Shown piece by piece: positions 1 through 64,000 of a stretch of 64,000 bases of DNA. Positions within the stretch are counted from its first letter, which is position 1. The number at the start of each line of letters is the position of its first letter. The position numbers were made by a program, and so were the translations under genes. Where the stretch lies: contig CALRCK010000004.1 in NCBI GenBank assembly GCA_943354605.1, positions 23,584 to 87,583 on the forward strand. The letters run 5' to 3'. This DNA comes from Candidatus Uhrbacteria bacterium (lineage in GTDB: Bacteria; Patescibacteriota; Patescibacteriia; UBA9934). A model generated the notes under the pieces. It made no database searches. It was not told the DNA's origin and worked only from the letters and a program-made list of their open reading frames with translations.

Positions 1-1232
1 CAGAACGAATCAAAAACGCTGCGAAGGCGAAAGGCGTTACCATCGACACCGATCGCATTCTTGAACTCGATCGCAAGGCACGTACATTGCTCCAAGACAT
101 CGAATCAACCAAGGCAAAAAAGAACGCGGCGTCCGACGCGATGACAAAGGCAAGTCCAGAAGAACGCAAGACACTCATCGAGGCGATGCGCGCGGTCGAT
201 CAGGCGTCGAGCGGAATGGACACCGAATTCGCAACCATCAACGCCGAACTTCAAGAACTTTTGCTCCGCATTCCAAATCCAGCGTTGGACGACGTGATTA
301 TTGGCGCGTCGGATGAGGAAAATACCGTACTTCGCACCGTTGGCGAGCCACCAAAATTCGATTTTGAACCGAAGGACCATCAAACCATCGGTGAAAATCT
401 CGGTATCATCGACATGAAGCGTGCAGCAAAAGTGAGCGGAGCACGATTCGTCTATTACGTCGGCGATGGCGCAATGCTCGAACTCGCACTCGTCGATTTT
501 GGGCTGCGTATCGCCATGAAGCACGGATTCATCCCAATCACCGTTCCGCATCTCGTCAACTCTCGATCAATGGCCGCGATGGGCTACCTTGAGCACGGCG
601 GACAAGATGAGATTTACTATTTGCAGAAGGACGACCTGTATCTCATCGGCACATCGGAGCAAGCCATCGGCCCAATGCACATGGACGAGATTATCGATCC
701 TGCAAAGCTTCCATTGCGCTATGTTGGCGTGTCGCCATGCTACCGACGAGAATCTGGAAGCGCGGGAAAAGACACGAAGGGAACTATCCGTGTCCATCAG
801 TTCACGAAGGTTGAAATGTTCGGATTCTGCAAGGCTGAGGATTCCGTCACAGAACACGAGGCGATTCTCGCAATTGAGGAGGAATTGCTCACGGCGCTTG
901 GATTGCCGTACCACGTTCTGAACATCTGTACTGGCGACCTTGGTCTTCCGGCCGCAAAGAAATGGGATACGGAGGTATGGTTCCCGGCACAAAACCGCTA
1001 TCGCGAAGTGACATCAACGAGCAACTGCACCGATTTCCAGGGCCGCCGATTGAACACGCGATATCGAACAGGAACAGGAACCGAAGTGATTCACACCGTG
1101 AACGGCACCGCATTCTCTGGCCGCCCAATCGCAGCAATTCTGGAAAACTTCCAAAACGCCGACGGCAGCGTGACTATTCCAGAAGTGCTCCGACCATTCA
1201 TGAACGGCAAGGAGCGCATTACTGCAAAATAA
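1..1232 (+). CDS. serS: Seryl-tRNA synthetase (5' end outside the window)
   Basis: The reading frame is open from base 3 (ERIKNAAKAKG...), upstream of the listed ORF. C-terminal class II catalytic core is present (..TGDLGLPAAKKWDTEVWFPAQNRYREVTSTSNCTDFQGRRLNTRYR..). Confidence 0.9.
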   Translation, partial: ERIKNAAKAKGVTIDTDRILELDRKARTLLQDIESTKAKKNAASDAMTKASPEERKTLIEAMRAVDQASSGMDTEFATINAELQELLLRIPNPALDDVIIGASDEENTVLRTVGEPPKFDFEPKDHQTIGENLGIIDMKRAAKVSGARFVYYVGDGAMLELALVDFGLRIAMKHGFIPITVPHLVNSRSMAAMGYLEHGGQDEIYYLQKDDLYLIGTSEQAIGPMHMDEIIDPAKLPLRYVGVSPCYRRESGSAGKDTKGTIRVHQFTKVEMFGFCKAEDSVTEHEAILAIEEELLTALGLPYHVLNICTGDLGLPAAKKWDTEVWFPAQNRYREVTSTSNCTDFQGRRLNTRYRTGTGTEVIHTVNGTAFSGRPIAAILENFQNADGSVTIPEVLRPFMNGKERITAK

Positions 1233-1233
1233 C

Positions 1234-2388
1234 ATGTCGTTGCGCGGGGCAAAAACATGGGTTGAAATTTCCCACGCGGCGATGGAGCAAAACATCGCCG
1301 CACTTCGGACGTTCATAAAGCCAGAATCCACCTTCTGTGCTGTCGTGAAGGCAAACGCATACGGTTGTGGAATGCGCGAAGCAGCAACGATCGCTGCAGA
1401 ATGCGGCCTCGATACTTTCGCCGTTGATAGTATTGATGAAGCGATTGGGCTTCGAGAGCTCTTACCGAAAGCAACAATCGTTATCCTTGGCTTCACCGTG
1501 CTCGAGCGCCTCGACGACGTCGTCGCAATTGATGCCATTCAAACTACCTATAATCCTGAAACCATTCTGGAAATCAGCAAACACGCGCTGCGCCGTCATC
1601 GACCAGCACGACTCTCGCTGAAAATCGAAACTGGGCTCCAACGCCAAGGGGTCGGACCACGCGGCCTTGTCGCGCTTCTTGATGCCGTGCGCGCAGCAGG
1701 GGATAGCGTTGTTGTTGAAGCCGTTGGGTCACACTTCGCGAGTGCTGAAGAGCCCACGGATCCGATGAACGAATTTCAACTTCAACACTTCGCCGCAGCA
1801 ACAGAAACGGTTCGCAATGCTGGCTACACACCACGCTACGAACATATTGCGTGCTCTGCCGCGGCAATGACCAGCAGTGGAACGCAGTACAGTATGGTTC
1901 GTTATGGTATTGCACTGTACGGACTTTGGTCGAGCAAAAATCTCAAACGTCACGTGGTCCTTGGACGGCAAAACATCGAACTTCATCCGGTGCTAAGTTG
2001 GAAAACGCGCATTGCGCAAATCAAAGACATTCCGCCCGGCGCAACCATTGGTTACGGCGGAACACACACCGCAAATAGGCCACTTCGCATCGCCGTCCTT
2101 CCGGTAGGCTACTACGACGGGTTCGACCGAGGTCTGTCGAACAAAGGCGAAGTGCTCATCCATGGCCGCAGGTGCCCGATTCTTGGTATTGTATGTATGA
2201 ACATGGTGATGGTTGATGTCTCTGCGGTTCCATCCGTTACCATCGACGACATTGCAACACTCATCGGACGCGATGGGATGAACGTCATTACCGCAGACGA
2301 CATTGCGGCCACTATCGGAACCATCAACTACGAAGTCGTGACGCGAATCAACCCGCTCCTCCCGAGAGTCATCGTCGAGATATGCTGA
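1234..2388 (+). CDS. alr: Alanine racemase
   Basis: PLP-lysine motif VVKANAYGCG near the N-terminus. C-terminal GIVCMNMVMVD block. 384 aa. Confidence 0.85.
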   Translation: MSLRGAKTWVEISHAAMEQNIAALRTFIKPESTFCAVVKANAYGCGMREAATIAAECGLDTFAVDSIDEAIGLRELLPKATIVILGFTVLERLDDVVAIDAIQTTYNPETILEISKHALRRHRPARLSLKIETGLQRQGVGPRGLVALLDAVRAAGDSVVVEAVGSHFASAEEPTDPMNEFQLQHFAAATETVRNAGYTPRYEHIACSAAAMTSSGTQYSMVRYGIALYGLWSSKNLKRHVVLGRQNIELHPVLSWKTRIAQIKDIPPGATIGYGGTHTANRPLRIAVLPVGYYDGFDRGLSNKGEVLIHGRRCPILGIVCMNMVMVDVSAVPSVTIDDIATLIGRDGMNVITADDIAATIGTINYEVVTRINPLLPRVIVEIC

Positions 2389-3263
2389 AAAAACAACGTG
2401 ATTTTCTCCGCATCCGCCACGCAAAAGAATACCTTGATGGCGTACGGAAAAATCCGTTCTTTTTGAAAGCGCCCCCAAAACGCTGGTTGATGGTTGGCGC
2501 TGGAGCGCTGATGATGACCGGAATCATCGCTGGAGTGGTTGGCCTAACGTACATCCCGATGTTCAGACTCACGGGAATATCCGTTTCTGGAACAATCGTC
2601 ATCAATCCTGACGACATCAAAAGCGCTATTCAAGTTATCGTGACGAATCATGGATATCCGCTTATTGATCGGCAAAACATCTATCTCATCAACACATCAG
2701 CCATCGAATCTCGGCTCATGCAAGCGTTTGCACTCGACAGTGTGAATGTCGAACGCAACGGTACCGTGCTCGAGGCAACGGTGAAGGAAAAAATTACCAC
2801 CGTTGTGTTGCGCACCAAAGAAAAAACGATCTTTCTCGGGCTCGACGGCGCGTACGTTCGCGATGCAACCGCCGAAGAATCTCACGCGATCGATGTTCGT
2901 ATCGGCACCGCGCCTGCAACAGAAGGGGAGACGCTCGCCGCACTCCAAGCCGACATGCCGATTATTCTCGATACACAAAACGACCCCGCAACATCGCTGT
3001 CCATCCAGAGTATTTCCCACGTTCTCGATATCGTTACATCGCTCAAGCAACGGGGAACCGCGGTCACCGCATTCGCGTTCGATGGTGCCACAACACTCTT
3101 CACTCGCGTGAATACCGATCAATCGTACGATCTCTTCTTCGATCTCAACCATCCAATCAGTGCCCAAATCGCCACCCTTGCCGCCATAATCAATACTCCA
3201 GGATTCTCCGCACCCTCCGAATACATCGACCTGCGCTTTGGGGCGTATGTGTATGTGAAATAA
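2382..3263 (+). CDS. Cell division protein FtsQ/DivIB-like (single TM plus POTRA-like domain)
   Basis: Short cytoplasmic N-terminus, one TM helix, then a POTRA-like block (ISVSGTIVINPDDIKSAI...NVERNGTVLEATVKEK). Start overlaps the alr stop (ATGCTGA), suggesting translational coupling. Confidence 0.4.
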   Translation: MLKKQRDFLRIRHAKEYLDGVRKNPFFLKAPPKRWLMVGAGALMMTGIIAGVVGLTYIPMFRLTGISVSGTIVINPDDIKSAIQVIVTNHGYPLIDRQNIYLINTSAIESRLMQAFALDSVNVERNGTVLEATVKEKITTVVLRTKEKTIFLGLDGAYVRDATAEESHAIDVRIGTAPATEGETLAALQADMPIILDTQNDPATSLSIQSISHVLDIVTSLKQRGTAVTAFAFDGATTLFTRVNTDQSYDLFFDLNHPISAQIATLAAIINTPGFSAPSEYIDLRFGAYVYVK

Positions 3264-3275
3264 AAAACGAAACAT

Positions 3276-3761
3276 ATGAACATCAAGAAACATTTTTCGA
3301 GTCAAAAACCGTGGGTGAAGGGAGGGGTCATCGGCGTCCTTCTTTGTACAGCATTCTTTTCCGTCTACCCGATTATCTATTTCCCGCTCGTCGAAAATGA
3401 AATCGGGATTCCAGACACCGCGCTCATTCTGCCAACCGTTACCGGGCACACATTCGTATTCTTCTCACATTTCATCATTGAAGGATCCACGATCCCCGCA
3501 ACGATCTGCACTGAAACGGAGACACACTGTGTCTCGTGGTCGCTGACGGACGACACCGGCACTAGCACACCGTTCACCGACCCTGAAGGAGACGCAGGAT
3601 ATTGCCTCGAAGAAGAAACCACTCCAAAATCCTCTTGCGTCGATCGTGTTGAGAGCGCGATCGCGATCACTTCATTCATCGCACTTGAAGCAATCTATTT
3701 CGTGATTGGCGCGGTGATTGCAACAATCGTTGAGAAAAGGGGAAGGACTTCATCTAAATAA
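3276..3761 (+). CDS. Hypothetical membrane protein
   Basis: ORF with hydrophobic N-terminal and C-terminal segments. No recognisable family. Confidence 0.3.
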   Translation: MNIKKHFSSQKPWVKGGVIGVLLCTAFFSVYPIIYFPLVENEIGIPDTALILPTVTGHTFVFFSHFIIEGSTIPATICTETETHCVSWSLTDDTGTSTPFTDPEGDAGYCLEEETTPKSSCVDRVESAIAITSFIALEAIYFVIGAVIATIVEKRGRTSSK

Positions 3762-3768
3762 ATACGAT

Positions 3769-4149
3769 ATGTATCGCGGAACAATTATTGAAGAAAGTTT
3801 ACGCGACAAAAGCGTGCTCGATGATATCTCTATTGTAAAGACGGAAGTCGAAGAGGTGACAGCGGGTTTTAACACGCCATGGCTGAAACAATGGACACTT
3901 GATGTCGTTGAAATTGCGGACGGTGAAATCGATGCGTTTGTTTCTCGACTACAAGACGCGATCGAAACCGAACACACGTCATGGTATGCCGACCTGAAAA
4001 ACGACACCGATCACTACATTATTTTTCCTCAAAGAGTATTTCACGTGGCTCGATCCCAAAAGGCACAGTATCATGACGTTGTAGTATATGGAGTGAGTCT
4101 AGGAATTCCAAAACATCAACTCACGCCACTTCTCTCAGATGCACCATAA
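3769..4149 (+). CDS. Hypothetical protein
   Basis: ORF trimmed to the internal Met (MYRGTIIEE..) to avoid overlap with the previous gene. No family recognised. Confidence 0.3.
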   Translation: MYRGTIIEESLRDKSVLDDISIVKTEVEEVTAGFNTPWLKQWTLDVVEIADGEIDAFVSRLQDAIETEHTSWYADLKNDTDHYIIFPQRVFHVARSQKAQYHDVVVYGVSLGIPKHQLTPLLSDAP

Positions 4150-4171
4150 TCTCATTTCTAACATTGCCGAT

Positions 4172-4627
4172 ATGAAAGCCAAAAATTTTACCCTCAACGA
4201 TCAAACCGGAAAGGCACACGAACTGAAAGGTTACGAAGGGAAGTGGGTGGTGCTGTATTTTTACCCGAAGGATATGACGCCGGGCTGTACGCAGGAGGCA
4301 TGCGATTTTCGCGACAACATCAATCGCCTTGCATCAGCGAACGCTGTGGTGCTTGGCATCTCAGCCGACGACGAAAAGCGACACGCGAAATTCGTTGCAA
4401 AGGAATCGCTTACGTTCCCATTGCTCGCCGATTCGGATCACGCGGTGTGTGATGCGTACGGTGTGTGGCAGAAAAAGAAATTCATGGGACGCGAGTACAA
4501 TGGCATTGTCCGCACAACGCTCATCATCAACCCAGTAGGGGACATCGCAAAACGCTACGACGAGGTGAAGGTTGGTGGGCATGTCGAGGAAGTGTTAAGA
4601 GATCTTGTCGAACTTCAGAAGGAATAA
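4172..4627 (+). CDS. bcp: Peroxiredoxin Bcp (thiol peroxidase, AhpC/TSA family)
   Basis: Motif WVVLYFYPKDMTPGCTQEACDFRD contains the peroxidatic Cys in its canonical context. Start placed at MKAKNF... Confidence 0.85.
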   Translation: MKAKNFTLNDQTGKAHELKGYEGKWVVLYFYPKDMTPGCTQEACDFRDNINRLASANAVVLGISADDEKRHAKFVAKESLTFPLLADSDHAVCDAYGVWQKKKFMGREYNGIVRTTLIINPVGDIAKRYDEVKVGGHVEEVLRDLVELQKE

Positions 4628-4632
4628 ACATT

Positions 4633-5274
4633 ATGGACGTTCGAAAATCTCAGGGCGGGAAACAATTAGCGTGGACGAGGGAAGAAGTGATTGCGGGAAT
4701 TTCCAAATTCATAGAAGATAACGATCGATTTCCAAAGGGAGTTGAATTTGATTCCTTCCCATACCTGCCAAGCGTACGATCGATCCAGCGTACGTTCGGA
4801 GGCCTAATTAATCTGAAAAAGGAGATGGGCATCAGTGAAAGCTATCATAGTGGGGAATACAGATCCGCCATAGCTAAAAAAATAAATCTTCGAGGACAGA
4901 AAGACGAACAGATGATTGGCACAGAGCTAGAAAAACGCTTTGGCGAAGTCTGCGTTCATTATCAAGGATTGGCCGGGAGCAGAAAGGAAAGACTTGATTT
5001 TGTTGTATATCATAAAACTGGGAAATTTGGAGTCGACACATTTTTCCCGGAGGATATTGTAAACTTTGGAGCGATCATCAATATCAAGCAAAAGAAATAT
5101 CAAATGTTTTCGAATCCAATTTTCTTCGTTGTGATGAATGGTTCGCTGACGATGGCCCAAATACGGGACGTGTTAACGAGAAAAGATAATGCGCTACAAA
5201 AAAATATCTCCGTGCTCACGCTCGATTCATTTTTGCTGGAGCTGAACAAGTATCAGAGGAGAGAAGTGCTATAA
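4633..5274 (+). CDS. Protein with an N-terminal homing-endonuclease-associated (HNH-repeat-like) motif; C-terminal domain unknown
   Basis: WTREEVIAGISKFIEDNDRFPKGVEFDSFPYLPSVRSIQRTFGGLINLKKEMGI fits the HEARO consensus (E..L...L......GR.PT..EYD.....S..TI.KRFGSWN.AL..AGL). Sits in a locally AT-rich region. Start placed at the ATG just after bcp. Confidence 0.45.
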   Translation: MDVRKSQGGKQLAWTREEVIAGISKFIEDNDRFPKGVEFDSFPYLPSVRSIQRTFGGLINLKKEMGISESYHSGEYRSAIAKKINLRGQKDEQMIGTELEKRFGEVCVHYQGLAGSRKERLDFVVYHKTGKFGVDTFFPEDIVNFGAIINIKQKKYQMFSNPIFFVVMNGSLTMAQIRDVLTRKDNALQKNISVLTLDSFLLELNKYQRREVL

Positions 5275-5414
5275 AGTGATTACGTGCCTGTTTTATAAAG
5301 TGATTTTTGGCGTCTGACAATATATCATTTACGACCCATATGCCTAAAACGCCTAACAATCGCTCTGTAACACTACTCCTTTCGATTGTTGGAGTTCCCC
5401 TTACCTTGAGCGGT

Positions 5415-5574
5415 ATCGCTCGCTGGTGGCTCGGGTACATGGTTCTTCACTGTGCGTAACGATCGTTACGCCACAACGTTTCCCCTCCGGGGACAAGTCG
5501 CTTCGCTCAACTGTGGCTGGACGACGGTGCTGCTCGTCGCGAACCATGTACCACTCGCCACTGGCGCGAGCGAC
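5415..5574. repeat. Structured inverted-repeat element (family 2, copy A)
   Basis: Imperfect inverted arms of about 31 bp (atcgctcgctggtggctcgggtacatggttc / gaaccatgtaccactcgccactggcgcgagcgac). They enclose the palindrome cgtaacgatcgttacg and the core cccctccggggacaagtcgcttcgctcaa, which is shared with the copy at 19643-19741. Confidence 0.4.
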
Positions 5575-5744
5575 ATCCTCGGCGCCACCAGTTGAATCGT
5601 TCGTTGCGCATATTTGTTCAAAACAAACGACGCATTTAAACGCCCTAGGTTAAAATGGACCTAGTCGAGTGCCTCTGTTTTAAAATACTACAACACGGCT
5701 CAACGTAGTATGCGCTCAATGAACTCGTGCACCAATGAAATACA

Positions 5745-6959
5745 CTATTCCGACGGAAGATATGGTAACGGATTTACCGGAATACCATTTGAACGAATTT
5801 CAAAGTGTACGTGTGGACCCGTAGAAAATCCTGCACCAACCGATCCTGGTCGTCCGCCAGATAAACCAATCACTTGGCCACGCGCGACATATTGATCCTG
5901 CTCAACATCGATGCGCGACATGTGGGCATACAACGTCGCAAAACCATTCGCATGAATCAGCAAAACATAATATCCGTATTGCTGACCCTTATAGACACGC
6001 CCGACGTACCCCGGCGCCGCGGCTTCTATAGCGGTGCCTTGAGGAACGGCGATATCTAGGCCAGAGTGTTGCCCCACGATGTTCGAGAACGGATACGAAG
6101 GGTCGTGAAATAGTGTGGTGATGATTCCGTGGACTGGCCATGTAAATGTCGTTTCGCCCGTTGAATCGGCATCGTGTGCGCGCAACTTATCTTGCAGCGT
6201 TCCTTGAAGACTCGACACTTCATTCGTGATGGACTGCTGTTCTGCACGAAGCTCGCTCATGAGAGTTCGGTACTGATTCTCCGACTCCTGCGTTGCTTCT
6301 GCAATGACCAGTTTCGCGTTTTTATGCATCTCAAGGTCATCCGCCTTCTTTTGTAACAGTGTTGCGGTTGTGGCAAGATCGTTTACTTTTTCTTTGTGTG
6401 AGGACTGCCGATCCGCAAGCGTTGCCCGTGTAAGCTTCGTCGCCTCAAGCGCAGACTTCATGTCGTCGTTCACACTTTCCAGCTGCTGTGCCGCATCAAA
6501 AACATCGGAAATGCTTCCGGAACTCAACACCATTTCCAGCACGCCTTGACTGTCGTTTTTATTCAGCGCGAACAGCAAATCGGCAAGTATTGCACGGCGC
6601 TGGGCAAGTTCCGTTTCCGTATCCTTAATCTGCCCGTCAATAATCCTCAGTTCGAGGGTCTCTTGATCGATGGAATTTTGTGTGGACGCCAAGTCGAGTT
6701 CCGCCATCGCGGTCTCGTTTTCTAACAATGCGATATCGTTTTGTAACGATGCGCTCTTCCCCGCCAAGTCACGAATTTTTGAACGATACGTATCAAGCTG
6801 AGCGTTCAACGAATGAATCGAGGCCTTCTTCTCCGCGATAGATTGCTGCAATTGCGCAACGTCATCGGTTGATGCAGCAAAAACGATCGACCGTACACAA
6901 AAGAATGCCCCAATGGCGATCAAACCCATGCCAAGCATTCGTACTCCCCTTCCCCCCAT
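5745..6959 (-). CDS. M23 family metallopeptidase with N-terminal coiled-coil (EnvC/LytM-like)
   Basis: Signal/TM segment, long Q/E/L-rich coiled coil, then the M23 motifs HSGLDIA...HVHFE. Confidence 0.8.
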   Translation of the reverse strand: MGGRGVRMLGMGLIAIGAFFCVRSIVFAASTDDVAQLQQSIAEKKASIHSLNAQLDTYRSKIRDLAGKSASLQNDIALLENETAMAELDLASTQNSIDQETLELRIIDGQIKDTETELAQRRAILADLLFALNKNDSQGVLEMVLSSGSISDVFDAAQQLESVNDDMKSALEATKLTRATLADRQSSHKEKVNDLATTATLLQKKADDLEMHKNAKLVIAEATQESENQYRTLMSELRAEQQSITNEVSSLQGTLQDKLRAHDADSTGETTFTWPVHGIITTLFHDPSYPFSNIVGQHSGLDIAVPQGTAIEAAAPGYVGRVYKGQQYGYYVLLIHANGFATLYAHMSRIDVEQDQYVARGQVIGLSGGRPGSVGAGFSTGPHVHFEIRSNGIPVNPLPYLPSE

Positions 6960-6969
6960 AGGATTCGAC

Positions 6970-8430
6970 TTATGTTTTGAGCGCCGCTACCGCATGACGT
7001 AATCGCTCAAGCGACGTTTCTTTTCCAAGCACCCATAACGTTTCAAACGGCGTTGCAGACTTCTCTTGTCCGGACAGCGCTACCCGAAGCGGCCAAAGCA
7101 CATTCCCGTTCTGCAGGCCTTCACGAGTAATATACTCCTTTACTGCGGACTCGAGGAGATCCACTGCGCTGAATACTGCATCGCTCAACGTCTCGATCAG
7201 CGCGAGCATCCGTTCAAGCTGAGCACAAGCATCTGCAGCATCAGCTTTCTTCCACACAAGAATGGCTGGATCATACGCTTGAAGCTCCAGATACGGCCGT
7301 AACGCGTCGTCGAACTCCGTCAATCGTGATACACGGGATCGTTCAATAAACAACGCACGCTTCACGACGTCGGTCATTTCCGCGCTCACAAACGGCGCCG
7401 CACGAAGCGCAATGTCGTCCATGCCGAGCGCCATGAGGTATTGCTTATTCATCCAGTCCAGCTTTTCCATGTTGAGCACCGCGCCACCAGAATTCACCTT
7501 GTTCAAGTCGAACGACTCAATCAACTCGTCGATGGTAAAAATCTCACGATCCCCCGACGGATTAAACCCGAGCGTACCAATAAAATTCACCAAAGCCTCG
7601 GCCAAGTACCCGTGTTTGAAGTAGATTTCAACCGCCGTGTCTCCAGTGCGCTTTGAGAGCTTCTTTTTATCCGGACTCAAAATCAATGGAAGGTGCGCAA
7701 ATATTGGCACGTCCCAGCCAAACATGTTGAACATGATAATCGATTTCGGGGTTGACGATACCCATTCCTCGCCACGAAGAACGTGAGAAATGTTCATGAA
7801 ATGATCATCCACCACCATCGCAAGAAAATACGTTGGGAATCCGTCGGACTTCATGAGAATGCAGTCGTCGACTTCATGGTGGTCGAACACAACGTGGCCG
7901 CGAATCGCATCGTCGAATTCCGTCTTCCCTTCTGGCACCTTTAAGCGAATAACATAGCTCTCTCCGCTCTCGATACGTTTGCGCGCGTCGGCCGCTGTCA
8001 ACGACAAACATCGCCGATCGTATTTTGTGGTCTGCTTCAGTGCAACTTGTCCCTTTCGCATTTCGTCCAAACGCTCAGAAGAGCAAAAACATGGATATGC
8101 AAAACCCTTCGCAACAAGTTCGTCGGAATATTTCTTGTACAAATCCAATCTGTTGGATTGAACATACGGGCCAAAATCACCGCGCTCGGATATGGTTCCG
8201 TCGTCGTTCAAAAACGGACCTTCATCATGCGAAATATTCACGGCTTCAAACATTTCCAAAAGGTTCTCAACCGCACCAGGAACCGATCGCCCTTGATCCG
8301 TGTCCTCGATACGAATAATGAACTTCCCACCACTCTGCTTTGCCAAAAAATAATCGAAGAGCGCGGTGCGGAGCGTTCCAATGTGCATCATGCCGGTTGG
8401 CGACGGCGCAAGACGAGTACGAACAACCAT
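6970..8430 (-). CDS. gltX: Glutamyl-tRNA synthetase
   Basis: Class I HIGH motif (PSPTGMMHIGTLRTALF) and KMSKS-type motif (KLSKR). Confidence 0.9.
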   Translation of the reverse strand: MVVRTRLAPSPTGMMHIGTLRTALFDYFLAKQSGGKFIIRIEDTDQGRSVPGAVENLLEMFEAVNISHDEGPFLNDDGTISERGDFGPYVQSNRLDLYKKYSDELVAKGFAYPCFCSSERLDEMRKGQVALKQTTKYDRRCLSLTAADARKRIESGESYVIRLKVPEGKTEFDDAIRGHVVFDHHEVDDCILMKSDGFPTYFLAMVVDDHFMNISHVLRGEEWVSSTPKSIIMFNMFGWDVPIFAHLPLILSPDKKKLSKRTGDTAVEIYFKHGYLAEALVNFIGTLGFNPSGDREIFTIDELIESFDLNKVNSGGAVLNMEKLDWMNKQYLMALGMDDIALRAAPFVSAEMTDVVKRALFIERSRVSRLTEFDDALRPYLELQAYDPAILVWKKADAADACAQLERMLALIETLSDAVFSAVDLLESAVKEYITREGLQNGNVLWPLRVALSGQEKSATPFETLWVLGKETSLERLRHAVAALKT

Positions 8431-8436
8431 AAGAAA

Positions 8437-9267
8437 TTATGAGCGAGAAAAGAAATGAGATCGGAGTTCGGCAGCAACATCGCACAACGCCTTGCCGAAC
8501 CGTCCTGCCCGTACTGTACCGTACGCAACGATGATTGGAAAGAGAATTACCGCACGGAACATACGGCGAAAACGCCATGGTTCCACCACAAGCCGCCAGA
8601 GCCATTCGAATCCAAAACGCTGGAACATTATTGGCGCACGACGAACCGATCCTGAGAGCGCATCAAATGCTCCACCGACTCCCATAACAATTCGGGAATT
8701 TGGAACTTCTGTAACAATTTGCGATGCGACGAATTCCTGCTTTCCTTGCGATCGACCGCTACCTTGACCCAATGCAACAGCAACCACACAAGGCCCAACA
8801 AGGCGCAATTCGTCGACGATGTTCTGTGCAAGCGCCGGACTCTCCGCATCAATGAAACCTGGATTCACTGTGACGATGGATATTCCTTCTACAAGTGTCG
8901 TAAAACGCATCTTTGTTTGGGCCAAAATATTGTCGGTAGCGCCGAGCAAAACCAACGTTACTCCCCTGTCGCGGCACATCGTCGCAAGCAACGGAAGAAC
9001 ATCAACTCCAGGATGTCGGTGAAGATTGTGGACTCCGTGAATTGCTGCAGCAGCAAATTGAAGTGCTATTCCATCTGGTATTGAGAGCGCACTCGAATTC
9101 AAAATTTCACGAAAGTCAGCGCTCGATCGTGCCGCAAGAAGAAATTCAGGATTTGGGGTCACCACAAGACTCGGCGCCGATCCGCTCAGCAACGCCAAAA
9201 GACGAGCACAAAGCTCGTCTTTTGTCATGTCGTCCAATCGAACACCAAAAATCAAAACCGATCGCAT
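8437..9267 (-). CDS. WecB/TagA/CpsF family glycosyltransferase
   Basis: VVTPNPEF...IPDGIAL signature of the WecG/TagA family. 276 aa. Confidence 0.7.
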   Translation of the reverse strand: MRSVLIFGVRLDDMTKDELCARLLALLSGSAPSLVVTPNPEFLLAARSSADFREILNSSALSIPDGIALQFAAAAIHGVHNLHRHPGVDVLPLLATMCRDRGVTLVLLGATDNILAQTKMRFTTLVEGISIVTVNPGFIDAESPALAQNIVDELRLVGPCVVAVALGQGSGRSQGKQEFVASQIVTEVPNSRIVMGVGGAFDALSGSVRRAPIMFQRFGFEWLWRLVVEPWRFRRMFRAVILFPIIVAYGTVRAGRFGKALCDVAAELRSHFFSRS

Positions 9268-9270
9268 ACA

Positions 9271-9699
9271 TTACGGCCGCTTTCGCCAAAACACCCACGC
9301 AACGATTGCTCCAATGAAATCATTGAACAGGTCGTCCATCGTATCTGCCAAACTTGGTTGCGCAACACCGAGTTTTTGCACAATCGTGCCAGCGAAGTGG
9401 TCAAAAAGAAACTCATACCACTCCCACGCAACCCCAATGATCATCACGAATCCCACCACAAAAATCGCTTGAAGAAGCCGTCGGGCAACCGGAGATCCTG
9501 ACACCCGTGCACGAATTTCCACACGTACCTCGATCCAATTCCAGAGTGCAAGCGCAAGAATCGCCATGACGTATCCTCCAAAAAAATGCATTGGAACATC
9601 AAACCACTCCAAACTGATGTACCACCCGAGCCCAACCGCAAACACATGAACAAGAAGGACCAACGCTATCGCAAGGAACGCATGGCGGAATCGAATCAT
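9271..9699 (-). CDS. Hypothetical polytopic membrane protein
   Basis: Four predicted TM helices, W-rich. No family assigned. Confidence 0.35.
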   Translation of the reverse strand: MIRFRHAFLAIALVLLVHVFAVGLGWYISLEWFDVPMHFFGGYVMAILALALWNWIEVRVEIRARVSGSPVARRLLQAIFVVGFVMIIGVAWEWYEFLFDHFAGTIVQKLGVAQPSLADTMDDLFNDFIGAIVAWVFWRKRP

Positions 9700-9747
9700 A
9701 ATATGCGAAGGTTAGCACAGTTCCGGCTCCCTGTGAATAAGATCCTC

Positions 9748-9777
9748 ATTGACAATCCGACTTTTAGCACTCTATAC
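9748..9777 (+). promoter_or_regulatory. Sigma-70-like promoter (TTGACA-N18-TATACT) upstream of clpB
   Basis: ttgaca at 9748-9753 and tatact at 9772-9777. The -10 lies inside the CIRCE spacer. Confidence 0.6.
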
Positions 9778-9789
9778 TTGAGAGTGCTA
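9763..9789. promoter_or_regulatory. CIRCE operator (HrcA binding site)
   Basis: Perfect TTAGCACTC-N9-GAGTGCTAA (spacer tatacttga), about 240 bp upstream of the clpB start. Confidence 0.85.
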
Positions 9790-10031
9790 ATTGTCGCAAA
9801 TAGCGTTCAAAATGCGCATGCACAGCTGGCGAGATGTTTCGTTTTCGCATTTCGCGACTGTCAAGTTGACTTTACACTTCACATGCAAATTTCCCAATGT
9901 TTTTGAATGTCGGATGTCAAGTCAAATTGACACGTACAATAGCGTAAAACACACCAGGCTGCTGACGACATTCTTTGTCCTTCAGGCCCATCCAAGGTTC
10001 AGTCAGATCCTTTTCATTATCATATTTCGAT

Positions 10032-12650
10032 ATGATCCCCAACAATTTCACCAGTAAATCTCAAGAGGCCATCCAAAATGCTCAGGCGTTTTCAGAGGAG
10101 AACGGCCAGCACGGTGTGGAGCCCATCCATCTTCTTGCAGCCCTCACCCGCCAGGAAGGTGGCTTCGTCGTGACGATCTTTCAAAAGATGGCCACAAGCC
10201 TTCCTGCACTCTTGGGCGACGTGGATAGAATGTGCGATGCCTTGCCAAAACACGGCCCAGGCGAACGCGGTGGTGTTGGGCAAATCGTCCTCACCCCTTC
10301 CCTTGCACATGTCCTTGAAAATGCCGCGAAGCGATCAAAACAATTTGGTGACGAATATATTTCCACCGAGCATCTTCTCCTCGGCTTGCTTGTGGATCGG
10401 CCCATCGCCGCAATGCTCGCCGAACACCAGGTAACGGAGGAAGCAATTCTTGCCGCGCTCAAAGAACTCCGTGGCAGCCAACGTGTAGACTCACAAGATC
10501 CAGAAACAAAATACCAAGCCATCGAAAAATACAGCATGAACCTCACGGAGCGTGCTCGTCATGGAAAGCTTGATCCCGTGATTGGTCGCGATGAGGAAAT
10601 TCGGCGTGTGATGCAAGTGCTTTCGCGTCGCACCAAAAACAATCCCGTGCTCATTGGCGAAGCTGGAGTTGGAAAAACCGCAATCGTCGAAGGGCTCGCG
10701 AGCCGCATTGTTGCTGGCGACGTTCCAGAAACACTCAAGAACAAAGAAGTGGTTTCGCTTGATTTGGGATCGCTAATTGCGGGAACAAAATTCCGCGGCG
10801 AATTTGAAGAGCGCTTGAAAGCCGTCATGCGTGAAGTGTCGCAGTCCGACGGAAAATACATCTTGTTCATCGACGAGCTCCATATGCTCGTTGGTGCCGG
10901 CAAAGGCGACGAATCGCCGATGGATGCAAGTAATCTCCTCAAGCCAGCACTCGCTCGCGGCGAGCTGCGCGTGATTGGCGCAACAACCACCAAGGAATAC
11001 CAGCGCCATATTGAAAAAGATCAGGCACTTGAACGTCGGTTCCAGCCACTCATGGTGGAAGAGCCGTCGGTGGACGACGCGATTGCAATTCTTCGCGGCA
11101 TTAAAGAGCGTTACGAAATTCATCATGGCGTCCGCATCTCCGACAACGCGATTGTTGCTGCTGTCACACTTTCTGCACGCTATATTCCCGACCGCCAGTT
11201 GCCAGACAAAGCGATCGATCTCATCGACGAAGCCGCCGCAGGCCTCCGACTACAAATCGATTCCATGCCAGAAGAGCTCGACCGCATGACGCGCGAAGAA
11301 ATGCGTTTACAAATTGAACGCCAAGCACTCCTCAAAGAAGACGACAACGCGTCGAAGGAACGCTTAAAAGAAATAGAAAAGTCAATTGCGGACAGCAAAG
11401 AACGATCATCGGAACTGGCGTTGCGCTGGACGAACGAAAAGAATCTCATCGCGTCGATTCGCGAATTGAAGAGCGACATCGACAAACTTGCGAACGAAGC
11501 GGAGTACGAGGAACGCCGTGGCAACCTTGAACGCGTTGCAGAAATTCGCTACAGCGAGCTCCCCCAAAAGCGCGAGGAACTTTCTCAACGCGAAACAGAA
11601 CTGAAGCAATTCCAAACCGAACGCGGCCTACTGAAAGAAGTCATTTCCGAGGAAGACATCGCCACTGTTGTTGGCCGATGGACGCACATTCCGGTGTCGA
11701 AGATGCTCGAAAGCGACATGCAGAAACTTGCACGCATGGAAGACGAATTGCGCAAACATGTTGTTGGCCAAGACGAAGCCATCACCGCCGTCAGCAATGC
11801 GCTCCGCCGATCCCGCGCAGGATTATCGGAAGAGAAGCGCCCGATTGGCTCCTTCATTTTCCTCGGCCCAACCGGCGTAGGAAAAACCGAGCTTGCGCGA
11901 GCGCTCGCCACGTTCATGTTCAACGACGAGAAAGCCCTCGTCCGCTTGGACATGAGTGAGTACATGGAAAAGCACAGCGTGAGCAAAATGATCGGGTCTC
12001 CGCCGGGCTACATTGGCTACGAAGAAGGCGGTCAGCTTTCGGAAAAAATCCGCAAGCATCCATACTCCGTGGTGCTTCTCGACGAAATTGAGAAAGCACA
12101 CCCCGACGTCTTCAACATGCTGTTGCAGATTCTTGACGATGGAAGGCTAACGGACGCGAAGGGCCGCACCGTGAACTTCAAGAACACCATCATCATCATG
12201 ACGAGCAACATCGGGAGTGATGTCATCCTCAATAGCGGAAGAAAAATTGGCTTTGTGGAAGACGGCGACGCAAAGGCCGACGCAACACGCGAAAAGGTTC
12301 TCGATTTGCTTCGTGATCATTTCCGCCCAGAATTCTTGAACCGCATCGACGAAACCATCGTGTTCCACGCACTCGCCAAAGAGCACATCGCTGCGATTGT
12401 CGACCTTCAGTTGGCACTCGTCACCAACCGTCTCAAGGACGCCCGAAATATTGCGGTACAATTCACCGCACGCGCTAAGAAATACGTCGCGGAACACGGC
12501 TACGACCCGCTCTACGGTGCACGACCACTCAAGCGCGTCATTCAATCAAAGATTCTCGACCCTCTCGCGCTCGAAATCGTGAAGGGATCGGTTGCAGTCG
12601 ATTCTTCGGTGACTGTCGATGTGAAAAAAGATGAAATTGTGTTTGGATAA
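10032..12650 (+). CDS. clpB: Chaperone ClpB (AAA+ disaggregase)
   Basis: N-domain, two Walker A motifs (GEAGVGKT; GPTGVGKT), and a long coiled-coil middle domain between the AAA modules. Start placed at MIPNNF (ATG 10032). Confidence 0.9.
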
Positions 12651-12652
12651 CT

Positions 12653-13345
12653 ATGCGAAAACAGCCGGCGCATCTTCGAGCACTGAACGTCGTAAGCATT
12701 CTTGTCTTCGCAGTCTACTTCGTGATCATCTCCGCGGAAGTGATTCAGCTTTGGAGTGTTCTTGGCGCTTGGGGTGTGCTGTGCTCCGCAGTGGCAGGAT
12801 ATATTCTTGCGGACTTCCTCTCGGGATTCGTCCATTTCCTCGGCGACACCTTTGGCAGCCCAACCACGCCAATCATCGGCCCGGCATTCGTCTTCCCGTT
12901 TCGTGAACACCATATCGAGCCTGAAGCAATTACGCATCACGACTTTATCGAAACAAACGGCCACAACTGCCTTGTCTCGATCCCCGTCATGATGATCATG
13001 GCACACGTGCTCTTCAAATACGCGGTCGTGTCGGCGACAGCTGGATTTGCGTTTGCAACATCGTACTTCCTCATTTTTGGCGTGCTTCTTACAAACCAAT
13101 TCCACAAATGGGCCCACATGAAGCGTGCGCCAGCACCAATTCGTTTTCTCCAACGCACTCGCATTATTCTCTCCCCAGCGCATCACAAGATTCACCACAC
13201 CTCCCCCTACACCCGCTACTTCTGCATCACCACCGGCTGGCTGAACTTTACCCTCGACCGTCTGTTCTTCTTCCCCATTGCCAAATTCACGATCCGCCGT
13301 ATTCCGTTCATGCTCAAGACTGCGGAGGAGTATACGGATCGCTAA
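12653..13345 (+). CDS. CarF/PEDS1 (TMEM189)-type membrane lipid desaturase-like protein
   Basis: Polytopic membrane protein with histidine boxes (EHHIEPEAITHHDF; QFHKWAH; HHKIHHTSPYTRYFCITTGWLN). I recall the last block matching the PEDS1/TMEM189 family signature, from memory only. Confidence 0.5.
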   Translation: MRKQPAHLRALNVVSILVFAVYFVIISAEVIQLWSVLGAWGVLCSAVAGYILADFLSGFVHFLGDTFGSPTTPIIGPAFVFPFREHHIEPEAITHHDFIETNGHNCLVSIPVMMIMAHVLFKYAVVSATAGFAFATSYFLIFGVLLTNQFHKWAHMKRAPAPIRFLQRTRIILSPAHHKIHHTSPYTRYFCITTGWLNFTLDRLFFFPIAKFTIRRIPFMLKTAEEYTDR

Positions 13346-13373
13346 ACCTTCATTTCCTTCATCTTCTGGGGAT

Positions 13374-13401
13374 TGACTTTTTTGATATTTTGGCTTAGAT
13401 T
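13374..13401 (+). promoter_or_regulatory. Putative promoter (TTGACT-N16-TAGATT) for the high-GC island gene
   Basis: Sequence match only. Confidence 0.35.
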
Positions 13402-13460
13402 AGCACCTCCCCGGTAACTCTACCTGGGATTCAAGCCACGCCAACTTCCTTGAGGGCTCA

Positions 13461-14933
13461 ATGCTTCTACTCCTTTCCGCCTGCACCGTTCAGAACATCT
13501 ACCCCACCACCACGATCATCTACGACGTGGGCTCCCCCGACACCGAGACCGTTCCCGGCGACAACACGGACACCGGCGACGAGAACCTCGACGCGGGTGC
13601 TCCGAACACCACCGTGGACAACGGCAACCTGGCCGTGGACGTATTCGGCACGGACGGCAACGAGTACTGGCTCTCCGTCGGCAGCGACCAGCTCGCTGAT
13701 GCCAATCTCAACTGGCAGAATAGCTGGGCGTACGGTGGGTACTACTACTCCATCGGCGACTCGGACACCTACGCCAACGATCTCGTGGTGGTAGACGTCA
13801 CGAGCGGCGATGCGGCCAGCTTCGGCAAGGTGCAGTTCTCCGTCGTCGGACAGTCCACCGGGGCCACCTGGGACGCGAACAGCATCCCGGACATCTCCGT
13901 GGACACCGACGAATACCAGGACGACCTCACCGTGAACGGGGTAGAACACCTCCGCTTCAACAACGGCCAGGTAAGCAGCATCTTCCGCGAGTCCATCGCG
14001 CTCGAGGTGTTTCGCAACTGGGGCTACCCCGCCCCGCGGACGAGCTTCGCGTGGCTGTCGAGCAACGTATGGGGCGAAGGCGTCCACGTGCCGTACACGG
14101 TGGTGGAACGCTACCGGGACCAGTGGTGCACGGACCATGCGGACCAGTTGGGCGGAGGCTGCGCGAACGCCTGGGAGGGATGGGGCGACTTCAGCAAGAA
14201 CTACGGCTGGGGGTACTCCATCGCGGAACAGTGCGAAGGCAAGACGTGCGGCAACACGCGCATGGACGAATTCGTGGACCTCCTCGACGTCACGCCCATG
14301 GGCGACGGCTTCGAAGCGGCCACCGCGGACTACCTCGACTGGCCGATGATCCAGGAGCACATGTGCGCAGATTGGATCCTGTGGATCGGGGACGACCCGT
14401 TCCACAACTCCAACAACCTGTACGTTGTGCAGGGGCTGGACGACAAGTTCCGCTTCCTGCCGTACTCCACGGACATCTCCGGCGGACAGACGTGGTACCA
14501 GAACACGTCGCTCTACCCGGGTACCAGCCAGATCGCCATGGGCTGCGCGTACGACGCCGCATGCTGGGAAGAGACGATCAATACCTGCCAGGTGATGATC
14601 GACGAATTCCAGGCCATGCAGCCGGCGAACATCGTCACGAACACCTACGAGCGGCTCGCCGCCCAAGGGATGCTCCGCGACGGTGACGACGCAACGTACG
14701 CGGAACTGCTCGACTGGTACACGACGCGCTCCACCGAGGGAACCCTCGAATCGGAGCTCGACACGTACCGCGAGGCGTGGACCGTGGGCGGATGCGCCGA
14801 CACCGGCATGGTGGTGATGGGCGGTGGCGGCTTCGACACCGGCAACCCCTGCGCCATCGTAGACACGGGCATCGGCAACGACACCGCAGCTCCCCCAGCC
14901 GACGACACGGCCACGGCAGACACGGGAGCGTAG
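13461..14933 (+). CDS. CotH-like secreted lipoprotein (high-GC island 1)
   Basis: Lipobox LLLSAC. Blocks resembling the CotH family (FRNWGYPAPRTSFAWLSSNVWGEGVHVPYTVVERYRD; DKFRFLPYSTDISGG). GC is about 65% with very high GC3, versus about 52% in flanking genes. Confidence 0.45.
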   Translation: MLLLLSACTVQNIYPTTTIIYDVGSPDTETVPGDNTDTGDENLDAGAPNTTVDNGNLAVDVFGTDGNEYWLSVGSDQLADANLNWQNSWAYGGYYYSIGDSDTYANDLVVVDVTSGDAASFGKVQFSVVGQSTGATWDANSIPDISVDTDEYQDDLTVNGVEHLRFNNGQVSSIFRESIALEVFRNWGYPAPRTSFAWLSSNVWGEGVHVPYTVVERYRDQWCTDHADQLGGGCANAWEGWGDFSKNYGWGYSIAEQCEGKTCGNTRMDEFVDLLDVTPMGDGFEAATADYLDWPMIQEHMCADWILWIGDDPFHNSNNLYVVQGLDDKFRFLPYSTDISGGQTWYQNTSLYPGTSQIAMGCAYDAACWEETINTCQVMIDEFQAMQPANIVTNTYERLAAQGMLRDGDDATYAELLDWYTTRSTEGTLESELDTYREAWTVGGCADTGMVVMGGGGFDTGNPCAIVDTGIGNDTAAPPADDTATADTGA

Positions 14934-14961
14934 TCTCCCACGGGCCTTCAGGCCACAACGC

Positions 14962-15000
14962 GAACGGCGCCCTCGAGAGAAGGCGCCGTTCATGCTTTTC
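14962..15000. terminator. Rho-independent terminator (bidirectional; also serves the convergent ppa)
   Basis: gaacggcgcc-ctcgagagaa-ggcgccgttc 10-bp stem followed by atgcttttcg. Confidence 0.6.
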
Positions 15001-15008
15001 GAAAATTG

Positions 15009-15596
15009 TTACGCGACGATCTTTGGAAGAATTTCCTTCTGATATCGCTCGGCACACTCGACGATGATCTTTACCGCCTCATCAGCGTCGAAGAATCCGA
15101 GCACTTTGCATGTTCCCGGCTTCTTCAGATGTTTGTAAAATTCGAAGTAGTGCGCAGTTTCCTTTGCCCAGTGCTCGCCAAGATCTGTGTAGGACGTAAT
15201 GTGGTCCACGCGCTTGTCGTCGGCCAACACACAAATAATCTTGTCATCAATCTCTCCCCCGTCCTCAAACTTCATAATGCCAATGACGCGAACTTCTGCG
15301 AGCGATCCTGGAACGAGCGGCTCAGTGACGTTCGCCACGAGAATATCCAACATGTCGTTGTCCTGGTCCCATGTCTGCGGAATCAATCCGTACACGGTTG
15401 GATACGCCAACGTGGAATATCCCACGCGGTCGAGCTTGAGATGACCAGTCTCCGTGATGAACTCGTACTTGTTGATGCTGCCGGCGTTGATTTCAATCAA
15501 CCCGTTCAACACGCGCTTTTCCTCATTTGCCCATGGGGAAAGCAAGTGAAGTAAATTTGGCATGAACTTCTGAATAGGAACATCGAGATTTGCCAT
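15009..15596 (-). CDS. ppa: Inorganic pyrophosphatase (family I)
   Basis: 195 aa. Asp-rich active-site blocks (EINAGSINKYEF; DILVANV; ICVLADD). Confidence 0.85.
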   Translation of the reverse strand: MANLDVPIQKFMPNLLHLLSPWANEEKRVLNGLIEINAGSINKYEFITETGHLKLDRVGYSTLAYPTVYGLIPQTWDQDNDMLDILVANVTEPLVPGSLAEVRVIGIMKFEDGGEIDDKIICVLADDKRVDHITSYTDLGEHWAKETAHYFEFYKHLKKPGTCKVLGFFDADEAVKIIVECAERYQKEILPKIVA

Positions 15597-15691
15597 ACGT
15601 TTCTTTCAAAAATAAGACTGAACAACGAGGAAATGATGCGTCCCCAGGCCAACCGTGTCAACCAAAGCCTTTTTGGATATACTGGAATCAT

Positions 15692-17065
15692 ATGCAGCAT
15701 CGTTCTCAACGGTTCGCAATTCTTGCCGCTCTTACCGCACTTCTTCTCCCTTCCACCTCTTTCGCGTTCGATCCAAACTATATCCTTTCCGACGAGGAGA
15801 TGACAGATTCGCAGTCCATGGATCTTAATCAGATTCAGGCATTCCTTGAACGCGGAACACTCTCCACATACAAATCGCCTGACTGGGAAGGTCGCACACG
15901 CTACGCTGCCGACATCATTTGGCGCACTGCACAAGAACACGACATCAATCCACGATTCCTTCTCGTCCTCCTGCAAAAAGAACAGAGTCTTGTTGAGGAT
16001 CCAGATCCAACACAAAAACAATACGACTGGGCAACCGGTTATGCGGTCTGCGACACCTGTTCCATGAACGACGGCTCACTGTCGCGTTGGCAAGGCTTTG
16101 GAAAGCAAGTGAATTCTGCAGCGATGCAATTTACCGAAGGCTACATGGTCGATATCGCTGAGCATGGAGTGACGGCTGGAAAGTACGGGCCAGATCTTCC
16201 CGTGACCATCGACGGTACAACGGTTACTCCGGAAAACGCCGCAACCGCCGCAATGTACGCATACACACCACACCTTCATGGCAACAGCAACTTCGTCGCC
16301 ATTTGGGACCGATGGTTTGGAAAAGAATATCCAAGCGGCACATTGCTTCAGGCCGCAGGAGAAGACGGCGTGTATCGCATTGAGCATGGCTACCGACGGC
16401 CAATCACCAGCAAAGCCGCGCTCACGTCGCGATACAACAGCGCGCTGATCATTACGGTTTCAAAAACAACGCTCGAGCAATATCCCGAAGGCGCGCCAAT
16501 TTCATTGCCAAATTATTCGCTCGTGAAAGACGAAGACGGGAATATTTATCTTCTCGTGGACGACACCATGCGCCACGTGGAATCCATGGAAGCCTTCCGT
16601 CAGATTGGATATTCCGAGGACGAGCTCGTGGACATTACTGCAGCTGAAGTTGCGCAGTACGCGGTTGGCACGCCTATCACCGCATCCACGCAAGATCCAA
16701 CGGGCAAAGTCGTAAAGCTTACCACGAACGGCGCAATGTTTTATTTGAACAACGGCGTTCGCCAGGCGATTCTCGACCCAGCGATTCTCACGGCAAACTT
16801 CCCAACGGCAACCGTCGAAGATGCTGCGCCAGTGGTCATTGAGCAATACCGAGAAGGATCGTTCTTGAAGCTTCCGGACGGAACCCTCGTCCGTTCATAC
16901 GAAAATCCTGCGGTGTATGTTATTTCCGACGGCAAGAAACTCCCAATCACCAGCGAACAGATCTTCCTCGATTACGGATACGCCTGGAGCAACGTCGTCT
17001 TTGTGAACGACGACGTGTTAAATCTTCACCCAACCGGCGACAGCCTTCTCGAATCTAATACTTAA
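15692..17065 (+). CDS. Secreted protein with four tandem roughly 60-aa C-terminal repeats
   Basis: Signal peptide (MQHRSQRFAILAALTALLLPSTSFA). Four repeats share ..Y.i..G.rrpI.s...f...GY....v..v....L...P.G..., beginning GVYRIEHGYRRPITS, NIYLLVDDTMRHVES, AMFYLNNGVRQAILD and AVYVISDGKKLPITS. Confidence 0.55.
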   Translation: MQHRSQRFAILAALTALLLPSTSFAFDPNYILSDEEMTDSQSMDLNQIQAFLERGTLSTYKSPDWEGRTRYAADIIWRTAQEHDINPRFLLVLLQKEQSLVEDPDPTQKQYDWATGYAVCDTCSMNDGSLSRWQGFGKQVNSAAMQFTEGYMVDIAEHGVTAGKYGPDLPVTIDGTTVTPENAATAAMYAYTPHLHGNSNFVAIWDRWFGKEYPSGTLLQAAGEDGVYRIEHGYRRPITSKAALTSRYNSALIITVSKTTLEQYPEGAPISLPNYSLVKDEDGNIYLLVDDTMRHVESMEAFRQIGYSEDELVDITAAEVAQYAVGTPITASTQDPTGKVVKLTTNGAMFYLNNGVRQAILDPAILTANFPTATVEDAAPVVIEQYREGSFLKLPDGTLVRSYENPAVYVISDGKKLPITSEQIFLDYGYAWSNVVFVNDDVLNLHPTGDSLLESNT

Positions 17066-17086
17066 CTGAAAACATTTTCAAAAACT

Positions 17087-17878
17087 ATGATCGTCTTTGT
17101 CGGGATCACCCCATGCTCGCCACTCATGCTTCCGTCGGTGAATCCTGAACGCGTTGGGCTCATCGAAAAAACGCGAAACGCGATGCACGAGCTTTCTGAA
17201 GAACTCTTTGCAACACATCCCGACACCATCGTGATTTTTTGCCAACATTCCGCCACGCCACAAGATGCATTCGCAATGAACGTTGCCGATCCGTACATTG
17301 CAACACTCGCCGCATTCGGCGACCTCGGGTATACGCAGATGTATCATCCCGACTTCATGCTTGCCGACAAAGCGCAACGCGAACTTCGCAAAAGCGGCAT
17401 TTCCGTCACACTTGTCACGGAGTCTGATCTGCCATTTGGCGCAACAGTGCCGCTTGACTTTTTGCGTGAGCATCTTCCAAATGTTCACATTCTTCCCATT
17501 GCTCCGTGCGGTTTAACCGCTAAAGAGCACTTCGATTTTGGCGCAGCGCTGCGCAACATCCTTGTGGAAAGCCCAAAGCGCATTGCCGTCATCGCCTCCG
17601 GTGATTGTTCACACACCCGCTCTGCGGATGCGCCAGGCGGACTACACGAAGAAGGCAAGCGGTCTGACGATTTACTCGAAACGCTCATTGCACAAAAAAA
17701 TACCGCTGGTTTGCTCCAGTTCGACGAGAACCTTCTCAAGGCCGGACAAGACGCGGCATACAAACAAATTGTCATGCTTTTTGGTGCGCTTGATGGCATG
17801 CCAGCAGAAAGTCGCATCCTCTCCCACGAAGCACCATTTGGCGTTGGCGAAATCGTTGCCGAGCTTGTTCTCAACTAA
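17087..17878 (+). CDS. Memo/AmmeMemoRadiSam-system protein B-like (class III extradiol dioxygenase fold)
   Basis: 263 aa with an IASGDCSH block and an overall Memo1-like pattern. Family call is tentative. Confidence 0.4.
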   Translation: MIVFVGITPCSPLMLPSVNPERVGLIEKTRNAMHELSEELFATHPDTIVIFCQHSATPQDAFAMNVADPYIATLAAFGDLGYTQMYHPDFMLADKAQRELRKSGISVTLVTESDLPFGATVPLDFLREHLPNVHILPIAPCGLTAKEHFDFGAALRNILVESPKRIAVIASGDCSHTRSADAPGGLHEEGKRSDDLLETLIAQKNTAGLLQFDENLLKAGQDAAYKQIVMLFGALDGMPAESRILSHEAPFGVGEIVAELVLN

Positions 17879-17881
17879 TCT

Positions 17882-19630
17882 GTGTACGCGAAAGTTTTCC
17901 CTATTCTGCGACTCCCTCGTCGCTTCACTGTTTTCGATTACGCCATTCCTGACGGCATGTCGGTGAAGGTTGGTGATGTCATTCGCATCCCGTTCCGTCA
18001 TCGCACGGTGCTCGGTGTGGTGAAAGCGATATCGGATTCATCGAATGAGGAGCGAGTGATCGATATCGCGAGCGGCTCGATCGGCTTCACAATCCCCGAG
18101 ATCGATCTTGCACGCGTCGAAACGATTGCGTCGGAACTCGGACAATCCGTCTCATCGATTCTGAACGTGGCGTACGAAGGATTGAATGCGTATCCAAATC
18201 GAGACGATGCAGCGCGTCGCCTGTACAATTCGAAATCGACCTCGCCACGAATCGATCAGGAAACCATTACGAACGTGCACGCCGTCATCGACCGCCTGAA
18301 GACCGACCGCGCAATCTCGCACGCGTGCGACAGCCAAACCTTTTGCGTTCTTGCACACGCCGTTTGCAAAACCACACCGAATCAAGTAGTCATTCTCGTT
18401 CCCCGCGAACGTGACGCACGATTCGTCGCAGGAATGCTTTCGCAATTTGCACCATCAATTCTTACTGGAAAAATTCCGTCGCGCGATCGGAATCGTATTC
18501 TCCGATCGTGGCAGAGTGGCGATACTCGCGTGCTCATCGGAACTCGGCAGAGCGTCCTTATCGCTCCACAATCACTCGGAGCGGTTCTTGTGTATCAATC
18601 CGGGTGCGAGGATTATGGAAGTCCATTGCGCAACCCACACATCGATGCCGTTCGCGTTGCGGAGGCCCTCGCAAAATCCGCAGGATCGATCTTCGTTTCC
18701 GCCGATGTGTTCCCCGCTCCGTCGGCAACGCTTTCCCTTCTTGTCGCGAACGACGGGGCCGATGTCGCGCTCATCGATGTGGCGCATAAAGGCGAAAATT
18801 CCCCGTACCCGCTCATCAGCCAAACGCTCCTGGAGAGCATAAAATTGGCTTTACAGAGCCAAAAAAAGGTGCTACTATCGTTTAACCGAAAGGGCGTAGC
18901 AAAGCGCATGGAGTGCAGGGCCTGTGGCCACGTTCCGTTCTGTGGAACGTGCGGCAGCCTGCCCATGGTTCGTCTCGATGATCTGCTGTGCACCGCGTGT
19001 GGGACAGAGATGTGGAGGCCAACCACGTGCCCCGCATGCGGCTCCCCAAAGATCGGACTAAAGTCTATCGGCGGCGCAAAGATCGCAGACGATTTGCACA
19101 AAGCGTTTCCGGAAGTGACGATTGGTCATATTCAAAAAGGTCAGATTGATCGTGGCGTGGACATCGTGCTCGCAACTGAATTTTTCTTCTCGAGCGTCAT
19201 CGAACCATTCGCCGCATACAGCTTTGGCGTTATTGCGGAGATTCTCGGCGATCTCGCATTTACTCCCGGCGATTATCGCGGTGCAGAAATGACCGCACGG
19301 AAAATCGCACGACTTCGCCATCTCGCTTCTCGTGAAAACGCCGAGTGCATCGTCCAAACGCTTACACGCGATCGACTGCAATCGCTCCTCGGCGCCGAGT
19401 ACGTGAACTGTGTGGAACGTGAGGCGCGAAAGAAATATTCCCTTCCTCCATTCGGCGTCGTTGTCGAATTCGAAGGCGCAACGCGCGAATCCCTTCCAGC
19501 CGATATCACAACACGCATCGTTGATCGCGGAGAGAAGCTTGTTGCGAAAATCGACCGTGAAACATTCATCGTTTGGCAAAAACTCTTTCCCACAATCCCC
19601 GATTCGATTAAGATACGGATAAGCCAGTAG
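17882..19630 (+). CDS. priA: Primosomal protein N' (PriA)-like, with degenerate helicase motifs
   Basis: PriA-like N-terminus (RFTVFDYAIPDGMSVKVGDVIRIPFRHRTVLGVV) and Cys-rich zinc-binding region (CRACGHVPFCGTCGS...CTACG...CPACGS). No Walker A motif. The DEEH box is replaced by YQSGCED. Confidence 0.65.
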   Translation: MYAKVFPILRLPRRFTVFDYAIPDGMSVKVGDVIRIPFRHRTVLGVVKAISDSSNEERVIDIASGSIGFTIPEIDLARVETIASELGQSVSSILNVAYEGLNAYPNRDDAARRLYNSKSTSPRIDQETITNVHAVIDRLKTDRAISHACDSQTFCVLAHAVCKTTPNQVVILVPRERDARFVAGMLSQFAPSILTGKIPSRDRNRILRSWQSGDTRVLIGTRQSVLIAPQSLGAVLVYQSGCEDYGSPLRNPHIDAVRVAEALAKSAGSIFVSADVFPAPSATLSLLVANDGADVALIDVAHKGENSPYPLISQTLLESIKLALQSQKKVLLSFNRKGVAKRMECRACGHVPFCGTCGSLPMVRLDDLLCTACGTEMWRPTTCPACGSPKIGLKSIGGAKIADDLHKAFPEVTIGHIQKGQIDRGVDIVLATEFFFSSVIEPFAAYSFGVIAEILGDLAFTPGDYRGAEMTARKIARLRHLASRENAECIVQTLTRDRLQSLLGAEYVNCVEREARKKYSLPPFGVVVEFEGATRESLPADITTRIVDRGEKLVAKIDRETFIVWQKLFPTIPDSIKIRISQ

Positions 19631-19642
19631 TCGCAAATGTTC

Positions 19643-19741
19643 GTCATGTTGAGCGAAGCGAAACATCTCCGTAGGGAGAACTGATAACCTGCGAGAGATG
19701 CTTACCCCTCCGGGGCACAAGTCGCCTTCGCTCAGCATGAC
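19643..19741. repeat. Structured inverted-repeat element (family 2, copy B)
   Basis: Outer inverted repeat gtcatgttgagcgaagcgaaac / gtcgccttcgctcagcatgac. Inner hairpin tctccGTAgggaga. Core cccctccggggcacaagtcgccttcgctca, shared with the copy at 5482-5510. Confidence 0.45.
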
Positions 19742-19764
19742 TGAAAAAACATACGCATACGTCT

Positions 19765-20235
19765 ATGTCTCGACCAGTCCTCCACAATCCAGATCCGCAA
19801 CTTCGCATCAAAAGCGAAGAGGTTTCGGCTGAGCGTATCAATACGCCCGAGATGAAGCTGCTCATCAAGGAGCTGAAGGAAACCATGCGCAAGGAAAATG
19901 GTGTCGGTATTGCGGCGCCGCAAATTGGTGTGCACGACCGCGTCATCATCGCCGAAATCGATTCTATCGCCACCGCATTCATCAATCCGGTCATTTCGAA
20001 TCGCTCCTTCCGCATGATCGACAGCGAAGAAGGGTGCCTTTCCGTTCCTGGCATGTGGGGCACCGTGAAGCGTCATCGCTCTGTCACCGTCACCGCGCTC
20101 GATGAAGAAGGCAACGAAGTCGTCCTCAAGCCCCAAGGATTCGATGCGACGATTTTTCAGCACGAAGTCGATCACTTGGACGGCATTTTGTTCATCGACC
20201 ATACGAAAGACCTTGAGCAAGCAGCGCGCCTCTAA
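19765..20235 (+). CDS. def: Peptide deformylase
   Basis: Motifs GIAAPQIG, EGCLSVPG and HEVDHLDG. Confidence 0.9.
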   Translation: MSRPVLHNPDPQLRIKSEEVSAERINTPEMKLLIKELKETMRKENGVGIAAPQIGVHDRVIIAEIDSIATAFINPVISNRSFRMIDSEEGCLSVPGMWGTVKRHRSVTVTALDEEGNEVVLKPQGFDATIFQHEVDHLDGILFIDHTKDLEQAARL

Positions 20236-20238
20236 TCT

Positions 20239-21156
20239 ATGCGTGTTGTTTTCTTTGGCACTCCAGCACTCGCGCGATCCATTCTTGAAGCCCTTGTTGC
20301 TGACACGGAAATCGACGTGGTTGGTGTAATCTGCCAGCCCGACGAACCGGTGGGACGAAAGGCCATCCTCACCGCGCCGCCAACGAAACAGTTCGCGATC
20401 GAACATGCAATTCCCGTCTTTCAACCAACAAAACTCAAGGACGAAACATTTCTCTCCATGCTCGATGCGTTACATGCCGATGTTGCTGTTGTACTTGCGT
20501 ACGGCCGCATTCTGCCGCAAATTCTTTTAGATCGCATCCCCGGTGGATTCATCAACGTACATCCGTCGCTTTTACCAAAATATCGTGGACCGTCACCGAT
20601 TCAAGCCGCGATTCTCGCGGGAGATTCTGTGACCGGAGTCTCGATCATGAAGCTCGACGCAGGAATGGACACCGGTCCGCTTCTCGCACAATCCAAAATC
20701 GATCTCGCCGACGATGAGACATCGGAGACGCTGACAAAGAACGTCATCGATCTCAGCGCACCGCTCCTGATCGAAACACTCAAGGGCTACATGGCCGAAA
20801 CCATCTCGCCGATCCCGCAGAGCGCTGAAGGAGTTTCAATCTGCAAACTCCTCGACCGCGCAGATGGAAAAATCAACTGGACAGAACCCGCCGACGTCAT
20901 CGACCGCAAAGTGCGTGCGCTGACGCCGTGGCCAGGCACATCAACAACATGGGTGATTGGTGGAAAGGAAATCGGAGTAAAGATTTTGAAAACACGCCGC
21001 ACGGAATTGGACTCGCACGAAGTCGGCGTTCCTCGATCTGAATTCGGAAAACTCGTCGTCGATTCCGCAAACGGCACGCTGGAAATTCTTGAACTTCAAC
21101 CCGCCGGTGGCAAGGCAATGTCTGGCGCAGATTTTGTACGTGGATATTTGAAATAA
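20239..21156 (+). CDS. fmt: Methionyl-tRNA formyltransferase
   Basis: Formyltransferase N-domain (VVFFGTP...INVHPSLLPKYRG) plus C-terminal domain. Lies directly after def. Confidence 0.9.
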   Translation: MRVVFFGTPALARSILEALVADTEIDVVGVICQPDEPVGRKAILTAPPTKQFAIEHAIPVFQPTKLKDETFLSMLDALHADVAVVLAYGRILPQILLDRIPGGFINVHPSLLPKYRGPSPIQAAILAGDSVTGVSIMKLDAGMDTGPLLAQSKIDLADDETSETLTKNVIDLSAPLLIETLKGYMAETISPIPQSAEGVSICKLLDRADGKINWTEPADVIDRKVRALTPWPGTSTTWVIGGKEIGVKILKTRRTELDSHEVGVPRSEFGKLVVDSANGTLEILELQPAGGKAMSGADFVRGYLK

Positions 21157-21203
21157 TGCCGCAAATGACGTAGAGTTCCTCGGCAACCCCACCGGAGCCC
21201 ACC

Positions 21204-21614
21204 ATGTTCCTGCCCCTGTTCTTCATCACCTCAGCCGCTCTCGCCGCCTTCGAGCCCTGCAAGCTCTCCGCACTGGAGCTCGATCTCCCGCTGTACGTCC
21301 GCATCAGCCAAACCCTGGCGGCGAACGGCATGACGAACACGTCGGTGCTGTACGCCACGGCACCGGACCCGATGTTCGAGAACGACGCGCCCATCGAATT
21401 CCGCTTCGTCCCGAGTATCCTCCCCGTACTGACGCTCGTCGTCACTCACCGGGAACCCATCGCGGTGAGTGACGGCCCGGTGACGATCGCGGCAATCTCC
21501 GACGAATTCGTCGTGGATCTCCACGGCGACGTGAAGGGCGGCCAGTCGTGCGAGGTGCGCCTCGAGATGGCCAACCAGGCGCTAGAGGAGATGCACCAAG
21601 CCTACGGGTTCTGA
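21204..21614 (+). CDS. Hypothetical secreted protein (high-GC island 2)
   Basis: Signal-like N-terminus MFLPLFFITSAALAAFEPC. GC3-rich, about 65% GC. A terminator-like hairpin follows at about 21649-21686. Confidence 0.35.
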   Translation: MFLPLFFITSAALAAFEPCKLSALELDLPLYVRISQTLAANGMTNTSVLYATAPDPMFENDAPIEFRFVPSILPVLTLVVTHREPIAVSDGPVTIAAISDEFVVDLHGDVKGGQSCEVRLEMANQALEEMHQAYGF

Positions 21615-21784
21615 CAGGCCCGAAGGCAACCACGAAACACGAACGATCCTCACCCACGCACAGCGGCCCTCCCTGGTCGCTGTTGTCGTTTTTCATCGCT
21701 GCCAAAATTCGACTTTAACCCTTCGCGTCGAAGCCGAAGCTTAGCTTAGGCGGGAATCAACATGAGTCAAAACTCGGTTTTGAC

Positions 21785-23374
21785 CTATTGCTCTCGAATT
21801 GTTGCCGCCTTCTGCATCGGAGTGATCGCCGGTGAGGGAAGACGGCCTTTAAGCGATTCCATGGTCGGCAGCGGCTTGTCGCGCCACACGAAAAATGGGA
21901 GGACGAAAATCATGAACCCAAGGCCAATCGGATGGTTGAGGTACGGCGAGAAAATGTGCGAAGCGTACAGCGCAATCACACCACACACCATACTGATCGA
22001 CAGCCATCGCGTCTCCTCGCGCTCAACGACCGATCGATACCCGGCGCGGAGAATCGTAAACAGATAAAAACCAAATGCGAGCAAACCTGGAACACCCATT
22101 TTCAGCCAGATGTCTTGGTAGCCCCACTCAAATCGATACGTCGTGTATTCACCAGTGCCGTTCGCTGCGCGGATACGAGGATCGTCGGAAATATACGTTA
22201 CCGTTGTACCAAAACCGCTCCCCCACAACGGATTCTCGCCAATCTTCTCCATCATTGGCCCGATAAGGTTCCATCGGCTCGACACGGCTAAGTCGCGCGT
22301 GTCGTCGTTCTGTCCTTTGTAATACGGACTATTCGTTAAATCCGGCCGCGGTGGAATCGGCAACACCACCAACACCCACAAACTCAACATCGCAACACAC
22401 AGCGCTATCGCTCCCGTTGCTTTCACGCGAAGAATTTCCTTGATCGAAATTCGATTCCACACAATCACGATCGCCATAATTCCGACCGCGGCCACAAGCC
22501 CGAGCCAAAAGCTTCGCGATTGTCCGGAAATATCGACCGCAATCATCAACGCCAACGGCACAATCAACGCCTTTCGTTCGCGCCACTCTTTCGCCACAAA
22601 TACCGTGGCAGCAATCAATAGCAGCGTAAACATCATCACGGAAAATTGCCCCTGCTCAAACACACGGAAATACCACGGACCATTTGGAAGTAAGCCTACA
22701 AGCCACGCCGGGTTGGAAAGAATCGTCACCTCCGCCAATCGCGCATCACGAACAAACCCATACACGGCCCAAATGCCTTCAACCGGAAGATGCGTGAACA
22801 AATAGAGAAGCGATAATGACGACGCAGCGACCCATGTTGCACCAAGCGCGAAGGTCCATAGCAACACGCGCTTTGCCTCCGGCGTCCACGCAATCATTGC
22901 CACCGGCAAAAGATACGCAAACGTCGCGTAACCGTTCATATCATCAAACGCGGCGCCGAAACTGTTTCGCGCAAATCCGGAAATGGTTCCGAGCGCGATA
23001 GCGCCGGCAAGAAACACAAATGGAAGGTCGCGTTCCGCAACAAATCGCGGACGAACATGTTTCACGACAATGTGATACAACGTGCCGAGCATGATGGAGA
23101 GAAAAATACCCTGACGAATACCCAGTGTCGTTCCGCCGATCGTAACGTCGATGAGGTGGCCATGACCACCGACGAAAATCTCGAGCATCGCAAAGGCCAA
23201 ACCCCACAACAGCGATCGTTTCGTCACAATCAACGCCGCAACAACAATCACCACGAACGGAATCGCACTCCACACCGTGTGTTGCGTAAGCCACGCCGCT
23301 GCATGCACAAGAAGAAGTACACCGATTCCGTACAATGTCTTGCGATCGAAGAATTGCTTCAGGATTGGAATCAT
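21785..23374 (-). CDS. O-antigen ligase/polymerase (Wzy/WaaL)-like polytopic membrane protein
   Basis: At least 10 TM helices with a large periplasmic loop. Start trimmed to MIPILKQFF so it abuts the upstream glycosyltransferase. Confidence 0.5.
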   Translation of the reverse strand: MIPILKQFFDRKTLYGIGVLLLVHAAAWLTQHTVWSAIPFVVIVVAALIVTKRSLLWGLAFAMLEIFVGGHGHLIDVTIGGTTLGIRQGIFLSIMLGTLYHIVVKHVRPRFVAERDLPFVFLAGAIALGTISGFARNSFGAAFDDMNGYATFAYLLPVAMIAWTPEAKRVLLWTFALGATWVAASSLSLLYLFTHLPVEGIWAVYGFVRDARLAEVTILSNPAWLVGLLPNGPWYFRVFEQGQFSVMMFTLLLIAATVFVAKEWRERKALIVPLALMIAVDISGQSRSFWLGLVAAVGIMAIVIVWNRISIKEILRVKATGAIALCVAMLSLWVLVVLPIPPRPDLTNSPYYKGQNDDTRDLAVSSRWNLIGPMMEKIGENPLWGSGFGTTVTYISDDPRIRAANGTGEYTTYRFEWGYQDIWLKMGVPGLLAFGFYLFTILRAGYRSVVEREETRWLSISMVCGVIALYASHIFSPYLNHPIGLGFMIFVLPFFVWRDKPLPTMESLKGRLPSPAITPMQKAATIREQ

Positions 23375-23378
23375 AGGT

Positions 23379-25208
23379 TTAAAAATGATGCTTTTTGAGG
23401 ATCGCCTCACGCGCTTCCCGATATTTCCGTACGCGTTCTGGCTCCCATCCCAAATATTTCCAGGGGAGTCGATACATGAACGACGGCAACCACGACGACC
23501 CGATGCGCGATTCGCCATCAATCAACACATCGCACCACACGCCAGGAACAAGGACTCCGATATTGTGTTGTTCCAACATCGTGAGCCACACATCCCAATC
23601 TTGAAATCGCCGAATTGCCGGATCGAATCCCGGAAAATCCTTTCGTCGAACGAGCGATGTGGTGTGAATAAAATTCATCTTGCGTAATCGATCGCCGGAG
23701 AATGGAACGCCACGAAACACTTTCCAACCGAATTTGAATCCGCCGTACGCATAACTCGCCTCTGGGTGAACGATAAGATGCTGGACAAATGATTCAATCA
23801 TCCCCGGCTTCATCACGACATCCGCATCGCAGAACATGACGAACTCCCCTCTTGCTTCAGCGAGCCCACGGTTTCGCGCCGGATTCGCTCCAGCATTTTC
23901 CTGACGAATGACGTGGATATTCCCATCGAATTTCGCGAGAACCTCGGCGGTATTATCCGTTGAACCGTCATTAACTACGATGATCTCGATCGGTGAGTAC
24001 GTCTGACCGAGCACCGATTCAATACAGCGCCCGATGGTATTCGCGTGTTGGTAGGTTGGGATAACAACAGAGACCAACGCCGATTCGCGCATGGAAGGGG
24101 TCAGGTCGTTTATTGTCGTGTTTTGAAAAACCGACATTGTTTTTTCTCTCGTAAACTCCGCAATCACTCGCTCACGTCCGTCTCGACCAAGCTGATGACG
24201 CAGCGATTCGTCATTTGCGAGATCTACGATCGCCTTTGCAAGATCAGGAATCGTGTCATCGATGAGCAAACCGGTTCGTCCTTGAACGACCGCCTCATCA
24301 ACACCCGGCTGATTCGTAGCAATGACAGGAAGACCAAAGAGGGCGGCCTCGAGCGCAACAATACCAAATCCTTCGCGATCGTCGGTCGATTTCGTTGACG
24401 GCATCAAAAAGATGTCGTGCGTTGCGTACACTTCTGGAAGTTTTCCATCAGAGACGTGTTGCAGGATCGTTACGCGAGATTCAAGGTCGAGCGCCTTAAT
24501 CGCGTCGAGGATTTCCTTGCGCATCGGCCCGTCGCCAACAATCGTGTATGTCGAGTTCGGAATCGACTTCATCGTTTCAAGAACTTTCACATGGCCTTTC
24601 CGGGAAACAAGACGGCCGACGGTGAGTAATCTCGCCCCCCTCCGACTCCCCCCATAAATGGGGGGAGAGAATTCGCTGAGTGGCTCCCCTCCATTTACTT
24701 TTCCCCGGATGGGGATGGAGGGGCCGGGGGAGGCTTCTCGCGAGCCGACAAGAACATCTGCGGCCTCAACGAACTCATCGGCAACACACGGATACATCAC
24801 CAAACACGGTCGGTGCGCGAATGCGGTAATTTCGCTTGCGAGCGATTGCGAATTTGCGAAAACGCGACGTGCAAAAAACAACACAACCCTCATCACGAAT
24901 CGTTTTCGAGGAACCGATCGTGCGGCATCAAAATCAAGGCCGTGCAGCATGACGTCGTACGGTTTTCCCGTCATCAATCGGAATGCGAACGCTGCGGTTC
25001 CAATCGGCAACACGTGGCTCGTGAGCAAGACGTCGAAATCTTTTCGTCGATTCCAAAAGTTGCGAATCATTTCTCGGTACGCCGGAAATGATTTCCAGAT
25101 GAGCGGCGTGATCGATTCGGGAAATGTTGAAACAAGCGCAGAGCAATAGCGCGCGACTCCTCCCCGCTTTGGCGGGTAATCAGGCGTTGGAAGCAGGAAT
25201 CGCTCCAT
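23379..25208 (-). CDS. Bifunctional glycosyltransferase (N-terminal GT4 + C-terminal GT2), carrying an in-frame repeat insertion
   Basis: GT4 block (..VGRLVSRKGH..EGFGIVALEAALFGLPVIATN..) followed by a GT2 block (VSVVIPTYQHANTIGRCIESVLGQTYSPIEIIVVNDGSTDNT). The inter-domain linker carries the element-encoded peptide ..PSIPIRGKVNGGEPLSEFSPPIYGGS.. Confidence 0.7.
   Translation of the reverse strand: MERFLLPTPDYPPKRGGVARYCSALVSTFPESITPLIWKSFPAYREMIRNFWNRRKDFDVLLTSHVLPIGTAAFAFRLMTGKPYDVMLHGLDFDAARSVPRKRFVMRVVLFFARRVFANSQSLASEITAFAHRPCLVMYPCVADEFVEAADVLVGSREASPGPSIPIRGKVNGGEPLSEFSPPIYGGSRRGARLLTVGRLVSRKGHVKVLETMKSIPNSTYTIVGDGPMRKEILDAIKALDLESRVTILQHVSDGKLPEVYATHDIFLMPSTKSTDDREGFGIVALEAALFGLPVIATNQPGVDEAVVQGRTGLLIDDTIPDLAKAIVDLANDESLRHQLGRDGRERVIAEFTREKTMSVFQNTTINDLTPSMRESALVSVVIPTYQHANTIGRCIESVLGQTYSPIEIIVVNDGSTDNTAEVLAKFDGNIHVIRQENAGANPARNRGLAEARGEFVMFCDADVVMKPGMIESFVQHLIVHPEASYAYGGFKFGWKVFRGVPFSGDRLRKMNFIHTTSLVRRKDFPGFDPAIRRFQDWDVWLTMLEQHNIGVLVPGVWCDVLIDGESRIGSSWLPSFMYRLPWKYLGWEPERVRKYREAREAILKKHHF
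24635..24726. repeat. GC-rich two-module palindromic element inserted in-frame (copy 1, in the GT4-GT2 gene)
   Basis: Module A cctccgactccccccATAAATggggggagag. Module B cccctccatttacttttccccggatggggatggagggg. The host ORF stays open across it. Confidence 0.7.
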
Positions 25209-26637
25209 AGGATCTTCGAAGGATCAATGTTTTGACGTGCACCCAATGCTTCTTCGTCAGCGATCGTGTCCCGATCGACACGCTCACGAATACGATCGCT
25301 CCAATCGGAACCGTCGCAATCCACGGCACGATCGATTTCAGCACAAGCACAACAACCATCATCACAAATCCCGCAAGGATAAATCCGCCAACGGTCCGAA
25401 TCCATTCACCGATGGTGACGTGAATCTTCCGTCGCAATGCCCACACGCCCATCAGGAACATGGATGTGAAGCTGATCATCGCAGCAATGCTCGCGCCAGG
25501 AATACCAATCCACGGAATGAGTATCATGTTCGCTGCGAAGTTGATGAGCATCGTCGCGCCCATAATTTTTGTCTTGGTCATTTGATGCCCCGTCGCGTTC
25601 AGCAACGAGCCAACAGGAAAATCGAAGAAGATCGGGACGAGAACGAAGATCAAAATCAATAGCGGTGTGATCGATCCGGCGTAGTCGGAGCCATACACGG
25701 TATGAACGATTTCAGGTGCGAGTGCGGCAATGCCAAACACAATCGGCGCCATCAACATCGCAAGGTACCATTCGGCGTCAAGAAATGTCTTCTTGAGATC
25801 GACGGGATTATTCGCCAGCGACGACATGCGCGGATACAACGCACCAATAAATGCCAATGGGAGGAACTGAAATGCGTACGTTAATTTGTACGCCACGCTG
25901 TACAGGCCAACCGCAGAATCGCCGATGACCGATTTCAACGTGAATGAATCGACGTACGAGTAAATCTTCACGAAAACTGCGGCAAGAAAAAATGGAAACG
26001 CCGCAGTTAGAACCGGTCGAACATTCTTCGAACTCGGCACCATTGATCGCACGCCAAGCCGACGGACAACTTGAACGCCGGAAAAAATTGCATTCCAAAT
26101 GCTTCCAGTAGCGAGGGCGATAATCAACAGCGCGATCGATTTCATCGGTGAAAAGACGACGAGAAGTCCGACGATGCTCGACAGCGATTGGCCAACAAAG
26201 ATTCCAAGAGATTCATAACGCAGCTCCTCCATTCCCCGAAGCACGCCGTAGAACGTGAGCGACAACGAATCCGCAATCATGATGGGAATCGCAAGCCAGA
26301 TGAGGACGATGTTGGACGAATCAAAACCGAGGACGGTTGGAAACGCGACCGCGATAATGATTGCCAAAAGAATTGCGATCCATTTTACACCGAGTGTTTT
26401 CTGCAAAATCGATCGAGCCTCAGATCGATTGGCGGCAACATCACGAATAAGCACGGACGTCACGCCAAGATCGGCAAACACGGCAACAGAGGTAATGACC
26501 GCAAGGGTTAAAAAGTACACGCCGGTGTCGGTTACACCTAAAAATCGCGCCAAAATCGCAAAGTACACAAACGCAACAATCTTCTGCAGAATGCTCGCGC
26601 CAGTAAGAAATGCCGTGTTTTTCGCCAAAGTCGACAC
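25180..26637 (-). CDS. Wzx-type polysaccharide flippase (MOP/PST family)
   Basis: 485 aa, roughly 12-14 TM helices, N-terminus MSTLAKNTAFLTGASILQKIVAFVYFAILARFLG typical of PST flippases. Confidence 0.7.
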   Translation of the reverse strand: MSTLAKNTAFLTGASILQKIVAFVYFAILARFLGVTDTGVYFLTLAVITSVAVFADLGVTSVLIRDVAANRSEARSILQKTLGVKWIAILLAIIIAVAFPTVLGFDSSNIVLIWLAIPIMIADSLSLTFYGVLRGMEELRYESLGIFVGQSLSSIVGLLVVFSPMKSIALLIIALATGSIWNAIFSGVQVVRRLGVRSMVPSSKNVRPVLTAAFPFFLAAVFVKIYSYVDSFTLKSVIGDSAVGLYSVAYKLTYAFQFLPLAFIGALYPRMSSLANNPVDLKKTFLDAEWYLAMLMAPIVFGIAALAPEIVHTVYGSDYAGSITPLLILIFVLVPIFFDFPVGSLLNATGHQMTKTKIMGATMLINFAANMILIPWIGIPGASIAAMISFTSMFLMGVWALRRKIHVTIGEWIRTVGGFILAGFVMMVVVLVLKSIVPWIATVPIGAIVFVSVSIGTRSLTKKHWVHVKTLILRRSYGAIPASNA

Positions 26638-26835
26638 AGCCCCATTCTACGCCGATTTTCAAGGGTTTGAAAGTGATGGATTCAGGTTGTTACGTGTTAT
26701 TTTTCTCCTCTTCTCAAAGAAATCGGACGGGCCATATCAAATATCCCTACTGCTAGTGTCGCAAAACGTATGCTTCGAGATCGTAAAGCCACCATCGGCG
26801 CAGCCCCTTCCGGAGCCGCGCCGATGCGTCGTTCG

Positions 26836-27081
26836 TCACGCGTACGTCCCAACAACGGCCGCACCAAGGACCAACACCACCGGAACACTGAACGCAGTCC
26901 AGAGCGTCCAGGACTGGCGCCACGTCATCGACGGCTTGGCATTCAACGCGAGCCGGATCGTGACGAACAGCCACCATGCGAAGGCGACAATCATCATCGC
27001 GAGCGGAAACAGCACCGCGAGCACCATCGCGAGCCCGATGATGCCGAACGGCAGCCAGTCGCCCTTTCCCATGCGCGGCAT
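26836..27081 (-). CDS. Small membrane protein (high-GC island 3, second gene)
   Basis: 81 aa with two TM helices. GC3-rich. Its start follows the upstream ORF stop by 1 nt. Confidence 0.3.
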   Translation of the reverse strand: MPRMGKGDWLPFGIIGLAMVLAVLFPLAMMIVAFAWWLFVTIRLALNAKPSMTWRQSWTLWTAFSVPVVLVLGAAVVGTYA

Positions 27082-27082
27082 C

Positions 27083-27304
27083 TCACCCCCCTCCCTTGAG
27101 CTTGGCGATCTCGTCGAGTTTGCTCATGATCGCCGTCGTCTCGTCCTCCCGTAGCGAGTAATGGAATACCAAGAGGAAAAGGGTAGCTGCGAATCCGAGC
27201 CACAGCCAGTTACCGGTGACGAAGGCGCAGATGATAAACGCCGTCACCGCAATCAGCGATCCACCAATGAAGATCAGCAGCTTGAATTCGTAAAGACACC
27301 CCAT
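27083..27304 (-). CDS. Small membrane protein (high-GC island 3, first gene)
   Basis: 73 aa with two TM helices. GC3-rich. Confidence 0.3.
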   Translation of the reverse strand: MGCLYEFKLLIFIGGSLIAVTAFIICAFVTGNWLWLGFAATLFLLVFHYSLREDETTAIMSKLDEIAKLKGGG

Positions 27305-27428
27305 CTCACACCCCGTAGAAGAAGTTGTTTTCCCCGCCGTGAGAATTCACAGGCGAGGACAAAAGCGTATCAGACTACTTGTAAAATACAAAACTCCGAC
27401 CCTTTCGGATCGGAGGATTGTTTTTTGA

Positions 27429-27827
27429 TTAACGCTTGCGCCACTGTGGTGAACGGCGGGCACCGCGCTTTCCGAACTTCTTACGCTCCTTCTTGCGAGG
27501 ATCGCGGGTCATGAGTCCAGCAGCCTTGAGCGCTGTCTTCAGTTCCGCTTCAGAAAGGACGAGTGCGCGAGCAATGCCGAGACGGGCTGCGTCGGCCTGG
27601 CCGATCGCTCCCCCACCACTGGTTTTAATCGTCACATCGAACTTTTCGGTTGCGCCGACTTCCGCCAACGGACGCTTCACCATGCGCTGCAGTTCAGCCG
27701 TTGGGAAGAACACATCGAATGGTTTGTCGTTCACCGTCATTTTGCCCGAACCCGATGGGTAGAGGCGAACTTGAGCGGTTGCAGTTTTACGGCGACCAAG
27801 CGCCTGAATGTATTTCGTGGTTGCCAT
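27429..27827 (-). CDS. rpsI: 30S ribosomal protein S9
   Basis: MATTKYIQALGRRKTATAQVRL...KFGKRGARRSPQWRKR. Start trimmed to the MATTKY Met. Confidence 0.9.
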   Translation of the reverse strand: MATTKYIQALGRRKTATAQVRLYPSGSGKMTVNDKPFDVFFPTAELQRMVKRPLAEVGATEKFDVTIKTSGGGAIGQADAARLGIARALVLSEAELKTALKAAGLMTRDPRKKERKKFGKRGARRSPQWRKR

Positions 27828-27829
27828 AA

Positions 27830-28189
27830 TTACTTGGAAATGGTGAGGCGAAGCATGCGTGCCGTGCGATGCTTGTTCTTTGGAAGCATGCGGCTGACGG
27901 CTGCACGAAGCACCTCGCGGGGATCCTTCTCCCACATCTGGCGCATCGTCTTCGTTTTCAGTCCCCCTGGGAACCCAGAGTGATGGTGATATTCCTTCTC
28001 CTCGTACTTCTTTCCCGTCACGAGAATTTTTTCACAATTCGTGACGATCACGTCGTCGCCAGCATCAACATTAGACTGGAAATTTGCGTTCGTCTTGCCC
28101 ATGAGGTGCATGGCAATATCGGTCGCAAGACGTCCGAGGATCTTCCCCGATGCGTCGACCGTGTATGTTTTGCGCGTAATGGTTGCCAT
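27830..28189 (-). CDS. rplM: 50S ribosomal protein L13
   Basis: MATITRKTYTVDASGKILGRLAT... Start trimmed to the MATITRK Met. Confidence 0.9.
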   Translation of the reverse strand: MATITRKTYTVDASGKILGRLATDIAMHLMGKTNANFQSNVDAGDDVIVTNCEKILVTGKKYEEKEYHHHSGFPGGLKTKTMRQMWEKDPREVLRAAVSRMLPKNKHRTARMLRLTISK

Positions 28190-28190
28190 A

Positions 28191-28544
28191 TTAGACGAAT
28201 TCAATAACAGCGACTTCTGCGGCGTCGCCCTGACGAATGCCCATCTTTGTGAGACGAGTATATCCGCCGTTGCGATCCTTGAAGCGTGGTCCGAGAACCT
28301 CGATGAGCTTCTTCACTGGTTGTTCCGTGCTGAAGTACGCCAAGAGTTGACGACGTGATGCGAGCGTGTTGGTTTTTGCAACCGTGATCATCTTTTCGAC
28401 GACGGGGCGGAAAACCTTTGCTTTGCCGGCGGTCACTTCAATGCGTTCGTACGTCACCATGGCGGTAACGAGATCGCGGATGAGCGCCTTGCGGGCCGAG
28501 GACTTTCGTCCAAGCGTTTTTGTAGTATTTCGGTGGCGCATACA
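28191..28544 (-). CDS. rplQ: 50S ribosomal protein L17
   Basis: MRHRNTTKTLGRKSSARKALIRDLV... Start trimmed to the MRHR Met. Confidence 0.9.
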   Translation of the reverse strand, partial: CMRHRNTTKTLGRKSSARKALIRDLVTAMVTYERIEVTAGKAKVFRPVVEKMITVAKTNTLASRRQLLAYFSTEQPVKKLIEVLGPRFKDRNGGYTRLTKMGIRQGDAAEVAVIEFV

Positions 28545-28545
28545 A

Positions 28546-29292
28546 TTATTCTTGTGGTGCGTCCTCCGCCGCACGAGCAATTTGTTCAGTAAGACTTGCG
28601 TGATTCAGTTGTCCTTGAATCCACGTGAAGTGGTTCAAAAGAATCTTGGTGGTCTGCTCGACGGCCTCTTGAGGAGTAACCGTTCCGTCGGTGGTGATAT
28701 TCATGATGAGCTTGTCGTAGTTCGTGATTTCTCCGACGCGAGTATTCTCTACGCGGAAACCAACGTTACGCACTGGGCTGAACATGGCATCCACGGCGAT
28801 CACACCAATTTCTGTTGGGGCAGCGTCGCGTTCCTCGGTTGGAACGTACCCACGGCCGCGAGAAACGGTGATTTCCATGTCGAACGGCGTCTTTGCATCC
28901 GTGATGGTTGCAATCTCGAGCTCTGGGTTTGCGATGTCCACATCAGCGTTCTTTTCGATTGCTGCTGCGGTGACCACACCAACCTTGTTCGTTGCAAGCT
29001 TGAGGACCACTGGCTCTTCGCTGTGCACGCGCATGCGAAGCTTCTTGATGTTGAGCATGATGTCCAAGACATCTTCTTTCACACCAGGAACCGTGGAGAA
29101 CTCGTGTTGCACACCCTTGATTTTCATTGCCGTAACCGCTGCGCCTGGAAGAGACGAGAGCAACACGCGGCGAAGCGAGTTCCCAACCGTTGTACCGTAT
29201 CCGTGGTGGAGCGGCTCAATGGTAAGGATGGATTCGTTTGCAACTGCGCCAGGAGCGAAGTGCATCTTTGACGGAAGGAAAATGGTCTCCAT
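28546..29292 (-). CDS. rpoA: DNA-directed RNA polymerase alpha subunit, N-terminal domain only (no alpha-CTD)
   Basis: 248 aa with alpha-NTD blocks (LEPLHHGYGTTVGNSLRRVLLSSLPGAAV...). The protein ends about 12 aa after the NTD. rplQ starts 2 nt downstream, leaving no space for a CTD. Confidence 0.8.
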   Translation of the reverse strand: METIFLPSKMHFAPGAVANESILTIEPLHHGYGTTVGNSLRRVLLSSLPGAAVTAMKIKGVQHEFSTVPGVKEDVLDIMLNIKKLRMRVHSEEPVVLKLATNKVGVVTAAAIEKNADVDIANPELEIATITDAKTPFDMEITVSRGRGYVPTEERDAAPTEIGVIAVDAMFSPVRNVGFRVENTRVGEITNYDKLIMNITTDGTVTPQEAVEQTTKILLNHFTWIQGQLNHASLTEQIARAAEDAPQE

Positions 29293-29316
29293 AGGAAGGT
29301 TATGAGACGAATGCGA

Positions 29317-29937
29317 TTACCGCATTGAGTAAAACTCGATAATGAGCTTTGGATCGTATGCTTCCTTCAAATCATCCCCCATTGGAAGACTCACCACTTT
29401 GCCGACCAAGTTGTCACGGTGCAACCATCCTGCCGTGCGATGGGTTTTCAGGCGCTCCTCAAGATCCGCAAAGACCTTCTTGTCTTTCTTGCTCGCCTTG
29501 ATTTCAATCACGTCGTTGACCTGCACAGTATACGACGGAATGTTCAGCTTCTTGCCGTTCACAAAGAACATGCAGTGGCTGACCATTTGACGAGCCTGTG
29601 GACGCGTCTTCGCAAAGCCGAGGCGGTACACGGTGTTGTCCAAACGCTGCTCAAGCAAACGTCCGAGATTTTCTCCGGTGTTGCCCTCCATGCCGGTGGC
29701 CTTCACGAAGTAGTTTCGGAATTGTCGCTCCATGATACCGTACAATCGTTTTGCCTTCTGCTTTTCACGAAGCTGGGTTCCGAAAACCGAAACCTTTGCT
29801 GGCCGACCACCGGCCTTCCCGTGAACACCAGGAGCGTACGGACGCTTCTGCATCACCTTGAGCACACTCGTGGATGCCGACAATGCGACACCTTCACGAC
29901 GGCTCATCTTTCCCATTGGAATAAGAGTTTTTCCCAT
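29317..29937 (-). CDS. rpsD: 30S ribosomal protein S4
   Basis: 206 aa, S4 N-domain plus S4 RNA-binding domain (..RLDNTVYRLGFA..). Confidence 0.9.
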   Translation of the reverse strand: MGKTLIPMGKMSRREGVALSASTSVLKVMQKRPYAPGVHGKAGGRPAKVSVFGTQLREKQKAKRLYGIMERQFRNYFVKATGMEGNTGENLGRLLEQRLDNTVYRLGFAKTRPQARQMVSHCMFFVNGKKLNIPSYTVQVNDVIEIKASKKDKKVFADLEERLKTHRTAGWLHRDNLVGKVVSLPMGDDLKEAYDPKLIIEFYSMR

Positions 29938-29940
29938 AGA

Positions 29941-30378
29941 TTACATGCGACGAGCACGACGTGGACGGCACCCATTGTGTGGGACCGGCGTGGTGTCTTT
30001 AATGGAGAGCACGTTGAAACCGACCGTGTTCAATGCGCGCACTGCAGCGTCGCGGCCATTGCCGATACCCGTCACAAACACGTGCACATCCTTAAGGCCG
30101 AACGGTTCAACCTTTTCAAACACTTTCTTCACAATGACGCTTGCAGCGAAAGGCGTTGCTTTCTTTGGTCCCTTGAAGCCGCAGTTTCCCGCGCTCGACC
30201 ATGCCACGATGTTTCCGTTCGCATCGGTGAGCGACACGATGGTGTTGTTAAAGCTTGCGTGCACGTATGCGCGACCCTGAGGAATTTGGCGAACCACTTT
30301 CTTCTTTGCGGTCTTTGCACCAGCCTTTGCTGGCTTTTCGGCTTCCGTTGCGGGAGCGATAATTTCTTCTTCAGTCAT
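29941..30378 (-). CDS. rpsK: 30S ribosomal protein S11
   Basis: ..GRAYVHASFNNTIVSLTDANGN..RRARRM. Confidence 0.9.
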   Translation of the reverse strand: MTEEEIIAPATEAEKPAKAGAKTAKKKVVRQIPQGRAYVHASFNNTIVSLTDANGNIVAWSSAGNCGFKGPKKATPFAASVIVKKVFEKVEPFGLKDVHVFVTGIGNGRDAAVRALNTVGFNVLSIKDTTPVPHNGCRPRRARRM

Positions 30379-30381
30379 AGC

Positions 30382-30768
30382 TTAGGTCTTGGCAAGAGTA
30401 CGACGACCACTTCCGGCGGTCTTTCGAACGTTTCCTCGAACGGTTCGGGAATTCGACTTGGTGCGCTGTCCGCGAACCGGGAGGCCGCGGGTGTGGCGGG
30501 TTCCGCGATACGACGCAATATCCTTCAAACGCTTGATGTTTGAGAGAACGTCGCGGCGAAGTTCACCTTCTACGCGATATTCCTTTTCCACGATGACGCG
30601 AACCGCATTTTCCTGATCTAAGGTCAGGTCTTTCACGCGAATGTCGCCGCTCACCTTTGAACGCTCAATGACGTCCGCTGCGCGCTTTTCACCGATGCCG
30701 TAAATATACTGCAACGCGTAAAAAAGCTTTTTCTGAGTTGGGAGTGTAACACCAGCAATACGTGCCAT
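30382..30768 (-). CDS. rpsM: 30S ribosomal protein S13
   Basis: MARIAGVTLPTQKKLFYALQYIYGIG... Confidence 0.9.
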   Translation of the reverse strand: MARIAGVTLPTQKKLFYALQYIYGIGEKRAADVIERSKVSGDIRVKDLTLDQENAVRVIVEKEYRVEGELRRDVLSNIKRLKDIASYRGTRHTRGLPVRGQRTKSNSRTVRGNVRKTAGSGRRTLAKT

Positions 30769-30773
30769 AGATT

Positions 30774-30887
30774 TTAGCCTTGACGCTGCTTATGCTTAGG
30801 AGTCTTGCAAATGACGAGCACGCGACCTTCGCGGCGGATCACTTGGCAATCGCGGCACATTTTCTTGACGGAAGCGCGAACCTTCAT
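30774..30887 (-). CDS. rpmJ: 50S ribosomal protein L36
   Basis: Not in the ORF track because it is under 60 aa. The reverse complement reads [37 protein letters not shown]. Coordinates accurate to about 3 nt. Confidence 0.8.
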
Positions 30888-31014
30888 AGGGCGATGACTG
30901 AGGGCTAAGAGTAACGGAACTGACGGAAGAGAACCCTGAAGAAATAGACAAAATCATCAAGAACAAATTCAAGATGATTGTGAATAGGCTCGAGATGCCG
31001 ATCCGGAGAGTCTA

Positions 31015-31135
31015 GAACGTTTCCAGTTTAGGCCAGTTTTGATGAAGATTAAGGAAAGTTTCCGAGGCGTACTTCGTGGTACGTTGAGGAAATTTCCGAA
31101 AATCTGAGTCAAAAATGGACAAACCGGGGGCGTTC
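31015..31135. repeat. About 115-bp dispersed repeat (family 3, copy 1), diverged, between rpmJ and infA
   Basis: gtttccgaggcgtacttcgtggtacgttgagg...aaaatggacaaacc aligns to the copies at 40594 and 51128. Flanked by inverted tctagaacg / cgttctaga. Confidence 0.5.
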
Positions 31136-31350
31136 TAGAAACGGAACGTGATTCGTGCCTTTGTGAGATCATACGGGCTGATCTCCACTTTGACGTCATC
31201 GCCTGGCAGCACACGGATGCGATTTTTTCGCAGCTTGCCTGCCAAGTGGCCAATGACTTCGCGGTCGTTTTCGAGTTTTACCCGGAAGCTTCCACCTGGA
31301 AGGCTTTCCAGAATCTCTCCGCGCATTTCAATAAAGTCTTTTTCCGCCAT
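31135..31350 (-). CDS. infA: Translation initiation factor IF-1
   Basis: [71 protein letters not shown]. Confidence 0.9.
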
Positions 31351-31601
31351 AACTTTGCGATATGATACCACATTCACCTCAGTGGTGAGCGCGGTATTAC
31401 CGCTTCAGTAAAGCACCGGGATTGTAGGCCAGACGCGAAAAAGTGTCAATTATTTACCCACAAACGCCCTATTTTCCACCTTTTCATTGCTTTTCCCTTT
31501 ATTTTGTGCTATTCTTCCGCCGCGCCCGTCATTGATAGGCGTCTGTAACGGCCAGATCCGTCGTTGTCCCCGTCCCTCGCTCCCTCAATGGAGTTTCCCG
31601 C

Positions 31602-31976
31602 ATGTCCCGTTCGTCATCACAAACTGGTGCCCGCTTCCTCGCGGGCGATCGCTGCGAATCCCATCGCAGCACCCAGAACCGCCGGCCCAAGTCCGGTCCC
31701 GCCGCCAAGGGCTCCCCGCCCAGCAGCCACGCCCCAGAAGGCTACACGTCGGAGAAGTCCGGCACGGTCGTCGTCGTGCGCCGCAACGACATCGGTGCCG
31801 CCCCGGCACCGAACCGCTCCTCCGCCCATCACGAGCCCGGAGTCGTCATCCCGACGAAGTTCCCCGCGCCCAAGGCCGCCAACAGCAGCCCAGCAGACAC
31901 CGGCATGGCGTCGAACAACGGGCACTACCGAAACGGCCGCAGCGGCCGTTGCTCCGGCAAGCGCGCCTCGGGCTGA
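31602..31976 (+). CDS. Hypothetical low-complexity basic protein (high-GC island 4)
   Basis: 124-aa ORF with very high GC3 in this frame only. ggag sits 8 nt upstream of the ATG. Ser/Pro/Arg-rich with no recognisable domain. Could instead be a decayed or noncoding insert. Confidence 0.25.
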   Translation: MSRSSSQTGARFLAGDRCESHRSTQNRRPKSGPAAKGSPPSSHAPEGYTSEKSGTVVVVRRNDIGAAPAPNRSSAHHEPGVVIPTKFPAPKAANSSPADTGMASNNGHYRNGRSGRCSGKRASG

Positions 31977-32086
31977 TCGGGATCGGTCGGTCGGAGAACA
32001 CGGCGTCGCGCAGAACGTGCGCTACGCAAAGGCCGGTCGTCTTCCCCAGACGGCCGGCCTCATCGCATCTATGGGGATTTTTTTGT

Positions 32087-33967
32087 TTACGCCTTCTTTC
32101 CCAAAATCGCCTTAATGCGTCGAACGCCCGCCGACACAGCTTCTTCTTTCGCGATGGTGATACCGCCGAGTTCCCCCGTGTGTTCCACGTGCGGCCCTCC
32201 ACAAATTTCCTTCGAGAAGTCGCCGATCGAGTACACCTTAATCTTGTCACCAATCGTTGCGTACTTGTCGCCGAACAATCCAATCGCACCACGCGCCTTC
32301 GCCTCGTCGACAGTAAGCATCTCGAATTTCACCGGAAGATCTTTCTCAATCTGCTCGTTGACGATCCGTTCAACCTCAGCGATTTGCTCCGGGGTCATCT
32401 TCTCGCTGTGACTGAAATCGAATCGCAATCGCTCAGCGGTAATGTTGCTTCCTTTCTGCGCAACGTGATCGCCAAGCACGGTTCGCAACGCCTGATGCAA
32501 CAAATGCGTTGCAGTGTGCAACTTCGTCGTCTCAACAGAATGATCGGCGAGTCCTCCGGCAAACTTCTGCTCACTTCCCGCACGAGACAAATCTTGATGC
32601 TTCTTGAAATCGACTGCAAATTGGTCCGCGTCGACTTTCAGGTTGTGCGATCGCAGTAATTCTTCGGTCGTCAGCTCCAATGGAAAACCGAAACTCTGAT
32701 ACAGGTTGAACGCGTCAGTTCCTGTCACGCCGTTTCCACGATCGACAATCTTCTTCAATTCACGCAACCCTTGTTCAATCGTCTTTGCGAATTTCGTCTC
32801 TTCCATTTCGATCGCGCTCAAAATCGCCTCACGCTTCTCATCGAGACTTGGATACGCAACGTTATACATATCGATGTACGCCTCGGAAACCGATCGCACG
32901 ATCGCATTTGCAACGACGAGCTTACGTGCAAAGCGCACTGCACGACGGAGTAATCGGCGAACAAAATATCCTTGGTCTTTATTCCCCGGCAACACACCGT
33001 CGCCAATAAGGAAGGTTGCCGCACGAATGTGGTCGAGAATCACGCGGAACGCGTATGTATCAGATTCATTCGATCCATAGGTCTTATTTGTCGAATGTTC
33101 CAGAGCCAACCGCGCCGGTGCGAAGGCATCAATACGGAACATATCCGGATCACCGTTCACCGCGGATGCCACACGCTCCAATCCCCCACCAAAATCGACG
33201 TTGCGCTGCGGAAGCTCTGCAAATCCGTCTGCCGTCTTCACGTATTGCATGAACACGTTGTTGCCGATTTCCATAAACCGACCACAATCGCAGTTCACGT
33301 GGCACACCGGATCCGCGAGCGGAGACTTTTCGTGCAACCCAAGATGTTCACCGAAGTCCCAAAACATCTCCGTGTCCGGGCCACCAGGTTCGCCAACCGG
33401 CATGTTTGCCGGAACACCAGCGCGGCTCCACCAATTCTTTTTTTCTGGGTACGTAAAAATTCTCCCGCCCTGCAAGCCGTTCGTATCAGCATCTTCAACG
33501 ACCTTCGCGTCGATGCCTGCGGATGCAAAACATTTTGTCCAAAGCGCGATGGCCTCGTCGTCTCGTCCAACACCAATGTCGGCATTTCCCCGGAACACGG
33601 TCACGTACAAGTTTTTTGGATCGAGTTTGAGCTCACCAGTCAAAAACTCGTACATCCACGGAATCTGTTCATGTTTAAAATAATCGCCCAGGCTCCAATT
33701 GCCGAGCATCTCGAAGAATGTGGTGTGACGATTATCGCCAACTTCCTCAATATCGCCGGAACGGAAGCATTTCTGACTGTCGGCAATGCGCGTGCCAGCG
33801 GCATGCTTTTCTCCGAGCAAATACTGGATCATCGGTTGCATTCCAGAGCCGGTGAACAACGTTGTTGGATCATTTTCTGGTAACAGCGATGATGATGGAA
33901 TGATCACGTGGCCGTGTTTTGCAAAAAAATCGAGATATTTTTGGCGGATTTCGTTGGTGGTAAGCAT
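32087..33967 (-). CDS. alaS: Alanyl-tRNA synthetase, short form (catalytic + tRNA-binding + editing domains, no C-Ala domain)
   Basis: N-terminus MLTTNEIRQKYLDFFAKHGHVIIPSSSLLP...FTGSGMQPM. Editing-domain HxxxH motif (HTATHLLHQALRTVLGDH). 626 aa, against about 870 in typical bacteria. Confidence 0.85.
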   Translation of the reverse strand: MLTTNEIRQKYLDFFAKHGHVIIPSSSLLPENDPTTLFTGSGMQPMIQYLLGEKHAAGTRIADSQKCFRSGDIEEVGDNRHTTFFEMLGNWSLGDYFKHEQIPWMYEFLTGELKLDPKNLYVTVFRGNADIGVGRDDEAIALWTKCFASAGIDAKVVEDADTNGLQGGRIFTYPEKKNWWSRAGVPANMPVGEPGGPDTEMFWDFGEHLGLHEKSPLADPVCHVNCDCGRFMEIGNNVFMQYVKTADGFAELPQRNVDFGGGLERVASAVNGDPDMFRIDAFAPARLALEHSTNKTYGSNESDTYAFRVILDHIRAATFLIGDGVLPGNKDQGYFVRRLLRRAVRFARKLVVANAIVRSVSEAYIDMYNVAYPSLDEKREAILSAIEMEETKFAKTIEQGLRELKKIVDRGNGVTGTDAFNLYQSFGFPLELTTEELLRSHNLKVDADQFAVDFKKHQDLSRAGSEQKFAGGLADHSVETTKLHTATHLLHQALRTVLGDHVAQKGSNITAERLRFDFSHSEKMTPEQIAEVERIVNEQIEKDLPVKFEMLTVDEAKARGAIGLFGDKYATIGDKIKVYSIGDFSKEICGGPHVEHTGELGGITIAKEEAVSAGVRRIKAILGKKA

Positions 33968-34333
33968 AGAAAGAGATGGAGGGATTGTAGCTGAACTGCA
34001 GAAAGGACGGAAGGGACGAAACGAACAACGCCCGCCTCCAACGTGTATGGAGACGGGCCGTCCTCACGGGAACATGACACTATATCGCCAAGGCGATCAC
34101 TCGTGCCACCGCCACCGCGGTAGCGATGATGAGCCCAAGGATCAGGATCACGCCCATCATGCCGGCGACGATATTGCCGGGTGTCATCACGAAGCCCTTT
34201 TGCTCGTCGTCGGTCATTCGAACACCGGAATCTGGCTGAAGGAACGGAAGAAACGCGAAGCCACAAGGAACAAGAGCCGCATGAACACTCCAGTACTCCC
34301 CTTTTATACACAAAACGATACAGATTGTAAAAA

Positions 34334-34993
34334 TTATTCTTCGTCCCACGTCACTCTTCCATCGCTCCTGATATCAATTGGGTCTCCAAAAAAACGCGGG
34401 GGAACATGAAAGGCGACACCGATAACTGCCTTTGCATCCGCAAGAAATTCGCGAAATTCGTACCGAAGAATCCCAACATACGTTTGCCGATCTGCCGCAA
34501 CCCCTTGCGCCTCGATTTCAAAAGCATTCGCGAGATACAGTGCTCGAGGAAGATGGTACGTCTGTGTCACAACGATTGCTTTCGTTACGCCGAACACTTT
34601 GCTCGCGCGAATCAGCGAATCGTACGTATCGAACCCGGCGTGGTCGAGAAAAATATCGTCAGGATCAACATTCGCTGTAAGCAAATACACACGCATCGCA
34701 TTCACTTCGTCGTACTCGATCTGTCCGTCGTCGCCACTTACCAAAATCTTGTCGACCGATCCTGAACGATACAAATCAATCGCCGTCAGCAAACGGTCCC
34801 GCAAAATATCCGACGGCTCACCGTCCGCCTTCACCTTCGCTCCAAGAACGATTGCTACTGGTGCGTGGTCGACCTCGCCGATCGGCACGATCGATGATCG
34901 AAAGCGCAACACAATACAATCGGTAACGAGAATGAAGCAGACGCTGATCAACAGCGCAGCGGCGAGAACGCGCAAAAATATGTTCTTTCGCAT
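34334..34993 (-). CDS. SanA/YdcF (DUF218) family protein
   Basis: N-terminal TM helix then a DUF218-like core (VAIVLGAKVKADGEPSDILRDRLLTAIDLYRSGSVDKILVSGDDG...). Confidence 0.55.
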   Translation of the reverse strand: MRKNIFLRVLAAALLISVCFILVTDCIVLRFRSSIVPIGEVDHAPVAIVLGAKVKADGEPSDILRDRLLTAIDLYRSGSVDKILVSGDDGQIEYDEVNAMRVYLLTANVDPDDIFLDHAGFDTYDSLIRASKVFGVTKAIVVTQTYHLPRALYLANAFEIEAQGVAADRQTYVGILRYEFREFLADAKAVIGVAFHVPPRFFGDPIDIRSDGRVTWDEE

Positions 34994-34999
34994 AATTCC

Positions 35000-35611
35000 C
35001 TATCGCTTCCCCCACCAAAAAAGCCACACACTCAACGCCGCCGCAAAGAAGCACCATACCGATGTAAACGCGTAGGAAAACACGATCCACGCGATTGCCG
35101 CAGCAATAAACGACAGCGCGCCAAACATGCGAAGCTTCCGATCGGATGACACAAGAAAGCTTCCGGTCGTGACCAACACATATGCGCACACGCCAACAAA
35201 GAAATAGGGAATCTCTATGCCGTACAACAGGCTTGCCGATCTTGGAACAATGCTCAACGGTTCATGAAAAAGCACGGTGAGCAAATACGCAGACATCGTC
35301 ATTCCCGCACCAAGCATCACGAGGAGCACACGCTTCCGCCACGCAACATGCTCTGCGTACCACACGGAAAGTGGTAACCAAATCGGCCACACCAAAAACG
35401 CAAAAAAGAGAAACCCGTATCCTAAAATCTGACTGCACGTACTCGGCTTCTCAACGAGCCACTGCACGCCTTCAATCGCCTGCTGAACGGCAAAGAAAAA
35501 CGGAATCAGCGCAACAAGACGTTTGTGTGGACGCGCATGGCGCAGCGTTTTTCCGCCGGCATAGCTCAATGCAGCGCTTGTCGCAAAGCTCACCGGCGCA
35601 GAAAAACACAT
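35000..35611 (-). CDS. Hypothetical polytopic membrane protein
   Basis: 203 aa, 6 predicted TM helices. No family assigned. Confidence 0.35.
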   Translation of the reverse strand: MCFSAPVSFATSAALSYAGGKTLRHARPHKRLVALIPFFFAVQQAIEGVQWLVEKPSTCSQILGYGFLFFAFLVWPIWLPLSVWYAEHVAWRKRVLLVMLGAGMTMSAYLLTVLFHEPLSIVPRSASLLYGIEIPYFFVGVCAYVLVTTGSFLVSSDRKLRMFGALSFIAAAIAWIVFSYAFTSVWCFFAAALSVWLFWWGKR

Positions 35612-35616
35612 AAATC

Positions 35617-37221
35617 CTATAGGGTATTTACGACTTCAACCGGTTTTGATTGACGCAACATCTTTCGGCGCACCCCGCGAGCAAACGCCACCATGTCGTC
35701 GTTGTTAAAGAGGATTCCGAGAAGAACATATGCAATGAAACCGAGGCCGCCAGCAAGGCCGGTTTGAATAAACACACTGATATACGACTTCAATGGGACG
35801 ACCGTTACGACTGCATACTTCACGCCCTGAGTAACAGCACCGGCAAGCACTGCAGCAATCGAAATCATCAGCGTTGTGCGAAGAATCCGCTTCTCATCGA
35901 GGCTGCCAATTCGATGATGCAGCAGAGCCCACAAGAGCGCCACCTGCACCATTGCAGAAATACTGAACGCCGCGCTTAATCCAACCACACCAAACTGCAA
36001 AGAGAGCATCCGTCCAAGGCCGATGTTCACCAACGCTGCAACCACCGCAACCGCAAATGGCGTCTTTGCGTCTTCAAGGGCAAAGAATGCGCGAACAAGA
36101 ATCGTGACGAGTGCTTGTGCCGCAAAGCTGATCGCGAAGAGCGCAAGTGTGTCCGCCGTGGTTACCGTGCTCATCCAATCAAAATTCTTTCCGCCAAATG
36201 CCAACCGCACAAGCTGAGCGCGGAGCAAAAGAAATGAAACCGTTGCCGGAATAATCCAAAGCAACACTTGTCGTACCGCGTTCGAAAACGTTTGCACAAA
36301 TCCTGGCATGTCTTTTGCTGCCGCTCGTTCGCACAGCATTGGGAACGACGCCACGGCATACGCCATTGCAATCACGCCGATCGGAAAGGAGTTGAGGTTG
36401 TACGCAAGATCGAGCATCGTTGTTGATCCCGCAACCAATAGACTCGCCACACTCGTCATCGCGACAAAATTTCCTTGGCTCACTGCCAATCCGAGCACAC
36501 GCGGAACCATTTGAATCGCCGTTGTGCGAAGATCTGGATCGCGAAGATTGAAGACGGGACGATATTTGTATCCAAGTGCATACACACCAATTCCTTGCAG
36601 TAATGCATGCATCGCTGCGCCAAGCACACTTCCCCACGCCAAACCGATCGGACCGAGAAGTGGAACAAAGATCATCACGCCAGCGATGATGCCGATGTTA
36701 TTGACAATCGGCGCAAGAGCGTACAAAAAGAACCGACGCGTTCCCTGGAGCACTGATCCAAACACCATGCTCGCCGCAAAGAACAGTTCAGCAAGATACA
36801 TTACACGACTCATGGAAACCGTCATCGCCATCTTTTCCGCACCATATCCCGGAGCAATAATCGATACCGCCCACGGCGCGGTTGCGATGGCAATCACGAC
36901 GACAACGCCGAATACCACACCGAACACGTTCAAAATCGTATTCGTAAATTTCCAGGCCTTCTCGTCGTCGTGTCCGTAGTATTTCGCAAAAATCGGAATA
37001 AAGCTCGCAGAAAGCGCGCCAAGAATGAGCAACTGTAACAACATGTCCGGAACAAGAAATGCACTGGTGTATGCATCAAGCGTGTCTCCGGCACCAAACG
37101 TTCCCGCCAAAATGTAATCGCGCAGCGCGCCGAACAATCGGCTCACCATCGAAAGTCCGCCGATAATAACAGCAGCACTCGTGATGCTTCCCGCTTTACT
37201 GGTGAAGAGTGCCTTGATCAT
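35617..37221 (-). CDS. murJ: Lipid II flippase MurJ (MviN)
   Basis: MOP-superfamily N-terminus (..AVIIGGLSMVSRLFGALRDYILAGTFGAGDTLDAYTSAFLVPD..), 14 TM helices. Start trimmed to MIKALF. Confidence 0.85.
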   Translation of the reverse strand: MIKALFTSKAGSITSAAVIIGGLSMVSRLFGALRDYILAGTFGAGDTLDAYTSAFLVPDMLLQLLILGALSASFIPIFAKYYGHDDEKAWKFTNTILNVFGVVFGVVVVIAIATAPWAVSIIAPGYGAEKMAMTVSMSRVMYLAELFFAASMVFGSVLQGTRRFFLYALAPIVNNIGIIAGVMIFVPLLGPIGLAWGSVLGAAMHALLQGIGVYALGYKYRPVFNLRDPDLRTTAIQMVPRVLGLAVSQGNFVAMTSVASLLVAGSTTMLDLAYNLNSFPIGVIAMAYAVASFPMLCERAAAKDMPGFVQTFSNAVRQVLLWIIPATVSFLLLRAQLVRLAFGGKNFDWMSTVTTADTLALFAISFAAQALVTILVRAFFALEDAKTPFAVAVVAALVNIGLGRMLSLQFGVVGLSAAFSISAMVQVALLWALLHHRIGSLDEKRILRTTLMISIAAVLAGAVTQGVKYAVVTVVPLKSYISVFIQTGLAGGLGFIAYVLLGILFNNDDMVAFARGVRRKMLRQSKPVEVVNTL

Positions 37222-38368
37222 ACGTTCTGCGAAGTTTGATGAATGCAAAGCCAAACACAAACAGTGCAGAAAGCAACGCCCCAATAAGCATCATCACCTG
37301 TGGGTTATCAAGGTGAAAAAACGACACGTCGAATATTTGCGCGTCGGAAAGTGTTGTGCCGTCCGCATTCACAATCGCCAATGTTACGGTATATGTTCCG
37401 GGCCCAGAAAATGCGTGCGTAATTTGCGGCTGCACACTGGTCGCGCCGTCGCCAAAGTCCCAACTGAACCGCACGCCGTCTTCTGGCTGATCCGCAAGCG
37501 TGAATTCGTACGTTCGCCAATCCACTTGTTTTGACGTGAATCGTGCGAGTGGCGACGTGGTGAGCTTTGATGTGGAGCTTGTGATTGCCGCAACGGCATT
37601 TTCAACGGTTGTTGCAGCAGTACTCGCCGCAGTTGGCGAAGTGGTCGACGACGAAGACATTGTCGACGACGCGCTCGAGGAACTCGACGACGTCGTGGAG
37701 GCTGTTGTGGTGGTTGACGGTGTTGGAGCTGTAGCGACCGGTGCGGCAGCGGCCACAGGCTTTGGCGCAGGAATACCAGTCACCGTGCCATCAAGCGGCG
37801 CAGGATCATTCGCATCGCTCACACCGTCGCCGTCGTCGTCTGTATCGCACGCGTCACCCTTGCCGTCGCCATCGGTGTCGAGCTGGTCCGCATTCGCATC
37901 GTTCACACAATTGTCGGAGTCATCGATGACACCATCACGATCTGCATCTGCGACCGGACTGTACAGCGGCGTAATTGCGCCGTCGTTTTCTGGATTGGTG
38001 TCTTGTGGCGTTGCACCCTGGAGCACCGCGCGAATATTGAACGTTCCATTCGGAACCGTGAAATCAACAAAGACATCGTCCGGGTTGCCGCTCGCCCGAA
38101 GCGAAACTGGTTGAGACTGACCAATAACCATCCCGCCCTGATAGAACAACACATAGGCCGTGGCATCCGTGTCGCCGACGTTTCGAACGCGAGCGTAAAT
38201 GCGAACCGTGTCGCCGACGTACAGCGTTGATTGAGAGAATGAGATGTTGTTGCTATCAAGCGCGAGGTCGACGAAAGACGCGTGAACAATCGGCGATCGC
38301 GTTGTGGTAAAACAGACAACGCTCACGAGCAGCGCAACAACGAATCGAGGAAAAAATCGAATTCGCAT
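37196..38368 (-). CDS. Membrane-anchored surface protein: CARDB-like domain, thrombospondin type-3 Ca-binding repeats, Ser/Thr-rich linker, PKD domain, C-terminal TM helix
   Basis: Signal peptide MRIRFFPRFVVALLVSVV. TSP3 repeats (DADRDGVIDDSDNCVNDANADQLDTDGDGKGDACDTDDDGDGVSD). PKD block (FSWDFGDGAT..HAFSGPGTYTVTL). Start trimmed to MRIRFF (ATG 38368). Confidence 0.65.
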   Translation of the reverse strand: MRIRFFPRFVVALLVSVVCFTTTRSPIVHASFVDLALDSNNISFSQSTLYVGDTVRIYARVRNVGDTDATAYVLFYQGGMVIGQSQPVSLRASGNPDDVFVDFTVPNGTFNIRAVLQGATPQDTNPENDGAITPLYSPVADADRDGVIDDSDNCVNDANADQLDTDGDGKGDACDTDDDGDGVSDANDPAPLDGTVTGIPAPKPVAAAAPVATAPTPSTTTTASTTSSSSSSASSTMSSSSTTSPTAASTAATTVENAVAAITSSTSKLTTSPLARFTSKQVDWRTYEFTLADQPEDGVRFSWDFGDGATSVQPQITHAFSGPGTYTVTLAIVNADGTTLSDAQIFDVSFFHLDNPQVMMLIGALLSALFVFGFAFIKLRRTYDQGTLHQ

Positions 38369-38369
38369 A

Positions 38370-38951
38370 CTACCGTTGAATATCGCGAACACGAATGTGT
38401 GATCCGGAATGGAGCCACAAATCTCGTGCAACGTCGGAATGAATGTGCAACCGTGCGCGATAGGTTGGATGGACCCGTACCACGACATTTTCAATGACGC
38501 GCGTCGCATCGCCAACCACATCAACGCGTACCGTCGCCCCGTTCGTGAGCCGGAGCGACGCCGCTTCTGTGTCAGAAAGATGGAGATGACATTTTGGAAC
38601 AATCACCGTTGCTGCAGCGTCGATGGTAGCGTGCGCGGTTCGGATTGTGCACGGCCCAGCAGTGGCGAGATCACCCGACTTCGCAAGTGGCGCGTCGATG
38701 CCAAGCAACCGTGCCTCCGTTGGCGTCAGCTCAACCTGCGTTGACTTTCGATGAGGCCCGAGCACGCGCAGGGTGACGGATTCCCCGTCTGCCCCAACCA
38801 CATCCACCGTCTCTTCATATGCAAACTGACCCGTCTGAGAAAGTTCGTGCCGCACCGTGCCCATATGCCCGTCGCCAAACAGAATCCGATGATGGGATTC
38901 AGAGAGATGCACATGGGACGGCACCACTTCCACAGGAATAGGACGCGACAT
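38370..38951 (-). CDS. PduL/EutD-type phosphate acyltransferase (phosphate propanoyl/acetyl-transferase)
   Basis: Duplicated PduL blocks (VPSHVHLSESHH..LFG...QFAYEETVDVVG..GESVTLRVLGPHRKSTQVELTPTEARLLGIDAPLAKSGDL..; second half ..VPKCHLHLSD...IHSD..). Confidence 0.6.
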   Translation of the reverse strand: MSRPIPVEVVPSHVHLSESHHRILFGDGHMGTVRHELSQTGQFAYEETVDVVGADGESVTLRVLGPHRKSTQVELTPTEARLLGIDAPLAKSGDLATAGPCTIRTAHATIDAAATVIVPKCHLHLSDTEAASLRLTNGATVRVDVVGDATRVIENVVVRVHPTYRARLHIHSDVARDLWLHSGSHIRVRDIQR

Positions 38952-39057
38952 ACTGCACGTATTGTAACACGACGATTTTTCTCAAATCACGCAACGCAAC
39001 CTTTTGACGAGGGCCGGAAATTCTGCTAGGATTGGCCGTCCCAACCACGGAGGATGA

Positions 39058-39810
39058 ATGGACACGACGGATCGTGTGCAGCTGTTCGTCCCCAACGAAC
39101 AGCCACGCTTCAGAAAGCACTTTCCCGCACATCTCAAGGACGCCACCACGGCTGCAAAGGAATTCCTGCGGGAATACCCAGCAGGCGTGGCACCGGCCGA
39201 CCTCGAGGACTGGGTTGCGAGCATCGACCACAGCGCACTACACACATTCCACAACACCGAGGAGCTCGTCTGCGCCGCCACCGGCGTGTACTACAGCGTT
39301 GTCGCGGAAGGCATGGATCGAGTCCTCACGCGCCAATTCATCGGCGCCCTTGGTCAGATCAGGCTCACCAAAGCCGTCATGACCCTGAACCTGGAAAATC
39401 GTCGACAGCTCCTGCGGCTCGAGAGCGTCGCAGCAAAACGGACGCACAGTGTTCTGGGCGTCGCTCGGCTGGCGGCAGCGCTCAACGCAGCAGGGGCGAG
39501 ATGCTATCTTCCCACCGCGCATGAAGACGCCAGGTGGAAAATCGATCTCCTCTTCACCCACGGCGACGCAGTAGCGTGCGTTCAGGTGAAGCAAGGCCAA
39601 AGTTCCTGCAGGCGAATCGTTGAGCCATTCGACCCAAGGGAGGAGGAATTCCTTCGCGGTGTTCACCAGTTCAGCGCGGAACATTCCGTCAGCGCAGTCC
39701 CCTTGTGGGTTGCGATAGGAAACCGAGGAAAGCATTCCGCGACCACGATGTGTTCGCCCGAATCGATCCAGTTCGGAATGCAGGTCGTATCAACCGCCAG
39801 GAAGACGTGA
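39058..39810 (+). CDS. Hypothetical protein (high-GC island 5)
   Basis: 250-aa GC3-rich ORF with its own TTGACG-N17-TAGGAT promoter-like sequence, a GGAGGA RBS, and a GC-rich terminator immediately after. Confidence 0.4.
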   Translation: MDTTDRVQLFVPNEQPRFRKHFPAHLKDATTAAKEFLREYPAGVAPADLEDWVASIDHSALHTFHNTEELVCAATGVYYSVVAEGMDRVLTRQFIGALGQIRLTKAVMTLNLENRRQLLRLESVAAKRTHSVLGVARLAAALNAAGARCYLPTAHEDARWKIDLLFTHGDAVACVQVKQGQSSCRRIVEPFDPREEEFLRGVHQFSAEHSVSAVPLWVAIGNRGKHSATTMCSPESIQFGMQVVSTARKT

Positions 39811-39818
39811 CGAAACGA

Positions 39819-39868
39819 GGCCCCAGCGCGACGCAGCGCTGGGGCCTTGCCGTTTCCCTATTTTTTTT
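39819..39868. terminator. Rho-independent terminator (bidirectional, between convergent genes)
   Basis: ggccccagcgc-gacgcag-gcgctggggcc stem followed by a T-run. Confidence 0.55.
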
Positions 39869-40574
39869 CATCGTATCCAAAACCGTACTTAAATTTGTTG
39901 TCACGAATCGGACCGATGAACATCAGGTGAAACTCCGCAAGCACGTACTTGATACCCATACTCCATCGGCCATCGCGCTCCTGCCGACGCGTGGTCACAA
40001 AAATCGTGATACTGTCGAGAAATCCAAATTTTCCGACTTTTGCTGCACGACCGGCGTATTCGTGATCCTCACAAAACACAATCTCCTCATCGAAGCCCTG
40101 AATTTCCTCATGTACCGATCGCTTCACCAAGATACAGAATCCTGGAGCGTGTGGGTGCAACGAGCCGAGCAACCGCGCGTAAAAGTTGTAAAAATGATGC
40201 GTCACCACGTCATAGAAATTCCCACCAACCACACCAAGATCGCACGTCGCGATACCAAGTTCGCGCTGCGTGAACTCGCTCACCGCGTTCTCTAAAAACT
40301 TTTCGTCGTCGATGATCACGTCCGCATCAAAAAAGAAAATCAACTCCCCCGTCGCCTTTGCTGCGCCGTGGTTTCGACCAGCGCTCGGCAACCCACCATC
40401 AACAACCTTCGCGCCAGCGCGTTCGGCGATGCCCCGCGTGTCGTCGCTCGACCATGCGTCGGCAACAATAATTTCTTTTGGTTGAAACGTTTGCCTCCGA
40501 AGCGCATCCAAGACACTTGGCAAATACCGCTCCTCATTTTTTGTAGGGATAACGACGGAAAGGGTTGGAAGCAT
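39858..40574 (-). CDS. Family 2 glycosyltransferase (DPM/DPG-synthase-like)
   Basis: LSVVIPTKNEERYLPSVLDALRRQTF...DADV..DD.. Confidence 0.75.
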   Translation of the reverse strand: MLPTLSVVIPTKNEERYLPSVLDALRRQTFQPKEIIVADAWSSDDTRGIAERAGAKVVDGGLPSAGRNHGAAKATGELIFFFDADVIIDDEKFLENAVSEFTQRELGIATCDLGVVGGNFYDVVTHHFYNFYARLLGSLHPHAPGFCILVKRSVHEEIQGFDEEIVFCEDHEYAGRAAKVGKFGFLDSITIFVTTRRQERDGRWSMGIKYVLAEFHLMFIGPIRDNKFKYGFGYDEKK

Positions 40575-40593
40575 ATGGAATATGATGGAAGCC

Positions 40594-40711
40594 TTCTAAA
40601 TTTAGGCGAGTTTCGGTGCGCGAGGATCACAGTTCGCGAGGCGTACTTCTCGGTACGTTGAGCGAATTTGCGACGCAGCAAGCCGAAAATAGACAAATTT
40701 AGGAGGTTTCC
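40594..40711. repeat. About 115-bp dispersed repeat (family 3, copy 2), abutting tRNA-Arg
   Basis: gtttcggtgcgcgaggatcacagttcgcgaggcgtacttctcggtacgttgagcgaatttgcgacgcagcaagccgaaaatagacaaatttaggagg. Conserved hairpin CGTAC-N6-GTACG. aaatttagg appears at both ends. Confidence 0.6.
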
Positions 40712-40788
40712 TGGTGCGTCTGGCGCGATTCGAACGCACGATCTCCTCCTTCGGAGGGAGGCGCTTTATCCAGCTAAGCTACAGACGC
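40712..40788 (-). tRNA. tRNA-Arg (anticodon CCG)
   Basis: Reverse complement reads GCGTCTGTAGCTTAGCTGGATAAAGCGCCTCCCTCCGAAGGAGGAGATCGTGCGTTCGAATCGCGCCAGACGCACCA. Cloverleaf has a 7-bp acceptor stem, anticodon loop CUCCGAA, T-loop GTTCGAATC, and an encoded CCA. Confidence 0.85.
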
Positions 40789-41234
40789 AGAATTGAGGAT
40801 CGGCCGACCAACATACTATACATCGCCACACCCGACGCGACGGAAACGTTCAACGATCGCTTTTTCATCATTGGAATCTCCACGATACCATCGAGTATTT
40901 TCAAGGTGTCCGCATCGATTCCCTCCACCTCACTTCCAAGAACAAGTGCAATCTTGTCGATGACGCAATCGGCGATATCAATCGCCCCCTCCCCCGTCTC
41001 CAAGCCCCAAACAGCATACCCCTCCGCCTTCAGCCCGTCGATCACCGCAACAATCTCCCCAGCCTCCCACGGAACCAAATCCTCAGCGCCAAGCGACACC
41101 TTTGCGATTTCCTTCCGGGGCGGCGTGCCCGTAATACCCGTAAGAAAGACCTTTTCCACGCCAAACGCGGCCGCATTTCTGAGAATGCTCCCAACGTTGT
41201 GCAGACTCCGGATATTGTGAGCAATGACGATCAT
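40779..41234 (-). CDS. SpoU/TrmH-family RNA 2'-O-methyltransferase
   Basis: SPOUT blocks (..VFLTGITGTPP..LVLGSEVEGI..EIPMMKKRSLNVSVASGVAMY..). The stop codon lies within the first 10 nt of the tRNA-Arg gene. Confidence 0.6.
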   Translation of the reverse strand: MIVIAHNIRSLHNVGSILRNAAAFGVEKVFLTGITGTPPRKEIAKVSLGAEDLVPWEAGEIVAVIDGLKAEGYAVWGLETGEGAIDIADCVIDKIALVLGSEVEGIDADTLKILDGIVEIPMMKKRSLNVSVASGVAMYSMLVGRSSILRL

Positions 41235-41305
41235 GCGGCAAAAGTATGTCAGAAATTGCTGATTTCCACAAAAAATGTTACGTTTTCCCGGCACCTGAGG
41301 CATTC

Positions 41306-41692
41306 ATGTTCACGCCGCTTTTCAGCTCCAACACCCTCTGGCTCGTTGCCCTCGCGATCGTTGCCACCGGAGCCATCTTCCGGCTCAGGCGGGAACGCGC
41401 CGCGGCGACAAACCCGGACGAGCCCCTGCTCACAAAGTTCGACGCGCTCCATGCCGCAATCCTGGCAGACACGGTCAGCGAAGCGAGCTTCGCCGCGTGG
41501 GCGGAGCATGTCCCCCACCGGCACCCCCAGAACCGATCGACGGCACAGACATCGGCCCTCCTTGCCTGCCGAACCGGCCTGCAGGAGGCGATGCGCCACC
41601 GCGGCTGGAAGCGACAGACCATCAGCGGATTCATCAACACGTTCTGGCACATCACCACGGAGGACATCGACGCGCTCCTCACGAAGCGGTGA
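41306..41692 (+). CDS. Hypothetical membrane-anchored protein (high-GC island 6)
   Basis: N-terminus MFTPLFSSNTLWLVALAIVATGAIF, which resembles the island-2 protein N-terminus MFLPLFF... GC3-rich. Confidence 0.35.
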   Translation: MFTPLFSSNTLWLVALAIVATGAIFRLRRERAAATNPDEPLLTKFDALHAAILADTVSEASFAAWAEHVPHRHPQNRSTAQTSALLACRTGLQEAMRHRGWKRQTISGFINTFWHITTEDIDALLTKR

Positions 41693-41777
41693 ATCAACAC
41701 GAGTTCAGCACACGACGCCCGCCGTTCTGGTACGATCCAGTTCGGCGGGCCGCGCGTTTGGTCACCAAAAATTTTCT

Positions 41778-42962
41778 ATGTCCAACATTTCCCCTCTCTG
41801 TCCAAAGCCCGACGTCTGCGGTTCGTGCGGATGGAGTCATATTCCATACGAGAAGCAGCTTCAGCAAAAACTTTCCGATATTAACGGTTCGTTTGCCATG
41901 AAGAAGCTCGATCTTCAAGTGGAAGACATTTTTCCGTCTCCAAAAACATCGCACTACCGCAATCGCATGGACTTTGTGATCAGCTTTAAAGGCGAGGTTG
42001 GACTTCGCGAAAAAGGAAAGTGGTGGCGCGTGATTGACGACCACACCTGTTTTCTTGGCGATGAAAAAATCGAAACTCTCTTCGCAACCGTTCGCGATTG
42101 GTCAAAGTCGTGCGGTCTTTCGTTTTTCGATCGCAAATCGAACATTGGCACCCTCCGCTACGCCGTGATCCGATCCTCAAGCATTGGCGAAACGATGATC
42201 ATCATCGTCACGAGCGCACCGAATGGTGAATCGCAATCTGGCGAAGGAAACGTTTTGACGACGGTGGATTTCAACGACGACAAAGCTTCAATCGAATCCG
42301 CGCTTGCTGATCTTGCAAAGAACGCTGGTGCAACGACCGTGGTGTGGTCCGTGAATCACACCGTCTCCGACGTATCGTTCGGCGATGACTTGCGCGTCAT
42401 CGGCGGCCCTGGTGCGATCAATGAGAATATCGACGGAATCAAATTCCGCATTTCGCCAAACGCATTCTTCCAAACAAACTCATACGCGGCTCCGATGCTG
42501 CTCTCGACGGTTCGCGATTTCGCCGGCGACCTTACGGGAAAAACACTCCTCGATCTGTACTGCGGCACAGGTTTCTTCGCGGTTGCGATGGCAGACGATG
42601 CAAAGAAAACGATCGGCGTGGAACTTGTTGCTGATGCGATTCGCGATGCGCGCATCAACGCAGAACTCAACAACGTGAGTGTTGATTTCCACGATGCGAA
42701 AACCGAAGACTTCGATTGGATGAAGCTTGGCGCCGACGTCGTCATTCTCGATCCTCCACGTTCCGGCATGCACGACAAAGCACTCGCCGACGTGATTGCC
42801 GCAAAGCCCGCCCGCATCGTCTACGTCAGTTGCAACTACAAAAACTTCGCCCGCGAGATGGTAGAACTCTCCAAATACTACGACGTGGACAACATCCGCG
42901 CCGTGGACATGTTCCCTCACACGCCACACGTGGAGCTTGTTACGGCGTTAGTGAGGAAGTAA
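41778..42962 (+). CDS. RlmD/RumA (TrmA) family RNA (uracil-5-)-methyltransferase
   Basis: N-terminal Cys cluster (CPKPDVCGSCGW), SAM motif LLDLYCGTGFFAVAMA, and DPPRSG. Start set at MSNISPL. The listed ORF is a read-through of the upstream high-GC island. Confidence 0.75.
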   Translation: MSNISPLCPKPDVCGSCGWSHIPYEKQLQQKLSDINGSFAMKKLDLQVEDIFPSPKTSHYRNRMDFVISFKGEVGLREKGKWWRVIDDHTCFLGDEKIETLFATVRDWSKSCGLSFFDRKSNIGTLRYAVIRSSSIGETMIIIVTSAPNGESQSGEGNVLTTVDFNDDKASIESALADLAKNAGATTVVWSVNHTVSDVSFGDDLRVIGGPGAINENIDGIKFRISPNAFFQTNSYAAPMLLSTVRDFAGDLTGKTLLDLYCGTGFFAVAMADDAKKTIGVELVADAIRDARINAELNNVSVDFHDAKTEDFDWMKLGADVVILDPPRSGMHDKALADVIAAKPARIVYVSCNYKNFAREMVELSKYYDVDNIRAVDMFPHTPHVELVTALVRK

Positions 42963-42966
42963 GGGG

Positions 42967-43725
42967 TCAGGTCTTGCTTTTAGCGATTTCATCATCGTAC
43001 AAATGAAGAAAAATCGCTGCCGCAGAATAATCAGCAAGAATGCCAATTTTCATAGCCGGATATTCGGCACGGAGGGAGCGATGAATAATCGGGATCGTTT
43101 CAATGATATCGGAGGTACTCTGCAACGCTTCGTATGTCTTCCGAAGGATTGGAAAACCTTGGAGCGCATGATTCCCCCATTGAAAATTCGATGTATCTGT
43201 TGAAAACGCCTTTGTGAGATACCGATAGAATTCCGCAACTGATGAAAGATGTCGCTCCGCAGAATCATCAAAATTTCGTTTCGCCTCATTTGTTGATGTT
43301 GACCATGCACGTTTTCGCGCATCAAGGAGATGATGGACATCTTCAGTTTTTCGTCGCTCAAGAAGCTCTCCCATCCGATCGATAGCCGCAAATCCAGAGC
43401 GAGACAATAGTCGAGCAACAACCGTTAGAAACATACTTTCAAGCAAACCAAAATTCACGTATTTCGATGACTTATTCGCATTTGAAACGTTCAACGCAGG
43501 AACAAAATACCGAAATATTTCAATCTGGTCTGCCTCGTGAGTAACGTCATCCGCAAGAGAACGAAAATATTTTCCAACATTAATCCCGGCAATCAAAAAA
43601 TCTTGTAGTGACTTTCCTGGTAAATCAACATACCGCGTGGTACATCCGTCTTTGTCGGAGATAGCCTCAAGCGTAAACGCGATAGTCACAAGGCGCTGGA
43701 TTTCATCGGCAGAGTGCATAACCAA
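42967..43725 (-). CDS. Hypothetical protein (AT-rich island, partner of the small GHKL protein)
   Basis: 252-aa ORF with no recognisable motifs. Region GC is well below the genome average. Confidence 0.4.
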   Translation of the reverse strand: MVMHSADEIQRLVTIAFTLEAISDKDGCTTRYVDLPGKSLQDFLIAGINVGKYFRSLADDVTHEADQIEIFRYFVPALNVSNANKSSKYVNFGLLESMFLTVVARLLSRSGFAAIDRMGELLERRKTEDVHHLLDARKRAWSTSTNEAKRNFDDSAERHLSSVAEFYRYLTKAFSTDTSNFQWGNHALQGFPILRKTYEALQSTSDIIETIPIIHRSLRAEYPAMKIGILADYSAAAIFLHLYDDEIAKSKT

Positions 43726-43734
43726 AATGTTTCT

Positions 43735-44301
43735 TTAGGATGAAATCGCTGGGAGCCCACGAAGGAACACCTTTGAAAACGTTACTCGTGTTCCATGTTG
43801 GACGTCTGTATCCGACGATTCCACAAGATATTTTTGGCCTTTCACTTTCTGATATTTTTTTCCGTTTGTCTCAAGAATAAACGTATCGGAATATCTCTTT
43901 ACTTGCCAAAGTCCGTGTTCGATATCAATAGCATATTTCACCGATTCTGCATCAGGGAATCCTTCTCCGCCATCTTCAACAACCACAGTAATGGTATGCG
44001 TATCGAACATCACCTTTAGTGTCCCCTTCTCGACACTCTCCTGAGCGTTTCTTGCGATTTCAATAAAATAGTATAAAAAGTTTTGAAGTTTTTTCTCTTT
44101 CGCATCAAGAGTATTTTCCAAACAAATCCGATCCCACCAATGACCAACAGCGCCTGGAATCCAGCTATACCCAGTAGCCAACACCCTTTCACTAATCTCT
44201 TCCGAACCAAAACGTCTTTTGTCAAAATCAATTGTAAACACTCTCGGTGCTTGCTCTCGTTGCTCACTGTATGTTGGGAATCCTTCCGCGTTGATTTTCA
44301 T
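43735..44301 (-). CDS. Small GHKL-type ATPase (RsbW/SpoIIAB-like anti-sigma-factor/Ser-kinase fold)
   Basis: N-box-like FIEIARNAQES and G1 box TVVVEDGGEGFP in a 188-aa protein. AT-rich. Confidence 0.4.
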   Translation of the reverse strand: MKINAEGFPTYSEQREQAPRVFTIDFDKRRFGSEEISERVLATGYSWIPGAVGHWWDRICLENTLDAKEKKLQNFLYYFIEIARNAQESVEKGTLKVMFDTHTITVVVEDGGEGFPDAESVKYAIDIEHGLWQVKRYSDTFILETNGKKYQKVKGQKYLVESSDTDVQHGTRVTFSKVFLRGLPAISS

Positions 44302-44395
44302 AAACCTTTGCGCACATTCGTTGACGTAAAGCTATTTTTCCGCTAAGCTCTGCGTATTATTCTTTCGGCCAATGGGCCGATGACCACCTAAATGT

Positions 44396-45250
44396 ATGGC
44401 AAAGTCCGGAATGGTTGCGATTGTGGGACGAAGTAACGTCGGAAAATCGACGCTCATTAATACGATCGTTGGAACGAAAGTCGCAATTACCACACCAAAA
44501 CCACAAACCACACGACGTCCTATTCAGGGTATCATCACACGCCCTCAGGGTCAGGTGGTGTTTGTGGACACGCCAGGAATCATGCAAAAGGCTCGCGACA
44601 CGCTGACCAACAAACTCAACGCGTACGCCAAGGATTCGCTGCGCGATGTGAATGCTGTGTTGTACGTTGTTGATCCGACACGCCCAATCGGCGACGAGGA
44701 AAAACAGGCGTTCCGTCTTGTTGAGAAAATCACCATTCCAAAGTTGCTCGTCATTAACAAAATCGACGACAAGGCAAGCAAAAACTTCATCGACTACTAC
44801 CGCGATCTTGGAAACAAATTTGATGCGTACGTGGAAGTGTCTGCGATGACGTCGAAGAACACAGATCTCATTGAAAAATGGATCTGGGAACAAATGCCAG
44901 AAGGCGAATTTCTCTATCCTGAATTCCAGCTCACGAGCATGGGCAACGAAGAATGGCTCGCGGAGTTGATTCGCGAAAAACTCTTTCTCCGTTTGCGCGA
45001 AGAAGTGCCGTACTCAACGCACGTTGAAGTGAACAGCATCGATATTCAAGACAACGGCACCGTATTCGTAGACGCCACCATTTACACACACTCCGAACGC
45101 TATAAGCCGATGATTATCGGCGCAGGCGGACGAGGCATTAAGGAAATTGGACAATCCACGCGACGCGAACTTGAAGCCGTTACTGGGAAGAAGTATTTTC
45201 TTCAGCTGGCTGTTGCGGTTGATCCTCGCTGGGTTGAGCGGATGGAGTAG
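44396..45250 (+). CDS. era: GTPase Era
   Basis: G1 box GRSNVGKST, G3 box DTPG, G4 box NKID, and a C-terminal KH domain. Confidence 0.9.
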   Translation: MAKSGMVAIVGRSNVGKSTLINTIVGTKVAITTPKPQTTRRPIQGIITRPQGQVVFVDTPGIMQKARDTLTNKLNAYAKDSLRDVNAVLYVVDPTRPIGDEEKQAFRLVEKITIPKLLVINKIDDKASKNFIDYYRDLGNKFDAYVEVSAMTSKNTDLIEKWIWEQMPEGEFLYPEFQLTSMGNEEWLAELIREKLFLRLREEVPYSTHVEVNSIDIQDNGTVFVDATIYTHSERYKPMIIGAGGRGIKEIGQSTRRELEAVTGKKYFLQLAVAVDPRWVERME

Positions 45251-45425
45251 ACGACGATGCCGGATACAAAATATCGTAAATGGCTTTTGCCTTTTCAAAG
45301 GTCGCAGAAATTTCTGCGGCTTTTGTTTTTACAGCATCCGTTGTGCTCTGTACTTCAAACACAACAGTGTCGGTGCATCCTGCACCGAGCAACACGATCG
45401 CCGCAAAAATAATCGCGGCGCGCAT
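45180..45425 (-). CDS. Small lipoprotein with low-complexity C-terminus
   Basis: MRAAIIFAAIVLLGAGC lipobox. Convergently overlaps the end of era. Confidence 0.35.
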   Translation of the reverse strand: MRAAIIFAAIVLLGAGCTDTVVFEVQSTTDAVKTKAAEISATFEKAKAIYDILYPASSSTPSAQPSEDQPQQPAEENTSSQ

Positions 45426-45427
45426 AC

Positions 45428-45715
45428 TTACTTTCCAAATCCAATCCCGCCCGCCTTCTCCCCCTTTGCCCACGCGATTACTGTCGCTTCCTCGCTGGAA
45501 CCGCAGATGAATCCTTTTGTTTCCGTGTTGTAAAAAAATGGCACACCGCCACAAAGCCCTTTGTCGATTTCTTCCATGCGCTTCGCGTTCGCCTCGTTAT
45601 TCCACACTTCAATCTTTTCAATCGAAATCCCAAGATCCTTTTCAATCTTTTCCACCATCGGCCGCATTTCCACACAGTGCGGGCATGTTTCACCGTAAAA
45701 TTCGAGGAGGGACAT
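45428..45715 (-). CDS. Thioredoxin/glutaredoxin-like protein (CPHC motif)
   Basis: MSLLEFYGETCPHCVEMRP... Start trimmed to MSLLEFY. Confidence 0.6.
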   Translation of the reverse strand: MSLLEFYGETCPHCVEMRPMVEKIEKDLGISIEKIEVWNNEANAKRMEEIDKGLCGGVPFFYNTETKGFICGSSEEATVIAWAKGEKAGGIGFGK

Positions 45716-45940
45716 AGAAGAGAATGAATAATCTTTGAAGTGAACCTGATCTTTTGAGTGGGTTGGGACGAGAAGAACGGAATCTGATACGCAGGGCCTC
45801 CGATCTGGGTGTGCATTTTGGCATTTTGGAAGTGTAAAGTCCTCTTTACACTCGAAGATTGGGCAAACGGGCACCCTGCGCTCGCCGACGATTCTCCTCG
45901 AGCCTCCCCTTCCGAACCCATCCAAGGGTTCACTTTCGTT

Positions 45941-46876
45941 TCAGTCTCGATCACCCGCCAAGAATACCGTACTTTTGCGCTGCTCGACGACACCGCCATG
46001 CACAAGCCTAGAGATCAGCGAGCTGAATCGCGTTTCGTCGAGACTGGCGAGTTCCGATCGAAGACGAAGTTTCTTCAACGTCATCGGCGATTCCCGCAGC
46101 GCATCAACAATGCGACCGCGGAAATAGCGGTCGGTTTCTTCGAATCTCATTTTCTTCACTTGCCCACCTTGCCCTTTGCCCCCTACCCTCTCTTTCTTCT
46201 CTTTCGACCCGTGCAACGGTGCCAACGGACACAATCCCCAGACGTGGCCGCGGGCTGAGCAGTGCAGTGCGCCGATATCCATCAACGCATGATTCCATGT
46301 CCACACATCTCTTGGTGCGATCGATTTTGCTAAACGTTGTATCGACTTCGGATCTGACTTGTGTCGAGGGAATACTCTGCGGAAGATTCTCGAAATATTC
46401 GTATCCACCGGCGCAGCGCTCGCATTGCGAAACGCAAAGGCGGCGATAGCGTTCGCGGTGTAGTCGCCGATGCCGGGAAGTTTCTTCATCGCATCAATGT
46501 CGTTGGGCAGTTCGCCGCCGAGGTCGACCACCGATTTCGCAAGCCGATGAAGCATCACAGCGCGGCGATTGTATCCGAGCCCTTGCCACATCCGAATCAC
46601 ATCGGCCGTTGATGCATTCGCAAGATGTGCCCACGTTGGAAACGCCAAAAGAAATGCTCGCCATTTGGGAATAACGCGATCCACTTGCGTTTGCTGGAGC
46701 ATAATCTCCGAGAGCGCAATCTTGTACGGGCTCTTCGTTTTTCGCCACGGCAAATCGCGTCCATTTTTCGCGAACCACGCAAAAACAATCGCATGAAACG
46801 CATCAACGCGCCCAGCTGTAGAAATCTTTAACACTTTCGGTTTGCGTGCTAAACGCGATGTCTTTTGGTTCGTCAT
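45941..46876 (-). CDS. HhH-GPD DNA glycosylase (MutY/Nth-like) with C-terminal winged-helix-like extension
   Basis: HhH motif (LPGIGDYTANAIAAFAF), catalytic Asp region, and Cys-containing C-terminal segment. Confidence 0.65.
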   Translation of the reverse strand: MTNQKTSRLARKPKVLKISTAGRVDAFHAIVFAWFAKNGRDLPWRKTKSPYKIALSEIMLQQTQVDRVIPKWRAFLLAFPTWAHLANASTADVIRMWQGLGYNRRAVMLHRLAKSVVDLGGELPNDIDAMKKLPGIGDYTANAIAAFAFRNASAAPVDTNISRIFRRVFPRHKSDPKSIQRLAKSIAPRDVWTWNHALMDIGALHCSARGHVWGLCPLAPLHGSKEKKERVGGKGQGGQVKKMRFEETDRYFRGRIVDALRESPMTLKKLRLRSELASLDETRFSSLISRLVHGGVVEQRKSTVFLAGDRD

Positions 46877-47414
46877 ACGGCGGCAACGTGTCGAAACTCA
46901 TTGCATTGCCTTCCGAGATTACCACGTCTGCACCGTTGAACGAACCATGGGCATCCCCAGTCATCGCGAGCACATCAGCCCGATACATCCAGCTGTAATT
47001 CACGAATGTCATTGATCCCGTTGTGGAAAATTGTGCTTCGCGAACATCAATAATCACCGGACCACTCACCACAACTCGTCCACCGTATAACGCGAGCTCC
47101 TCTTTGCCTTGGCGATCGTTGATGACGACGAGTGACGTGTTGTCGTCCATCCAAATTGTTGACGAACCCATCGACACCTTCTTCATTGCCCCACCACACG
47201 TTTGAATATTCTCCCGCGTAGGGTCAACGGCAATGCAGTCCGTTTCCGTTGTTTCGTCTCGTTGCGTCAGCACAATCTCCAATCTCGGCCGGAATCCTTC
47301 TCCCCCAGCCCAGCTCGCATCAAAATGCCGGCCAATCACCAACGTCGTCGAAATCACAATCACAACTCCGGCTACTGCCCACTCCCTACCCCCTACTGCC
47401 TGTTTAAAGTTCAT
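46803..47414 (-). CDS. Hypothetical exported/membrane-anchored protein
   Basis: N-terminal TM helix. No family assigned. Overlaps the N-terminal extension of the glycosylase ORF. Confidence 0.35.
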   Translation of the reverse strand: MNFKQAVGGREWAVAGVVIVISTTLVIGRHFDASWAGGEGFRPRLEIVLTQRDETTETDCIAVDPTRENIQTCGGAMKKVSMGSSTIWMDDNTSLVVINDRQGKEELALYGGRVVVSGPVIIDVREAQFSTTGSMTFVNYSWMYRADVLAMTGDAHGSFNGADVVISEGNAMSFDTLPPYDEPKDIAFSTQTESVKDFYSWAR

Positions 47415-48765
47415 ACGTCTGCATCACGTGCGGAATCTGCACTTCAACGCCAAGCGACGCGCGAAGATGCGTCGCAAACGCATCCTTCGTCGGCCCTTCG
47501 CCGTGCACAAGGAATACCTGTTTCGGCAACGCACCGTTCCCGCGAACAAATGTCGTCAGTTTCTTTTGATCACCGTGCGCAGAAAATGCGTCAATGGTGA
47601 GGAGCTCTGCGCGAACCTGATGCGGCTCGCCGTAAATGTTGATCTGTGTTGCGCCATTCTGGATTTTTCGTCCGAGTGTGTGATCTGCTTGATAGCCGAT
47701 GATGAGCAGCCCAGATTTCGCATCACTAATATATCGCGCCATGTGGTGCAGCACGCGGCCACCAGTCATCATGCCGTTGCCAGCAATAATCACTTTCGGA
47801 CGATTATCGTCGTTAATCACCTTCGATGCATCAACGGTGAGCGTTTCGGTGAGCGATGGAAACCGAAACCAATCACCATCCTTTCCTGGAGCCGCAGGAT
47901 GATCAAACGAAAGATAGTCGCTGAAGAATCGATACAGTTCTGTTGCGCGAATCGCGAGTGGGCTATCAAGGTACATTGGAATGGACGGAATTTCGCCGCG
48001 CTGCAACAGCTGATCAAGCGCAAACAACAATTCTTGCGTTCGCTCAACGGAAAATGCTGGAATAATGAGCGTGCCGTTGCGACCAATCACTTTCTTCACG
48101 AAGTTTGCGAGCATTGGTTCGCGCACTGCAGCTTTCTCGTGTTCTTTCGCGCCGTACGTTGCCTCACAAATCACGTAGTCAGCCGCCGGACGAACTTCCG
48201 TGTCCGGCAAAATTGGCACGTCATCATTTCCAATATCGCCACTAAAAATTAGTGTCTTCGATTCTCCAGCGTCGTCAACAACCACACGAACAAAGGACGA
48301 TCCTAAAATATGTCCGGCATCAAAAAACTCTACCGTCACACCCTCGAATACTGCGGTGACATGATGATACGGCACCGTTACGACAGCCTCGAGCATGTTA
48401 TGCAAATCCTGCTTCTCGTACACCACCGGATCGCCACACTTTTTCGCATTCTCTGCCATCACGTGCACGGAATCCTCAAGCACAAGCTCCATGAGCCCCT
48501 TCGTTGGCGGGGTCATGAAAATTTTTCCGTTGTAACCTTGCTTCACCAAATCCGGCAGTCGACCGGTGTGATCAAAGTGCGCGTGGGTAACGATGACTGC
48601 ATCGATATGCTCTGGCTGGAATCCGAATGGCTCCAAGTTCACCTTTGAACACATGCGCTCACCTTGATGCATGCCGCAATCAATCAACAGTTTCCCTTTT
48701 GGCGTTTCCAGCAAAAAACATGACCCAGTCACACTTTCCACAGCTCCGTAAAAGGTGAGGCGCAT
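47404..48765 (-). CDS. MBL-fold beta-CASP ribonuclease (RNase J/CPSF-like)
   Basis: HAHFDHTG motif (VIVTHAHFDHTGRLPDL). The beta-CASP and RNA-specificity region follows. Confidence 0.75.
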   Translation of the reverse strand: MRLTFYGAVESVTGSCFLLETPKGKLLIDCGMHQGERMCSKVNLEPFGFQPEHIDAVIVTHAHFDHTGRLPDLVKQGYNGKIFMTPPTKGLMELVLEDSVHVMAENAKKCGDPVVYEKQDLHNMLEAVVTVPYHHVTAVFEGVTVEFFDAGHILGSSFVRVVVDDAGESKTLIFSGDIGNDDVPILPDTEVRPAADYVICEATYGAKEHEKAAVREPMLANFVKKVIGRNGTLIIPAFSVERTQELLFALDQLLQRGEIPSIPMYLDSPLAIRATELYRFFSDYLSFDHPAAPGKDGDWFRFPSLTETLTVDASKVINDDNRPKVIIAGNGMMTGGRVLHHMARYISDAKSGLLIIGYQADHTLGRKIQNGATQINIYGEPHQVRAELLTIDAFSAHGDQKKLTTFVRGNGALPKQVFLVHGEGPTKDAFATHLRASLGVEVQIPHVMQTYEL

Positions 48766-48771
48766 AGGCCG

Positions 48772-49014
48772 TTAGTCTGCCTGACGGGACTGATATTCCG
48801 AGAAGCGCGCCTTCACATGCTCGGCATGACCTTCAAGATTCTGGTCGTCGCCAAGTTCTGCCTCGCGCCGCAAATCCTCAATAATCTCGTCAACAAGGTC
48901 GAAATACGCCGCTTCGTCCACCACCCCCTGCATCAATCCCTCCTCAACAATCGTTTCAAAGAGTTCTTCTTCATTAAATTCAATATTTTGCGTCATATGT
49001 TCGGATTGTAGCAT
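48772..49014 (-). CDS. Small acidic hypothetical protein
   Basis: 80-aa ORF, highly acidic. Confidence 0.3.
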   Translation of the reverse strand: MLQSEHMTQNIEFNEEELFETIVEEGLMQGVVDEAAYFDLVDEIIEDLRREAELGDDQNLEGHAEHVKARFSEYQSRQAD

Positions 49015-49061
49015 AGCCTTGTGCTCATCACGGAACTCCGTTTACACTAGAGACTTCTTTT

Positions 49062-50033
49062 ATGGCCATCCTTGATTGGAAATCTCTCCCACGACCGATC
49101 ATCGCACTCTCCCCCATGGCAGACATGACGGACAGCGCATTTTGTCGCGTCGTCAAAGACGTCACCGGCGAAAGCCCGCTCATTATGTTCCGCGAGATGG
49201 TGTCGTCTGAGGCGGTAATCCGTGGAAACGACAAGACGCTTGGCATGACCGCGGTGCATGGCGACGAGCGGCCGCTCGTGCAACAAATCTTTGGCAGCGA
49301 TCCTGCAACGATGGCGGAAGCGGTGAAGATCATCGAGGCCGAGCATCATCCCGAGGGATTCGACGTGAACATGGGTTGCCCGGTGTACAAAATCGTCAGC
49401 AACTTCAACGGTGCCGCGCTCATGAAAGAGCCAGAACGCGCCGCAGCGATTGTGAAAGCAATGAAAACCGTAACGAACGTTCCCGTGTCCGTGAAGATTC
49501 GATTGGGCTGGAGCGACCCCACCGACGCCATCACGTTCGCAAAAGTCCTCGAAGACGCTGGCGCAGATCTGCTCACCGTTCACGGCCGGACACGCATGCA
49601 AGGCTACTCCGGCGTTGCCGACTGGGAAGCAGTGGGCAAAGTGAAACAGGCGGTCTCCATTCCGGTATTATGTAATGGCGACGTGCATAAAGCAGAACTC
49701 ATTCAAAAGGCGCTCAACGTTTCTGGATGCGACGGCGTGCTCATCGCCCGCGGTGCGCTTGGCAATCCGTGGATTTTTAAACACTTCAACGAGATTGCTG
49801 CAGGGAAAACTCCTGAACCTGTCACGCTCAGCGAACGCATTCGCGTCGTGAAACTTCACCTCGCGCTCCACCTTGAGCAATACGGTCCCGATTCCGTTAC
49901 GACGTTCCGCAAACATCTTTCCTGGTATTTCAAAGGCTTGCCTCATGTAAAATCGCACCGCGAGAAGATGATGACGGTAAAGACACGCGAGGAACTGGAG
50001 GCGGTGTTGGACGAGATCGATAATGGAACTTAA
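49062..50033 (+). CDS. dus: tRNA-dihydrouridine synthase
   Basis: Motifs ALSPMADMTDSAFCR and NMGCP. TIM-barrel Dus family. Confidence 0.85.
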   Translation: MAILDWKSLPRPIIALSPMADMTDSAFCRVVKDVTGESPLIMFREMVSSEAVIRGNDKTLGMTAVHGDERPLVQQIFGSDPATMAEAVKIIEAEHHPEGFDVNMGCPVYKIVSNFNGAALMKEPERAAAIVKAMKTVTNVPVSVKIRLGWSDPTDAITFAKVLEDAGADLLTVHGRTRMQGYSGVADWEAVGKVKQAVSIPVLCNGDVHKAELIQKALNVSGCDGVLIARGALGNPWIFKHFNEIAAGKTPEPVTLSERIRVVKLHLALHLEQYGPDSVTTFRKHLSWYFKGLPHVKSHREKMMTVKTREELEAVLDEIDNGT

Positions 50034-50120
50034 CAAGGTTTTAGGGGATAGGTTGTAGGTTTTAGTTCAACCCTTCCACTAGCACCTAACACCTATAACC
50101 TAAAACACTCACTCCGTGAT

Positions 50121-51062
50121 ATGCGTATAGGAATTCTCAGTTTCGTTGCGGGAAAGGAACAAATCGCTGTCGGAACGCAAAGCATCGTGGACGAAGCAAA
50201 GAGTCGTGGACATCACGTGAAGATGCTGTACGCGCACAACGTCGGCCTCGTGTTCGGCAACGGCAAGACGCTCACGTACAAAGGCGAAGTGCTGAACCCG
50301 GAGGACTTCGACGTCATCTTGGTCCGCCCAGGATTCACTGCGGACCCAAGCGTGAACGCATCCATCATCAAACAATTCCAATTGGCGAAGTTTTACGTCA
50401 TCAACACGTACATTGGCGTGTTTCGCGCAAAGAACAAAATTCGTACATTGCAGATGCTTAATCATTTCGGCCTTCCTGTTCCACGAACGCACGTGGTTGG
50501 CGACGCATCGCTGTTGAAAGTTGCCGCTGAAGAATTCACCTTCCCGGTTATTGTCAAAACGATTTACGGCACGCACGGCACTGGTGTGTTCATCGCAGAA
50601 TCGATGCGATCGCTCTCTCCAATCGTCGACTACCTCACCAAAAAAGAACACGGTCCAGTAAAGTTGCAGGAGTACATCGAAGAAGCACAGGGCAAGGATA
50701 TCCGCGTGTTCGTCGCCGGAAAGCGTGTCCTTGCTTCCATGGAACGCTCTGCAAAAGCTGGCGAGTTCCGCGCAAATTTTCACAAAGGTGGATCCGTTGG
50801 CCTTGTTGATCTCTCCGACGACGAAAAGAAGCTCGCAATTAAAGCAACGCTTATCCTCGGCCTGGATATCGCCGGCGTCGATATCCTACGAACAAAATCC
50901 GGCCCGAAAATTATCGAAGTGAACAGCAACCCAGGACTGGAAGGCATCAGCAAAGCCACCGGCATCAACGTTGCCGCCAAGCTCGTGGACTTCCTTGAGC
51001 GCCGCGTAGCAAAGCACGGCTCCAAGCACACGGAATTGAAAAAGAAGGCGATGAAGGAATAG
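50121..51062 (+). CDS. RimK-family ATP-grasp alpha-L-glutamate ligase
   Basis: ATP-grasp blocks (..FPVIVKTIYGTHGTGVFI..IEVNSNPGLEGI..). Confidence 0.75.
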   Translation: MRIGILSFVAGKEQIAVGTQSIVDEAKSRGHHVKMLYAHNVGLVFGNGKTLTYKGEVLNPEDFDVILVRPGFTADPSVNASIIKQFQLAKFYVINTYIGVFRAKNKIRTLQMLNHFGLPVPRTHVVGDASLLKVAAEEFTFPVIVKTIYGTHGTGVFIAESMRSLSPIVDYLTKKEHGPVKLQEYIEEAQGKDIRVFVAGKRVLASMERSAKAGEFRANFHKGGSVGLVDLSDDEKKLAIKATLILGLDIAGVDILRTKSGPKIIEVNSNPGLEGISKATGINVAAKLVDFLERRVAKHGSKHTELKKKAMKE

Positions 51063-51127
51063 TGCACAGCCGATTGACGGAACGCCCCAAAATAGGTATA
51101 TTCTCGGCGCGCAAGAATTGTGAGAAC

Positions 51128-51245
51128 TTTCTAATTTTCGGCCAGTTTCGGTGCGCGAGGAGCAAAGTTCGCGAGGCGTACTTTACGGTACGGTGAGCGA
51201 ATGTGCGACGATGCAAGCCGAAAATGGACAAAATTAGGAAGTTCT
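51128..51245. repeat. About 115-bp dispersed repeat (family 3, copy 3), immediately 5' of tRNA-Gln
   Basis: gtttcggtgcgcgaggagcaaagttcgcgaggcgtactttacggtacggtgagcgaatgtgcgacgatgcaagccgaaaatggacaaaattaggaag. About 85% identical to copy 2. Confidence 0.6.
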
Positions 51246-51251
51246 CAATAA

Positions 51252-51325
51252 TCCGAGATCGTCTAACGGCAGGACAACAGACTCTGAATCTGTTTATCAT
51301 GGTTCGAATCCATGTCTCGGAACCA
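51252..51325 (+). tRNA. tRNA-Gln (anticodon CUG)
   Basis: TCCGAGATCGTCTAACGGCAGGACAACAGACTCTGAATCTGTTTATCATGGTTCGAATCCATGTCTCGGAACCA. Acceptor stem TCCGAGA/TCTCGGA, anticodon loop CTCTGAA. Confidence 0.85.
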
Positions 51326-51375
51326 TCTAGTACCCGTGTCTCAGCGACCTGAACAGGGCACTGGTCCAAGCAAAA

Positions 51376-51402
51376 CCCCCAAGTCGAAAGACTCGGGGTT
51401 TT
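51376..51402 (+). terminator. Rho-independent terminator after tRNA-Gln
   Basis: cccccaagtc-gaaa-gactcgggg followed by tttt. Confidence 0.6.
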
Positions 51403-51593
51403 GCGTTTGGCGACCCATCGATAGGGTTTTAATCAACGCATGATTGGATCCGCGTCAAGATACTTCCAAATTGTTTGATCGCTCCAGCCAAAGCTAAGCT
51501 TTAACACCGGAATCTTCGAAATATAAGCTGGATTCATTCATTATCCACATACCGAAGCTCAGCTTAGCCGGTTTGTGCTACAGTGTTTTTACT

Positions 51594-51962
51594 ATGGCGA
51601 TGCTCACCGGAAATGTAGTTCATGGTGATGGATTTGCTGGTGAAGGATACGGAATCCCTACCGCAAACGTTTCGCTTCTTGAACGCCCAGATCTCTCCCC
51701 AGGCGTGTATGCTGGGTATGCCACGTGGGGCGACAAATGCTTTGAATGCCTCGTCTGCTTTGATGCGGATCGCCGTGGAAAATTCGAAGTGCATCTCTTC
51801 GATTTTGTGGGTAATCTCTACGGCACACAACTAAGCGTTGATGTCCGATCGAAACTCTCCGACCTTATTCCCTGGACCGGCGAAGAAGCGATGCGAAAAA
51901 AAGTTGCGGAAGACGTAAACCGAGCTCGCGCATACTTCGCATCGCAAAAGCATCTTGCCTAA
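51594..51962 (+). CDS. Riboflavin kinase (stand-alone RFK domain)
   Basis: GxGxG..PTANV motif (GDGFAGEGYGIPTANV), ..PGVYAGYA.., and ..HLFDFVGNLYG... Confidence 0.65.
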   Translation: MAMLTGNVVHGDGFAGEGYGIPTANVSLLERPDLSPGVYAGYATWGDKCFECLVCFDADRRGKFEVHLFDFVGNLYGTQLSVDVRSKLSDLIPWTGEEAMRKKVAEDVNRARAYFASQKHLA

Positions 51963-51988
51963 CCGAGCTCCGGTCATCCCCGGAACTC

Positions 51989-53659
51989 CTACGCGAGACT
52001 GCCCCCAAGTTGGCTCACGAAATCCGTCACCGCGTCGCTCGTCTCCTTCACCGGAACGTGAACCGATGTAATGGTAACGCGGTGTTGCAATACTTTCTCA
52101 ATAGCGTCTTCCACAAAGCGCTTTGCTTTAGTTTCCTTCAGTGCATCGGCATGGAATGCGTATGCGCAAGAAAGCGTCACCACTGATCCTTCAACCTTGA
52201 CTGGCACGGCGCCACGCAGCACGAGCGGCAAGGCAACATTGTTTTCGGCAACAATCGCAATACATCGCTCCCATTTATTTACGATCTCTTCGAGCGGAAA
52301 GATTGGTGCTTCGGCGGATCCCGACGGCTGATCGGCAACAGCTGATTCCATTTGCTGGATAGGCGCAAAGTCGTAGCGGATTGGTGCGTCGGGAACGGCT
52401 TGGACCTCGATGATCGGGGTAACGACGGGAGCAACAGCGACAGGCCTCCCTCCGACTCCCTCCATAAATGGAGGGAGAGATGTCGGTGAAGAGGCAGTCG
52501 ACGGCCTCCCCCCATTTACTTTTCCCCGGATGGGGATGGGGGGATTGAGGGGGGCGTGTATCGCTGCGGTCGAGCCAACCTCACATGCATCCAAAATCGC
52601 GATCTCGAGTGGGATCTGCGGAATTGCGGGCAGACTCGATCTCGTTCTCGCAGACAATAATCCGTCGAGGAATATCTGAGATCGAGAAACTCCGAACACC
52701 GATCCTGCCGCTTTCACTCGTTCGATCGTCTTTGCGTCGTATGCGTCCATCGTCGTGTCTCCGAATGCGGCGAACATCACAGTGCGAACGTATTCCAAAA
52801 GCTCTTCGATGAGATGTTTTACGGATCCTCCATCGGCCACAAACGTTCCAACGATCCTGAGCGCCTTCTGCGCATCGCTCGCGGCAACAGCGTCGACGAT
52901 GTCGGTAACGACCGCGATGTTCGTCATTGGCAATACCAACGACGCAACGGCAAGCGTGACATTTTTTTCACCGAGTGCGAGCACTTGGCCAAGCAAACTT
53001 TCCGCATCGCGTAAACAGCCCTCGCTTAAGCGCGCAATCTGCGCAAGAACGTCGTCGTCAATCGTGAACCCCTCGGCCTCCGAAATCTTCTTGAGGCGCG
53101 GCATCATGACCACTGGTGGCACGCGATGAAACTCGAACCGCTGACAACGCGATGCAATGGTTGCCGGAATTTTATGCAGCTCAGTGGTTGCGAGGATGAA
53201 GATGGCATGCGCCGGTGGTTCTTCAAGCGTTTTCAACAACGCATTGAACGACGAACCTGAGAGCATGTGGACCTCGTCGAGAATAAACACCTTAAACAAC
53301 CCGCGACTTGGCGCAAATCGCGCATTCTCAATGATGTTGTCGCGAACATTATCGACACCGGTCTGCGACGCCGCGTCGATTTCGATACACGACATAAATC
53401 GACCCGACGCAAAATCGGTACACGATGAACACGTGTTGCACGGCTCAGACTCCCCCGCCTTTCGGTTCTCGCAATTGAGTGCTTTCGCGAGCAAACGCGC
53501 GATGGTCGTTTTCCCCGTTCCGCGTGGACCAGAAAAAAGGTACGCATGTGCGACCGTATTTTTTGCCAACTGTTGCTGAATGGTTCGCAACACATGCTCC
53601 TGTTCCGCAACATCCGCAAAGCACTGTGGACGGTATTTTCGATAAAGCGTTTCGGCCAT
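51989..53659 (-). CDS. dnaX: DNA polymerase III subunit gamma/tau, carrying an in-frame repeat insertion
   Basis: AAA+ clamp-loader N-terminus (YRKYRPQCFADVAEQEHVLRTI..GPRGTGKTT), zinc module (CNTCSSC). The variable linker carries the element-encoded ..NPPIPIRGKVNGGRPSTASSPTSLPPFMEGVGGRP.. Confidence 0.85.
   Translation of the reverse strand: MAETLYRKYRPQCFADVAEQEHVLRTIQQQLAKNTVAHAYLFSGPRGTGKTTIARLLAKALNCENRKAGESEPCNTCSSCTDFASGRFMSCIEIDAASQTGVDNVRDNIIENARFAPSRGLFKVFILDEVHMLSGSSFNALLKTLEEPPAHAIFILATTELHKIPATIASRCQRFEFHRVPPVVMMPRLKKISEAEGFTIDDDVLAQIARLSEGCLRDAESLLGQVLALGEKNVTLAVASLVLPMTNIAVVTDIVDAVAASDAQKALRIVGTFVADGGSVKHLIEELLEYVRTVMFAAFGDTTMDAYDAKTIERVKAAGSVFGVSRSQIFLDGLLSARTRSSLPAIPQIPLEIAILDACEVGSTAAIHAPLNPPIPIRGKVNGGRPSTASSPTSLPPFMEGVGGRPVAVAPVVTPIIEVQAVPDAPIRYDFAPIQQMESAVADQPSGSAEAPIFPLEEIVNKWERCIAIVAENNVALPLVLRGAVPVKVEGSVVTLSCAYAFHADALKETKAKRFVEDAIEKVLQHRVTITSVHVPVKETSDAVTDFVSQLGGSLA
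52446..52545. repeat. GC-rich two-module palindromic element inserted in-frame (copy 2, in dnaX)
   Basis: Module A ctccgactccctccATAAATggagggagag. Module B ccccccatttacttttccccggatggggatgggggg. Compared with copy 1 the stem changes compensate: CCTCCat/atGGAGG in copy 1 versus CCCCCat/atGGGGG here. Confidence 0.7.
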
Positions 53660-53662
53660 AGT

Positions 53663-54568
53663 CTAGTTTTTGATCACGCCATCAATCCATGCGACGAGTA
53701 CGGCGGCAAAATCTTTTCCCGCCGCACGCAGCGCCTTTGGGAGCAATGAGGTTTCCGTCATTCCAGGAATCGTATTTGTTTCAAGGAACCACCCTTTTCC
53801 ATCACCATCGACGATGATATCCGTTCTACTCACGTGGCGGCAACCAAGTGCGCGATGAGCCGTCAACGCGATCGACTGTAACTGTTTCGCAAGATCGTCG
53901 GAAATTGGTGCAGGACAAATTTCGTCTGCAAGTGTTGCGGTATTGTACTTGCTCTCGAAATCGAAGAATCCACTCTTCGGACGAATCGCAATAACTGGAA
54001 GCGCAGTTGTTTCTCCATCGATGTCGGCGATCGCGACAGTACATTCGTCACCTTGAACGAAATCTTCAACGAGCACAGCGCTTGAATATTCTAGCGCCTT
54101 TGCGATCGCAGCATCTAGCTCTTCCTGCGATCGCGCAACTGCCGTCGCCACACTACTTCCCCCGTTGTACGGCTTCACAACCACAGGATGAACATATTGC
54201 ACACCGGATCGATCACACAACATCACCGACCTCGGAACTCGAATACCGGAAGCAGCGACAAGAGTTTTTGTTTTGTCTTTATCCATCGCAATCGCATGTG
54301 CCTGGACGCCAGAAAAAATGTACGGAGCACCGAGCGTCTCCAAAAATCCCTGTATTACACCATCCTCACCACCAGCGCCGTGCAATACAGGAATCACCGC
54401 GTCGAATTTCTGGTTCAAAAATCTCGAGAGGTCTGCAGGAAAATCAAAAACTTCAATCGCGTAACGATCGCGAAGGACTGACCGCACGTTTTGTGCAGAC
54501 CGAAGTGCAACGTCCCGCTCCGAGCTTCGCCCACCAGTAATGATTGCGACGCGTTTCATATATCGCAC
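53663..54568 (-). CDS. ddl: D-alanine--D-alanine ligase
   Basis: MKRVAIITGGRSSERDVALRSA.. and ATP-grasp C-terminal blocks (..EVNTIPGMTETSLLP..). Confidence 0.85.
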   Translation of the reverse strand: MRYMKRVAIITGGRSSERDVALRSAQNVRSVLRDRYAIEVFDFPADLSRFLNQKFDAVIPVLHGAGGEDGVIQGFLETLGAPYIFSGVQAHAIAMDKDKTKTLVAASGIRVPRSVMLCDRSGVQYVHPVVVKPYNGGSSVATAVARSQEELDAAIAKALEYSSAVLVEDFVQGDECTVAIADIDGETTALPVIAIRPKSGFFDFESKYNTATLADEICPAPISDDLAKQLQSIALTAHRALGCRHVSRTDIIVDGDGKGWFLETNTIPGMTETSLLPKALRAAGKDFAAVLVAWIDGVIKN

Positions 54569-54611
54569 ATCCTATCATCTCCCACACAGAACCCCAAGCG
54601 GTATTTATGGC

Positions 54612-55688
54612 CTATTTCTCCCGCAAATTCATCTCTTTCAACAACTCCTGAGTCTTCTTATCCACCTTCGTTGGCGTAATCACTTTCACAATCACAATCT
54701 GGTCCCCGCGGCCGCGATTATTTGGCACGCCTTTTCCGCGCAAACGCAATTCGTCGCCGCTTTGGGTGCCTTGCGGAATCTTCACCTCAACCTTTCCATC
54801 GACCGTATCGACATCCACCGTGTCGCCAAGCGCGGCCTGTGTGAAACCGATGTTTTTCGTAACGTAAATCGTAAAGCCATCACGCGTAAATCGCGGATCG
54901 GGTTCAACACGAAGGCGCAAATACAAATCCCCTGGCTCGCCTTGTGCGCCAATGCTTTCGCCCTCACCACGAACCCGAACACTCATGCCATCATCGACTC
55001 CGGCCGGGATATCGACCCGAACCGTCGTTCTACCATGCACCGCGCCTTTGCCATGACATTCCGTACATTCTTTTTCCGGCTTTTCTCCGCGACCATGACA
55101 TTCATTACATGCCGTTTTCATCTGCATTGCACCAAGCATCGTGCGCTGCATCGTGACGCGGAATCCTTTTCCTTCGCACGTCGTACACGTCTTCATCTTT
55201 GTGCCAGGCTCTGCCGCGGTTCCCGCACATCGCGGACACTTCGAGTGTTTCGTGAGAGGAATCTCTTTCTCCACACCGAACACCGCTTCTGAAAACTTCA
55301 AACGGATTCCCACTTCAAGATCTTCGCCCTTTGGTGCACGCTGCTGACGACCACCGCCGCCAAACATGCCACCGAGAATGTCGCCGAGGTCCTCGAATCC
55401 CGCACCGCTAAAATCAAAACCACCAGCGCCGCCAAATGGATTTCCACCACCAAACGGATTTCCACCACCACTGCCATCAAACGCCGCAGAACCAAATTGG
55501 TCGTACTGCGCACGTTTCTGCTCATCACCAAGCACTTGATACGCCTCGTTAATTTCCTTAAATTTTTCTTCCTTTCCACCCTTATCCGGATGGTGCTCGT
55601 GCGCCAACGTTCTGAACGCACGCTTAATATCGTCCTGCGATGCAGACTTGGAAACGCCCAGGACTTTGTAGAAATCTTTACCAGGCAT
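54612..55688 (-). CDS. dnaJ: Chaperone DnaJ
   Basis: J-domain with HPD motif (LAHEHHPDK), G/F-rich region, and four CxxCxGxG zinc-finger repeats. Confidence 0.9.
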   Translation of the reverse strand: MPGKDFYKVLGVSKSASQDDIKRAFRTLAHEHHPDKGGKEEKFKEINEAYQVLGDEQKRAQYDQFGSAAFDGSGGGNPFGGGNPFGGAGGFDFSGAGFEDLGDILGGMFGGGGRQQRAPKGEDLEVGIRLKFSEAVFGVEKEIPLTKHSKCPRCAGTAAEPGTKMKTCTTCEGKGFRVTMQRTMLGAMQMKTACNECHGRGEKPEKECTECHGKGAVHGRTTVRVDIPAGVDDGMSVRVRGEGESIGAQGEPGDLYLRLRVEPDPRFTRDGFTIYVTKNIGFTQAALGDTVDVDTVDGKVEVKIPQGTQSGDELRLRGKGVPNNRGRGDQIVIVKVITPTKVDKKTQELLKEMNLREK

Positions 55689-55875
55689 ATTTTTAATCTC
55701 GCTTGCGCACGTGTCGTTGTTATGCTATTCTCTTTTTAGTCACCAACGGAAAAGGTGCCCTATAAGGTTTCGTCCTTATGGGGTCTTTTCTTTTTTAGAC
55801 AACCACAAGCGAGAACGCCCTGATGCAAGTTCTGACTACCAATAAACGCGTAGTTATTCCGAGCTCGCTCCATAC

Positions 55876-56124
55876 TCATTCTTTTTTCGCCTCAACGTCG
55901 ATCACTTTCTGGTTTGCCTTTCGCTTGCCGAGCAACAAATTCATTAACCAGTTGCGCACCGCAGGAAGCGTGAGGACATACAAGAATCCTGCAAGCATGG
56001 TTTTGAGTGTTCCCGATGTAAATTTTCGCCAACGCTCTCCCATATTATTTGCAATCACAGTCGCAATCCCCGCCGCAGCACGATTTCGACTCGGCCGATG
56101 GCACTTGGCAACATTTGTCGTCAA
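55876..56124 (-). CDS. Small membrane protein inside the dnaK-dnaJ interval
   Basis: 82-aa ORF (possibly about 55 aa from the internal Met) with one TM helix. No family assigned. Confidence 0.25.
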   Translation of the reverse strand: MTTNVAKCHRPSRNRAAAGIATVIANNMGERWRKFTSGTLKTMLAGFLYVLTLPAVRNWLMNLLLGKRKANQKVIDVEAKKE

Positions 56125-56249
56125 TGGAACACGTTGCGCCAGCAGACTTTTTCGACGTCATGTCGTCCGGACGCTTTTCGTCGGGCGATCCGTCTTTCAC
56201 GAACATCAATTTGATGCGGTCGATGATTTTCATAGGAAGGCTTGGAGGA

Positions 56250-56636
56250 TTACGCGACTTTCGCTTTCTCCTCTGCGTACCAGGTACAAAGTTCCAATGG
56301 CTCCGATCCATCCACACGCGACCAAATGCGATACTCCCCCGCCCTTGGCACCGTCATCCCGCCAATGCGGACGAGAAGATTCGCGTTTGGCCCTTTAATC
56401 TGTTGCTTGAACATTGTGCCTTTTTCGACGAGCGTATTTGATCCGTCGGTCACATATACTTCCACGTTCGGATTTTCTGGCAGATGCGTGAGGCGCATGG
56501 CAAGGAATCCACGGAGCATTGGCTGCTCACCTGCTGGAAACATCGTACGGTCGAACACGTGCATGAAGCTGTTCAAGCCGTTGGTGGACTGCGTCGCAAA
56601 CTCGCAGAGCAGTGCGTATTCCTTGTTGGTGGTCAT
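56250..56636 (-). CDS. Hypothetical protein inside the dnaK-dnaJ interval
   Basis: 128-aa ORF starting 10 nt downstream of the dnaK stop, non-repetitive composition. No family recognised. Confidence 0.4.
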   Translation of the reverse strand: MTTNKEYALLCEFATQSTNGLNSFMHVFDRTMFPAGEQPMLRGFLAMRLTHLPENPNVEVYVTDGSNTLVEKGTMFKQQIKGPNANLLVRIGGMTVPRAGEYRIWSRVDGSEPLELCTWYAEEKAKVA

Positions 56637-56645
56637 AGAGAAAAA

Positions 56646-58556
56646 TTATACCGCAGCGCCGTCGTCTTTCTTCTCTGTGAACTCCGCGTCTTTCGCTTCT
56701 GATCCCTGCGGAGATCCTTCGCCATGCTCAGGATGACTCGAGTTCTTCGCCGCGTCGTCCTTGGCGTACATTGCACCGCCAACACGCTGTGCTTCCTTGG
56801 AAAGGTCGTCACCCGCAGCCTTGATAGCCGCAAGATCGTCGGTGTCTTTCACTTTCTTTACCGCCTCCATCTTTTCCTCGAGGATCTTCTTATCTTCTTC
56901 AGAAACTTTGTCCTTATTGTCCGCCAACATCTTTTCCACGGTGTACACCATGGTATCCGCAATGTTGCGAGCCTCGATGAGTTCCTGCTTCTGCTTGTCC
57001 TCGGTGGCGTGGCTTTCTGCATCAGCCTTCATCTTTTCGATTTCTTCCTTCGAGAGACCGCTCGACGACGTGATCGTAATCGTCTGCGCCTTGTTCGTCG
57101 CCTTGTCGGTTGCGGAAACGTGCAAGATTCCGTTTGCGTCGATGTCGAACTTCACCTCGATCTGCGGCACGCCACGAGGTGCTGGTGGAATACCGGAGAG
57201 ATCAAACTGGCCGAGCACCTTGTTGTCGTTAAACATTGGGCGCTCGCCCTGGCCAACGCGAATCGTCACCGCTGGCTGGTTGTCGGCAGCAGTTGAGAAT
57301 ACCTGCGATTTGCTGGTCGGGATCGTCGTGTTGCGATCAATCAGCTTCGTGAACACGCTTCCCATGGTTTCGATTCCGAGAGAAAGAGGAGCAACGTCGA
57401 GGAGCAAAACGTCCTTCACGTCGCCCTGCATCACACCGGCCTGTACTGCAGCACCAACGGCAACCACTTCGTCTGGGTTCACGGTGACGTTTGGCTTTTT
57501 GCCAAAGAATGCTTCAACCTTTGTCAGCACCAGTGGCATGCGAGTCATACCTCCCACCATGACGATTTCGCCGATGTTCTTCGCGTCCATCTTTGCATCC
57601 GCAAGGGCCTTCTTCACTGGCTCCATGGTCTTATCGACCAATCCGCCGACGAGTTCCTCCAGCTTTGCGCGAGAAAGGGTCATCACCAAGTGCTTTGGTC
57701 CTTCAGCACCAGACGTGATGAATGGTTGGTTGATTTCTGTTGTCTGGGCGGTCGACAATTCAATCTTCGCGCGCTCTGCAGCATCCTTAATACGCTGCAT
57801 CGCCAATGCGTCGCCAGAAAGATCGATTCCCTCGAGCTTCTTAAACTCGTCGAGGATCCATTTCATGATAGTCAAATCGAAATCATCTCCACCAAGGTGT
57901 GTGTCACCATTCGTCGCCAATACCTCTACCGTGCCTTCAGAAACGTCGAGCACAGACACGTCGAACGTTCCACCGCCGAGATCGTACACCACAATTTTCT
58001 GACCAACTTTCTTATCAAAACCATACGCAAGCGCAGCAGCCGTTGGTTCGTTGATGATGCGCAAAACTTTCAATCCAGCGATCTCACCGGCATCTTTCGT
58101 TGCCTGACGTTGCGCGTCGTCGAAGTACGCAGGAACGGTAATCACGGCTTCTGAAATCTTTTCACCGGTCTTCTCCTCCGCATCAGCTTTGATTTTGCTC
58201 AACACCATTGCCGAAATTTCCTGTGGCGAGAAATCCTTCTCACCCATCTTGATCGCCACTCCCTCGCCACGAGCGACGATAGAGAACGGCATGAGCTTGA
58301 TGTCGCGCTGAACTTCCTCATCACTAAACCGACGACCGATAAGGCGCTTGATCGAATACAACGTATTCTTCGGGTTCGTCACCGCCTGTCGCTTTGCCGG
58401 CTGACCCACAAGGCGCTCCCCATTCTTCGCAACCGCGATGATGGACGGCGTTGTGCGCATTCCCTCCTTATTCTCCAAAACCTTCGGCTGTCCGCCTTCC
58501 ATAATTGCCACGCACGAATTTGTCGTCCCTAAATCGATTCCAAGGATCTTTGACAT
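56646..58556 (-). CDS. dnaK: Chaperone DnaK (Hsp70)
   Basis: Motifs IDLGTTNS and DLGGGTFD. 636 aa. Confidence 0.95.
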
Positions 58557-58559
58557 AGA

Positions 58560-59126
58560 TTATTCATTAACAATTACTTTTGCAGGACGCAGAACAACGT
58601 CACCAATCTTCCATCCCTTGATCAGTTCTTCCACGATCTCGTGTTCTTTCTTTCCGGGCTCCGATCGGGAGCCGCCACTCTCGTGGAGATTTGGATCGAA
58701 GATGGTGCCGACGCTCGGAATCGGTTCAACTCCCATGTTCTTCATTGCTTCGGCGAACTGGCGCTCAATGTGGCCGATGCCTTGGAACCAGGTGTCGAAC
58801 TTTTTCTTGAACTCTTCCGAACACTCGCTGATGTCGGGAACGTGTTTGGTGACGTAGCCGAAGTTGTCGACGACGGGGAGTAGATCCTCTGCGAGATTCG
58901 ATCGAACTCGGCGGCGATCGTCGTCGCGGGCGCTGGAGTTTTGCTTTTGCAGATTTTCGTAATCCGCGAGAGCGCGCTTCCAGCCGGAGAGGTATTCGGC
59001 GCATTTCGTCTGAAGGGCGTGGAGGTCGGAAGCTGCCGCATCGGGCTCAGGCCCCCCTCCGACTCCCCCCATAAATGGAGGGAGAGGTGTCTCCTGATCT
59101 GGTCCGTTCTTTTCTTCGTCCGTCAT
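58560..59126 (-). CDS. grpE: Nucleotide exchange factor GrpE, carrying an in-frame half-element insertion in its N-terminal tail
   Basis: GrpE coiled coil and C-terminal beta-domain (..DNFGYVTKHV..GWKIGDVVLRPAKVIVN). The N-terminal tail reads ..QETPLPPFMGGVGGGPEPD.., encoded by the repeat. Confidence 0.85.
   Translation of the reverse strand: MTDEEKNGPDQETPLPPFMGGVGGGPEPDAAASDLHALQTKCAEYLSGWKRALADYENLQKQNSSARDDDRRRVRSNLAEDLLPVVDNFGYVTKHVPDISECSEEFKKKFDTWFQGIGHIERQFAEAMKNMGVEPIPSVGTIFDPNLHESGGSRSEPGKKEHEIVEELIKGWKIGDVVLRPAKVIVNE
59051..59086. repeat. GC-rich palindromic element, module A only (copy 3, in grpE)
   Basis: gcccccctccgactccccccATAAATggagggagag. Same orientation as copies 1 and 2. 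Confidence 0.65.
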
Positions 59127-59128
59127 AG

Positions 59129-59824
59129 TTAAAGATCATGTTCTTCAAGGATTCTTTTTGCTTCAGAGAGAAGTGCAACGTTTCGGGCGTAGTTCATTCG
59201 CAGAGGGCCGACGATGGAGAGGACGCCAATTTCGCCATTTGGTAACTGGTGGCGGACGATGACGGTGGCGAGACGCTTGCCCATGGGACTTTCTTCGCCG
59301 AGAAGGATTCGCACCTCGCTTGGCGCAACATTCATCACACTCGTGGCGTCGCGTTCCAGGCGCTCAATGTCTTCGGCCAGTGCGAGGAGCATATTGTCCT
59401 CCTTGAAGTCTGGCTTTCGCAGAAGGTTTGCCACGCCAAGGGCGGAGGTTTGGTGTTCGTTGGTGACAATAACCGCGTCGCCAGAAAGATCGGCAAGTCG
59501 GCGGCCAAGAAACTGGATCTTAGATTCGAGGGATCGAATTTCCTCCATCGCGCTCCGAAGCTCCGTGGCAACTTTTGGCTGCTTGGCCGGAGCAACGTTG
59601 GCAAGGTAGTAGCGATAGCCTTCTTCCGTAGGAACTCGACCAGCGGACGTATGCGGCTGGTACACATACCCTTCTTCCTCCAGCTCCATCATGTCGTTGC
59701 GGACGGTGGCTGGAGAACAATCAAGGTCGTACTTTTCACAAAGGAGTTGGGACGATACTGGCAGAGCGTTTTCGACGTATTCGTCGATAACGAGCTGTAG
59801 AATATGAGATTGACGCGTATTCAT
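59129..59824 (-). CDS. hrcA: Heat-inducible transcription repressor HrcA
   Basis: N-terminal winged-helix region (ILQLVIDEYVENALPVSSQLL..TVRNDMMELEEEGYV). 231 aa. First gene of the hrcA-grpE-dnaK-dnaJ operon. Confidence 0.85.
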   Translation of the reverse strand: MNTRQSHILQLVIDEYVENALPVSSQLLCEKYDLDCSPATVRNDMMELEEEGYVYQPHTSAGRVPTEEGYRYYLANVAPAKQPKVATELRSAMEEIRSLESKIQFLGRRLADLSGDAVIVTNEHQTSALGVANLLRKPDFKEDNMLLALAEDIERLERDATSVMNVAPSEVRILLGEESPMGKRLATVIVRHQLPNGEIGVLSIVGPLRMNYARNVALLSEAKRILEEHDL

Positions 59825-59843
59825 AGGGCCTGTGAACGCTCAA

Positions 59844-59870
59844 TTAGCACTCAATAGTATAGAGTGCTAA
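59844..59870. promoter_or_regulatory. CIRCE operator (HrcA binding site) of the hrcA-grpE-dnaK operon
   Basis: Perfect TTAGCACTC-N9-GAGTGCTAA (spacer aatagtata), 20 bp upstream of the hrcA start. Confidence 0.9.
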
Positions 59871-59884
59871 CAAAAAAGTGTCAA
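59856..59884 (-). promoter_or_regulatory. Sigma-70-like promoter TTGACA-N17-TATACT on the minus strand, overlapped by CIRCE
   Basis: Reverse complement reads ttgacacttttttgttagcactcTATACT. The -10 lies inside the CIRCE spacer. Confidence 0.65.
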
Positions 59885-59921
59885 AATTGAGTTGTCCCCA
59901 GAACACAAAGACCCCCAGCCA

Positions 59922-60776
59922 TTAGGCAGCCATCGTATAGCGATTTTGGGGATGAGCAGGGTTTTCTGCTGAAATAGGAGTTGCCTCTGGAAATTCGGAT
60001 GTGTATGCATGTTCTCGTTGTTCTGCTGCAGGCGTCTGGTTCAAAAATTGCCGGCACTGATCAAAGGTAATTGGAATTTGCATGTCACCAGACTCTCGCA
60101 GTCCCATCCCATTCGACTGAGCAATACGCTGTGCACTTTCCACATCGGCAAGACTTCGCACTAACGTCACTTCTCTCGACCCCGTCTCCACCGCAAGAAT
60201 ATAGGCGAAATCATTAATCAAGGGGCAAAATATACGCTGTCCGGTTTTCACCGGCGGAACATACTGCTCAACAACAGGGCGAGTTTCGCTCAATGGGGTG
60301 AAACTCGAACGCTGCGGCAAACGCGCCAACAGTGTTTTTCGTGCTTCCATGACATTTGCCTGTGCTGTCGCCCTCTTCTTCCAAATTGCTTCACGATACG
60401 CCTCTTGATACGCCAATTTTTCCTCCGGCGTCATTTCCGAGAGCGTCTTTGGTGCTTCAACTTTCGCCTCTGCCACAGCTTCCGGCACAGCCTCAACCGG
60501 AGTTTCGGCCGCAGCAGCCGGAATCGATTCTGCATCCCTGGCCGCAGCCGCAGCGCGGGCAGTCTTTTCGTTGATTGCACGAATTTGCTCGGCGACGTGA
60601 TCGTCTACAGCGGTATTATTTATCGCGACAACCTCCCCGCCTTGCTCAGCCTTTTGCTTTGCCGATGCTGCCGCAAAACGCTCGCTCATCGTCATGCGTG
60701 GCTTCTGCAAGACTGGTGGCGGCGCAATGTCGTGATGCACACCAGATATTTTTGGAGCGTCAAATCCCATTACCAT
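59922..60776 (-). CDS. Hypothetical protein
   Basis: 284 aa with an Ala/Glu-rich low-complexity middle. No family recognised. Confidence 0.4.
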   Translation of the reverse strand: MVMGFDAPKISGVHHDIAPPPVLQKPRMTMSERFAAASAKQKAEQGGEVVAINNTAVDDHVAEQIRAINEKTARAAAAARDAESIPAAAAETPVEAVPEAVAEAKVEAPKTLSEMTPEEKLAYQEAYREAIWKKRATAQANVMEARKTLLARLPQRSSFTPLSETRPVVEQYVPPVKTGQRIFCPLINDFAYILAVETGSREVTLVRSLADVESAQRIAQSNGMGLRESGDMQIPITFDQCRQFLNQTPAAEQREHAYTSEFPEATPISAENPAHPQNRYTMAA

Positions 60777-60785
60777 AAAAAAGCA

Positions 60786-62477
60786 TTATCCTCGCTCGCT
60801 CACCCAGTGCATGTACGTCTTTGCCAAAGAGCTCCACATCGTCTTCTTCTCTTTCCGCTTTGCCAAAAACTCTCCAAAACGCTCGCCAGAAAGAATGCTT
60901 GGCACAATCACGAACGTTGCCCCCAAATCATAGCATCGCTTGGCATCTTGCGACGATTTAACGGTGACCACAATCGATGCCTTGCTGTGCCTGTGGCGGA
61001 AAAAGTCAAGAATCGCGTCGTTCACGCTCATATCCGGAATTGTCGAAATAACGAGTTTCGCTTTATCCACGTGCGCCATCATCAGCACGTCTTCACTACC
61101 CACATCGCCGTACATCACCGGCTTGCCGTCGACGAGCAATCGCTCAACCACGGCAGGATTAAAATCGATAATGCGATATTCGTCGGTCATCTCCTCAATC
61201 TTCGGAAGAATTTCGAGACCCATTCTGTCGTATCCAAGCAATACCACATCGCTTCCCGCATGCCTCACATCGTCGTGCTCGCGCTTTTTGGAAGGAAAGT
61301 ACACTGATAGTTTTTCGTAGATGCGCTCATTGTACGCAACAAGATACGACGACCCCGCAATGGTGATGAGGCCAACAATGGTCGCAAGCGTCATCGCTTC
61401 GGGCAACACATACCCACCGACAATTCCCGCGGCGAGCATGATGAACGAAAACTCGCTGATCTGCGCAACGGTGGTTCCGGCAAGGAACGCGGTACGCGAA
61501 TGATATCCCATGAAGCGCATAATGAACTGCGCGATTAATGGGTTTCCAATGAGAACATACACACTCAACACGATTGCTGGAACAAGGACACGATCAAACG
61601 CGCCAAGCGTGAGATGCGTGCCAAGAACAATAAAGAAAATGATCAGGAAGAAATCGCGCAGCGAACGAATCTTTGCTTCAATCTCGTGTTGGAATCCCGT
61701 ACCCGCAAGCGAAACGCCAGCAAGCAACGCACCGCTTTCAATGCCGAAGCCAACGTATTGCAGCGCACTCGCCACCGCAAAACACCACCCAAGCGCAATC
61801 AAGAAGAGCAATTCCTGACTTCGTGCCGCATACGTAAACACCTTTGGCACTACAAGCTTTGCGAGCAGCCACAACACAAACATTGTCATCAATCCTTTGC
61901 CAAGCGAAAATGTGAGAATTGCGCGCAAGTCTTGCCCGTCGTGCATCGCGGAAAGCACCAACAAAATCAGCATCGCAATAATGTCTTGAACAATGAGCAT
62001 TCCCACGGCAATGCGGCCGTACAAACGATCAAGGTCTTCTTTGTCTGTCAGTAGCTTCACGATGATGATCGTCGATGAGAAGGAAAATGCAACACCAAGA
62101 AAGATCGCTGTTGGCAACGGCACACTGAGGGCAAGTGCAATGCTCGTGCCGATGATGGACGTAATGATGACCTGCGCCGATCCCGCGATCAGTGCGACGC
62201 GACCAACGTCTTTCACGTTGCGCCAGTTGAGGTTCAGTCCAACGATGAAAAGGAGGAACGCAATGCCGATACTCGACATCGTTTCAAACACGTCCACCGA
62301 ATGCGCAAGGTTGAACAATCCCGGACCCACCACAATCCCCGTTGCGATGTACGCGATGATGAGCGGCTGCCTCAACTTATACGCAATGAGCGAAAACAAC
62401 CCCGCAGTCATCATGACCGCCGCGATTTCGAGAAAAAGGGAGTTCATCATAATCACTATCGAGGTTTTTCCGACCAC
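60786..62477 (-). CDS. CPA2-family K+/H+ antiporter with C-terminal RCK (TrkA-N) domain (KefB/KefC-like)
   Basis: 12-13 TM helices plus Rossmann-like block VVLLGYDRMGLEILPKI... Confidence 0.8.
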   Translation of the reverse strand: MVGKTSIVIMMNSLFLEIAAVMMTAGLFSLIAYKLRQPLIIAYIATGIVVGPGLFNLAHSVDVFETMSSIGIAFLLFIVGLNLNWRNVKDVGRVALIAGSAQVIITSIIGTSIALALSVPLPTAIFLGVAFSFSSTIIIVKLLTDKEDLDRLYGRIAVGMLIVQDIIAMLILLVLSAMHDGQDLRAILTFSLGKGLMTMFVLWLLAKLVVPKVFTYAARSQELLFLIALGWCFAVASALQYVGFGIESGALLAGVSLAGTGFQHEIEAKIRSLRDFFLIIFFIVLGTHLTLGAFDRVLVPAIVLSVYVLIGNPLIAQFIMRFMGYHSRTAFLAGTTVAQISEFSFIMLAAGIVGGYVLPEAMTLATIVGLITIAGSSYLVAYNERIYEKLSVYFPSKKREHDDVRHAGSDVVLLGYDRMGLEILPKIEEMTDEYRIIDFNPAVVERLLVDGKPVMYGDVGSEDVLMMAHVDKAKLVISTIPDMSVNDAILDFFRHRHSKASIVVTVKSSQDAKRCYDLGATFVIVPSILSGERFGEFLAKRKEKKTMWSSLAKTYMHWVSERG

Positions 62478-62972
62478 TCTGTTGTTCGGATACGCTCTTT
62501 TGCCGATTCACTCAAACGAAACTGCTGTGCGTCGGCAATGGCCTGCGGAAATTCTTTTCGCAACTGTGCAGCAGAAACGCCCATTACCCACATGGCTTGT
62601 TCTGCAACTTCTTTTGGTGAGCCACCTTCAAGAAACCCCTGCTCCTGATCAAGCACGTGCGCCGCGTACTCCGGCCCAAACACAACCGTCTTCCCCTCGC
62701 GCCGCCAATTCGCCGGAGGATTCTGCTGTTCTTTGCGAAGGGTGGAATCGTATCGAAAGTCAGGTTGGAGGAATCCAAACATATATGACGGAAGTATAGC
62801 AGATTCTGCGGCGATCCCTGGTGTACTTCCTGCATTTGCAGCAAGGTCGATCGAGCACATCGCTGTTCTTTATCGCAAGAGCGATCATCAGTTACGGGAC
62901 ATGCTTTTGAAGCCGTTCTCGCTAACGCAATACGTAGTCAAAGCATCAAGGCGGTATCGATGGAAGTCACAT

Positions 62973-63005
62973 AAAAATACCGCCCAGTGTTGGACGGTAT
63001 TTTTG
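62973..63005. terminator. Intrinsic-terminator-like hairpin
   Basis: aaaataccg-cccagtgttgga-cggtatttttgg with A-runs and T-runs on both sides, so it could act on either strand. Confidence 0.45.
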
Positions 63006-63172
63006 GTGACCTCACGCATAATCGTCATGAACTATCTCAAAAAGGCATCGCAACTTATCCCATTGATGCAGGTGTGGAATGGCGACGTTCGCCGCTTTTT
63101 GGGACGCAAACCGTCCCCGCAATCGTTTGTCGTGACGTACTGAATGTTGTATATTGAAGGCAAATAACTATT

Positions 63173-63424
63173 ATGCTGAACGAAAATCCACCTCTTGAAT
63201 CCGCAGACGACTTGGTTGATGTTGTTGAAAACATTATCGCCATGTCTACCAAGGGGGAGGAAAAACATATCGAGGGAACGGTACTTGGAATTGATGGTCG
63301 CCGCGTCACTCTTGCCGAAGAGGAACAGGAGGGAACGATGTATTTCGTATCTGCCCGCGATCCCATGAACTGGGGACGACTGGAGGAAACGGAAGAAGAA
63401 CGCAAGAAAAATAAAGATTTGTGA
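63173..63424 (+). CDS. Small acidic hypothetical protein (AT-rich terminal region)
   Basis: 83-aa ORF. Its stop overlaps the next ORF start (GTGA), suggesting translational coupling. Confidence 0.3.
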   Translation: MLNENPPLESADDLVDVVENIIAMSTKGEEKHIEGTVLGIDGRRVTLAEEEQEGTMYFVSARDPMNWGRLEETEEERKKNKDL

Positions 63425-63837
63425 TAGAAACGGAGATCCAAAATCAGTTTGTGGAGTTACGCGCCAAGGGGTTGAGCTTTGCTTCAATCGCTGAACGTTT
63501 GAGCGTCTCTAAAACAACACTTATCGCTTGGAGTAGGGATTTGAAGGAAGACATAGCAAACATGCGCCAGATCGAGTTAGAAGCCCTCAGGGAGAAGTAC
63601 CGCATGGGAGTGGAGCACCGAACAGAGCTGTTTTCCAAGCAGCTCAACGCCATCGAGGGGGAGTTGGGCAAGCGCGACCTTTCCACGGTGCCCACAGAAC
63701 GCCTCATGGACTTGCTCATGAAGTTTGGCAAGGAACTGGCCACGACTGATGCGCCGCTTGCCCTTCAGCTTCGCATGCCTCATTACGAACCGGATTTTCA
63801 ATATGGTGAGGAGTTGATGAGACGATGGGTTGCCTGA
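63421..63837 (+). CDS. HTH + leucine-zipper-like coiled-coil protein (IS3-OrfA-like or phage small-terminase-like DNA-binding protein)
   Basis: HTH region ELRAKGLSFASIAERLSVSKTTLIAWSRDL followed by a heptad-rich helix. AT-rich context. Confidence 0.35.
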   Translation: MIETEIQNQFVELRAKGLSFASIAERLSVSKTTLIAWSRDLKEDIANMRQIELEALREKYRMGVEHRTELFSKQLNAIEGELGKRDLSTVPTERLMDLLMKFGKELATTDAPLALQLRMPHYEPDFQYGEELMRRWVA

Positions 63838-63889
63838 AGAACACCTCCGGCCTCTTTTTTCGTAAAAATGCACATAAATGGGTGATTTT

Positions 63890-63918
63890 ATTGACAAAAC
63901 TCCATTTTTCTGCTATTA
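63890..63918 (+). promoter_or_regulatory. Near-consensus sigma-70 promoter TTGACA-N17-TATTAT
   Basis: ttgacaaaactccatttttctgctattat. The downstream transcript is of unknown nature and the window ends about 80 nt later. Confidence 0.55.
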
Positions 63919-64000
63919 TGATATGTTACAAGTGATCAGGAGAGCTGCCTTTTTATACCCATCACGAAGTGGTGATTATAGATGGGCATCCCGCCCGCGA

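Follow-up and report, generated by a model that had tools for sequence, protein, structure and literature searches.

We analysed a window of 64,000 nucleotides from a Patescibacteria contig ('Candidatus Uhrbacteria' bacterium; CALRCK010000004.1, positions 23,584 to 87,583, forward strand), with an overall GC content of 52.3% and housekeeping proteins that cluster with those of 'Patescibacteria group bacterium'. All six GC-rich islands of the original prediction were recovered with a 150-bp scan (threshold, at least 62% GC), at 62 to 67% GC: island 1 at 13451-15025 (63.7%), island 2 at 21176-21675 (64.4%), island 3 at 26776-27150 (63.7%), island 4 at 31551-32100 (67.1%), island 5 at 39126-39600 (61.9%), and island 6 at 41276-41725 (64.4%). 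They lie between the housekeeping genes listed there (clpB-desaturase/ppa, fmt/wzy, wzx/rpsI, infA/alaS, pduL/GT2, and trmH/rlmD, respectively). A few smaller GC peaks were also seen, e.g., 37626-37900, a Ser/Thr/Ala-rich linker within a PKD protein.

Coding frames of the islands were set by three-base periodicity. Backbone GC3 was 0.570 ± 0.049 (range, 0.43 to 0.65; 40 ORFs of the window), versus 0.89 for the 490-aa ORF of island 1 (z = 6.5), 0.87 for island 2 (136 aa; z = 6.1), 0.84 and 0.74 for ORFs a and b of island 3 (81 and 73 aa; z = 5.5 and 3.5), 0.83 for the best frame of island 4 (124 aa; z = 5.3), 0.70 for island 5 (250 aa; z = 2.6), and 0.84 for island 6 (128 aa; z = 5.6). Extreme GC3 had been claimed throughout; the islands generally exceed the backbone (0.70 to 0.89 versus 0.57), but the enrichment of island 5 is mild. 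Genes flanking the islands have no GC3 enrichment. Translational selection was ruled out as the source of high GC3, with ribosomal-protein and other backbone genes at 0.47 to 0.65, and DGR-type hypermutation was set aside, as whole genes are biased and neither a reverse transcriptase nor a template repeat was seen. Low-GC islets occur in the same window (3718-5274 and 42967-44301; GC3, 0.38 to 0.41), so mixed donors are probable and a single GC-rich source is unlikely. Long ORFs antisense to the islands are shadow frames (GC1, ~0.88). They were expected to mislead annotation and do so in two of the fetched comparison loci (L numbers below), L113 and L114, where the wrong strand was called for the island-4 slot and for other GC-rich slots of both. 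Island proteins matched no PADLOC defence model. In tblastn of these proteins against all fetched loci (no composition correction; low-complexity matches produced by island 4 in its wrong, Pro/Ala-rich frame discarded), the sole meaningful matches were of island 5 to L113-L115.

The gene of island 1 (13461..14933, forward strand) follows a predicted sigma-70-like promoter (13373..13401, forward strand; TTGACT-17-TAGATT, pattern scan) and a 5' UTR that holds a small hairpin. The same arrangement (ATTGAC..N17..TAnATTAG plus hairpin) precedes the orthologues in L001, L006, L009, L010, and L118 and is absent from L003 and L116, the loci of high-GC homologues; the window and L001 have homologous -10 regions (p = 0.0005). 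Downstream, a GC-rich terminator hairpin (14962..14991, forward strand; 13-nt inverted repeat, 4-nt loop) is common to island 1 and the convergent ppa. It matches L001 at 44 of 52 nt, with one compensatory stem change, and relatives with an empty slot have a different hairpin at this position. A promoter and terminator had been proposed for each island. Both are conserved in relatives for island 1, but promoter-like sites are in general no commoner than in shuffled sequence (12 found versus 11.1 expected in 13000-32500).

Pfam, fold, and lipobox agree with the prediction that island 1 encodes a CotH-like lipoprotein. Residues 172-373 match PF08757 (CotH) at 28.4 bits (cut-off, 23.8), a match that is also precomputed for many homologues. 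Searched with Foldseek, the AF2 model (pLDDT, 80.8; pTM, 0.81) gave as its best PDB matches the Bacillus cereus CotH kinase 5JD9 (E = 5e-13; target TM, 0.73) and 5JDA (E = 1e-12), followed by the HipA and CtkA kinases; the CotH profile matched no PDB sequence, and this relation was found by fold search only. The N-terminus (MLLLLSAC) carries a lipobox (LLSAC, read by eye against [LVI][ASTVI][GAS]C) with Cys8 invariant in the alignment, and the feature is present in homologues of both phyla discussed below. The motif GDDxxHNxNN...PYSTDIS shows little or no variation among 27 homologues; D311, D312, and D338 never vary, and N316 and N319 vary in few copies or none. In Bacillus subtilis CotH, the catalytic Asp and the metal-binding Asp (D228/D251) lie 23 residues apart (PMC7821199); the spacing here is 26 to 27, with residue correspondence taken from spacing rather than from superposition. 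The product is thus predicted to be a lipoprotein anchored at the surface, with an atypical protein-kinase fold of the CotH type. It resembles the spore-coat kinases of B. cereus and B. subtilis (PF08757; 5JD9/5JDA) in Pfam family, fold, and, tentatively, Asp/Asn/Asp spacing, but differs in its ~10% identity to the solved structure, its low-confidence acidic or Thr-rich tails, and its N-terminal lipidation and surface location in a non-sporulating, ultra-small bacterium. The putative kinase would phosphorylate an extracellular or cell-surface substrate at an interface with another cell. When the exact CotH protein of the window was looked up among contigs, no record came back.

Island 2 encodes a secreted protein of 136 aa that carries a signal peptide (21204..21614, forward strand; frame by GC3 periodicity), behind a putative promoter-like site known from pattern scan only (21148..21176, forward strand; TTGAAA-17-TAGAGT). 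The protein matched no Pfam family. Among 5.8 billion protein clusters it had only four homologues, 61 to 66% identical, and none beyond close relatives. Slot 2 of L001 holds a 137-aa orthologue (25% identity; E = 6e-9; GC3, 0.83), while the adjacent fmt is ~60% identical between the window and L001. Judged from these matches, the gene is a lineage-restricted orphan. A terminator hairpin with a T-run follows (21660..21683, forward strand; pattern scan). It is kept in L034, where slot 2 has an unrelated LuxR-type HTH gene, so the terminator is a property of the slot rather than of the island 2 gene. Island 3 has two genes on the reverse strand: gene a (26836..27081; 81 aa, three hydrophobic segments), with a hairpin downstream (26793-26826), and gene b (27083..27304; 73 aa, two hydrophobic segments). 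Both form singleton clusters, and gene a has no homologue in any fetched locus.

Island 5 encodes a 250-aa protein (39058..39810, forward strand) followed by a hairpin (39818-39847). The protein has a helical domain at the N-terminus and a PD-(D/E)xK-like one at the C-terminus (AF2 pLDDT, 83.5). It has no Pfam match. D163...Q176-V-K178 is invariant in five sequences, and Foldseek aligned ~90 residues of the C-terminal domain with archaeal Hjc resolvases (probability, 1.0; E weak at 0.02; TM, 0.43 to 0.5). The product looks like a PD-(D/E)xK nuclease-like protein, predicted to be cytoplasmic and not secreted. It appears to share with Hjc/PD-(D/E)xK proteins the invariant D...QxK and a C-terminal domain that superposes on Hjc, and differs in its additional 140-residue helical N-terminal domain. 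Orthologues in congeners are 44 to 54% identical, versus 88 to 97% for the flanking proteins. No homologue beyond close relatives turned up among 5.8 billion protein clusters; searched by profile, the protein fell into a wider family of 83 representatives of mixed amino-acid composition, which argues against a high-GC origin. Island 6 encodes a 128-aa protein anchored by a single N-terminal transmembrane segment (41306..41692, forward strand; start placed beyond the trmH overlap) and matches no Pfam family. The N-terminus said to be shared by islands 2 and 6 (MFLPLFF/MFTPLF) does not reflect homology (E = 1.4), and a common origin of the two proteins on that ground was rejected. The claim that every island yields a small secreted or membrane protein does not hold for island 5, and for island 4 it is uncertain.

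Island 4 (unit, 31551..32076, forward strand; 67% GC) lies between infA and alaS and is hypervariable. Its best frame (31602-31976, forward strand) encodes 124 aa, basic and of low complexity, and two hairpins stand on its 3' side. Counterparts of 65 to 68% GC occur in L113 and L114; in L029 the unit is absent (gap, 265 bp). The flanks (upstream region and both 3' hairpins) align among relatives and the interior is unalignable, mismatches between L113 and L114 lack codon phase (23:23:22 by codon position), and the low-complexity window frame has no significant protein similarity to that of L113. These observations suggest that island 4 may not be a protein gene; that it is a GC-rich structured RNA or a decayed remnant, transcribed from its own promoter, we regard as improbable. 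Three-base periodicity is strong in the window copy (GC3, 0.88 to 0.90 over 31680-31979), and in one frame of L113 and L114 a basic peptide is plausibly conserved. No Rfam family matched island 4 (best local score, 25.9 bits versus a threshold of 50), and in the window as a whole two tRNAs alone passed the gathering score; RNase P or another known RNA was rejected on these searches.

All six slots vary among the relatives examined (L034, L001, L006, L030, and L032 compared at slots 1 and 2; L029 at slots 3 to 6; L113 and L114 additionally at slots 4 and 5). In slot 1, the 1,675 bp of the window correspond to 62 bp in L034, the relative closest to it (ClpB, 97% identical); across L034/L033 (ClpB, 97%) and L035-37 (ClpB, 93%), 60 to 70 bp containing only a hairpin separate the desaturase gene from ppa. 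In L032, clpB directly adjoins ppa, L030 has a low-GC 177-aa ORF, and the CotH gene is present in L001, L006, and L010. L034 also has its own 2.4-kb GC-rich insert in the slot neighbouring slot 2. Slots 3, 5, and 6 of L029 hold other genes, in slot 6 an unrelated 80-aa ORF of 52% GC. The synteny check suggested with the prediction thus found slots that are empty, hold a fast-diverged orthologue, or hold an unrelated gene in congeners, and the islands are flexible-genome cassettes. No sign of a classic integrative mobile element was seen: no direct repeats bracketing the islands were found, no island contains a recombinase ORF, and the window's only tRNAs (40712-40788 and 51252-51325) abut none of them.

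Homologues of island 1 that are 40 to 53% identical lie on contigs of 61 to 74% GC (Sorangium, Polyangiaceae, and Myxococcales), where their GC3 is native, and one 53%-identical copy is located in a 'Candidatus Uhrbacteria' bin. Outside Patescibacteria, the family is known from these high-GC Myxococcota and from uncultured freshwater bacteria related to them. In a neighbour-joining tree with bootstrap (414 columns, midpoint-rooted), a clade with 97% support joins Patescibacteria copies to the high-GC copies L003 and P0004 (locus L116), the Sorangium and Polyangiaceae copies fall outside it, and the Patescibacteria copies form a group that is paraphyletic with respect to a high-GC clade. Transfer of the gene between Patescibacteria and Myxococcota is well supported by this phylogeny. 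Because the tree is midpoint-rooted and the Patescibacteria copies are paraphyletic, it does not fix the direction or number of transfers. Movement from Myxococcota to Patescibacteria seems most likely, the family being broad and long-form in Sorangium/Polyangiaceae and patchy in Patescibacteria. As the best high-GC copy is only 53 to 55% identical to island 1, no transfer would be recent.

The GC3 excess has persisted. Four-fold sites of housekeeping genes are saturated between the window and L001 (p4, 0.57 to 0.69), and those of the CotH gene are saturated as well (p4, 0.58; our estimate for random pairs at CotH composition, ~0.6), with a GC4 of 0.86 and 0.81, versus the ~0.64 that we estimate for neutral decay over that distance. 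Patescibacteria CotH copies overall have a GC3 of 0.81 to 0.94. A homologous terminator is common to the window and L001, as are promoter and terminator to L006 and L010; flank similarity to L003, the only high-GC homologue tested, was not found (p = 0.997). On the assumption that terminator-sharing cassettes diverged inside genomes of ~52% GC, homologous flanks combined with saturated four-fold sites and high GC4 indicate that the excess is not merely a fresh donor signature, and recent transfer with incomplete amelioration does not fit island 1. G<->C changes far exceed GC->AT changes in branch counts at four-fold sites, a qualitative result given the small counts that saturation leaves to parsimony polarisation. 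Donor and recipient could not be told apart by the choice of G versus C in GC-ending codons. Either the bias is maintained or a GC-rich pool keeps re-seeding the cassettes; a reservoir such as a GC-rich Patescibacteria lineage, plasmid, or phage would also fit.

The explanation that we favour, and hold to be probable though far from certain, is that the islands are exchangeable, self-contained cassettes, one of which has crossed phyla, and that their GC3 bias is kept or renewed. They would be small flexible-genome units of an Uhrbacteria-like Patescibacteria (CPR) lineage of ~52% GC, each with one or two genes and a hairpin at or beside its end, and with a conserved promoter for island 1 alone. 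The slots would be intergenic positions between conserved housekeeping operons, which across congeners and sister genera are empty, hold an orthologue diverging faster than its flanks, or hold an unrelated gene. The island 1 gene most likely moved from Myxococcota to Patescibacteria, would then have gained a Patescibacteria-type promoter and terminator, and may afterwards have been inherited or have spread within Patescibacteria. The remaining islands appear lineage-restricted and fast-evolving, with putative secreted or membrane proteins in islands 2, 3, and 6. GC-biased gene conversion, acting in recombination-prone cassettes, or selection on DNA or mRNA could maintain the bias; renewal could come from repeated supply by a GC-rich gene pool.

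A rather unlikely alternative is that the cassettes are native, fast-evolving genes whose GC3 was driven up in situ, through GC-biased gene conversion at hotspots of recombination or through transcript selection, the CotH likeness then reflecting export or an ancient, unrelated transfer. In islands 1, 2, and 5 high GC3 coincides with faster protein divergence, which is consistent with such a history, as are the persistence of GC3 through saturation, the nesting of a high-GC clade among Patescibacteria copies, and slots that act as sites of recombination or replacement between conserved flanks; island 4, at 65 to 70% GC without codon phase between L113 and L114, suggests a force on DNA rather than on codons. 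The broad, long-form occurrence of CotH in Sorangium/Polyangiaceae and its patchiness in Patescibacteria favour import instead. The flanking genes, where crossovers would be expected, lack GC3 enrichment, and other variable-slot genes, in relatives and in the window, are low in GC. The known effect of gene-conversion hotspots is similar in kind, a local and persistent rise in GC3 with faster protein evolution; in the mammalian Fxy case, raised GC3 is reportedly paired with accelerated protein evolution. The magnitude here is larger (0.57 to 0.89), and flanking genes are unaffected. Bacterial GC-biased gene conversion, as Lassalle et al. are said to have described it in 2015, has effects much smaller than this, and we know of no bacterial case of such size.

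The prediction itself proposed repeated acquisition from a high-GC donor, which, if the organism is an episymbiont, could be its host (an actinobacterium as one possibility). Read as recent, independent gains of all six islands from one donor, with un-ameliorated GC3, we now consider it improbable. Atypical composition, slots that are empty in the nearest congener (L034), the absence of island 4 from L029, and the high-GC relatives of island 1 all speak for a foreign source. A high-GC partner is supported for island 1; islands 2 and 5 have no high-GC homologue among the 5.8 billion clusters, and the wider family of island 5 is compositionally mixed. Recency fails for islands 1 and 2, which have syntenic orthologues in the synonymously saturated L001 at a GC3 still of 0.83 to 0.89, in island 1 with a homologous terminator, a GC4 well above neutral expectation, and the distant best high-GC match noted above. 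The actinobacterial partner is contradicted by the named homologues of island 1, which are Myxococcota (Polyangiaceae/Sorangium), none of them actinobacterial.

It is similarly improbable, in our view, that an unusually strong local GC-favouring process holds exchangeable surface or accessory cassettes at a GC3 of ~0.8 to 0.95, in a genome of ~52% GC and for long enough to saturate synonymous sites, with a Myxococcota partner marked by CotH; a candidate for such a process would be gene conversion through frequent uptake and recombination of partner or host DNA. Assembly or binning chimerism, i.e., fragments of a co-assembled high-GC organism in a Patescibacteria contig, is scarcely credible despite sharp composition boundaries and a metagenomic source, as the same cassette occupies the same slot across independent samples and assemblers (L001/L002 and L006/L007, each from different sequencing runs; L113; L114), products of islands 2, 3, and 5 recur in a second source (Logan, two contigs each), AT-rich Patescibacteria-type promoters on the cassettes are missing from high-GC homologues, and boundaries fall at intergenic terminators.

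The favoured reading, of exchangeable cassettes with a kept or renewed bias, has known parallels. Like the islets in the amelioration framework of Lawrence and Ochman, the cassettes are atypical in composition, patchy in distribution, and set between conserved genes, with one gene (island 1) nested among foreign homologues; unlike them, they are GC-rich rather than AT-rich, are single-gene units, and show no GC3 decay across saturated synonymous divergence. With phage 'morons' and flexible-genome islets they share an exchangeable promoter-gene-hairpin unit among conserved neighbours (promoter conserved for island 1), but they lie among chromosomal ribosomal, tRNA-synthetase, and cell-envelope genes, with no prophage context seen. 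The same likenesses and differences apply to the genomic islands or transferred genes reported for groundwater Patescibacteria, for which the phylum-level donor table does not include Myxococcota (PMC12455944).

GC-rich cassettes of this kind generate long antisense shadow ORFs, a warning for annotation. Atypical composition is commonly taken as a sign of recent transfer with amelioration ongoing, and a single-gene cassette that retains foreign-like GC3 through synonymous saturation challenges that assumption. If a local GC-favouring process were at work, the cassettes would be a compact natural bacterial system for its study. Hosts are mostly unknown for Patescibacteria, and a surface-exposed putative kinase gene shared with freshwater and soil Polyangia-like Myxococcota offers a concrete partner hypothesis. 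If true, it would give this uncultivated Patescibacteria clade its first host candidate, freshwater Polyangia-like bacteria.

Against an overall GC content of 52.3%, a 150-bp scan of the window recovered the six segments of the original prediction at 62 to 67% GC (13451-15025, 21176-21675, 26776-27150, 31551-32100, 39126-39600, and 41276-41725; islands 1 to 6). Coding frames were assigned by three-base periodicity, giving genes in island 1 (13461-14933, +), island 2 (21204-21614, +), island 3 (two genes, 26836-27081 and 27083-27304, both −), and island 5 (39058-39810, +), a best frame in island 4 (31602-31976, +), and a gene in island 6 (41306-41692, +), with the start placed after the trmH overlap. 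Third-codon-position GC (GC3) of the island open reading frames (ORFs) was 0.89, 0.87, 0.84, 0.74, 0.83, 0.70, and 0.84 (z scores, 2.6 to 6.5) versus a backbone of 0.570 ± 0.049 (n = 40 ORFs in the window), confirming islands rich in both GC and GC3. The long antisense ORFs, predicted to be spurious, were indeed shadow frames (GC1, ∼0.88). Recorded gene calls in GC-rich slots of two related loci (L113, 2478-2828 and 5427-5783; L114, 1429-1773 and 9365-9805) had a GC1 of 0.76 to 0.86 and lower GC3 and are probably shadow ORFs on the wrong strand, a practical annotation hazard with such cassettes. The local GC peak at 37626-37900 reflects no island but a low-complexity linker rich in Ser, Thr, and Ala within an ORF (37196-38602, −) whose protein has relatives with PKD and TSP3 domains. 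Two low-GC islets (3718-5274 and 42967-44301; 42 to 44% GC; GC3, 0.38 to 0.41; z roughly −3 to −4) code for four orphan proteins (143, 269, 252, and 188 amino acids), with no Pfam match for any and no PADLOC match for the last three; thus, the window holds compositionally atypical inserts in both directions.

Housekeeping proteins of the window group in 90%-identity clusters labelled “Patescibacteria group bacterium,” and one CotH homologue belongs to a bin labelled “Candidatus Uhrbacteria.” Compared with that of the window, ClpB was 96 to 97% identical in related loci L034/L033 (Hainich groundwater), 93% in L035, 88% in L001, 80 to 81% in L010, and 73 to 74% in L006, L030, L032, L038, and L039. 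L036 and L037 were placed with L035 by ppa identity (90%), L036 additionally by a partial ClpB match (87%); comparison of L037 with the window gave no ClpB match. The window and L034, probably congeners, have different bases at roughly half of their four-fold sites and 77 to 87% nucleotide identity in aligned blocks. Between the window and L001, four-fold sites are saturated (differing fraction, 0.57 to 0.69), with identity of only ∼60% for fmt, wzy, and priA. L006 ClpB is 90 to 92% identical to those of L030 and L032; locus GC differs by 5 to 7 points (52.7% versus 46.0% and 47.3%), and only the GC-richer L006 carries the CotH cassette of island 1, which L030 and L032 lack.

Synteny comparison confirmed that the island slots in relatives are empty, orthologue filled, or occupied by other genes. 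Slot 1 (desaturase/ppa) spans 1,675 bp in the window and carries the CotH gene also in L001, L006, and L010; it is 60 to 70 bp with only a hairpin terminator in L034/L033 and L035 to L037, clpB is directly adjoined by ppa in L032, and L030 has a 177-amino-acid low-GC ORF. Slot 2 (fmt/wzy) holds an orthologue in L001 (25% identity; E value, 6e−9; GC3, 0.83), an unrelated LuxR-type helix-turn-helix gene upstream of the same terminator as in the window in L034, and a 209-amino-acid ORF in L032. The congener L029 is without island 4 (infA-alaS gap, 265 bp), has an 80-amino-acid ORF of 52% GC in slot 6, holds a different gene (166 amino acids) in slot 5 and several others in slot 3, and bears GC-rich mini-ORFs of its own elsewhere. 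Islands 4 and 5 both occur in L113 and L114. Conversely, L034 carries a GC-rich 2.4-kb insert between ppa and p491 (L034 7899-9916; 62 to 65% GC), without counterpart in the window, where the slot is only 93 bp (15597-15690).

The three ORFs of the L034 insert (118, 309, and 236 amino acids) are apparently paralogous, and their helix-hairpin-helix tails look alike by eye; of the two scanned against Pfam, one (236 amino acids) hit PF03118, the C-terminal domain of RNA polymerase alpha, at 30 bits, and the other (309 amino acids) had no match. Islands 1 to 6 showed no bracketing direct repeats, adjoining tRNA gene, or internal recombinase ORF. The window has two copies (40590-40700 and 51129-51235) and a further partial one (31057-31099) of a hairpin-forming, ∼105-nt repeat (predicted energy, −38.7 kcal/mol) that adjoins tRNA-Arg and tRNA-Gln. 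In relatives (L029 2499-2605 and 15999-16095; L034 7702-7798) it lies at variable-slot edges, by the post-rpsI GC-rich ORF of L029 and at the end of the L034 insert. It may represent an element of the REP or MITE type that marks recombination or insertion sites. Downstream of clpB, L010 has a multigene stretch (5600-16000; GC3, 0.70 to 0.94) that includes the CotH gene and a 602-amino-acid ORF with a weak, below-threshold match to IS110-family transposases; the stretch resembles the same hotspot on a larger scale. The lipid-desaturase gene adjoining island 1 (12653-13345) has a four-fold-site GC (GC4) of 0.68 to 0.69 versus 0.53 to 0.55 in its L034 and L001 orthologues, diverges fast (74% and 56% identity, respectively), is absent from L006 and L032, and may itself belong to the flexible region.

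The island 1 product exceeded the Pfam CotH threshold (28.4 versus 23.8 bits). Its alignment-based AlphaFold model (pLDDT, 80.8; pTM, 0.81) best matched the Bacillus cereus CotH kinase (5JD9 and 5JDA; E value, 5e−13; target TM, 0.73), with HipA and CtkA kinases ranking next. The N terminus forms a lipobox (MLLLLSAC) whose Cys is invariant, and a GDDxxHNxNN...PYSTDIS motif is invariant or nearly so, its Asp spacing resembling that of the catalytic residues D228/D251 of Bacillus subtilis CotH (PMC7821199). We infer a putative surface-anchored atypical kinase. Among 68 homologues, those named were from Sorangium, Polyangiaceae, and Myxococcales; in GTDB genomes, the gene lies in contexts of 61 to 74% GC, where its GC3 is native. 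Unnamed homologues (48 to 55% identity) lie on contigs of 67 to 69% GC that also hold Ser/Thr kinase, guanylate cyclase, and OmpA- and VWA-type genes. Copies in Patescibacteria contexts (window, L001, L006, L009, L010, and L118, with a distant one in L028) have flanks of 52 to 55% GC and a GC3 of 0.81 to 0.94. A midpoint-rooted neighbor-joining bootstrap tree grouped (L006, L010, P0013), ((window, L001), P0003), L009, and a nested high-GC clade (L003, P0005, P0012, P0006, P0010, and P0004) in one 97% clade, outside which the long forms of Sorangium and Polyangiaceae fall. Because this clade mixes Patescibacteria and high-GC copies, the sequences make a solid case for interphylum transfer. Myxococcota harbor the family broadly, and its occurrence in Patescibacteria is patchy; this favors import into Patescibacteria, in one or more events. 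Of the predicted foreign acquisition, the accessory nature and variable slots thus hold for the islands, and a foreign link is demonstrable for island 1; for this one traceable island, a myxobacterial partner replaces the proposed actinobacterial donor.

Islands 2 and 5 each had four homologues among 5.8 billion clusters, all unnamed and 40 to 66% identical; the two island 5 homologues with contigs fetched (P0108 and P0109) occupy the same slot in congeners. A profile search extended the island 5 family to 83 representatives of mixed amino acid composition, which gives no pointer to a high-GC source. D163...Q176xK178 is invariant in island 5 proteins, and the C-terminal domain of the model (pLDDT, 83.5) weakly resembles Hjc resolvases. 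Island 4 has conserved flanks and a hypervariable interior, mismatches between L113 and L114 lack codon phase, and no Rfam family matched. The expectation of small secreted or membrane products held for islands 3 and 6, predicted to encode small membrane proteins, and failed for island 5, whose protein lacks a signal peptide.

All Patescibacteria CotH copies have an AT-rich consensus promoter (ATTGAC-N17-TAnATTAG), a 5′ untranslated region hairpin, and a terminator, all absent from the high-GC copies; cassette flanks of the window and the high-GC locus L003 share no sequence. In the terminator region, the window and L001 have in common a 52-nt stretch with 44/52 matching positions and a compensatory change in the stem (P < 0.0005); for L006 and L010, similarity extends to the promoter as well as the terminator. 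Each pair thus descends from one insertion or from a cassette passed between Patescibacteria. CotH four-fold sites of the window and L001 differ at a fraction of 0.58 (random expectation for this composition, roughly 0.6), yet GC4 is 0.86 and 0.81, respectively; the neutral expectation is ∼0.64 (two-state relaxation estimate with housekeeping divergence as input), and polarized branch counts gave more G↔C than GC→AT changes. Island 2 shows the same pattern, with 25% protein identity between the window and L001 (versus ∼60% for fmt) and a GC3 of 0.87 and 0.83. Among congeners, island 5 proteins are 44 to 54% identical versus 88 to 97% for flanking proteins, with a GC4 of 0.59 to 0.75 versus 0.48 to 0.59 in flanking genes. 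Core genes, ribosomal ones included, lack high GC3, which makes translational selection an unlikely cause of the high GC3 of the islands. The original proposal of repeated acquisition from a high-GC donor, read as recent transfer from a single host, is not supported, since GC3 persists despite saturation. Chimeric assembly is excluded in practice by recurrence of the same cassettes in independent sequencing runs and assemblers.

Groundwater Patescibacteria are known to carry genomic islands and transferred genes; there, transfer happens largely inside the phylum, and the donor table does not list Myxococcota (PMC12455944). Unlike those islands, the window cassettes are GC-rich, single-gene units (in this like phage morons), one is linked specifically to Myxococcota, and their GC3 shows no sign of decay. 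High GC4 and GC3 at saturation mean that the bias of the cassettes is either maintained or renewed: maintenance could act through gene conversion or selection on DNA or mRNA, and renewal would require a GC-rich pool.

Follow-up and report, generated by a model that had tools for sequence, protein, structure and literature searches.

The 64-kb stretch of DNA analysed here (hereafter, the window) carries a GC-rich palindromic repeat family at three loci, as two doublets of ~100 nt and one solo arm, placed in frame in the genes for a GT4-GT2 fusion glycosyltransferase (GT), DnaX and GrpE. In a pattern search of the window, arm A (CTCCGACTCCCYCCATAAATGGRGGGAGAG) had exact matches at 24640-24669, 52450-52479 and 59057-59086, and the arm B core (CCATTTACTTTTCCCCGGATGGGGATGG) matched at 24691-24718 and 52512-52539. 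Each had 0 matches in 100 shuffles, thus none is expected by chance, and the in-frame repeat proposed in the original prediction was borne out. Pattern and profile scans revealed no copies beyond the three loci anywhere in the 64 kb. All copies are within long minus-strand ORFs that remain open, and the ORF translations also contain the insert peptides quoted in that prediction. In an Rfam search at the gathering threshold, two tRNAs were the only hits in the window, and the elements matched no known RNA family.

Table 1 Repeat arms, spacers and host genes in the window
Feature	Position	Strand	Sequence or insert	Basis
Arm A of GT doublet	24634..24669		GCCCCCCTC-CGA-CTCCCCCC-ATAAAT-GGGGGGAG-AG	exact pattern match; nhmmer E=1e-14; three-block parse
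Spacer of GT doublet	24670..24684		15 nt, AATTCGCTGAGTGGC	
Arm B of GT doublet	24685..24734		TCCCCTCC-loop-GGAGGGG-CCG-GGGGAGGC	pattern match; family D7
Arm A of dnaX doublet	52444..52479		GCCTCCCTC-CGA-CTCCCTCC-ATAAAT-GGAGGGAG-AG	pattern match; profile match; three-block parse
Spacer of dnaX doublet	52480..52505		26 nt	
Arm B of dnaX doublet	52506..52555		outer block GAGGGGGGC	pattern match; profile match 52555-52506
Solo arm A, grpE 5' region	59051..59086		GCCCCCCTCCGACTCCCCCCATAAATGGAGGGAGAG	sequence; pattern and profile match
Host gene 1, GT4-GT2 fusion glycosyltransferase	23379..25208	-	insert aa ~155-192	
Host gene 2, dnaX (tau/gamma)	51989..53659	-	insert aa ~370-405, after domain III (249-360)	
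Host gene 3, grpE	58560..59126	-	insert aa ~14-25, N-terminal of GrpE domain (31-187)	

In each arm, a C-rich and a G-rich stem are separated by a loop of 4-6 nt, and a further 3-nt loop connects the G-rich stem to a G-rich block mirroring it; on the minus strand, arm A reads CTCCCCCC-ATTTAT-GGGGGGAG-TCG-GAGGGGGG. A doublet consists of two such three-block arms, inverted relative to each other with a short spacer between them. The doublets are 101-112 nt long with the arms as ~35-nt inverted repeats, i.e., they have the terminal repeats of a MITE and stay below its size limit of ~500 bp. The second unit (arm B) had been recognized as palindromic, which is correct, but it is an inverted arm A whose loop contains an 18-nt nested hairpin, and the mirroring third block had been missed. 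The nested hairpin (CTTTTCCCCGGATGGGGA) is at 24698-24715 in the GT doublet and recurs at 52519-52536 in the dnaX doublet, and relatives have the plain form. The purine-type three-block motif of the GT arm A is readable on the minus strand, and the dnaX arm A has a T/A variant that is mirrored across all three blocks. In the grpE solo arm, one C/A mismatch on the plus strand corresponds to a G-U pair in the mRNA. The GT spacer is similar to that of a doublet in an Uhrbacteria MAG (L007).

The three blocks covary across the arms. In each of the 27 arms compared, 6/7 to 8/8 positions of the outer block are mirror images of the stem, and its T positions follow those of the stem in all subfamily variants; the sole exception is a point mutation in one arm (L007_L). 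Stem pairing is kept in 91.8% of the alignment cells, and 24 double-sided stem changes were observed, compared with 9 ± 2.9 in shuffles. The window doublets fold as hairpins with z-scores of -3.3 and -4.6. Triplex motifs are defined by three blocks, namely C-stem, N3-6, G-stem, N3 and mirror G-stem, with stems of 6-15 nt and at most one mismatch (PMC4666352). The arms have these three blocks, as do the BoxC/PIT/TMECO intrastrand triplex motifs, and judging from their sequence the arm DNA may form a hairpin or a triplex in vivo.

The insertion sites had been described as tolerant linkers, and their tolerance is supported by structure prediction for GT, in which residues 159-189 of the insert are predicted to be disordered (pLDDT below 50). 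The GT site itself had been misplaced. The insert is between Glyco_transf_4 (31-142) and Glycos_transf_1 (193-347), the two Rossmann halves of GT4, and outside the GT4/GT2 linker (348-379). We also considered whether the element is designed to be free of stop codons. The window doublets are open in three of the six frames, as random 108-nt pieces of the window typically are, and this idea was rejected. The 38-nt solo arm, unlike the doublets, is open in five of six. As the doublets are no more open than random window pieces, the open frames at the inserts reflect survivorship and not design.

Comparison with orthologs showed that the insertions are polymorphic. The insert was expected to be absent from orthologs, and this was the case for all 16 GT orthologs (61-85% identity), which lack the ~30-aa insert, and for four of the five GrpE orthologs (L025, L027, L029 and L030). 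For DnaX, the site is empty in 10 of 25 orthologs at 80-91% identity, and the others have variant arms at the same place. Conversely, the gene for an HhH-GPD protein has a copy in H41 and L029 and none in the window. The search for the motif in related genomes revealed further copies in the genes for MiaA, RadA, RarA, Wzy_C, HhH-GPD and GT4 proteins, though the relatives' loci were fetched by the motif itself and this census is therefore biased. Nearly all of these copies are inside ORFs, with one intergenic copy (L031, ~217-289). They occur on both strands and in four reading frames, so that the single orientation noted earlier applies within the window only. Exact-motif matches in genome and metagenome collections were from Patescibacteria MAGs, one Caulobacteraceae-binned contig, one eukaryotic rDNA contig and otherwise untyped environmental contigs; none was from Rickettsia, and the motif scan gave no match in viral contigs.

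The conservation of stems and third block by compensatory changes could indicate that the host itself selects the element, as a regulatory DNA or RNA structure or as a peptide, for example for ribosome or polymerase pausing between domains, as a protein-binding site, or for recoding in dnaX. The location of the elements at domain boundaries agrees with such a role, as does the ability of TMECO-type motifs to stop polymerase in vitro (PMC4666352). However, close orthologs function without the element, and since strand and frame vary among the relatives' copies, no single peptide or RNA is conserved; a function at the peptide level was rejected on the same grounds. Recoding in dnaX via the G GGA AAA heptamer of the nested hairpin was also rejected, because no -1-frame stop is nearby and the insert is present in the GT copy as well; a hairpin common to the GT and dnaX copies is not gene-specific. 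Moreover, the orthologous copy in L029 is gaining stem mismatches, i.e., it is decaying, which fits the expectation for a neutral passenger. The compensatory changes that had been predicted are real, yet they need not mean that the host selects the structure, and the decay of the L029 copy makes selection at the level of the element more likely. We thus regard host selection as unlikely.

The same arms bound a gene in close relatives. In L009, a DUF559 gene (PF04480, E=8e-36) is located between arm A and arm B. In L035, which is from the nearest relative (DnaX 87-89% identical), a 456-bp DUF559 cassette is bounded by perfect 35-nt inverted repeats matching arm A, and L036 has the same arm-DUF559-arm architecture. 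Arm-derived peptides were detected at the termini of all 10 closest DUF559 homologs. A SpoU methylase is interrupted in frame by SSSPINGGG-DUF559-SPSIYGGARGG, and full-length DUF559 cassettes are in frame within SpoU, HsdM, HsdR, HsdS and Eco57I-like (restriction-modification) genes. A crude signature of the terminal peptides was found in 16 of 120 DUF559 homologs, compared with ~2% of control segments, which is suggestive but not rigorous. The 64-kb window, the part of the source genome covered here, has no DUF559 gene. The locus of the H41 DUF559 cassette is absent from it, so there is no empty site for comparison. In the two cases from outside the Patescibacteria, L022 and E. coli ycjD, the DUF559 gene is beside the arms and not between them. 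In the case of ycjD, TMECO #9 follows 168 nt downstream, and the stop codon is overlapped by a partial motif. Because the gene is beside this pair, we rejected it as an arm-bounded cassette and consider it as a lead only.

Taken together, the window loci probably derive from a selfish DUF559 cassette, as miniature or decayed copies that lack the gene and are tolerated in disordered loops. The full-length form would be that of the close relatives, in which both arms, arranged as in the doublets, bound a ~450-bp cassette for a DUF559 endonuclease (Vsr-like PD-(D/E)xK). The window copies may have been mobilised in trans like MITEs, or may be what was left over after loss of the endonuclease gene. 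Only insertions into disordered loops or tails that are also in an open frame would persist, and those that do would therefore be translated as neutral G/P-rich peptides. We infer both the role of DUF559 as the nuclease mobilising the arms and the route of insertion. As a counterpoint, the two window doublets have near-identical arms but unlike spacers (15 vs 26 nt), which is more readily explained by independent decay or gene conversion than by simple copying of a single MITE master.

Several of these features would also be expected of an ordinary MITE derived from, and moved by, a DDE-type insertion sequence with shared terminal inverted repeats, in which case DUF559 is only passenger cargo. 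The small size, the ~35-nt terminal inverted repeats, the occurrence in both orientations and the presence/absence polymorphism all agree with this, and TATGATC on both sides of the L035 cassette is a possible 7-nt direct repeat, seen in L035 only. However, no consistent target-site duplication was found at the window copies, at the relatives' copies or in the comparison of filled and empty GT sites, and in the loci read none of the arm pairs has a transposase gene between or next to its arms. L009, L035 and L036 do have a longer element that ends in these arms, as expected of an autonomous partner, but it encodes DUF559 and not an established transposase. Self-folding arms with three mirrored blocks are also atypical of DDE ends, and arms on 10/10 of the nearest DUF559 homologs are too regular for random cargo. 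A DDE-type origin thus appears quite improbable.

The resemblance to REP or MITE-like elements was part of the original prediction. In a classical REP/REPIN system the arm would be the REP hairpin and the doublet the REPIN, moved via single-stranded hairpin intermediates by a single-copy RAYT (an IS200/IS605-type tyrosine transposase). The doublet with singlets, and the two inverted palindromic units with a spacer, match REPINs as described in PMC3337134. Intragenic REPs are documented as well, including in DNA replication and repair genes (PMC3733652), and GGGGAGAG within the arm fits the GGGGWSAS motif of TIRYT inverted repeats. Against REP membership, the arm ends in alignment A4 have no GTAG/CTAC or CGTC/GACG tag (as defined in PMC3733652), and tblastn with a Y1/RAYT-like protein retrieved nothing from the window or from ~250 kb of related loci. 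The sole Y1 gene seen (L017) has unrelated inverted repeats, and it is DUF559 rather than a Y1 transposase gene that occupies the space between the arms. The behaviour of the repeat is comparable to that of the Rickettsia palindromic elements (RPE), and its assignment to REP is very improbable.

A chimeric junction or another artefact of assembly or binning, conceivable as G/C-run hairpins are difficult to sequence and the data are metagenomic, can practically be dismissed, given that the grpE copy was recovered in independent ENA and Logan assemblies, the grpE and dnaX contexts are identical in independent assemblies, filled orthologous sites occur in other samples (L025, L026, L008 and L029), family members are present in MAGs from other studies, and the reading frame is kept at 3/3 sites.

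To our knowledge, no source, function or mechanism of mobility has been found for the BoxC/PIT/TMECO repeats since they became known in the 1990s, and DUF559, a family that comprises more than 23,000 cluster representatives, has no assigned role; we also know of no transposase type in which a PD-(D/E)xK nuclease of ~130 aa acts alone. DUF559 flanked by the window-type arms in relatives points to an enzyme that may move this repeat class, and the two orphans, triplex-motif repeats and DUF559, become one question, namely whether DUF559 binds or cuts the arms. A tentative and rather doubtful extension is that DUF559 endonucleases are the missing mobilising or homing enzymes of BoxC/PIT/triplex-motif repeats across bacteria, with arm-DUF559-arm as an unrecognised class of selfish element. 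Such cassettes could live in frame in host genes with no intron or intein for their removal, and would leave gene-less doublets and solo arms like those in dnaX, grpE and GT of the window. The BoxC/TMECO copies of E. coli, one of them beside ycjD, possibly were also left by such cassettes. In practical terms, the inserts create lineage-specific G/P-rich loops that can mislead orthology calls, domain annotation and structure prediction, and they are usable as strain-level markers. They also show selfish DNA inside replication and chaperone coding sequence even in episymbiont genomes of ~1 Mb, as in Rickettsia.

Among known systems, the BoxC/PIT/TMECO repeats (Holder et al. 2015, PMC4666352, which cites the earlier BoxC and Hoyne/Maher PIT elements) share the three-block plan of the window arms. 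In both families, copies are found alone or in inverted pairs with a different 3-nt loop in each member, and both have highly conserved, scattered copies whose number varies among close relatives. The window arms, with CTCCCCCC/GGGGGGAG and CCCCTCC/GGAGGGG, do not match the TMECO consensus CCCTCNCCC-N3-6-GGGNGAGGG-N3-GGGNGAGGG, and only more distant metagenome relatives grade towards it, for example arm B of L014 (CCCCTCGCC..GGAGAAGGG-CCA-GGGGTGAGG). TMECO were reported as always intergenic, from Proteobacteria only, and with no associated mobility gene near the repeats in the main survey (PMC4666352). In contrast, an ultra-small bacterium of the Patescibacteria has the window copies in frame within essential genes, and in relatives DUF559 genes are enclosed by the arms. 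The orientation of the third blocks differs too, being inward in the E. coli pairs and outward in the window family.

The resemblance of the window family to the RPE and to intragenic REPs (Di Nocera et al. 2013, PMC3733652) is one of behaviour only. They too are short palindromes in frame in unrelated, often essential genes of a reduced genome, including replication and repair genes, and are translated as extra peptide loops that orthologs lack. RPE have no sequence relationship to the window family, which does not belong among them; RPE-4 and RPE-6 have a CGTC tag and no linked nuclease gene, whereas the window family has a mirroring third block and a full-length form carrying DUF559. The REPIN-RAYT system likewise has doublets of inverted palindromes with a spacer, singlets that look like decayed remnants and one small nuclease-type gene that is flanked by them. 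It differs in the GTAG tag and the Y1/HUH transposase, neither of which was found for the window family, whose flanked gene is a PD-(D/E)xK (DUF559) endonuclease.

EDxHD/Vsr-like homing endonucleases (I-Bth0305I) have been grouped with DUF559 (PMC3424549). Unlike homing endonuclease genes, the DUF559 cassettes have no intron or intein for removal, occupy many unrelated sites instead of one cognate site, and end in structured inverted repeats. Like the free-standing or intein-like homing endonuclease genes, they are small genes for Vsr-fold nucleases that act as selfish inserts in frame in their hosts, and by this analogy the gene-less doublets could represent the decay stage of a homing cycle.

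Exact pattern matching in the window recovered three copies of a G/C-rich element: a doublet (arms A and B, inverted around a spacer) in a glycosyltransferase (GT) gene, a second doublet in dnaX and a solo arm A in grpE. The reported sequences were confirmed by reading the window and by exact matches. Neither arm pattern was matched in 100 dinucleotide-preserving shuffles, and a looser regex, a hairpin scan and nhmmer revealed no further arm copies in the window. Every copy lies inside a long open minus-strand ORF, bearing out what the original prediction said of the host frames; by Pfam, the host proteins are a GT4-GT2 fusion glycosyltransferase, DnaX and GrpE.

Coordinates of the repeats, cassettes and associated features
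Feature	Location	Strand	Details
Arm A (CTCCGACTCCCYCCATAAATGGRGGGAGAG)	window 24640-24669, 52450-52479, 59057-59086		exact pattern match
Arm B core	window 24691-24718, 52512-52539		exact pattern match
Full GT element with flanks	window 24634-24734		doublet
Full dnaX element with flanks	window 52444-52555		doublet
HhH-GPD gene	window 45944-46702	minus	
G-rich stretch in HhH-GPD gene	window ~46135-46207	minus	GAGAGGGTAGGGGGCAAAGGGCAAGGTGGG (ERVGGKGQGG)
DUF559 gene between arms A and B	L009 2228-2700 (Uhrbacteria MAG)		129-codon ORF, PF04480, E=8e-36
DUF559 cassette	L035 6008-6463 (H41-bin182_1)		456 bp, perfect 35-nt inverted repeats AAGCCCCCTCCGACTCCCCCATAAATGGGGGAGAG
DUF559 cassette, same plan	L036 ~1263-1700		
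Embedded-DUF559 proteins	P0364, P0384, P0381, P0390, P0397, P0419, P0376, P0362		host Pfam domains split
Second repeat	window 31020-31134, 40594-40708, 51129-51243		
DnaK-tail hairpin repeat	window ~56712-56738	minus	GTCATCCTGAGCATGGCGAAGGATCTC (SHPEHGEGS), in frame, C-terminal tail
CIRCE-type operators	window 59844-59870, 9764-9790		TTAGCACTC-N9-GAGTGCTAA
ycjD-adjacent motifs	L037 16204-16242, 16396-16422		E. coli K-12 1351203-1351241, 1351395-1351421

A doublet comprises two ~36-nt inverted arms separated by a 15- or 26-nt spacer, and with flanks the full element measures about 101-112 nt. On the purine strand an arm reads CTCCCCCC-ATTTAT-GGGGGGAG-TCG-GAGGGGGG, with a C-rich and a G-rich stem around a loop, then a 3-nt loop that leads into a G-rich mirror image of the stem. 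The arm B of relatives is simply arm A inverted (e.g., ...TCCCCTCCATTTATGGAGGGGCTGGGGGAGGC in locus L007). Nested within the arm B loop of both window doublets is an additional 18-nt hairpin (CTTTTCCCCGGATGGGGA), so the two doublets derive from one sub-lineage within this genome. Among 27 arms from the window and relatives, 91.8% of hairpin cells were paired and 24 cells were double-sided (compensatory), versus 9.0 +/- 2.9 in shuffles. The outer block tracked the T/A positions of the stem in every subfamily (stem/outer block: CTCCCCCC/CCCCCCTC; CTCCCTCC/CCTCCCTC; CCCCTCC/CCTCCCC; CCCCCTCC/CCTCCCCC; TCCCCCC/CCCCCCT). Judged from sequence, this three-way covariation is the probable signature of an intrastrand triplex motif.

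The GT insert (residues ~155-192) falls between Glyco_transf_4 (31-142) and Glycos_transf_1 (193-347), at the hinge of the GT-B fold, and not in the GT4/GT2 linker originally proposed. Residues 159-189 have pLDDT below 50 and no secondary structure in the AlphaFold prediction, and the corresponding hinge of a different GT4, from an Uhrbacteria MAG, also bears an arm. In DnaX the insert comes after domain III, and in GrpE it comes ahead of the GrpE domain. Since the doublets are open in only three of six frames, as random sequence is, the open host frames reflect survivorship.

The insert was expected to be absent from orthologs, which held in full for GT and in part for the other hosts. About 30 residues are missing exactly at the element site in 16/16 GT orthologs (61-85% identical), and filled and empty sites were also set side by side at the DNA level. 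Among 25 aligned DnaX orthologs, a doublet occupies the same site in the two closest-related loci (proteins P0002 and P0003). The linker is empty in ten others (80-91% identity), and variant arms are present in three (P0006, P0012, P0013); the arm loops of the L026 dnaX, ATGGCT and AGCCAT, are reverse complements of each other. For GrpE, arm A occurs in the window only, with a variant in L031 and no element in L025, L027, L029 or L030. The situation is reversed for an HhH-GPD glycosylase, where H41-bin182_1 (the nearest relative of the window organism; DnaX 87-89% identical) and L029 have the arm (SLPPFMGGVGGG), and the G-rich stretch of the window gene may be a decayed remnant of its 3' half. 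Stem complementarity is lost in the L029 copy (ATAACTGGGTGG), which argues for neutral decay after insertion. The compensatory changes first reported are supported by the 27 arms, whereas host-level selection on the structure appears disfavored by this decay. At ~11110-11170 of L025, the 5' half of arm B in dnaX has given way to sequence encoding SSPNSGSSSAINGG; in another genome, an almost identical variant (SSPGSGSSGAINGG, protein P0242) flanks a gene of the DUF559 (Vsr-like PD-(D/E)xK endonuclease) family, a pattern suggestive of gene conversion between family members, with one arm replacing another.

By exact motif, the family was detected in groundwater metagenomes and in two MAGs of Patescibacteria, H41-bin182_1 and Candidatus Uhrbacteria TrH-25oct19-208. 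Host genes in the relatives encode MiaA, RadA, RarA/MgsA, a Wzy_C membrane protein, HhH-GPD and another GT4. The copies in relatives occupy both strands, correcting the single orientation originally described, and four reading frames (SPPIYGGS, LPPFMGGV, LSPHLWGES, TPPINGGR), so selection on a peptide is excluded.

A homologous two-arm element forms tandem arrays of ~104-nt period in Ga0302240 contigs (L011, L018, L019, L023), with the unit GACCCCCCTCTGA-CTCCCCCCATAAATGGGGGGAG ... CCCTCCCCATTTATGGGGAGGG-CCA/TTA-GGGAGGGGTC. The arrays are apparently intergenic, and the contigs (62-66% G+C versus ~52% in the window) are not Patescibacteria-like; a fifth contig of that sample (L022) has one arm directly beside a DUF559 pseudogene. 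At 613-666 of locus L020, a CTCCCCCCATAAATGGGGGGAG hairpin with C-/G-rich flanks is embedded in part of a bacterial 23S rRNA gene (Rfam LSU, 1062 bits). This fragment exceeds the corresponding model span by ~53 nt, fitting, by length only, an insertion at the hairpin.

A DUF559 gene lies between arms A and B in an Uhrbacteria MAG, in an arrangement identical to the doublets, and the inverted repeats of the H41-bin182_1 cassette match window arm A (E=2e-10). TATGATC on both sides of the latter may represent a duplicated target or a stop/start overlap that was duplicated. When DUF559 homologs were searched by the core alone, hence with no bias toward arms, 10/10 closest homologs (53-100% identity) had arm-derived end peptides (N-terminal APSxSPINGG; C-terminal SPSIYGGARGG or SPPFMGESEG). 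An exhaustive profile-free search located DUF559 domains in frame within larger proteins, flanked on both sides by G/P-rich peptides of the arm-derived kind. SSSPINGGG-DUF559-SPSIYGGARGG, the window's own family, splits a SpoU methylase, and further hosts are HsdM, HsdR, HsdS and Eco57I-like enzymes; these inserts behave like inteins, but without a splicing domain. No DUF559 gene was found in the window. The DUF559 structure is endonuclease-like (PDB 3HRL), and the family has been placed with Vsr and the EDxHD homing endonuclease I-Bth0305I (PMC3424549). Among predicted programmed-inversion targets its enrichment is 14-fold (PMC9881135), as flanking inverted repeats would produce.

On the best-supported reading, the window copies belong to a family of selfish cassettes, of which they are miniature or decayed versions lacking the gene; the cassette ends are triplex-motif inverted repeats, and the full-length form encodes a DUF559 nuclease. 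Copies would persist through in-frame position within disordered loops of otherwise constrained genes. Doublets may be mobilised in trans (MITE-like), or may be relics of cassettes minus the nuclease gene; we favor such relics, or gene conversion, because the spacers are dissimilar though the arms are near-identical. We infer that DUF559 is the mobilising enzyme; to our knowledge, no transposase type consists of a PD-(D/E)xK nuclease alone, and the copies compared lacked a regular target-site duplication. Ranked below the selfish-cassette reading are a REP/RAYT system, a DDE-type MITE and a host-selected structure or peptide. An assembly artefact ranks lower too: the source contig is metagenomic (89.5 kb, ENA ERZ27280315), and chimeric copies, envisaged originally as a refutation, are very unlikely because the grpE copy recurs in an independent Logan assembly.

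Other repeats share the window. A second, unrelated repeat of ~115-125 nt (three copies, 65-88% identity) carries inverted repeats at its ends (GAGAACnTTCTAAnTTTAGGCCAGTTT ... AAAATGGACAAAnTTAGGAnGTTCTC) and a GTAC hairpin inside, and two of the three copies abut tRNA genes (40715-40788, minus; 51252-51322, plus). It resembles a MITE or small structured RNA; Rfam gave nothing at its copies. The DnaK-tail family and a third one (ATCCCCGCGCAGGCGGGGAT, SGHPRAGGDPS) occur in the GrpE N-terminal tails of L027, L029 and L030, and peptides such as VIPAQAGIH and VIPSVGEES, present in some orthologs within the linkers of DnaX and GT4-GT2, are suggestive of further hairpin families. Thus, several hairpin families colonise protein linkers in this clade. 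One CIRCE-type operator lies upstream of hrcA-grpE-dnaK, as in ordinary heat-shock regulation.

In the literature searched, Patescibacteria are nowhere mentioned alongside MITEs, palindromic elements or selfish elements, and DUF559 is nowhere linked to BoxC-type repeats. In-frame palindromic repeats are already known as Rickettsia RPEs and intragenic REPs (PMC3733652), as are triplex-motif repeats, with the architecture C-stem, N3-6, G-stem, N3, second G-stem (Holder et al. 2015, PMC4666352). The E. coli BoxC/PIT/TMECO family has 23 copies, all intergenic with no mobility genes near, and inverted pairs at five sites whose members differ in the 3-nt loop (PMC4666352). Compared by sequence only, the window arms are alike in architecture but do not match the TMECO consensus. 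In E. coli K-12, TMECO #9 lies 168 nt downstream of the DUF559 gene ycjD and a partial motif overlaps its stop codon; this is a lead from adjacency only, with the gene beside the pair and not between the arms. Relative to these systems, the host phylum, the residence in coding sequence and the candidate partner nuclease are new.

Follow-up and report, generated by a model that had tools for sequence, protein, structure and literature searches.

A natural, lineage-wide RNA polymerase alpha subunit without its C-terminal domain in bacteria related to Candidatus Uhrbacteria

Introduction

Is a bacterial RNA polymerase alpha subunit that stops just after its N-terminal domain (NTD) a genuine form of the protein, and what would its polymerase then do without the C-terminal domain (CTD)? 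The question is raised by the rpoA gene of a 64,000-nucleotide stretch of DNA from Candidatus Uhrbacteria bacterium (hereafter the window), whose product is only 248 residues long. According to PMC8321222, alpha truncations of the 1-235 type in E. coli (Igarashi & Ishihama 1991, Hayward et al. 1991, as cited there) indicate that the alpha-NTD is enough for alpha2-beta-beta' assembly and basal transcription, and UP-element recognition and class I activation require the alpha-CTD.

Loss of the alpha-CTD has been described for the insect endosymbionts Hodgkinia and Tremblaya, with Euglena chloroplasts cited as well, and Parcubacteria are covered there by one passing sentence (PMC8321222). RNA polymerase is absent from the main text of the source cited for that sentence (PMC4508563). 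The alpha-CTD is usually regarded as a universal component of transcription initiation in bacteria; a 2025 comparative paper describes it as 'ubiquitously present across all Bacteria' (PMC12531629), and our literature search found nothing further that is specific to alpha-CTD loss in CPR/Patescibacteria.

Results

The rpoA gene and its junction with rplQ

The rpoA open reading frame begins with ATG and ends with TAA (Table 1). Stop-codon recodings exist in some candidate-phyla bacteria; since genetic codes 11, 4 and 25 all read TAA as a stop, recoding is unable to lengthen the gene. The ATG of rplQ follows in a different reading frame after a spacer of four nucleotides, not the two given by the first-pass annotation. 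That annotation had also argued that no CTD can be hidden by a frameshift at this locus, and the succession of TAA, short spacer and rplQ bears this out. An identical rpoA with an identical junction is present in an independent Logan assembly (ERR5863123, L001).

The gene order around rpoA, infA-rpmJ-rpsM-rpsK-rpsD-rpoA-rplQ-rplM-rpsI, is standard: rpsK and rpsM are canonical alpha-operon neighbours, and rpoA stands between rpsD and rplQ, as expected of a bacterial RpoA. The small rpmJ gene lies under the 40-aa minimum set for the ORF listing. The annotated start of rpoA is probably right, since the N-terminus METIFLPSKM is kept in homologs. The rpsD stop is separated from the start codon of rpoA by 24 nt (29293-29316, minus strand; ...CATAACCTTCCT-ATG) with no recognisable Shine-Dalgarno sequence, and the gap of about 250 nt between infA and rpmJ holds no convincing gene.

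Table 1 Features of the rpoA region, with positions in the window.
Feature	Position	Strand	Evidence
rplQ (ribosomal protein L17), 116 aa, directly downstream of rpoA; ATG at 28541	28191..28541	-	PF01196, E 1.6e-33; L001
rpoA-rplQ spacer, 4 nt, TTGT on the coding strand	28542..28545	-	sequence; L001
rpoA stop codon TAA (28548-28546)	28546..28548	-	sequence
rpoA, RNA polymerase alpha, NTD and short tail, 248 aa	28546..29292	-	ORF, Pfam, NCBIfam, AF2
Tail motif W-I-Q-G-Q-L-N-H-A-S-L-T-E-Q-I-A-R-A, codons 224-241	28570..28623	-	homolog alignment; AF2
rpsD (S4), 199 aa, directly upstream of rpoA	29317..29916	-	PF00163, PF01479; L001
rpsK	29941-30378	-	ORF; Pfam family of L001 gene call
rpsM	30382-30768	-	ORF; Pfam family of L001 gene call
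rpmJ (L36), 37 aa, between infA and rpsM	30774-30887	-	sequence
Promoter-like site TTGACA-17-TACAAT (11/12), 44 nt upstream of infA	31421..31449	-	consensus scan, sequence

An NTD-only member of the bacterial RpoA family

Pfam identifies PF01193 at residues 26-222 (E 8.6e-23), PF01000 at residues 57-172 (E 3.4e-30) and nothing else. This is the make-up of an alpha-NTD, in which the RNA_pol_L dimerisation domain (PF01193) is interrupted by the RNA_pol_A_bac insert (PF01000). Pfam gives no match in the protein to PF03118, the alpha-CTD family, even at E<=1; the helix-hairpin-helix domain that a canonical RpoA carries on a flexible linker is absent, and the first-pass description of a 248-residue alpha without a CTD is upheld.

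The assignment to RpoA is clear. Residues 18-243 align to positions 19-244 of 320 in the NCBIfam rpoA equivalog profiles, with scores above the curated cut-offs of both NF003519 (285.6 bits, cut-off 277) and TIGR02027 (260.7 bits, cut-off 227.8). Of the solved chains, B. subtilis RpoA (6wvj_A, E 1.5e-62) is the nearest. The AlphaFold2 model (mean pLDDT 79.9) shows the fold of an alpha-NTD and superposes on solved alpha-NTD structures at TM 0.77-0.88, and homologs retain the NTD signature residues (G-N-x-L-R-R-V-L-L-S-S and others) with little or no variation. Judged from its sequence, the window protein is an RpoA orthologue of reduced architecture.

Canonical RpoA of B. subtilis (6WVJ chain A, 314 aa) and E. 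coli (329 aa) is about 45-47% identical to the window protein over the NTD and shares its two Pfam domains, its fold and its place in rpsM-rpsK-rpsD-rpoA-rplQ. On the other hand, the last 70-85 residues of the canonical protein, which form the helix-hairpin-helix CTD, are missing from the window protein. Aligned with the E. coli and B. subtilis sequences, it ends near E. coli residue 245, within the stretch that forms the flexible inter-domain linker of canonical RpoA. The post-NTD tail therefore measures about 18-26 residues, depending on the NTD boundary chosen, and is strongly conserved; the first-pass estimate of about 12 residues was too low.

Subunits without an alpha-CTD-like domain are normal elsewhere: archaeal Rpo3 (RpoD) and eukaryotic Rpb3/AC40 are homologous assembly-platform subunits that naturally lack one. 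The window protein clearly belongs with the bacterial subunits, with 260-285 bits for the rpoA models and only 17.6 bits for the archaeal RpoD model NF001988, well below the cut-off of 153. It presumably forms a homodimer and not a heterodimer of the Rpo3/Rpo11 type.

CTD absence across the lineage

An error in sequencing or assembly, a premature stop or decay into a pseudogene may also leave a short open reading frame, and we weighed this explanation against the homologs. The best 120 (72-100% identity), which represent clusters from many independent assemblies and sources, are all 232-253 aa long and all NTD-only; their named members are 'Patescibacteria group bacterium' or 'Candidatus Uhrbacteria bacterium'. 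This uniformity shows that the short rpoA is not a product of chance or local error. Nothing was found in favour of an artefact or a decaying gene, and the common length and end of the 120 clusters, the minimal distance between the rpoA stop and the rplQ start, the high conservation of both NTD and tail and the scores above the NCBIfam cut-offs all speak against it, so that its probability is practically negligible. The first-pass annotation had likewise thought a sequencing error unlikely, and both the homolog lengths and the Logan assembly agree with it.

We then consider a broader range of relatives. Among the best 150 representatives at 50% clustering, a local jackhmmer search that started from the CTDs of E. 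coli and B. subtilis detected the domain in 79 but not in the other 71, and Pfam detected PF03118 in 0 of 72 sequences of the CTD-less set (window protein included) at E<=0.01. Within the representative set, all sequences whose NTD is 53% or more identical to that of the query lack the CTD.

Among the named genomes listed, CTD-less rpoA occurs in Uhrbacteria (237 aa), Veblenbacteria (264 aa), Parcubacteria (261 aa) and 'Patescibacteria group' (273 aa), and the CTD is kept in five Saccharibacteria/Saccharimonadales, one Andersenbacteria and another Patescibacteria genome; these come from a species-representative sample of at least 600 stretches, mostly non-Patescibacteria, which makes the taxonomic map only a sketch. 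In the CTD-less named loci rplQ lies 5-36 nt after rpoA, so that the deletions are clean. With 120 of 120 close homologs and the Uhrbacteria, Veblenbacteria and Parcubacteria loci in agreement, the lineage is fixed for the CTD-less state. Thus, on these sequence comparisons, the CTD-less alpha is a clade-wide lineage trait, which settles in the affirmative a point that the first-pass annotation had raised.

An NJ tree of the NTDs gives 24 state changes. We do not trust this figure as a count of losses, because resolution is poor at about 50% identity and because truncated, frameshifted and chimeric gene calls are included.

Several representatives of 300-452 aa (P0151, P0179, P0189, P0204, P0207, P0219, P0232, P0264 and others) consist of an RpoA NTD followed by foreign sequence, namely CorC_HlyC, ChapFlgA, Epimerase, ABC_tran or Sel1 domains (Pfam), or Arg-rich tails. 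We rejected these 'CTD-less' proteins as real fusions in view of their unrelated domains and nonsensical Arg-rich ends. Their most likely origin is in public assemblies with chimeric contigs or genes called out of frame, and naive counts of 'CTD-less' alphas are therefore inflated. A further case is the actinobacterial rpoA ORF of an uncultured Gaiellaceae MAG (CAWJFZ010000004.1; L021:3935-4912), which has a normal length of 325 aa and no match to our CTD HMM (E 0.23); its C-terminus could be frameshifted or its CTD very divergent.

Search for a CTD encoded elsewhere

A CTD could in principle be encoded elsewhere, as a stand-alone or fused domain, and act in trans. We searched for it with an HMM built from 81 CTDs and run with --max (no filters). 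The best E value is 2.4 over the 1429 six-frame segments of the 64-kb window and 2.9 over the 1904 segments of seven CTD-less related loci (about 50 kb), as opposed to 5e-15 to 5e-24 for the positive-control loci. A tblastn search of the window with the CTDs of E. coli and B. subtilis as queries gave a best E of about 4. On both searches, a CTD elsewhere within the window is rejected.

In a profile search of a 5.8-billion-protein collection with Patescibacteria CTDs, the best 120 matches were short fragments, entries marked 'partial' and split gene calls. The CTD-only proteins that we inspected resemble Saccharibacteria or Firmicutes rpoA and not Uhrbacteria proteins, and we set these matches aside as uninformative on trans CTDs of the Uhrbacteria-like clade. 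A recurrent CTD-only protein of 92 aa (P0354, P0318, P0374, P0375 and others; MGGSVEDIPADE...) is Firmicutes-like and occurs on up to 26 contigs; it is either a consistently split rpoA gene call or a true stand-alone alpha-CTD in a non-Patescibacteria lineage.

A split gene is therefore very improbable. Nothing positive speaks for it apart from the many short CTD-only proteins in the protein collection, and it runs against the empty searches in every frame of the window and of the seven loci, as well as against the foreign affinities of the proteins inspected. Moreover, an untethered CTD would defeat the purpose of the domain, which is to recruit the polymerase via a covalent linker, and in other CTD-less lineages the domain is simply lost (PMC8321222).

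A conserved C-terminal tail

The short tail of the window protein is not degenerate. Close homologs share a consensus of about 17 residues, W-I-Q-x-Q-L-x-H-A-S-L-T-E-Q-I, and W224, Q226, Q228, L234, T235, E236 and Q237 show no variation among 36 homologs (72-100% identity), in which the conservation of the tail equals that of the NTD core. The AlphaFold2 model predicts helices at residues 207-230 and 232-244, with a tail pLDDT of about 65-77. In our alignment the tail is a remnant of the inter-domain linker region, predicted to be helical. The strong constraint suggests that this helix probably serves a purpose of its own, in structure or in docking.

The tail of the window protein reads ...EQIARAAEDAPQE, with no K-K-R-G-R-P-K-K near its end. 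It is short and net acidic (charge -3), so that direct DNA binding by it is unlikely.

AT-hook-tailed alpha subunits of other Patescibacteria

In many of the other CTD-less alphas of Patescibacteria the protein continues into an acidic linker of 25-85 aa with a lysine-rich end. Five sequences, with NTDs only 40-46% identical and linkers that cannot be aligned, all end in an invariant K-R-G-R-P-K-K. A profile search returned as its best 120 matches NTD-only proteins of 259-330 aa, named Falkowbacteria, Komeilibacteria, Kerfeldbacteria, Parcubacteria group and Patescibacteria group. K-K-R-G-R-P-K-K is found 3-8 residues from the C-terminus in 117/120 of them; the motif was part of the search profile, which raised the ranking of hook-bearing matches, and the count therefore shows a large group and not its fraction. 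Members of this group, at 264-330 aa, include P0132, P0133, P0141, P0205, P0401-P0517 and the Veblenbacteria gene L003:4007-4801 (JAUYKG010000028.1).

K-K-R-G-R-P-K-K is a canonical AT-hook, a minor-groove binder of A/T-rich DNA, and in these proteins it occupies the place of the alpha-CTD on its tether. From its sequence, the hook may be a minimal substitute for the minor-groove binding of the alpha-CTD in these sister lineages. Our literature search found no published description of an AT-hook-tailed alpha.

The AT-hook-tailed alphas of Falkowbacteria, Komeilibacteria, Kerfeldbacteria, Veblenbacteria and the 'Parcubacteria group' resemble the window protein in being NTD-only by Pfam, without a CTD, and they share its gene context where this was checked (L003). 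They differ from it in their acidic and poorly alignable linker of 40-85 aa that ends in the hook. The RGRP motif is found in none of the 120 best homologs of the window clade, nor in the window protein itself, which thus stands outside the AT-hook group. This contrast sharpens the question of what, if anything, compensates for the CTD in the window clade.

One possible answer is that the tail helix (residues 224-241), or a protein docked on it, supplies a contact with upstream DNA or regulators that replaces the alpha-CTD. The tail is predicted to be helical and is as conserved as the NTD core among the homologs of 72-100% identity, and the conserved DNA-binding AT-hook at the equivalent position of sister lineages suggests selection for some C-terminal function. 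However, the length and charge of the tail make direct DNA binding unlikely, no partner is known, the tail may be no more than a prolongation of the final NTD helix that packs against the core of the polymerase, and its pLDDT is only 65-77. We consider such a functional replacement unlikely.

A wider form of the argument, which we put forward tentatively as a possibility with the odds against it, is that in one large Patescibacteria branch the alpha-CTD was not simply lost and a series of alternative C-terminal modules took its place. An acidic tether with an AT-hook could then do the UP-element job of the alpha-CTD. The window clade would be further along, with no DNA-binding tail and only a strictly conserved 17-residue helix, which may offer a regulator or a general factor a new place to dock. 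If this were true, the recruitment of RNA polymerase to upstream promoter DNA would be wired differently in this branch.

Discussion

Taken together, the evidence leads us to regard the window protein as very probably a natural, fixed CTD-less alpha that acts only as a scaffold. In this scaffold reading, the 248-residue alpha would be the single, functional rpoA product of a Patescibacteria bacterium related to Candidatus Uhrbacteria, and an ancestor would have lost the alpha-CTD cleanly, at the inter-domain linker. The product would retain all that is needed to dimerise and to nucleate the assembly of beta and beta-prime on an alpha2 scaffold. By analogy with the E. coli truncations (PMC8321222), and given the strong purifying constraint on the protein, we infer that the enzyme assembles and transcribes without an alpha-CTD.

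From the established biology of the alpha-CTD, such a subunit would be unable to bind the minor groove of A/T-rich UP elements or to dock class I activators. Because alpha would serve as an assembly platform only, promoter use would depend on sigma: recognition would rest on sigma-DNA contacts at the -35 and -10 elements, and any activation would go via sigma, beta/beta-prime or the alpha-NTD. The scaffold reading fits a small genome of housekeeping genes.

The engineered E. coli truncations have the same NTD-only architecture as the window protein. They are laboratory constructs, whereas the state in the window is natural, fixed and conserved across a clade, with a conserved extra helix. E. 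coli is not known to be viable with a CTD-less alpha, so that some compensation may exist in the window lineage.

The alphas of Hodgkinia, Tremblaya and Euglena resemble that of the window in their natural loss of the CTD, in reduced genomes with few regulators. These are single, host-restricted and organelle-like lineages, often with eroded NTDs; in contrast to these endosymbionts and plastids, the window protein has an undamaged NTD, and many environmental lineages of Patescibacteria share the loss. The CTD-less alpha described here is thus real, clade-wide and under-documented, and not a new category, as loss has already been reported for reduced genomes. The window gene alone is noteworthy rather than startling.

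A large, free-standing bacterial radiation without an alpha-CTD would have no alpha-mediated recognition of UP elements and no class I activation, and would be a natural test of the minimum of upstream promoter contact on which a bacterial polymerase can work. This is relevant to promoter prediction and regulon inference in Patescibacteria and to the reconstitution or heterologous expression of their transcription machinery. The sister lineages with an AT-hook provide a testable hypothesis of compensation.

Finally, we looked at promoter-like sites in the window. Only seven sites of at least 10/12 are present in the 64 kb, with an upstream A+T of 0.48-0.70 against a background of 0.477; upstream A/T at the seven shows no clear trend. 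The site upstream of infA (Table 1), a pattern match only, is a candidate promoter of the infA-rpmJ-rpsM-rpsK-rpsD-rpoA-rplQ-rplM-rpsI string. Despite the CTD-less alpha, an A-rich tract just upstream of this site looks like an UP element or intrinsic curvature, a mild caveat to the scaffold reading. Site and tract together lie within 31421-31510 (minus strand); the tract has A-tracts phased at roughly 10 bp and reads aaaataaaggg aaaagcaatg aaaaggtgg aaaata.

Follow-up and report, generated by a model that had tools for sequence, protein, structure and literature searches.

REP and REPIN hairpins are recognised by Y1 HUH transposases, and the ends of IS200/IS605 elements by TnpA. In both the REP/REPIN-RAYT and the IS200/IS605 systems it is a folded single strand that the enzyme recognises (PMC3116915, PMC6006769). 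REPINs are non-coding, multi-copy, intergenic elements of ~100 nt that form a long hairpin, lie in either orientation, maintain their stems through compensatory change and persist for long periods with turnover of copies. Each is a doublet of two REP palindromes of 20-40 nt in inverted orientation; the palindromes bear a GTAG or CGTC head, the spacer between them, at the tip, is poorly conserved, and REP families are genus-specific. In IS200/IS605 elements, recognition of the folded hairpin is strand-specific, insertion is directed by a short specific sequence and target duplication is not obligatory; these elements carry two different subterminal hairpins, show lagging-strand bias and have a linked Y1 tnpA. 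Correia elements of Neisseria, ERIC/IRU and RUP/BOX are 100-150 bp long with complementary ends, occupy transcribed intergenic sites in both orientations, form long RNA hairpins and are present or absent according to strain; they are confined to a genus or family and are defined by terminal repeats together with a TA or fixed-length duplication. Integron attC sites are imperfect palindromes of 57-141 nt that act as folded single strands, are found across phyla, conserve structure over sequence and owe their strand selectivity to unpaired bases, the conserved part being the base (RYYYAAC/GTTRRRY) and the variable part the tip.

The 64-kb stretch of a Candidatus Uhrbacteria genome analysed here (the window) contains three repeats that are confirmed as genuine copies of one hairpin element of ~125 nt, referred to below as the rod. 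Rods share with REPINs the general traits listed above, and in one lineage they lie beside a single-copy Y1 gene, a possible parallel to the single-copy, vertically inherited RAYT gene that REP repeats flank. Unlike the REPIN doublet, a rod is one continuous hairpin whose tip is its most conserved part, the REP head is absent from Patescibacteria copies, and the apex is common to about ten phyla. The likeness to Correia, ERIC, RUP and BOX elements extends to size, ends, sites, orientation and presence or absence between strains, but rods show no consistent duplication, their termini covary, their wobble pairing is strand-specific and their centre is conserved across phyla. With respect to IS200/IS605, the pentamer GATTA at two rod insertions recalls insertion by a short specific sequence, and precise excision of that type would explain the clean empty sites of rods; in contrast, the rod hairpin spans the whole element, and neither a strand bias of that kind nor a linked tnpA accompanies it. 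Rods resemble attC sites in length, in their folded, structure-conserving character, in their conserved unpaired bases and in their spread over phyla, and reverse the attC pattern of conserved base and variable tip. The integron reading was set aside, as R''/R' boxes are absent from rod bases and neither cassette arrays nor a nearby integrase accompany them; when the internal loops were compared by eye with K-turns, T-box Stem I and attC sites, the defining bulge, specifier and R-box were likewise absent. In how they work, rods are most like REPINs and hairpin MITEs (Correia, ERIC, RUP), while departing from what defines each of these. What is new relative to known hairpin repeats is the apex conserved across phyla and, in Patescibacteria, the placement flush with the ends of tRNA genes.

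Copies of the rod in the window

A repeat search of the window returned a single three-copy family, at 31020-31134, 40594-40708 (the reference, copy 2) and 51129-51243, all on the + strand, which bears out the original prediction of three same-orientation copies near 31015, 40594 and 51128. Identity to copy 2 is 88% for copy 3, where about 85% had been estimated, and 65% for copy 1, the most diverged of the three. A covariance model was trained on copies from relatives and run over the 64 kb with filters off; it recovered the three copies at 130-144 bits (E-values of 1e-29 to 1e-32) and no fourth copy in the window. The copies lie ~10 kb apart amid housekeeping genes (Table 1). Copy 1 occupies the spacer that separates infA from rpmJ, runs antisense to their ribosomal-protein operon and starts right after the infA stop codon on the opposite strand. 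A minus-strand glycosyltransferase gene starts 13 nt from the 5' end of copy 2. The neighbour of copy 3 encodes a RimK-like protein, for which a look-up of the exact sequence gave no record.

Table 1. Positions of rod copies, their apices and adjoining features in the window
Feature	Position	Strand	Details
Rod copy 1	31011-31139	+	129.7 bits; -51.8 kcal/mol, z -7.4
Rod copy 2	40587-40711	+	130.6 bits; -49.6 kcal/mol
Rod copy 3	51121-51247	+	144.4 bits; -54.4 kcal/mol, z -6.9
Conserved apex, copy 1	31064-31088	+	GAGG-CGTACT-TCGT-GGTACG-TTGAG
Conserved apex, copy 2	40638-40662	+	Apex pattern match
Conserved apex, copy 3	51173-51197	+	Apex pattern match
tRNA-Arg(CCG), CCA encoded	40712-40788	-	ARAGORN; Rfam tRNA, 67 bits
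tRNA-Gln(CUG)	51252-51325	+	ARAGORN; Rfam tRNA, 63 bits
Sigma-70-like promoter TTGACG-17-TATATT	51074-51102	+	Promoter scan, 10/12 matches
infA	31135-31350	-	ORF list; 71-aa product on record in at least 24 contigs
rpmJ	30774-30887	-	ORF list; tblastn; same operon, downstream of copy 1

Fold of the rod and selection on one strand

On the + strand, each window copy folds into one long hairpin (-49.6 to -54.4 kcal/mol; z of -5.8 to -7.4), and the minus-strand fold is weaker (-36 to -37 kcal/mol). Across the family, rods measure ~125-135 nt and have no protein-coding capacity. The base is a helix of 14-20 bp. Toward the tip, past a small internal loop, come a helix of 7 bp (GUUUCGG/CCGAAAA), an asymmetric loop rich in purines (5' GAGG/RAGG versus 3' GACGA/RACG), a helix of 5-10 bp and a second purine-rich loop, GAGG versus UUGA, which is read as tandem G.A/A.G plus two G.U pairs. 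Above this stands an apical stem of 6 bp (CGUACU/GGUACG), closed by U.G and capped by a tetraloop that is different in every window copy. The CGTAC/GTACG stem with variable 6-nt loops described previously was thus correct as to the variability of the loop, the stem being one pair longer and the loop a tetraloop.

The basal helix also accounts for two repeats that had been taken as signatures of transposition. Both occurrences of aaatttagg, a direct repeat thought to mark the target site around copy 2, are arms of this helix, and they look repeated because AAATTT is self-complementary; the inverted repeat tctagaacg/cgttctaga around copy 1, proposed as a terminal repeat, is the base of the copy 1 hairpin. 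Similarly, the frequent TA flanks of rods are extensions of the helix, and AA..TT and GA..TC flanks occur too. Rod ends are complementary, often TAGAAC...GTTCTA, in agreement with an origin as classical cut-and-paste MITEs, i.e., deletion derivatives of DDE elements recognised through terminal inverted repeats in double-stranded DNA and producing a 5-bp or TA duplication. This origin is judged improbable. The most conserved part of the rod is the apex, whereas the termini covary within a phylum and differ between phyla, and a conserved centre with variable termini is the reverse of what a terminal-repeat transposase would predict.

Covariation was quantified over 46 pairs in 24 Patescibacteria-type copies. 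Standard pairs fill 96.2% of the pair cells, versus 81.1% with the 3' partners shuffled and 33-44% with the partners slid by 1-3 columns, and compensatory double changes affect 28 of the 46 pairs versus 16.9 expected; the observed values were reached in none of 500 shuffles. The shuffle control leaves relatedness among copies in, whereas the slid-partner control corrects for it, and there the gap is large. G.U cells outnumber A.C cells by 102 to 9 (about 11 to 1), and reading the opposite strand would lower the paired cells to 87.7%. Because of this excess of G.U over A.C, it was concluded that the fold is selected as a single strand, that of the window's + strand; either RNA or DNA would fit the sequence. 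Compensatory double changes also occur in 21 of the 31 pairs predicted in a cross-phylum alignment. Where orthologous old copies differ in the basal helix, the changes compensate each other and leave an almost perfect fold, which indicates continuing selection or homogenisation of resident copies rather than neutral decay.

These properties bear on more than one explanation. The very strong covariation, strand-specific pairing with G.U and retention of the fold by orthologs all favour the proposal that rods are multi-copy structured small RNAs, the apex or loops of which bind a conserved protein or RNA and the copies of which arise by duplication; on the whole of the evidence this proposal, the foremost alternative, is considered unlikely. 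Selection on RNA in situ would likewise account for the pairing that orthologous old copies retain. Compensation along the whole arm and the 11-to-1 ratio, on the other hand, are left unexplained by double-stranded recognition of the classical MITE kind. A strand-specific, covarying hairpin with a conserved centre argues for a folded single-stranded intermediate and against recognition of double-stranded terminal repeats.

Distribution across genomes and phyla

The apex consensus, GAGGCGUACU-NNNN-GGUACGKUGAG, is found in at least 110 loci of about ten phyla. These loci were obtained by scanning 185,579 species genomes for the pattern GAGGCGTACTNNNNGGTACGKTGAG, which yielded at least 110 stretches where ~1 chance match is expected, by our own estimate, for its 20-21 specified bases; as the exact apex was required, the sample is biased to conserved apices. 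Relatives were read as 8-20-kb blocks in which genes are crude longest-ORF calls. Among the matches listed, Patescibacteria are represented by Uhrbacteria, Saccharimonadia and Parcubacteria, and carriers elsewhere include a Bacillota MAG, Nitrospirota, Acidobacteriota, Holophagae, Thermoanaerobaculales, Desulfobacterota, Syntrophaceae, Wenzhouxiangellaceae, Bdellovibrionales, Rokubacteria and others. By eye, rods of Acidobacteriota and Wenzhouxiangellaceae have possible CGTC/GTAG-like ends.

Nearly all apex matches fold on the strand of the pattern and share the rod architecture. Columns of the apex are invariant in the cross-copy and cross-phylum alignments (A3 and A5), and in the latter the loop nucleotides 5' RAGG and 3' RAC..G are conserved as well. 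In copies detected by the model without the exact pattern, the apex itself covaries (GAGA/UUGA; GAGC...GUGAG; stem CAGCC/GCUGG). The conservation of internal-loop nucleotides and apex over about ten phyla is a further point in favour of small RNAs, and a 25-nt motif kept over so many phyla is more typical of a functional RNA than of lineage-restricted MITEs and REPs, which do not normally retain one.

Copy number and the state of individual copies point the other way. Sampled genomes hold from one to dozens of copies (at most three per 8-kb block in relatives, with many per genome), and a single Bacillota MAG contributed more than 45 sampled exact-core copies. Truncated and interrupted copies are present as signs of rearrangement at the DNA level: one relative (L085) has a truncated fragment beside a full rod, and in a Bacillota variant a 54-nt hairpin is inserted in the 3' arm, the units being bracketed by a 29-nt direct repeat. 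The range of copy numbers and the damaged copies both count against small RNAs.

The comparison with Rfam that had been suggested was carried out and no RNA family matched the rod, which also weighs against small RNAs. Only tRNAs passed the Rfam 15 gathering threshold, whether in the window or in 18 diverse loci; with an E-value threshold, applied to copy 2 and seven small loci, the hits were tRNAs and a sub-threshold T-box. The core pattern had no match in viral contigs, BLAST of plasmids and phages was empty, a literature search on the core sequence gave unrelated primer matches only, and one on Patescibacteria MITEs gave nothing relevant. Clustering of the genes neighbouring ~110-120 copies revealed no recurrent protein family and no ORF flanked by rods; the recurring 'ORFs' near rods are spurious frames that run through the rods themselves. 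No parent insertion sequence with rod ends was found in the 8-kb blocks around ~110 loci, contrary to the expectation for classical MITEs.

Gain and loss of copies

A look-up of the InfA protein led to eight congeneric genomes (L191-L198), with DNA identity of 78-94% over 6-15 kb. Copy 1 is missing from all eight, the alignments crossing directly from 31003/31005 to 31135/31136, and the inserted block spans ~31004-31134 (131 nt). An empty site between infA and rpmJ, for which a search in relatives had been proposed, was therefore found in every congener, and the claim that the element disrupts the infA-rpmJ adjacency stood: the spacer is 247 nt here versus 108 nt in the closest relatives. Because all eight congeners lack copy 1, its presence is ascribed to an insertion in the window's lineage. 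The target, as seen in the empty sites, is the loop (TAGAA) of a small hairpin after the infA stop codon; TAGAA stands on both sides of copy 1 and once in empty sites, and the left junction is unclean (GAGAGTC versus T in empty sites). In a more distant genome (L112), a differently diverged rod occupies the same infA-rpmJ spot in the same orientation, which could mean that the hairpin was hit twice independently or that an old copy has been lost from the other genomes.

A second case was found in the congener L191 (JBBTSM01, Hainich H41-bin182_1), in which a rod of its own follows the rpsI stop codon, ahead of the operon terminator, at a site that is empty in the window and in five relatives. 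Apart from the element and a second GATTA, the filled site is identical to the empty one, so that the insertion is exact and has a direct repeat of 5 nt, and the rod of another genome (L004) is likewise flanked by GATTA. Copies 2 and 3 have a different history. Orthologs of copy 2 lie at the same tRNA-Arg 3' end in L191 and L192, and the promoter-rod-tRNA-Gln unit of copy 3 is common to L098 at ~80% identity; both copies are older than the insertion of copy 1 and common to relatives. Rod copies have thus been gained or lost between congeneric genomes.

The absence of copy 1 from eight congeners and the private copy of L191 count against small RNAs. For classical MITEs these data cut both ways. 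Presence that differs between relatives, the 5-nt direct repeat at the verified L191 insertion with the same pentamer around the L004 copy, and the paired TAGAA at copy 1 are all in their favour, but a target-duplication survey of 34 copies gave no general signal, the mean longest flanking repeat being 4.06 versus 3.97 in shuffled pairings. The suggestion that the repeat is a MITE accordingly holds in its essentials: the element is multi-copy and non-coding, with complementary ends and gain and loss of copies, whereas the repeat signatures cited for it are hairpin arms, and the conserved apex, covarying arms and strand specificity speak against a MITE of the classical class.

tRNA genes, promoters and orientation

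Copies 2 and 3 had been predicted to abut tRNA-Arg(CCG) and tRNA-Gln(CUG), and ARAGORN places both genes there (Table 1). The strand of tRNA-Arg had been left out of that prediction; the gene lies on the minus strand, and copy 2 is therefore convergent with it, the 3' end of the rod being flush with the encoded CCA end. Copy 3 ends 4-6 nt upstream of the mature 5' end of tRNA-Gln, in the transcript leader. A tRNA edge lies within ~20 nt of a rod end in 7 of 32 exact-core copies from Patescibacteria versus 0 of 84 from other phyla. Among model-detected Patescibacteria copies, the rod 3' end faces a tRNA in 9 of 32, either 0-8 nt ahead of the 5' end of a same-strand tRNA or directly at the CCA end of an opposite-strand one, and in one genome (L101) an antisense rod fills the spacer between tRNA-Val and tRNA-Ala.

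A promoter scan found no + strand promoter ahead of copy 1 or 2, and the strong infA promoter (TTGACA-17-TACAAT, at 31449-31421) reads copy 1 antisense. Copy 3 lies in the sense direction downstream of its promoter, with a predicted transcript that comprises the rod and tRNA-Gln, and the L098 ortholog of this rod is likewise preceded by TTGACG-18-TATATT. A match inside copy 3 (TGGACA-16-AATAAT) was rejected as a promoter, since the start would fall within the tRNA.

On the small-RNA proposal, many rods of Patescibacteria would be made as pre-tRNA leaders and freed by RNase P, an arrangement with which the frequencies of tRNA abutment and of tRNA-facing 3' ends agree; at copy 3 and its L098 ortholog, where the rod follows a promoter and precedes a tRNA by 4-8 nt, cleavage by RNase P would set a precise 3' end. 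Against it stand the lack of any such abutment outside Patescibacteria and the position of copies 1 and 2 and of the rods in L112, L191 and L101, all of which are antisense in transcription units and for which no promoter of their own was detected.

The same neighbourhoods could suggest a cis-acting module, whether a promoter or processing signal for tRNAs, a transcription terminator or a leader that senses tRNA in the manner of a T-box. Besides tRNA abutment in Patescibacteria, it is favoured by an asnS-like leader in which one rod precedes a bona fide T-box antiterminator by 4 nt and by some rods that lie just ahead of start codons and end in a Shine-Dalgarno-like GAGGAAG. The T-box leader family itself (RF00230) was rejected at 24.5 bits versus a gathering score of 93, the weak signal stemming from the adjacent antiterminator and not from the rod. 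The option of a tRNA-proximal promoter, which the original prediction had listed, failed in that the tRNA-Gln promoter lies upstream of the rod, outside it, and copies 1 and 2 run opposite to the transcription units around them; the internal match discounted above does not help it. Nor was a T-run found after the hairpin in the window copies, as a terminator would have. Rods occur in unrelated contexts and in both orientations relative to tRNAs and genes, and at infA-rpmJ they are dispensable. A cis-acting role is thus very improbable; mixed orientations and empty sites already go most of the way to refuting it.

Relative to GC skew, 119 copies divide 68:51, with no overall bias and with Patescibacteria about even; the Bacillota MAG alone divides 32:13. 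All three window copies are on the C-rich strand.

A candidate enzyme

Within the 8-20-kb blocks around rods, no autonomous element or enzyme that shares rod ends was found; there is no tnpA in the window, and neither tnpA nor tnpB is linked to rods. One protein (P0001), which by Pfam is a Y1_Tnp that carries an HTH domain at its C-terminus, is encoded 75 nt from a rod in L018. The gene is single-copy, is followed by two rods and lies in a MreB-GT4-TrmB-Y1-holB synteny common to a 58%-identical ortholog; near a P0001 homolog in L200 there was no rod. In a deltaproteobacterium, a second Y1 family gene is inserted 7 nt inside a rod base.

In L018 and L008, the Y1 genes that adjoin rods are of the TIRYT type and bear their own GGGGTCAG inverted repeats, unrelated to rods, on account of which the hypothesis that a RAYT moves the rods was demoted to a lead. 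No REP-like partner has been reported for the TIRYT subclass (PMC6006769). The syntenic TIRYT-type Y1_Tnp is at present a candidate only for the mobilising enzyme, and its adjacency to rods may mean simply that TIRYT elements insert near hairpins.

Rods as a probable mobile hairpin repeat

Gain and loss, variable copy number, lack of coding capacity, indifference to direction and the presence of fragments and interrupted copies together point to a mobile repeat rather than a gene or cis-regulator. On balance, rods are probably a non-autonomous mobile hairpin repeat, REPIN- or MITE-like, that is selected as single-stranded nucleic acid. Such a rod would be copied or moved through a folded single-stranded intermediate, of ssDNA or RNA, and an enzyme acting in trans would recognise the folded hairpin together with its conserved apex; an HUH-type enzyme could be the mover of such a strand. 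Copy 1 would then be a recent, lineage-specific insertion into the loop of the small hairpin past infA, and copies 2 and 3 would be old residents of a tRNA trailer and a pre-tRNA leader, respectively, both of them sites that tolerate additional sequence. The picture may also be mixed, with resident copies of a mobile element serving the host as well.

A broader and more speculative idea, to which only a low probability is assigned, is that rods represent a structured mobile element class extending across phyla, in which the apex and the RAGG/RAC loop dock a widespread enzyme (an orphan TIRYT/RAYT-like Y1 HUH protein or a reverse transcriptase), with targeting to tRNA boundaries in Patescibacteria, or else a new, widespread ncRNA that RNase P matures out of pre-tRNA leaders.

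Implications

Patescibacteria have genomes of ~1 Mb, and to our knowledge very few mobile elements have been described in them. Here, a hairpin repeat turns over between congeners, and the sites that it uses are pre-tRNA leaders, tRNA trailers and the spacers of ribosomal-protein operons. Ordinary REP or MITE families show no apex conservation across phyla of the kind seen in rods. The rod apex recurs in Patescibacteria, Nitrospirota, Acidobacteriota, Desulfobacterota, Bacillota and Gammaproteobacteria, which points to recognition by a conserved partner. If that partner is the orphan HTH-bearing Y1 transposases, rods would supply their substrate; if rods act as RNA, they would constitute a widespread structured RNA that is absent from catalogues. 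In practice, a covariance model for rods would avert spurious ORF calls over these elements and would flag insertion polymorphisms for strain tracking in groundwater metagenomes.

Genomic setting and other repeats of the window

GC skew on the plus strand is negative throughout the window (1-64000; cumulative value, -1.24), and the ribosomal-protein operon is encoded on the minus strand. Together, these features place the whole window in a single replichore whose leading strand is the minus strand. The nearest public relative is a Hainich groundwater MAG, H41-bin182_1 (JBBTSM01), at ~80-93% identity.

Separate from the rods, the ~125-nt hairpin repeats, the window carries a second repeat family, whose units are G/C-tract palindromes of ~45-100 nt (e.g., CCCTCCGACTCCCTCCATAAATGGAGGGAG ... 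GGGGATGGGGGG). Their hosts are long ORFs, namely a dnaX-like gene, in which the unit encodes the peptide LPPFMEGVGGRP, a grpE-like gene, in which it encodes PLPPFMGGVGGGPEP, and a 609-aa ORF. The units look like in-frame palindromic insertion elements, and in this placement inside ORFs they resemble the Rickettsia palindromic elements. The inverted pair TTAGCACTC-N9-GAGTGCTAA, which matches the CIRCE/HrcA operator, has sites upstream of a clpB-like gene and beside the hrcA-grpE-dnaK cluster and represents ordinary heat-shock regulation.

Coordinates of features in the window and at related loci (L-numbers, DNA stretches of other genomes)
Feature	Location	Strand	Remark
T-box antiterminator and terminator	L105 1790-1880; also L082	minus (L105)	upstream of asnS-like gene
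Second repeat family	window 24631-24734, 52441-52555, 59048-59091		inside long ORFs
CIRCE-like inverted pair	window 9764-9793, 59841-59870		90% complementary
Long spurious ORFs	window 31564-32115, 29419-30543, 40714-41220; many other loci		
TIRYT-type Y1 transposase genes	L018 7098-7999; L008 3945-4990		Y1_Tnp + HTH

Rods in other genomes

In a Patescibacteria MAG (L105, L082), a rod sits directly 5' of a genuine T-box antiterminator, GGUGGCACCGCG, which with a terminator precedes the asnS-like gene; the 85 nt upstream in this leader do not resemble a canonical Stem I. The rods of a Bacillota MAG, JAMCWA01, are part of a ~265-nt unit (L006, L013, L019, L065, L072), with a 29-nt direct repeat, CCTAGGAGACYGCTGACGAACTGCGTTTT, on either side. 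Because this unit includes a second copy of the rod 3' arm, located upstream, the 5' arm could form an alternative pairing. Approximately half of the JAMCWA01 copies contain an extra 54-nt hairpin within the 3' arm.

Transposase genes of the TIRYT type, a subclass of Y1 HUH transposases bearing their own inverted repeats, are present at two loci, L018 and the deltaproteobacterial L008, where they are bordered by 23-29-bp GGGGTCAG inverted repeats. The L008 insertion point lies 7 nt inside a rod, and the insertion is accompanied by a ~170-nt duplication of the 3' end of the upstream gene.

Spurious reading frames

In the window and at many other loci, real genes are overlapped in antisense by long spurious ORFs; such ORFs also cross tRNA-Arg and the rods, and rod-spanning frames from different genomes cluster together as "conserved proteins." Spurious frames of this sort are likely to introduce false hypothetical proteins into MAG annotations.
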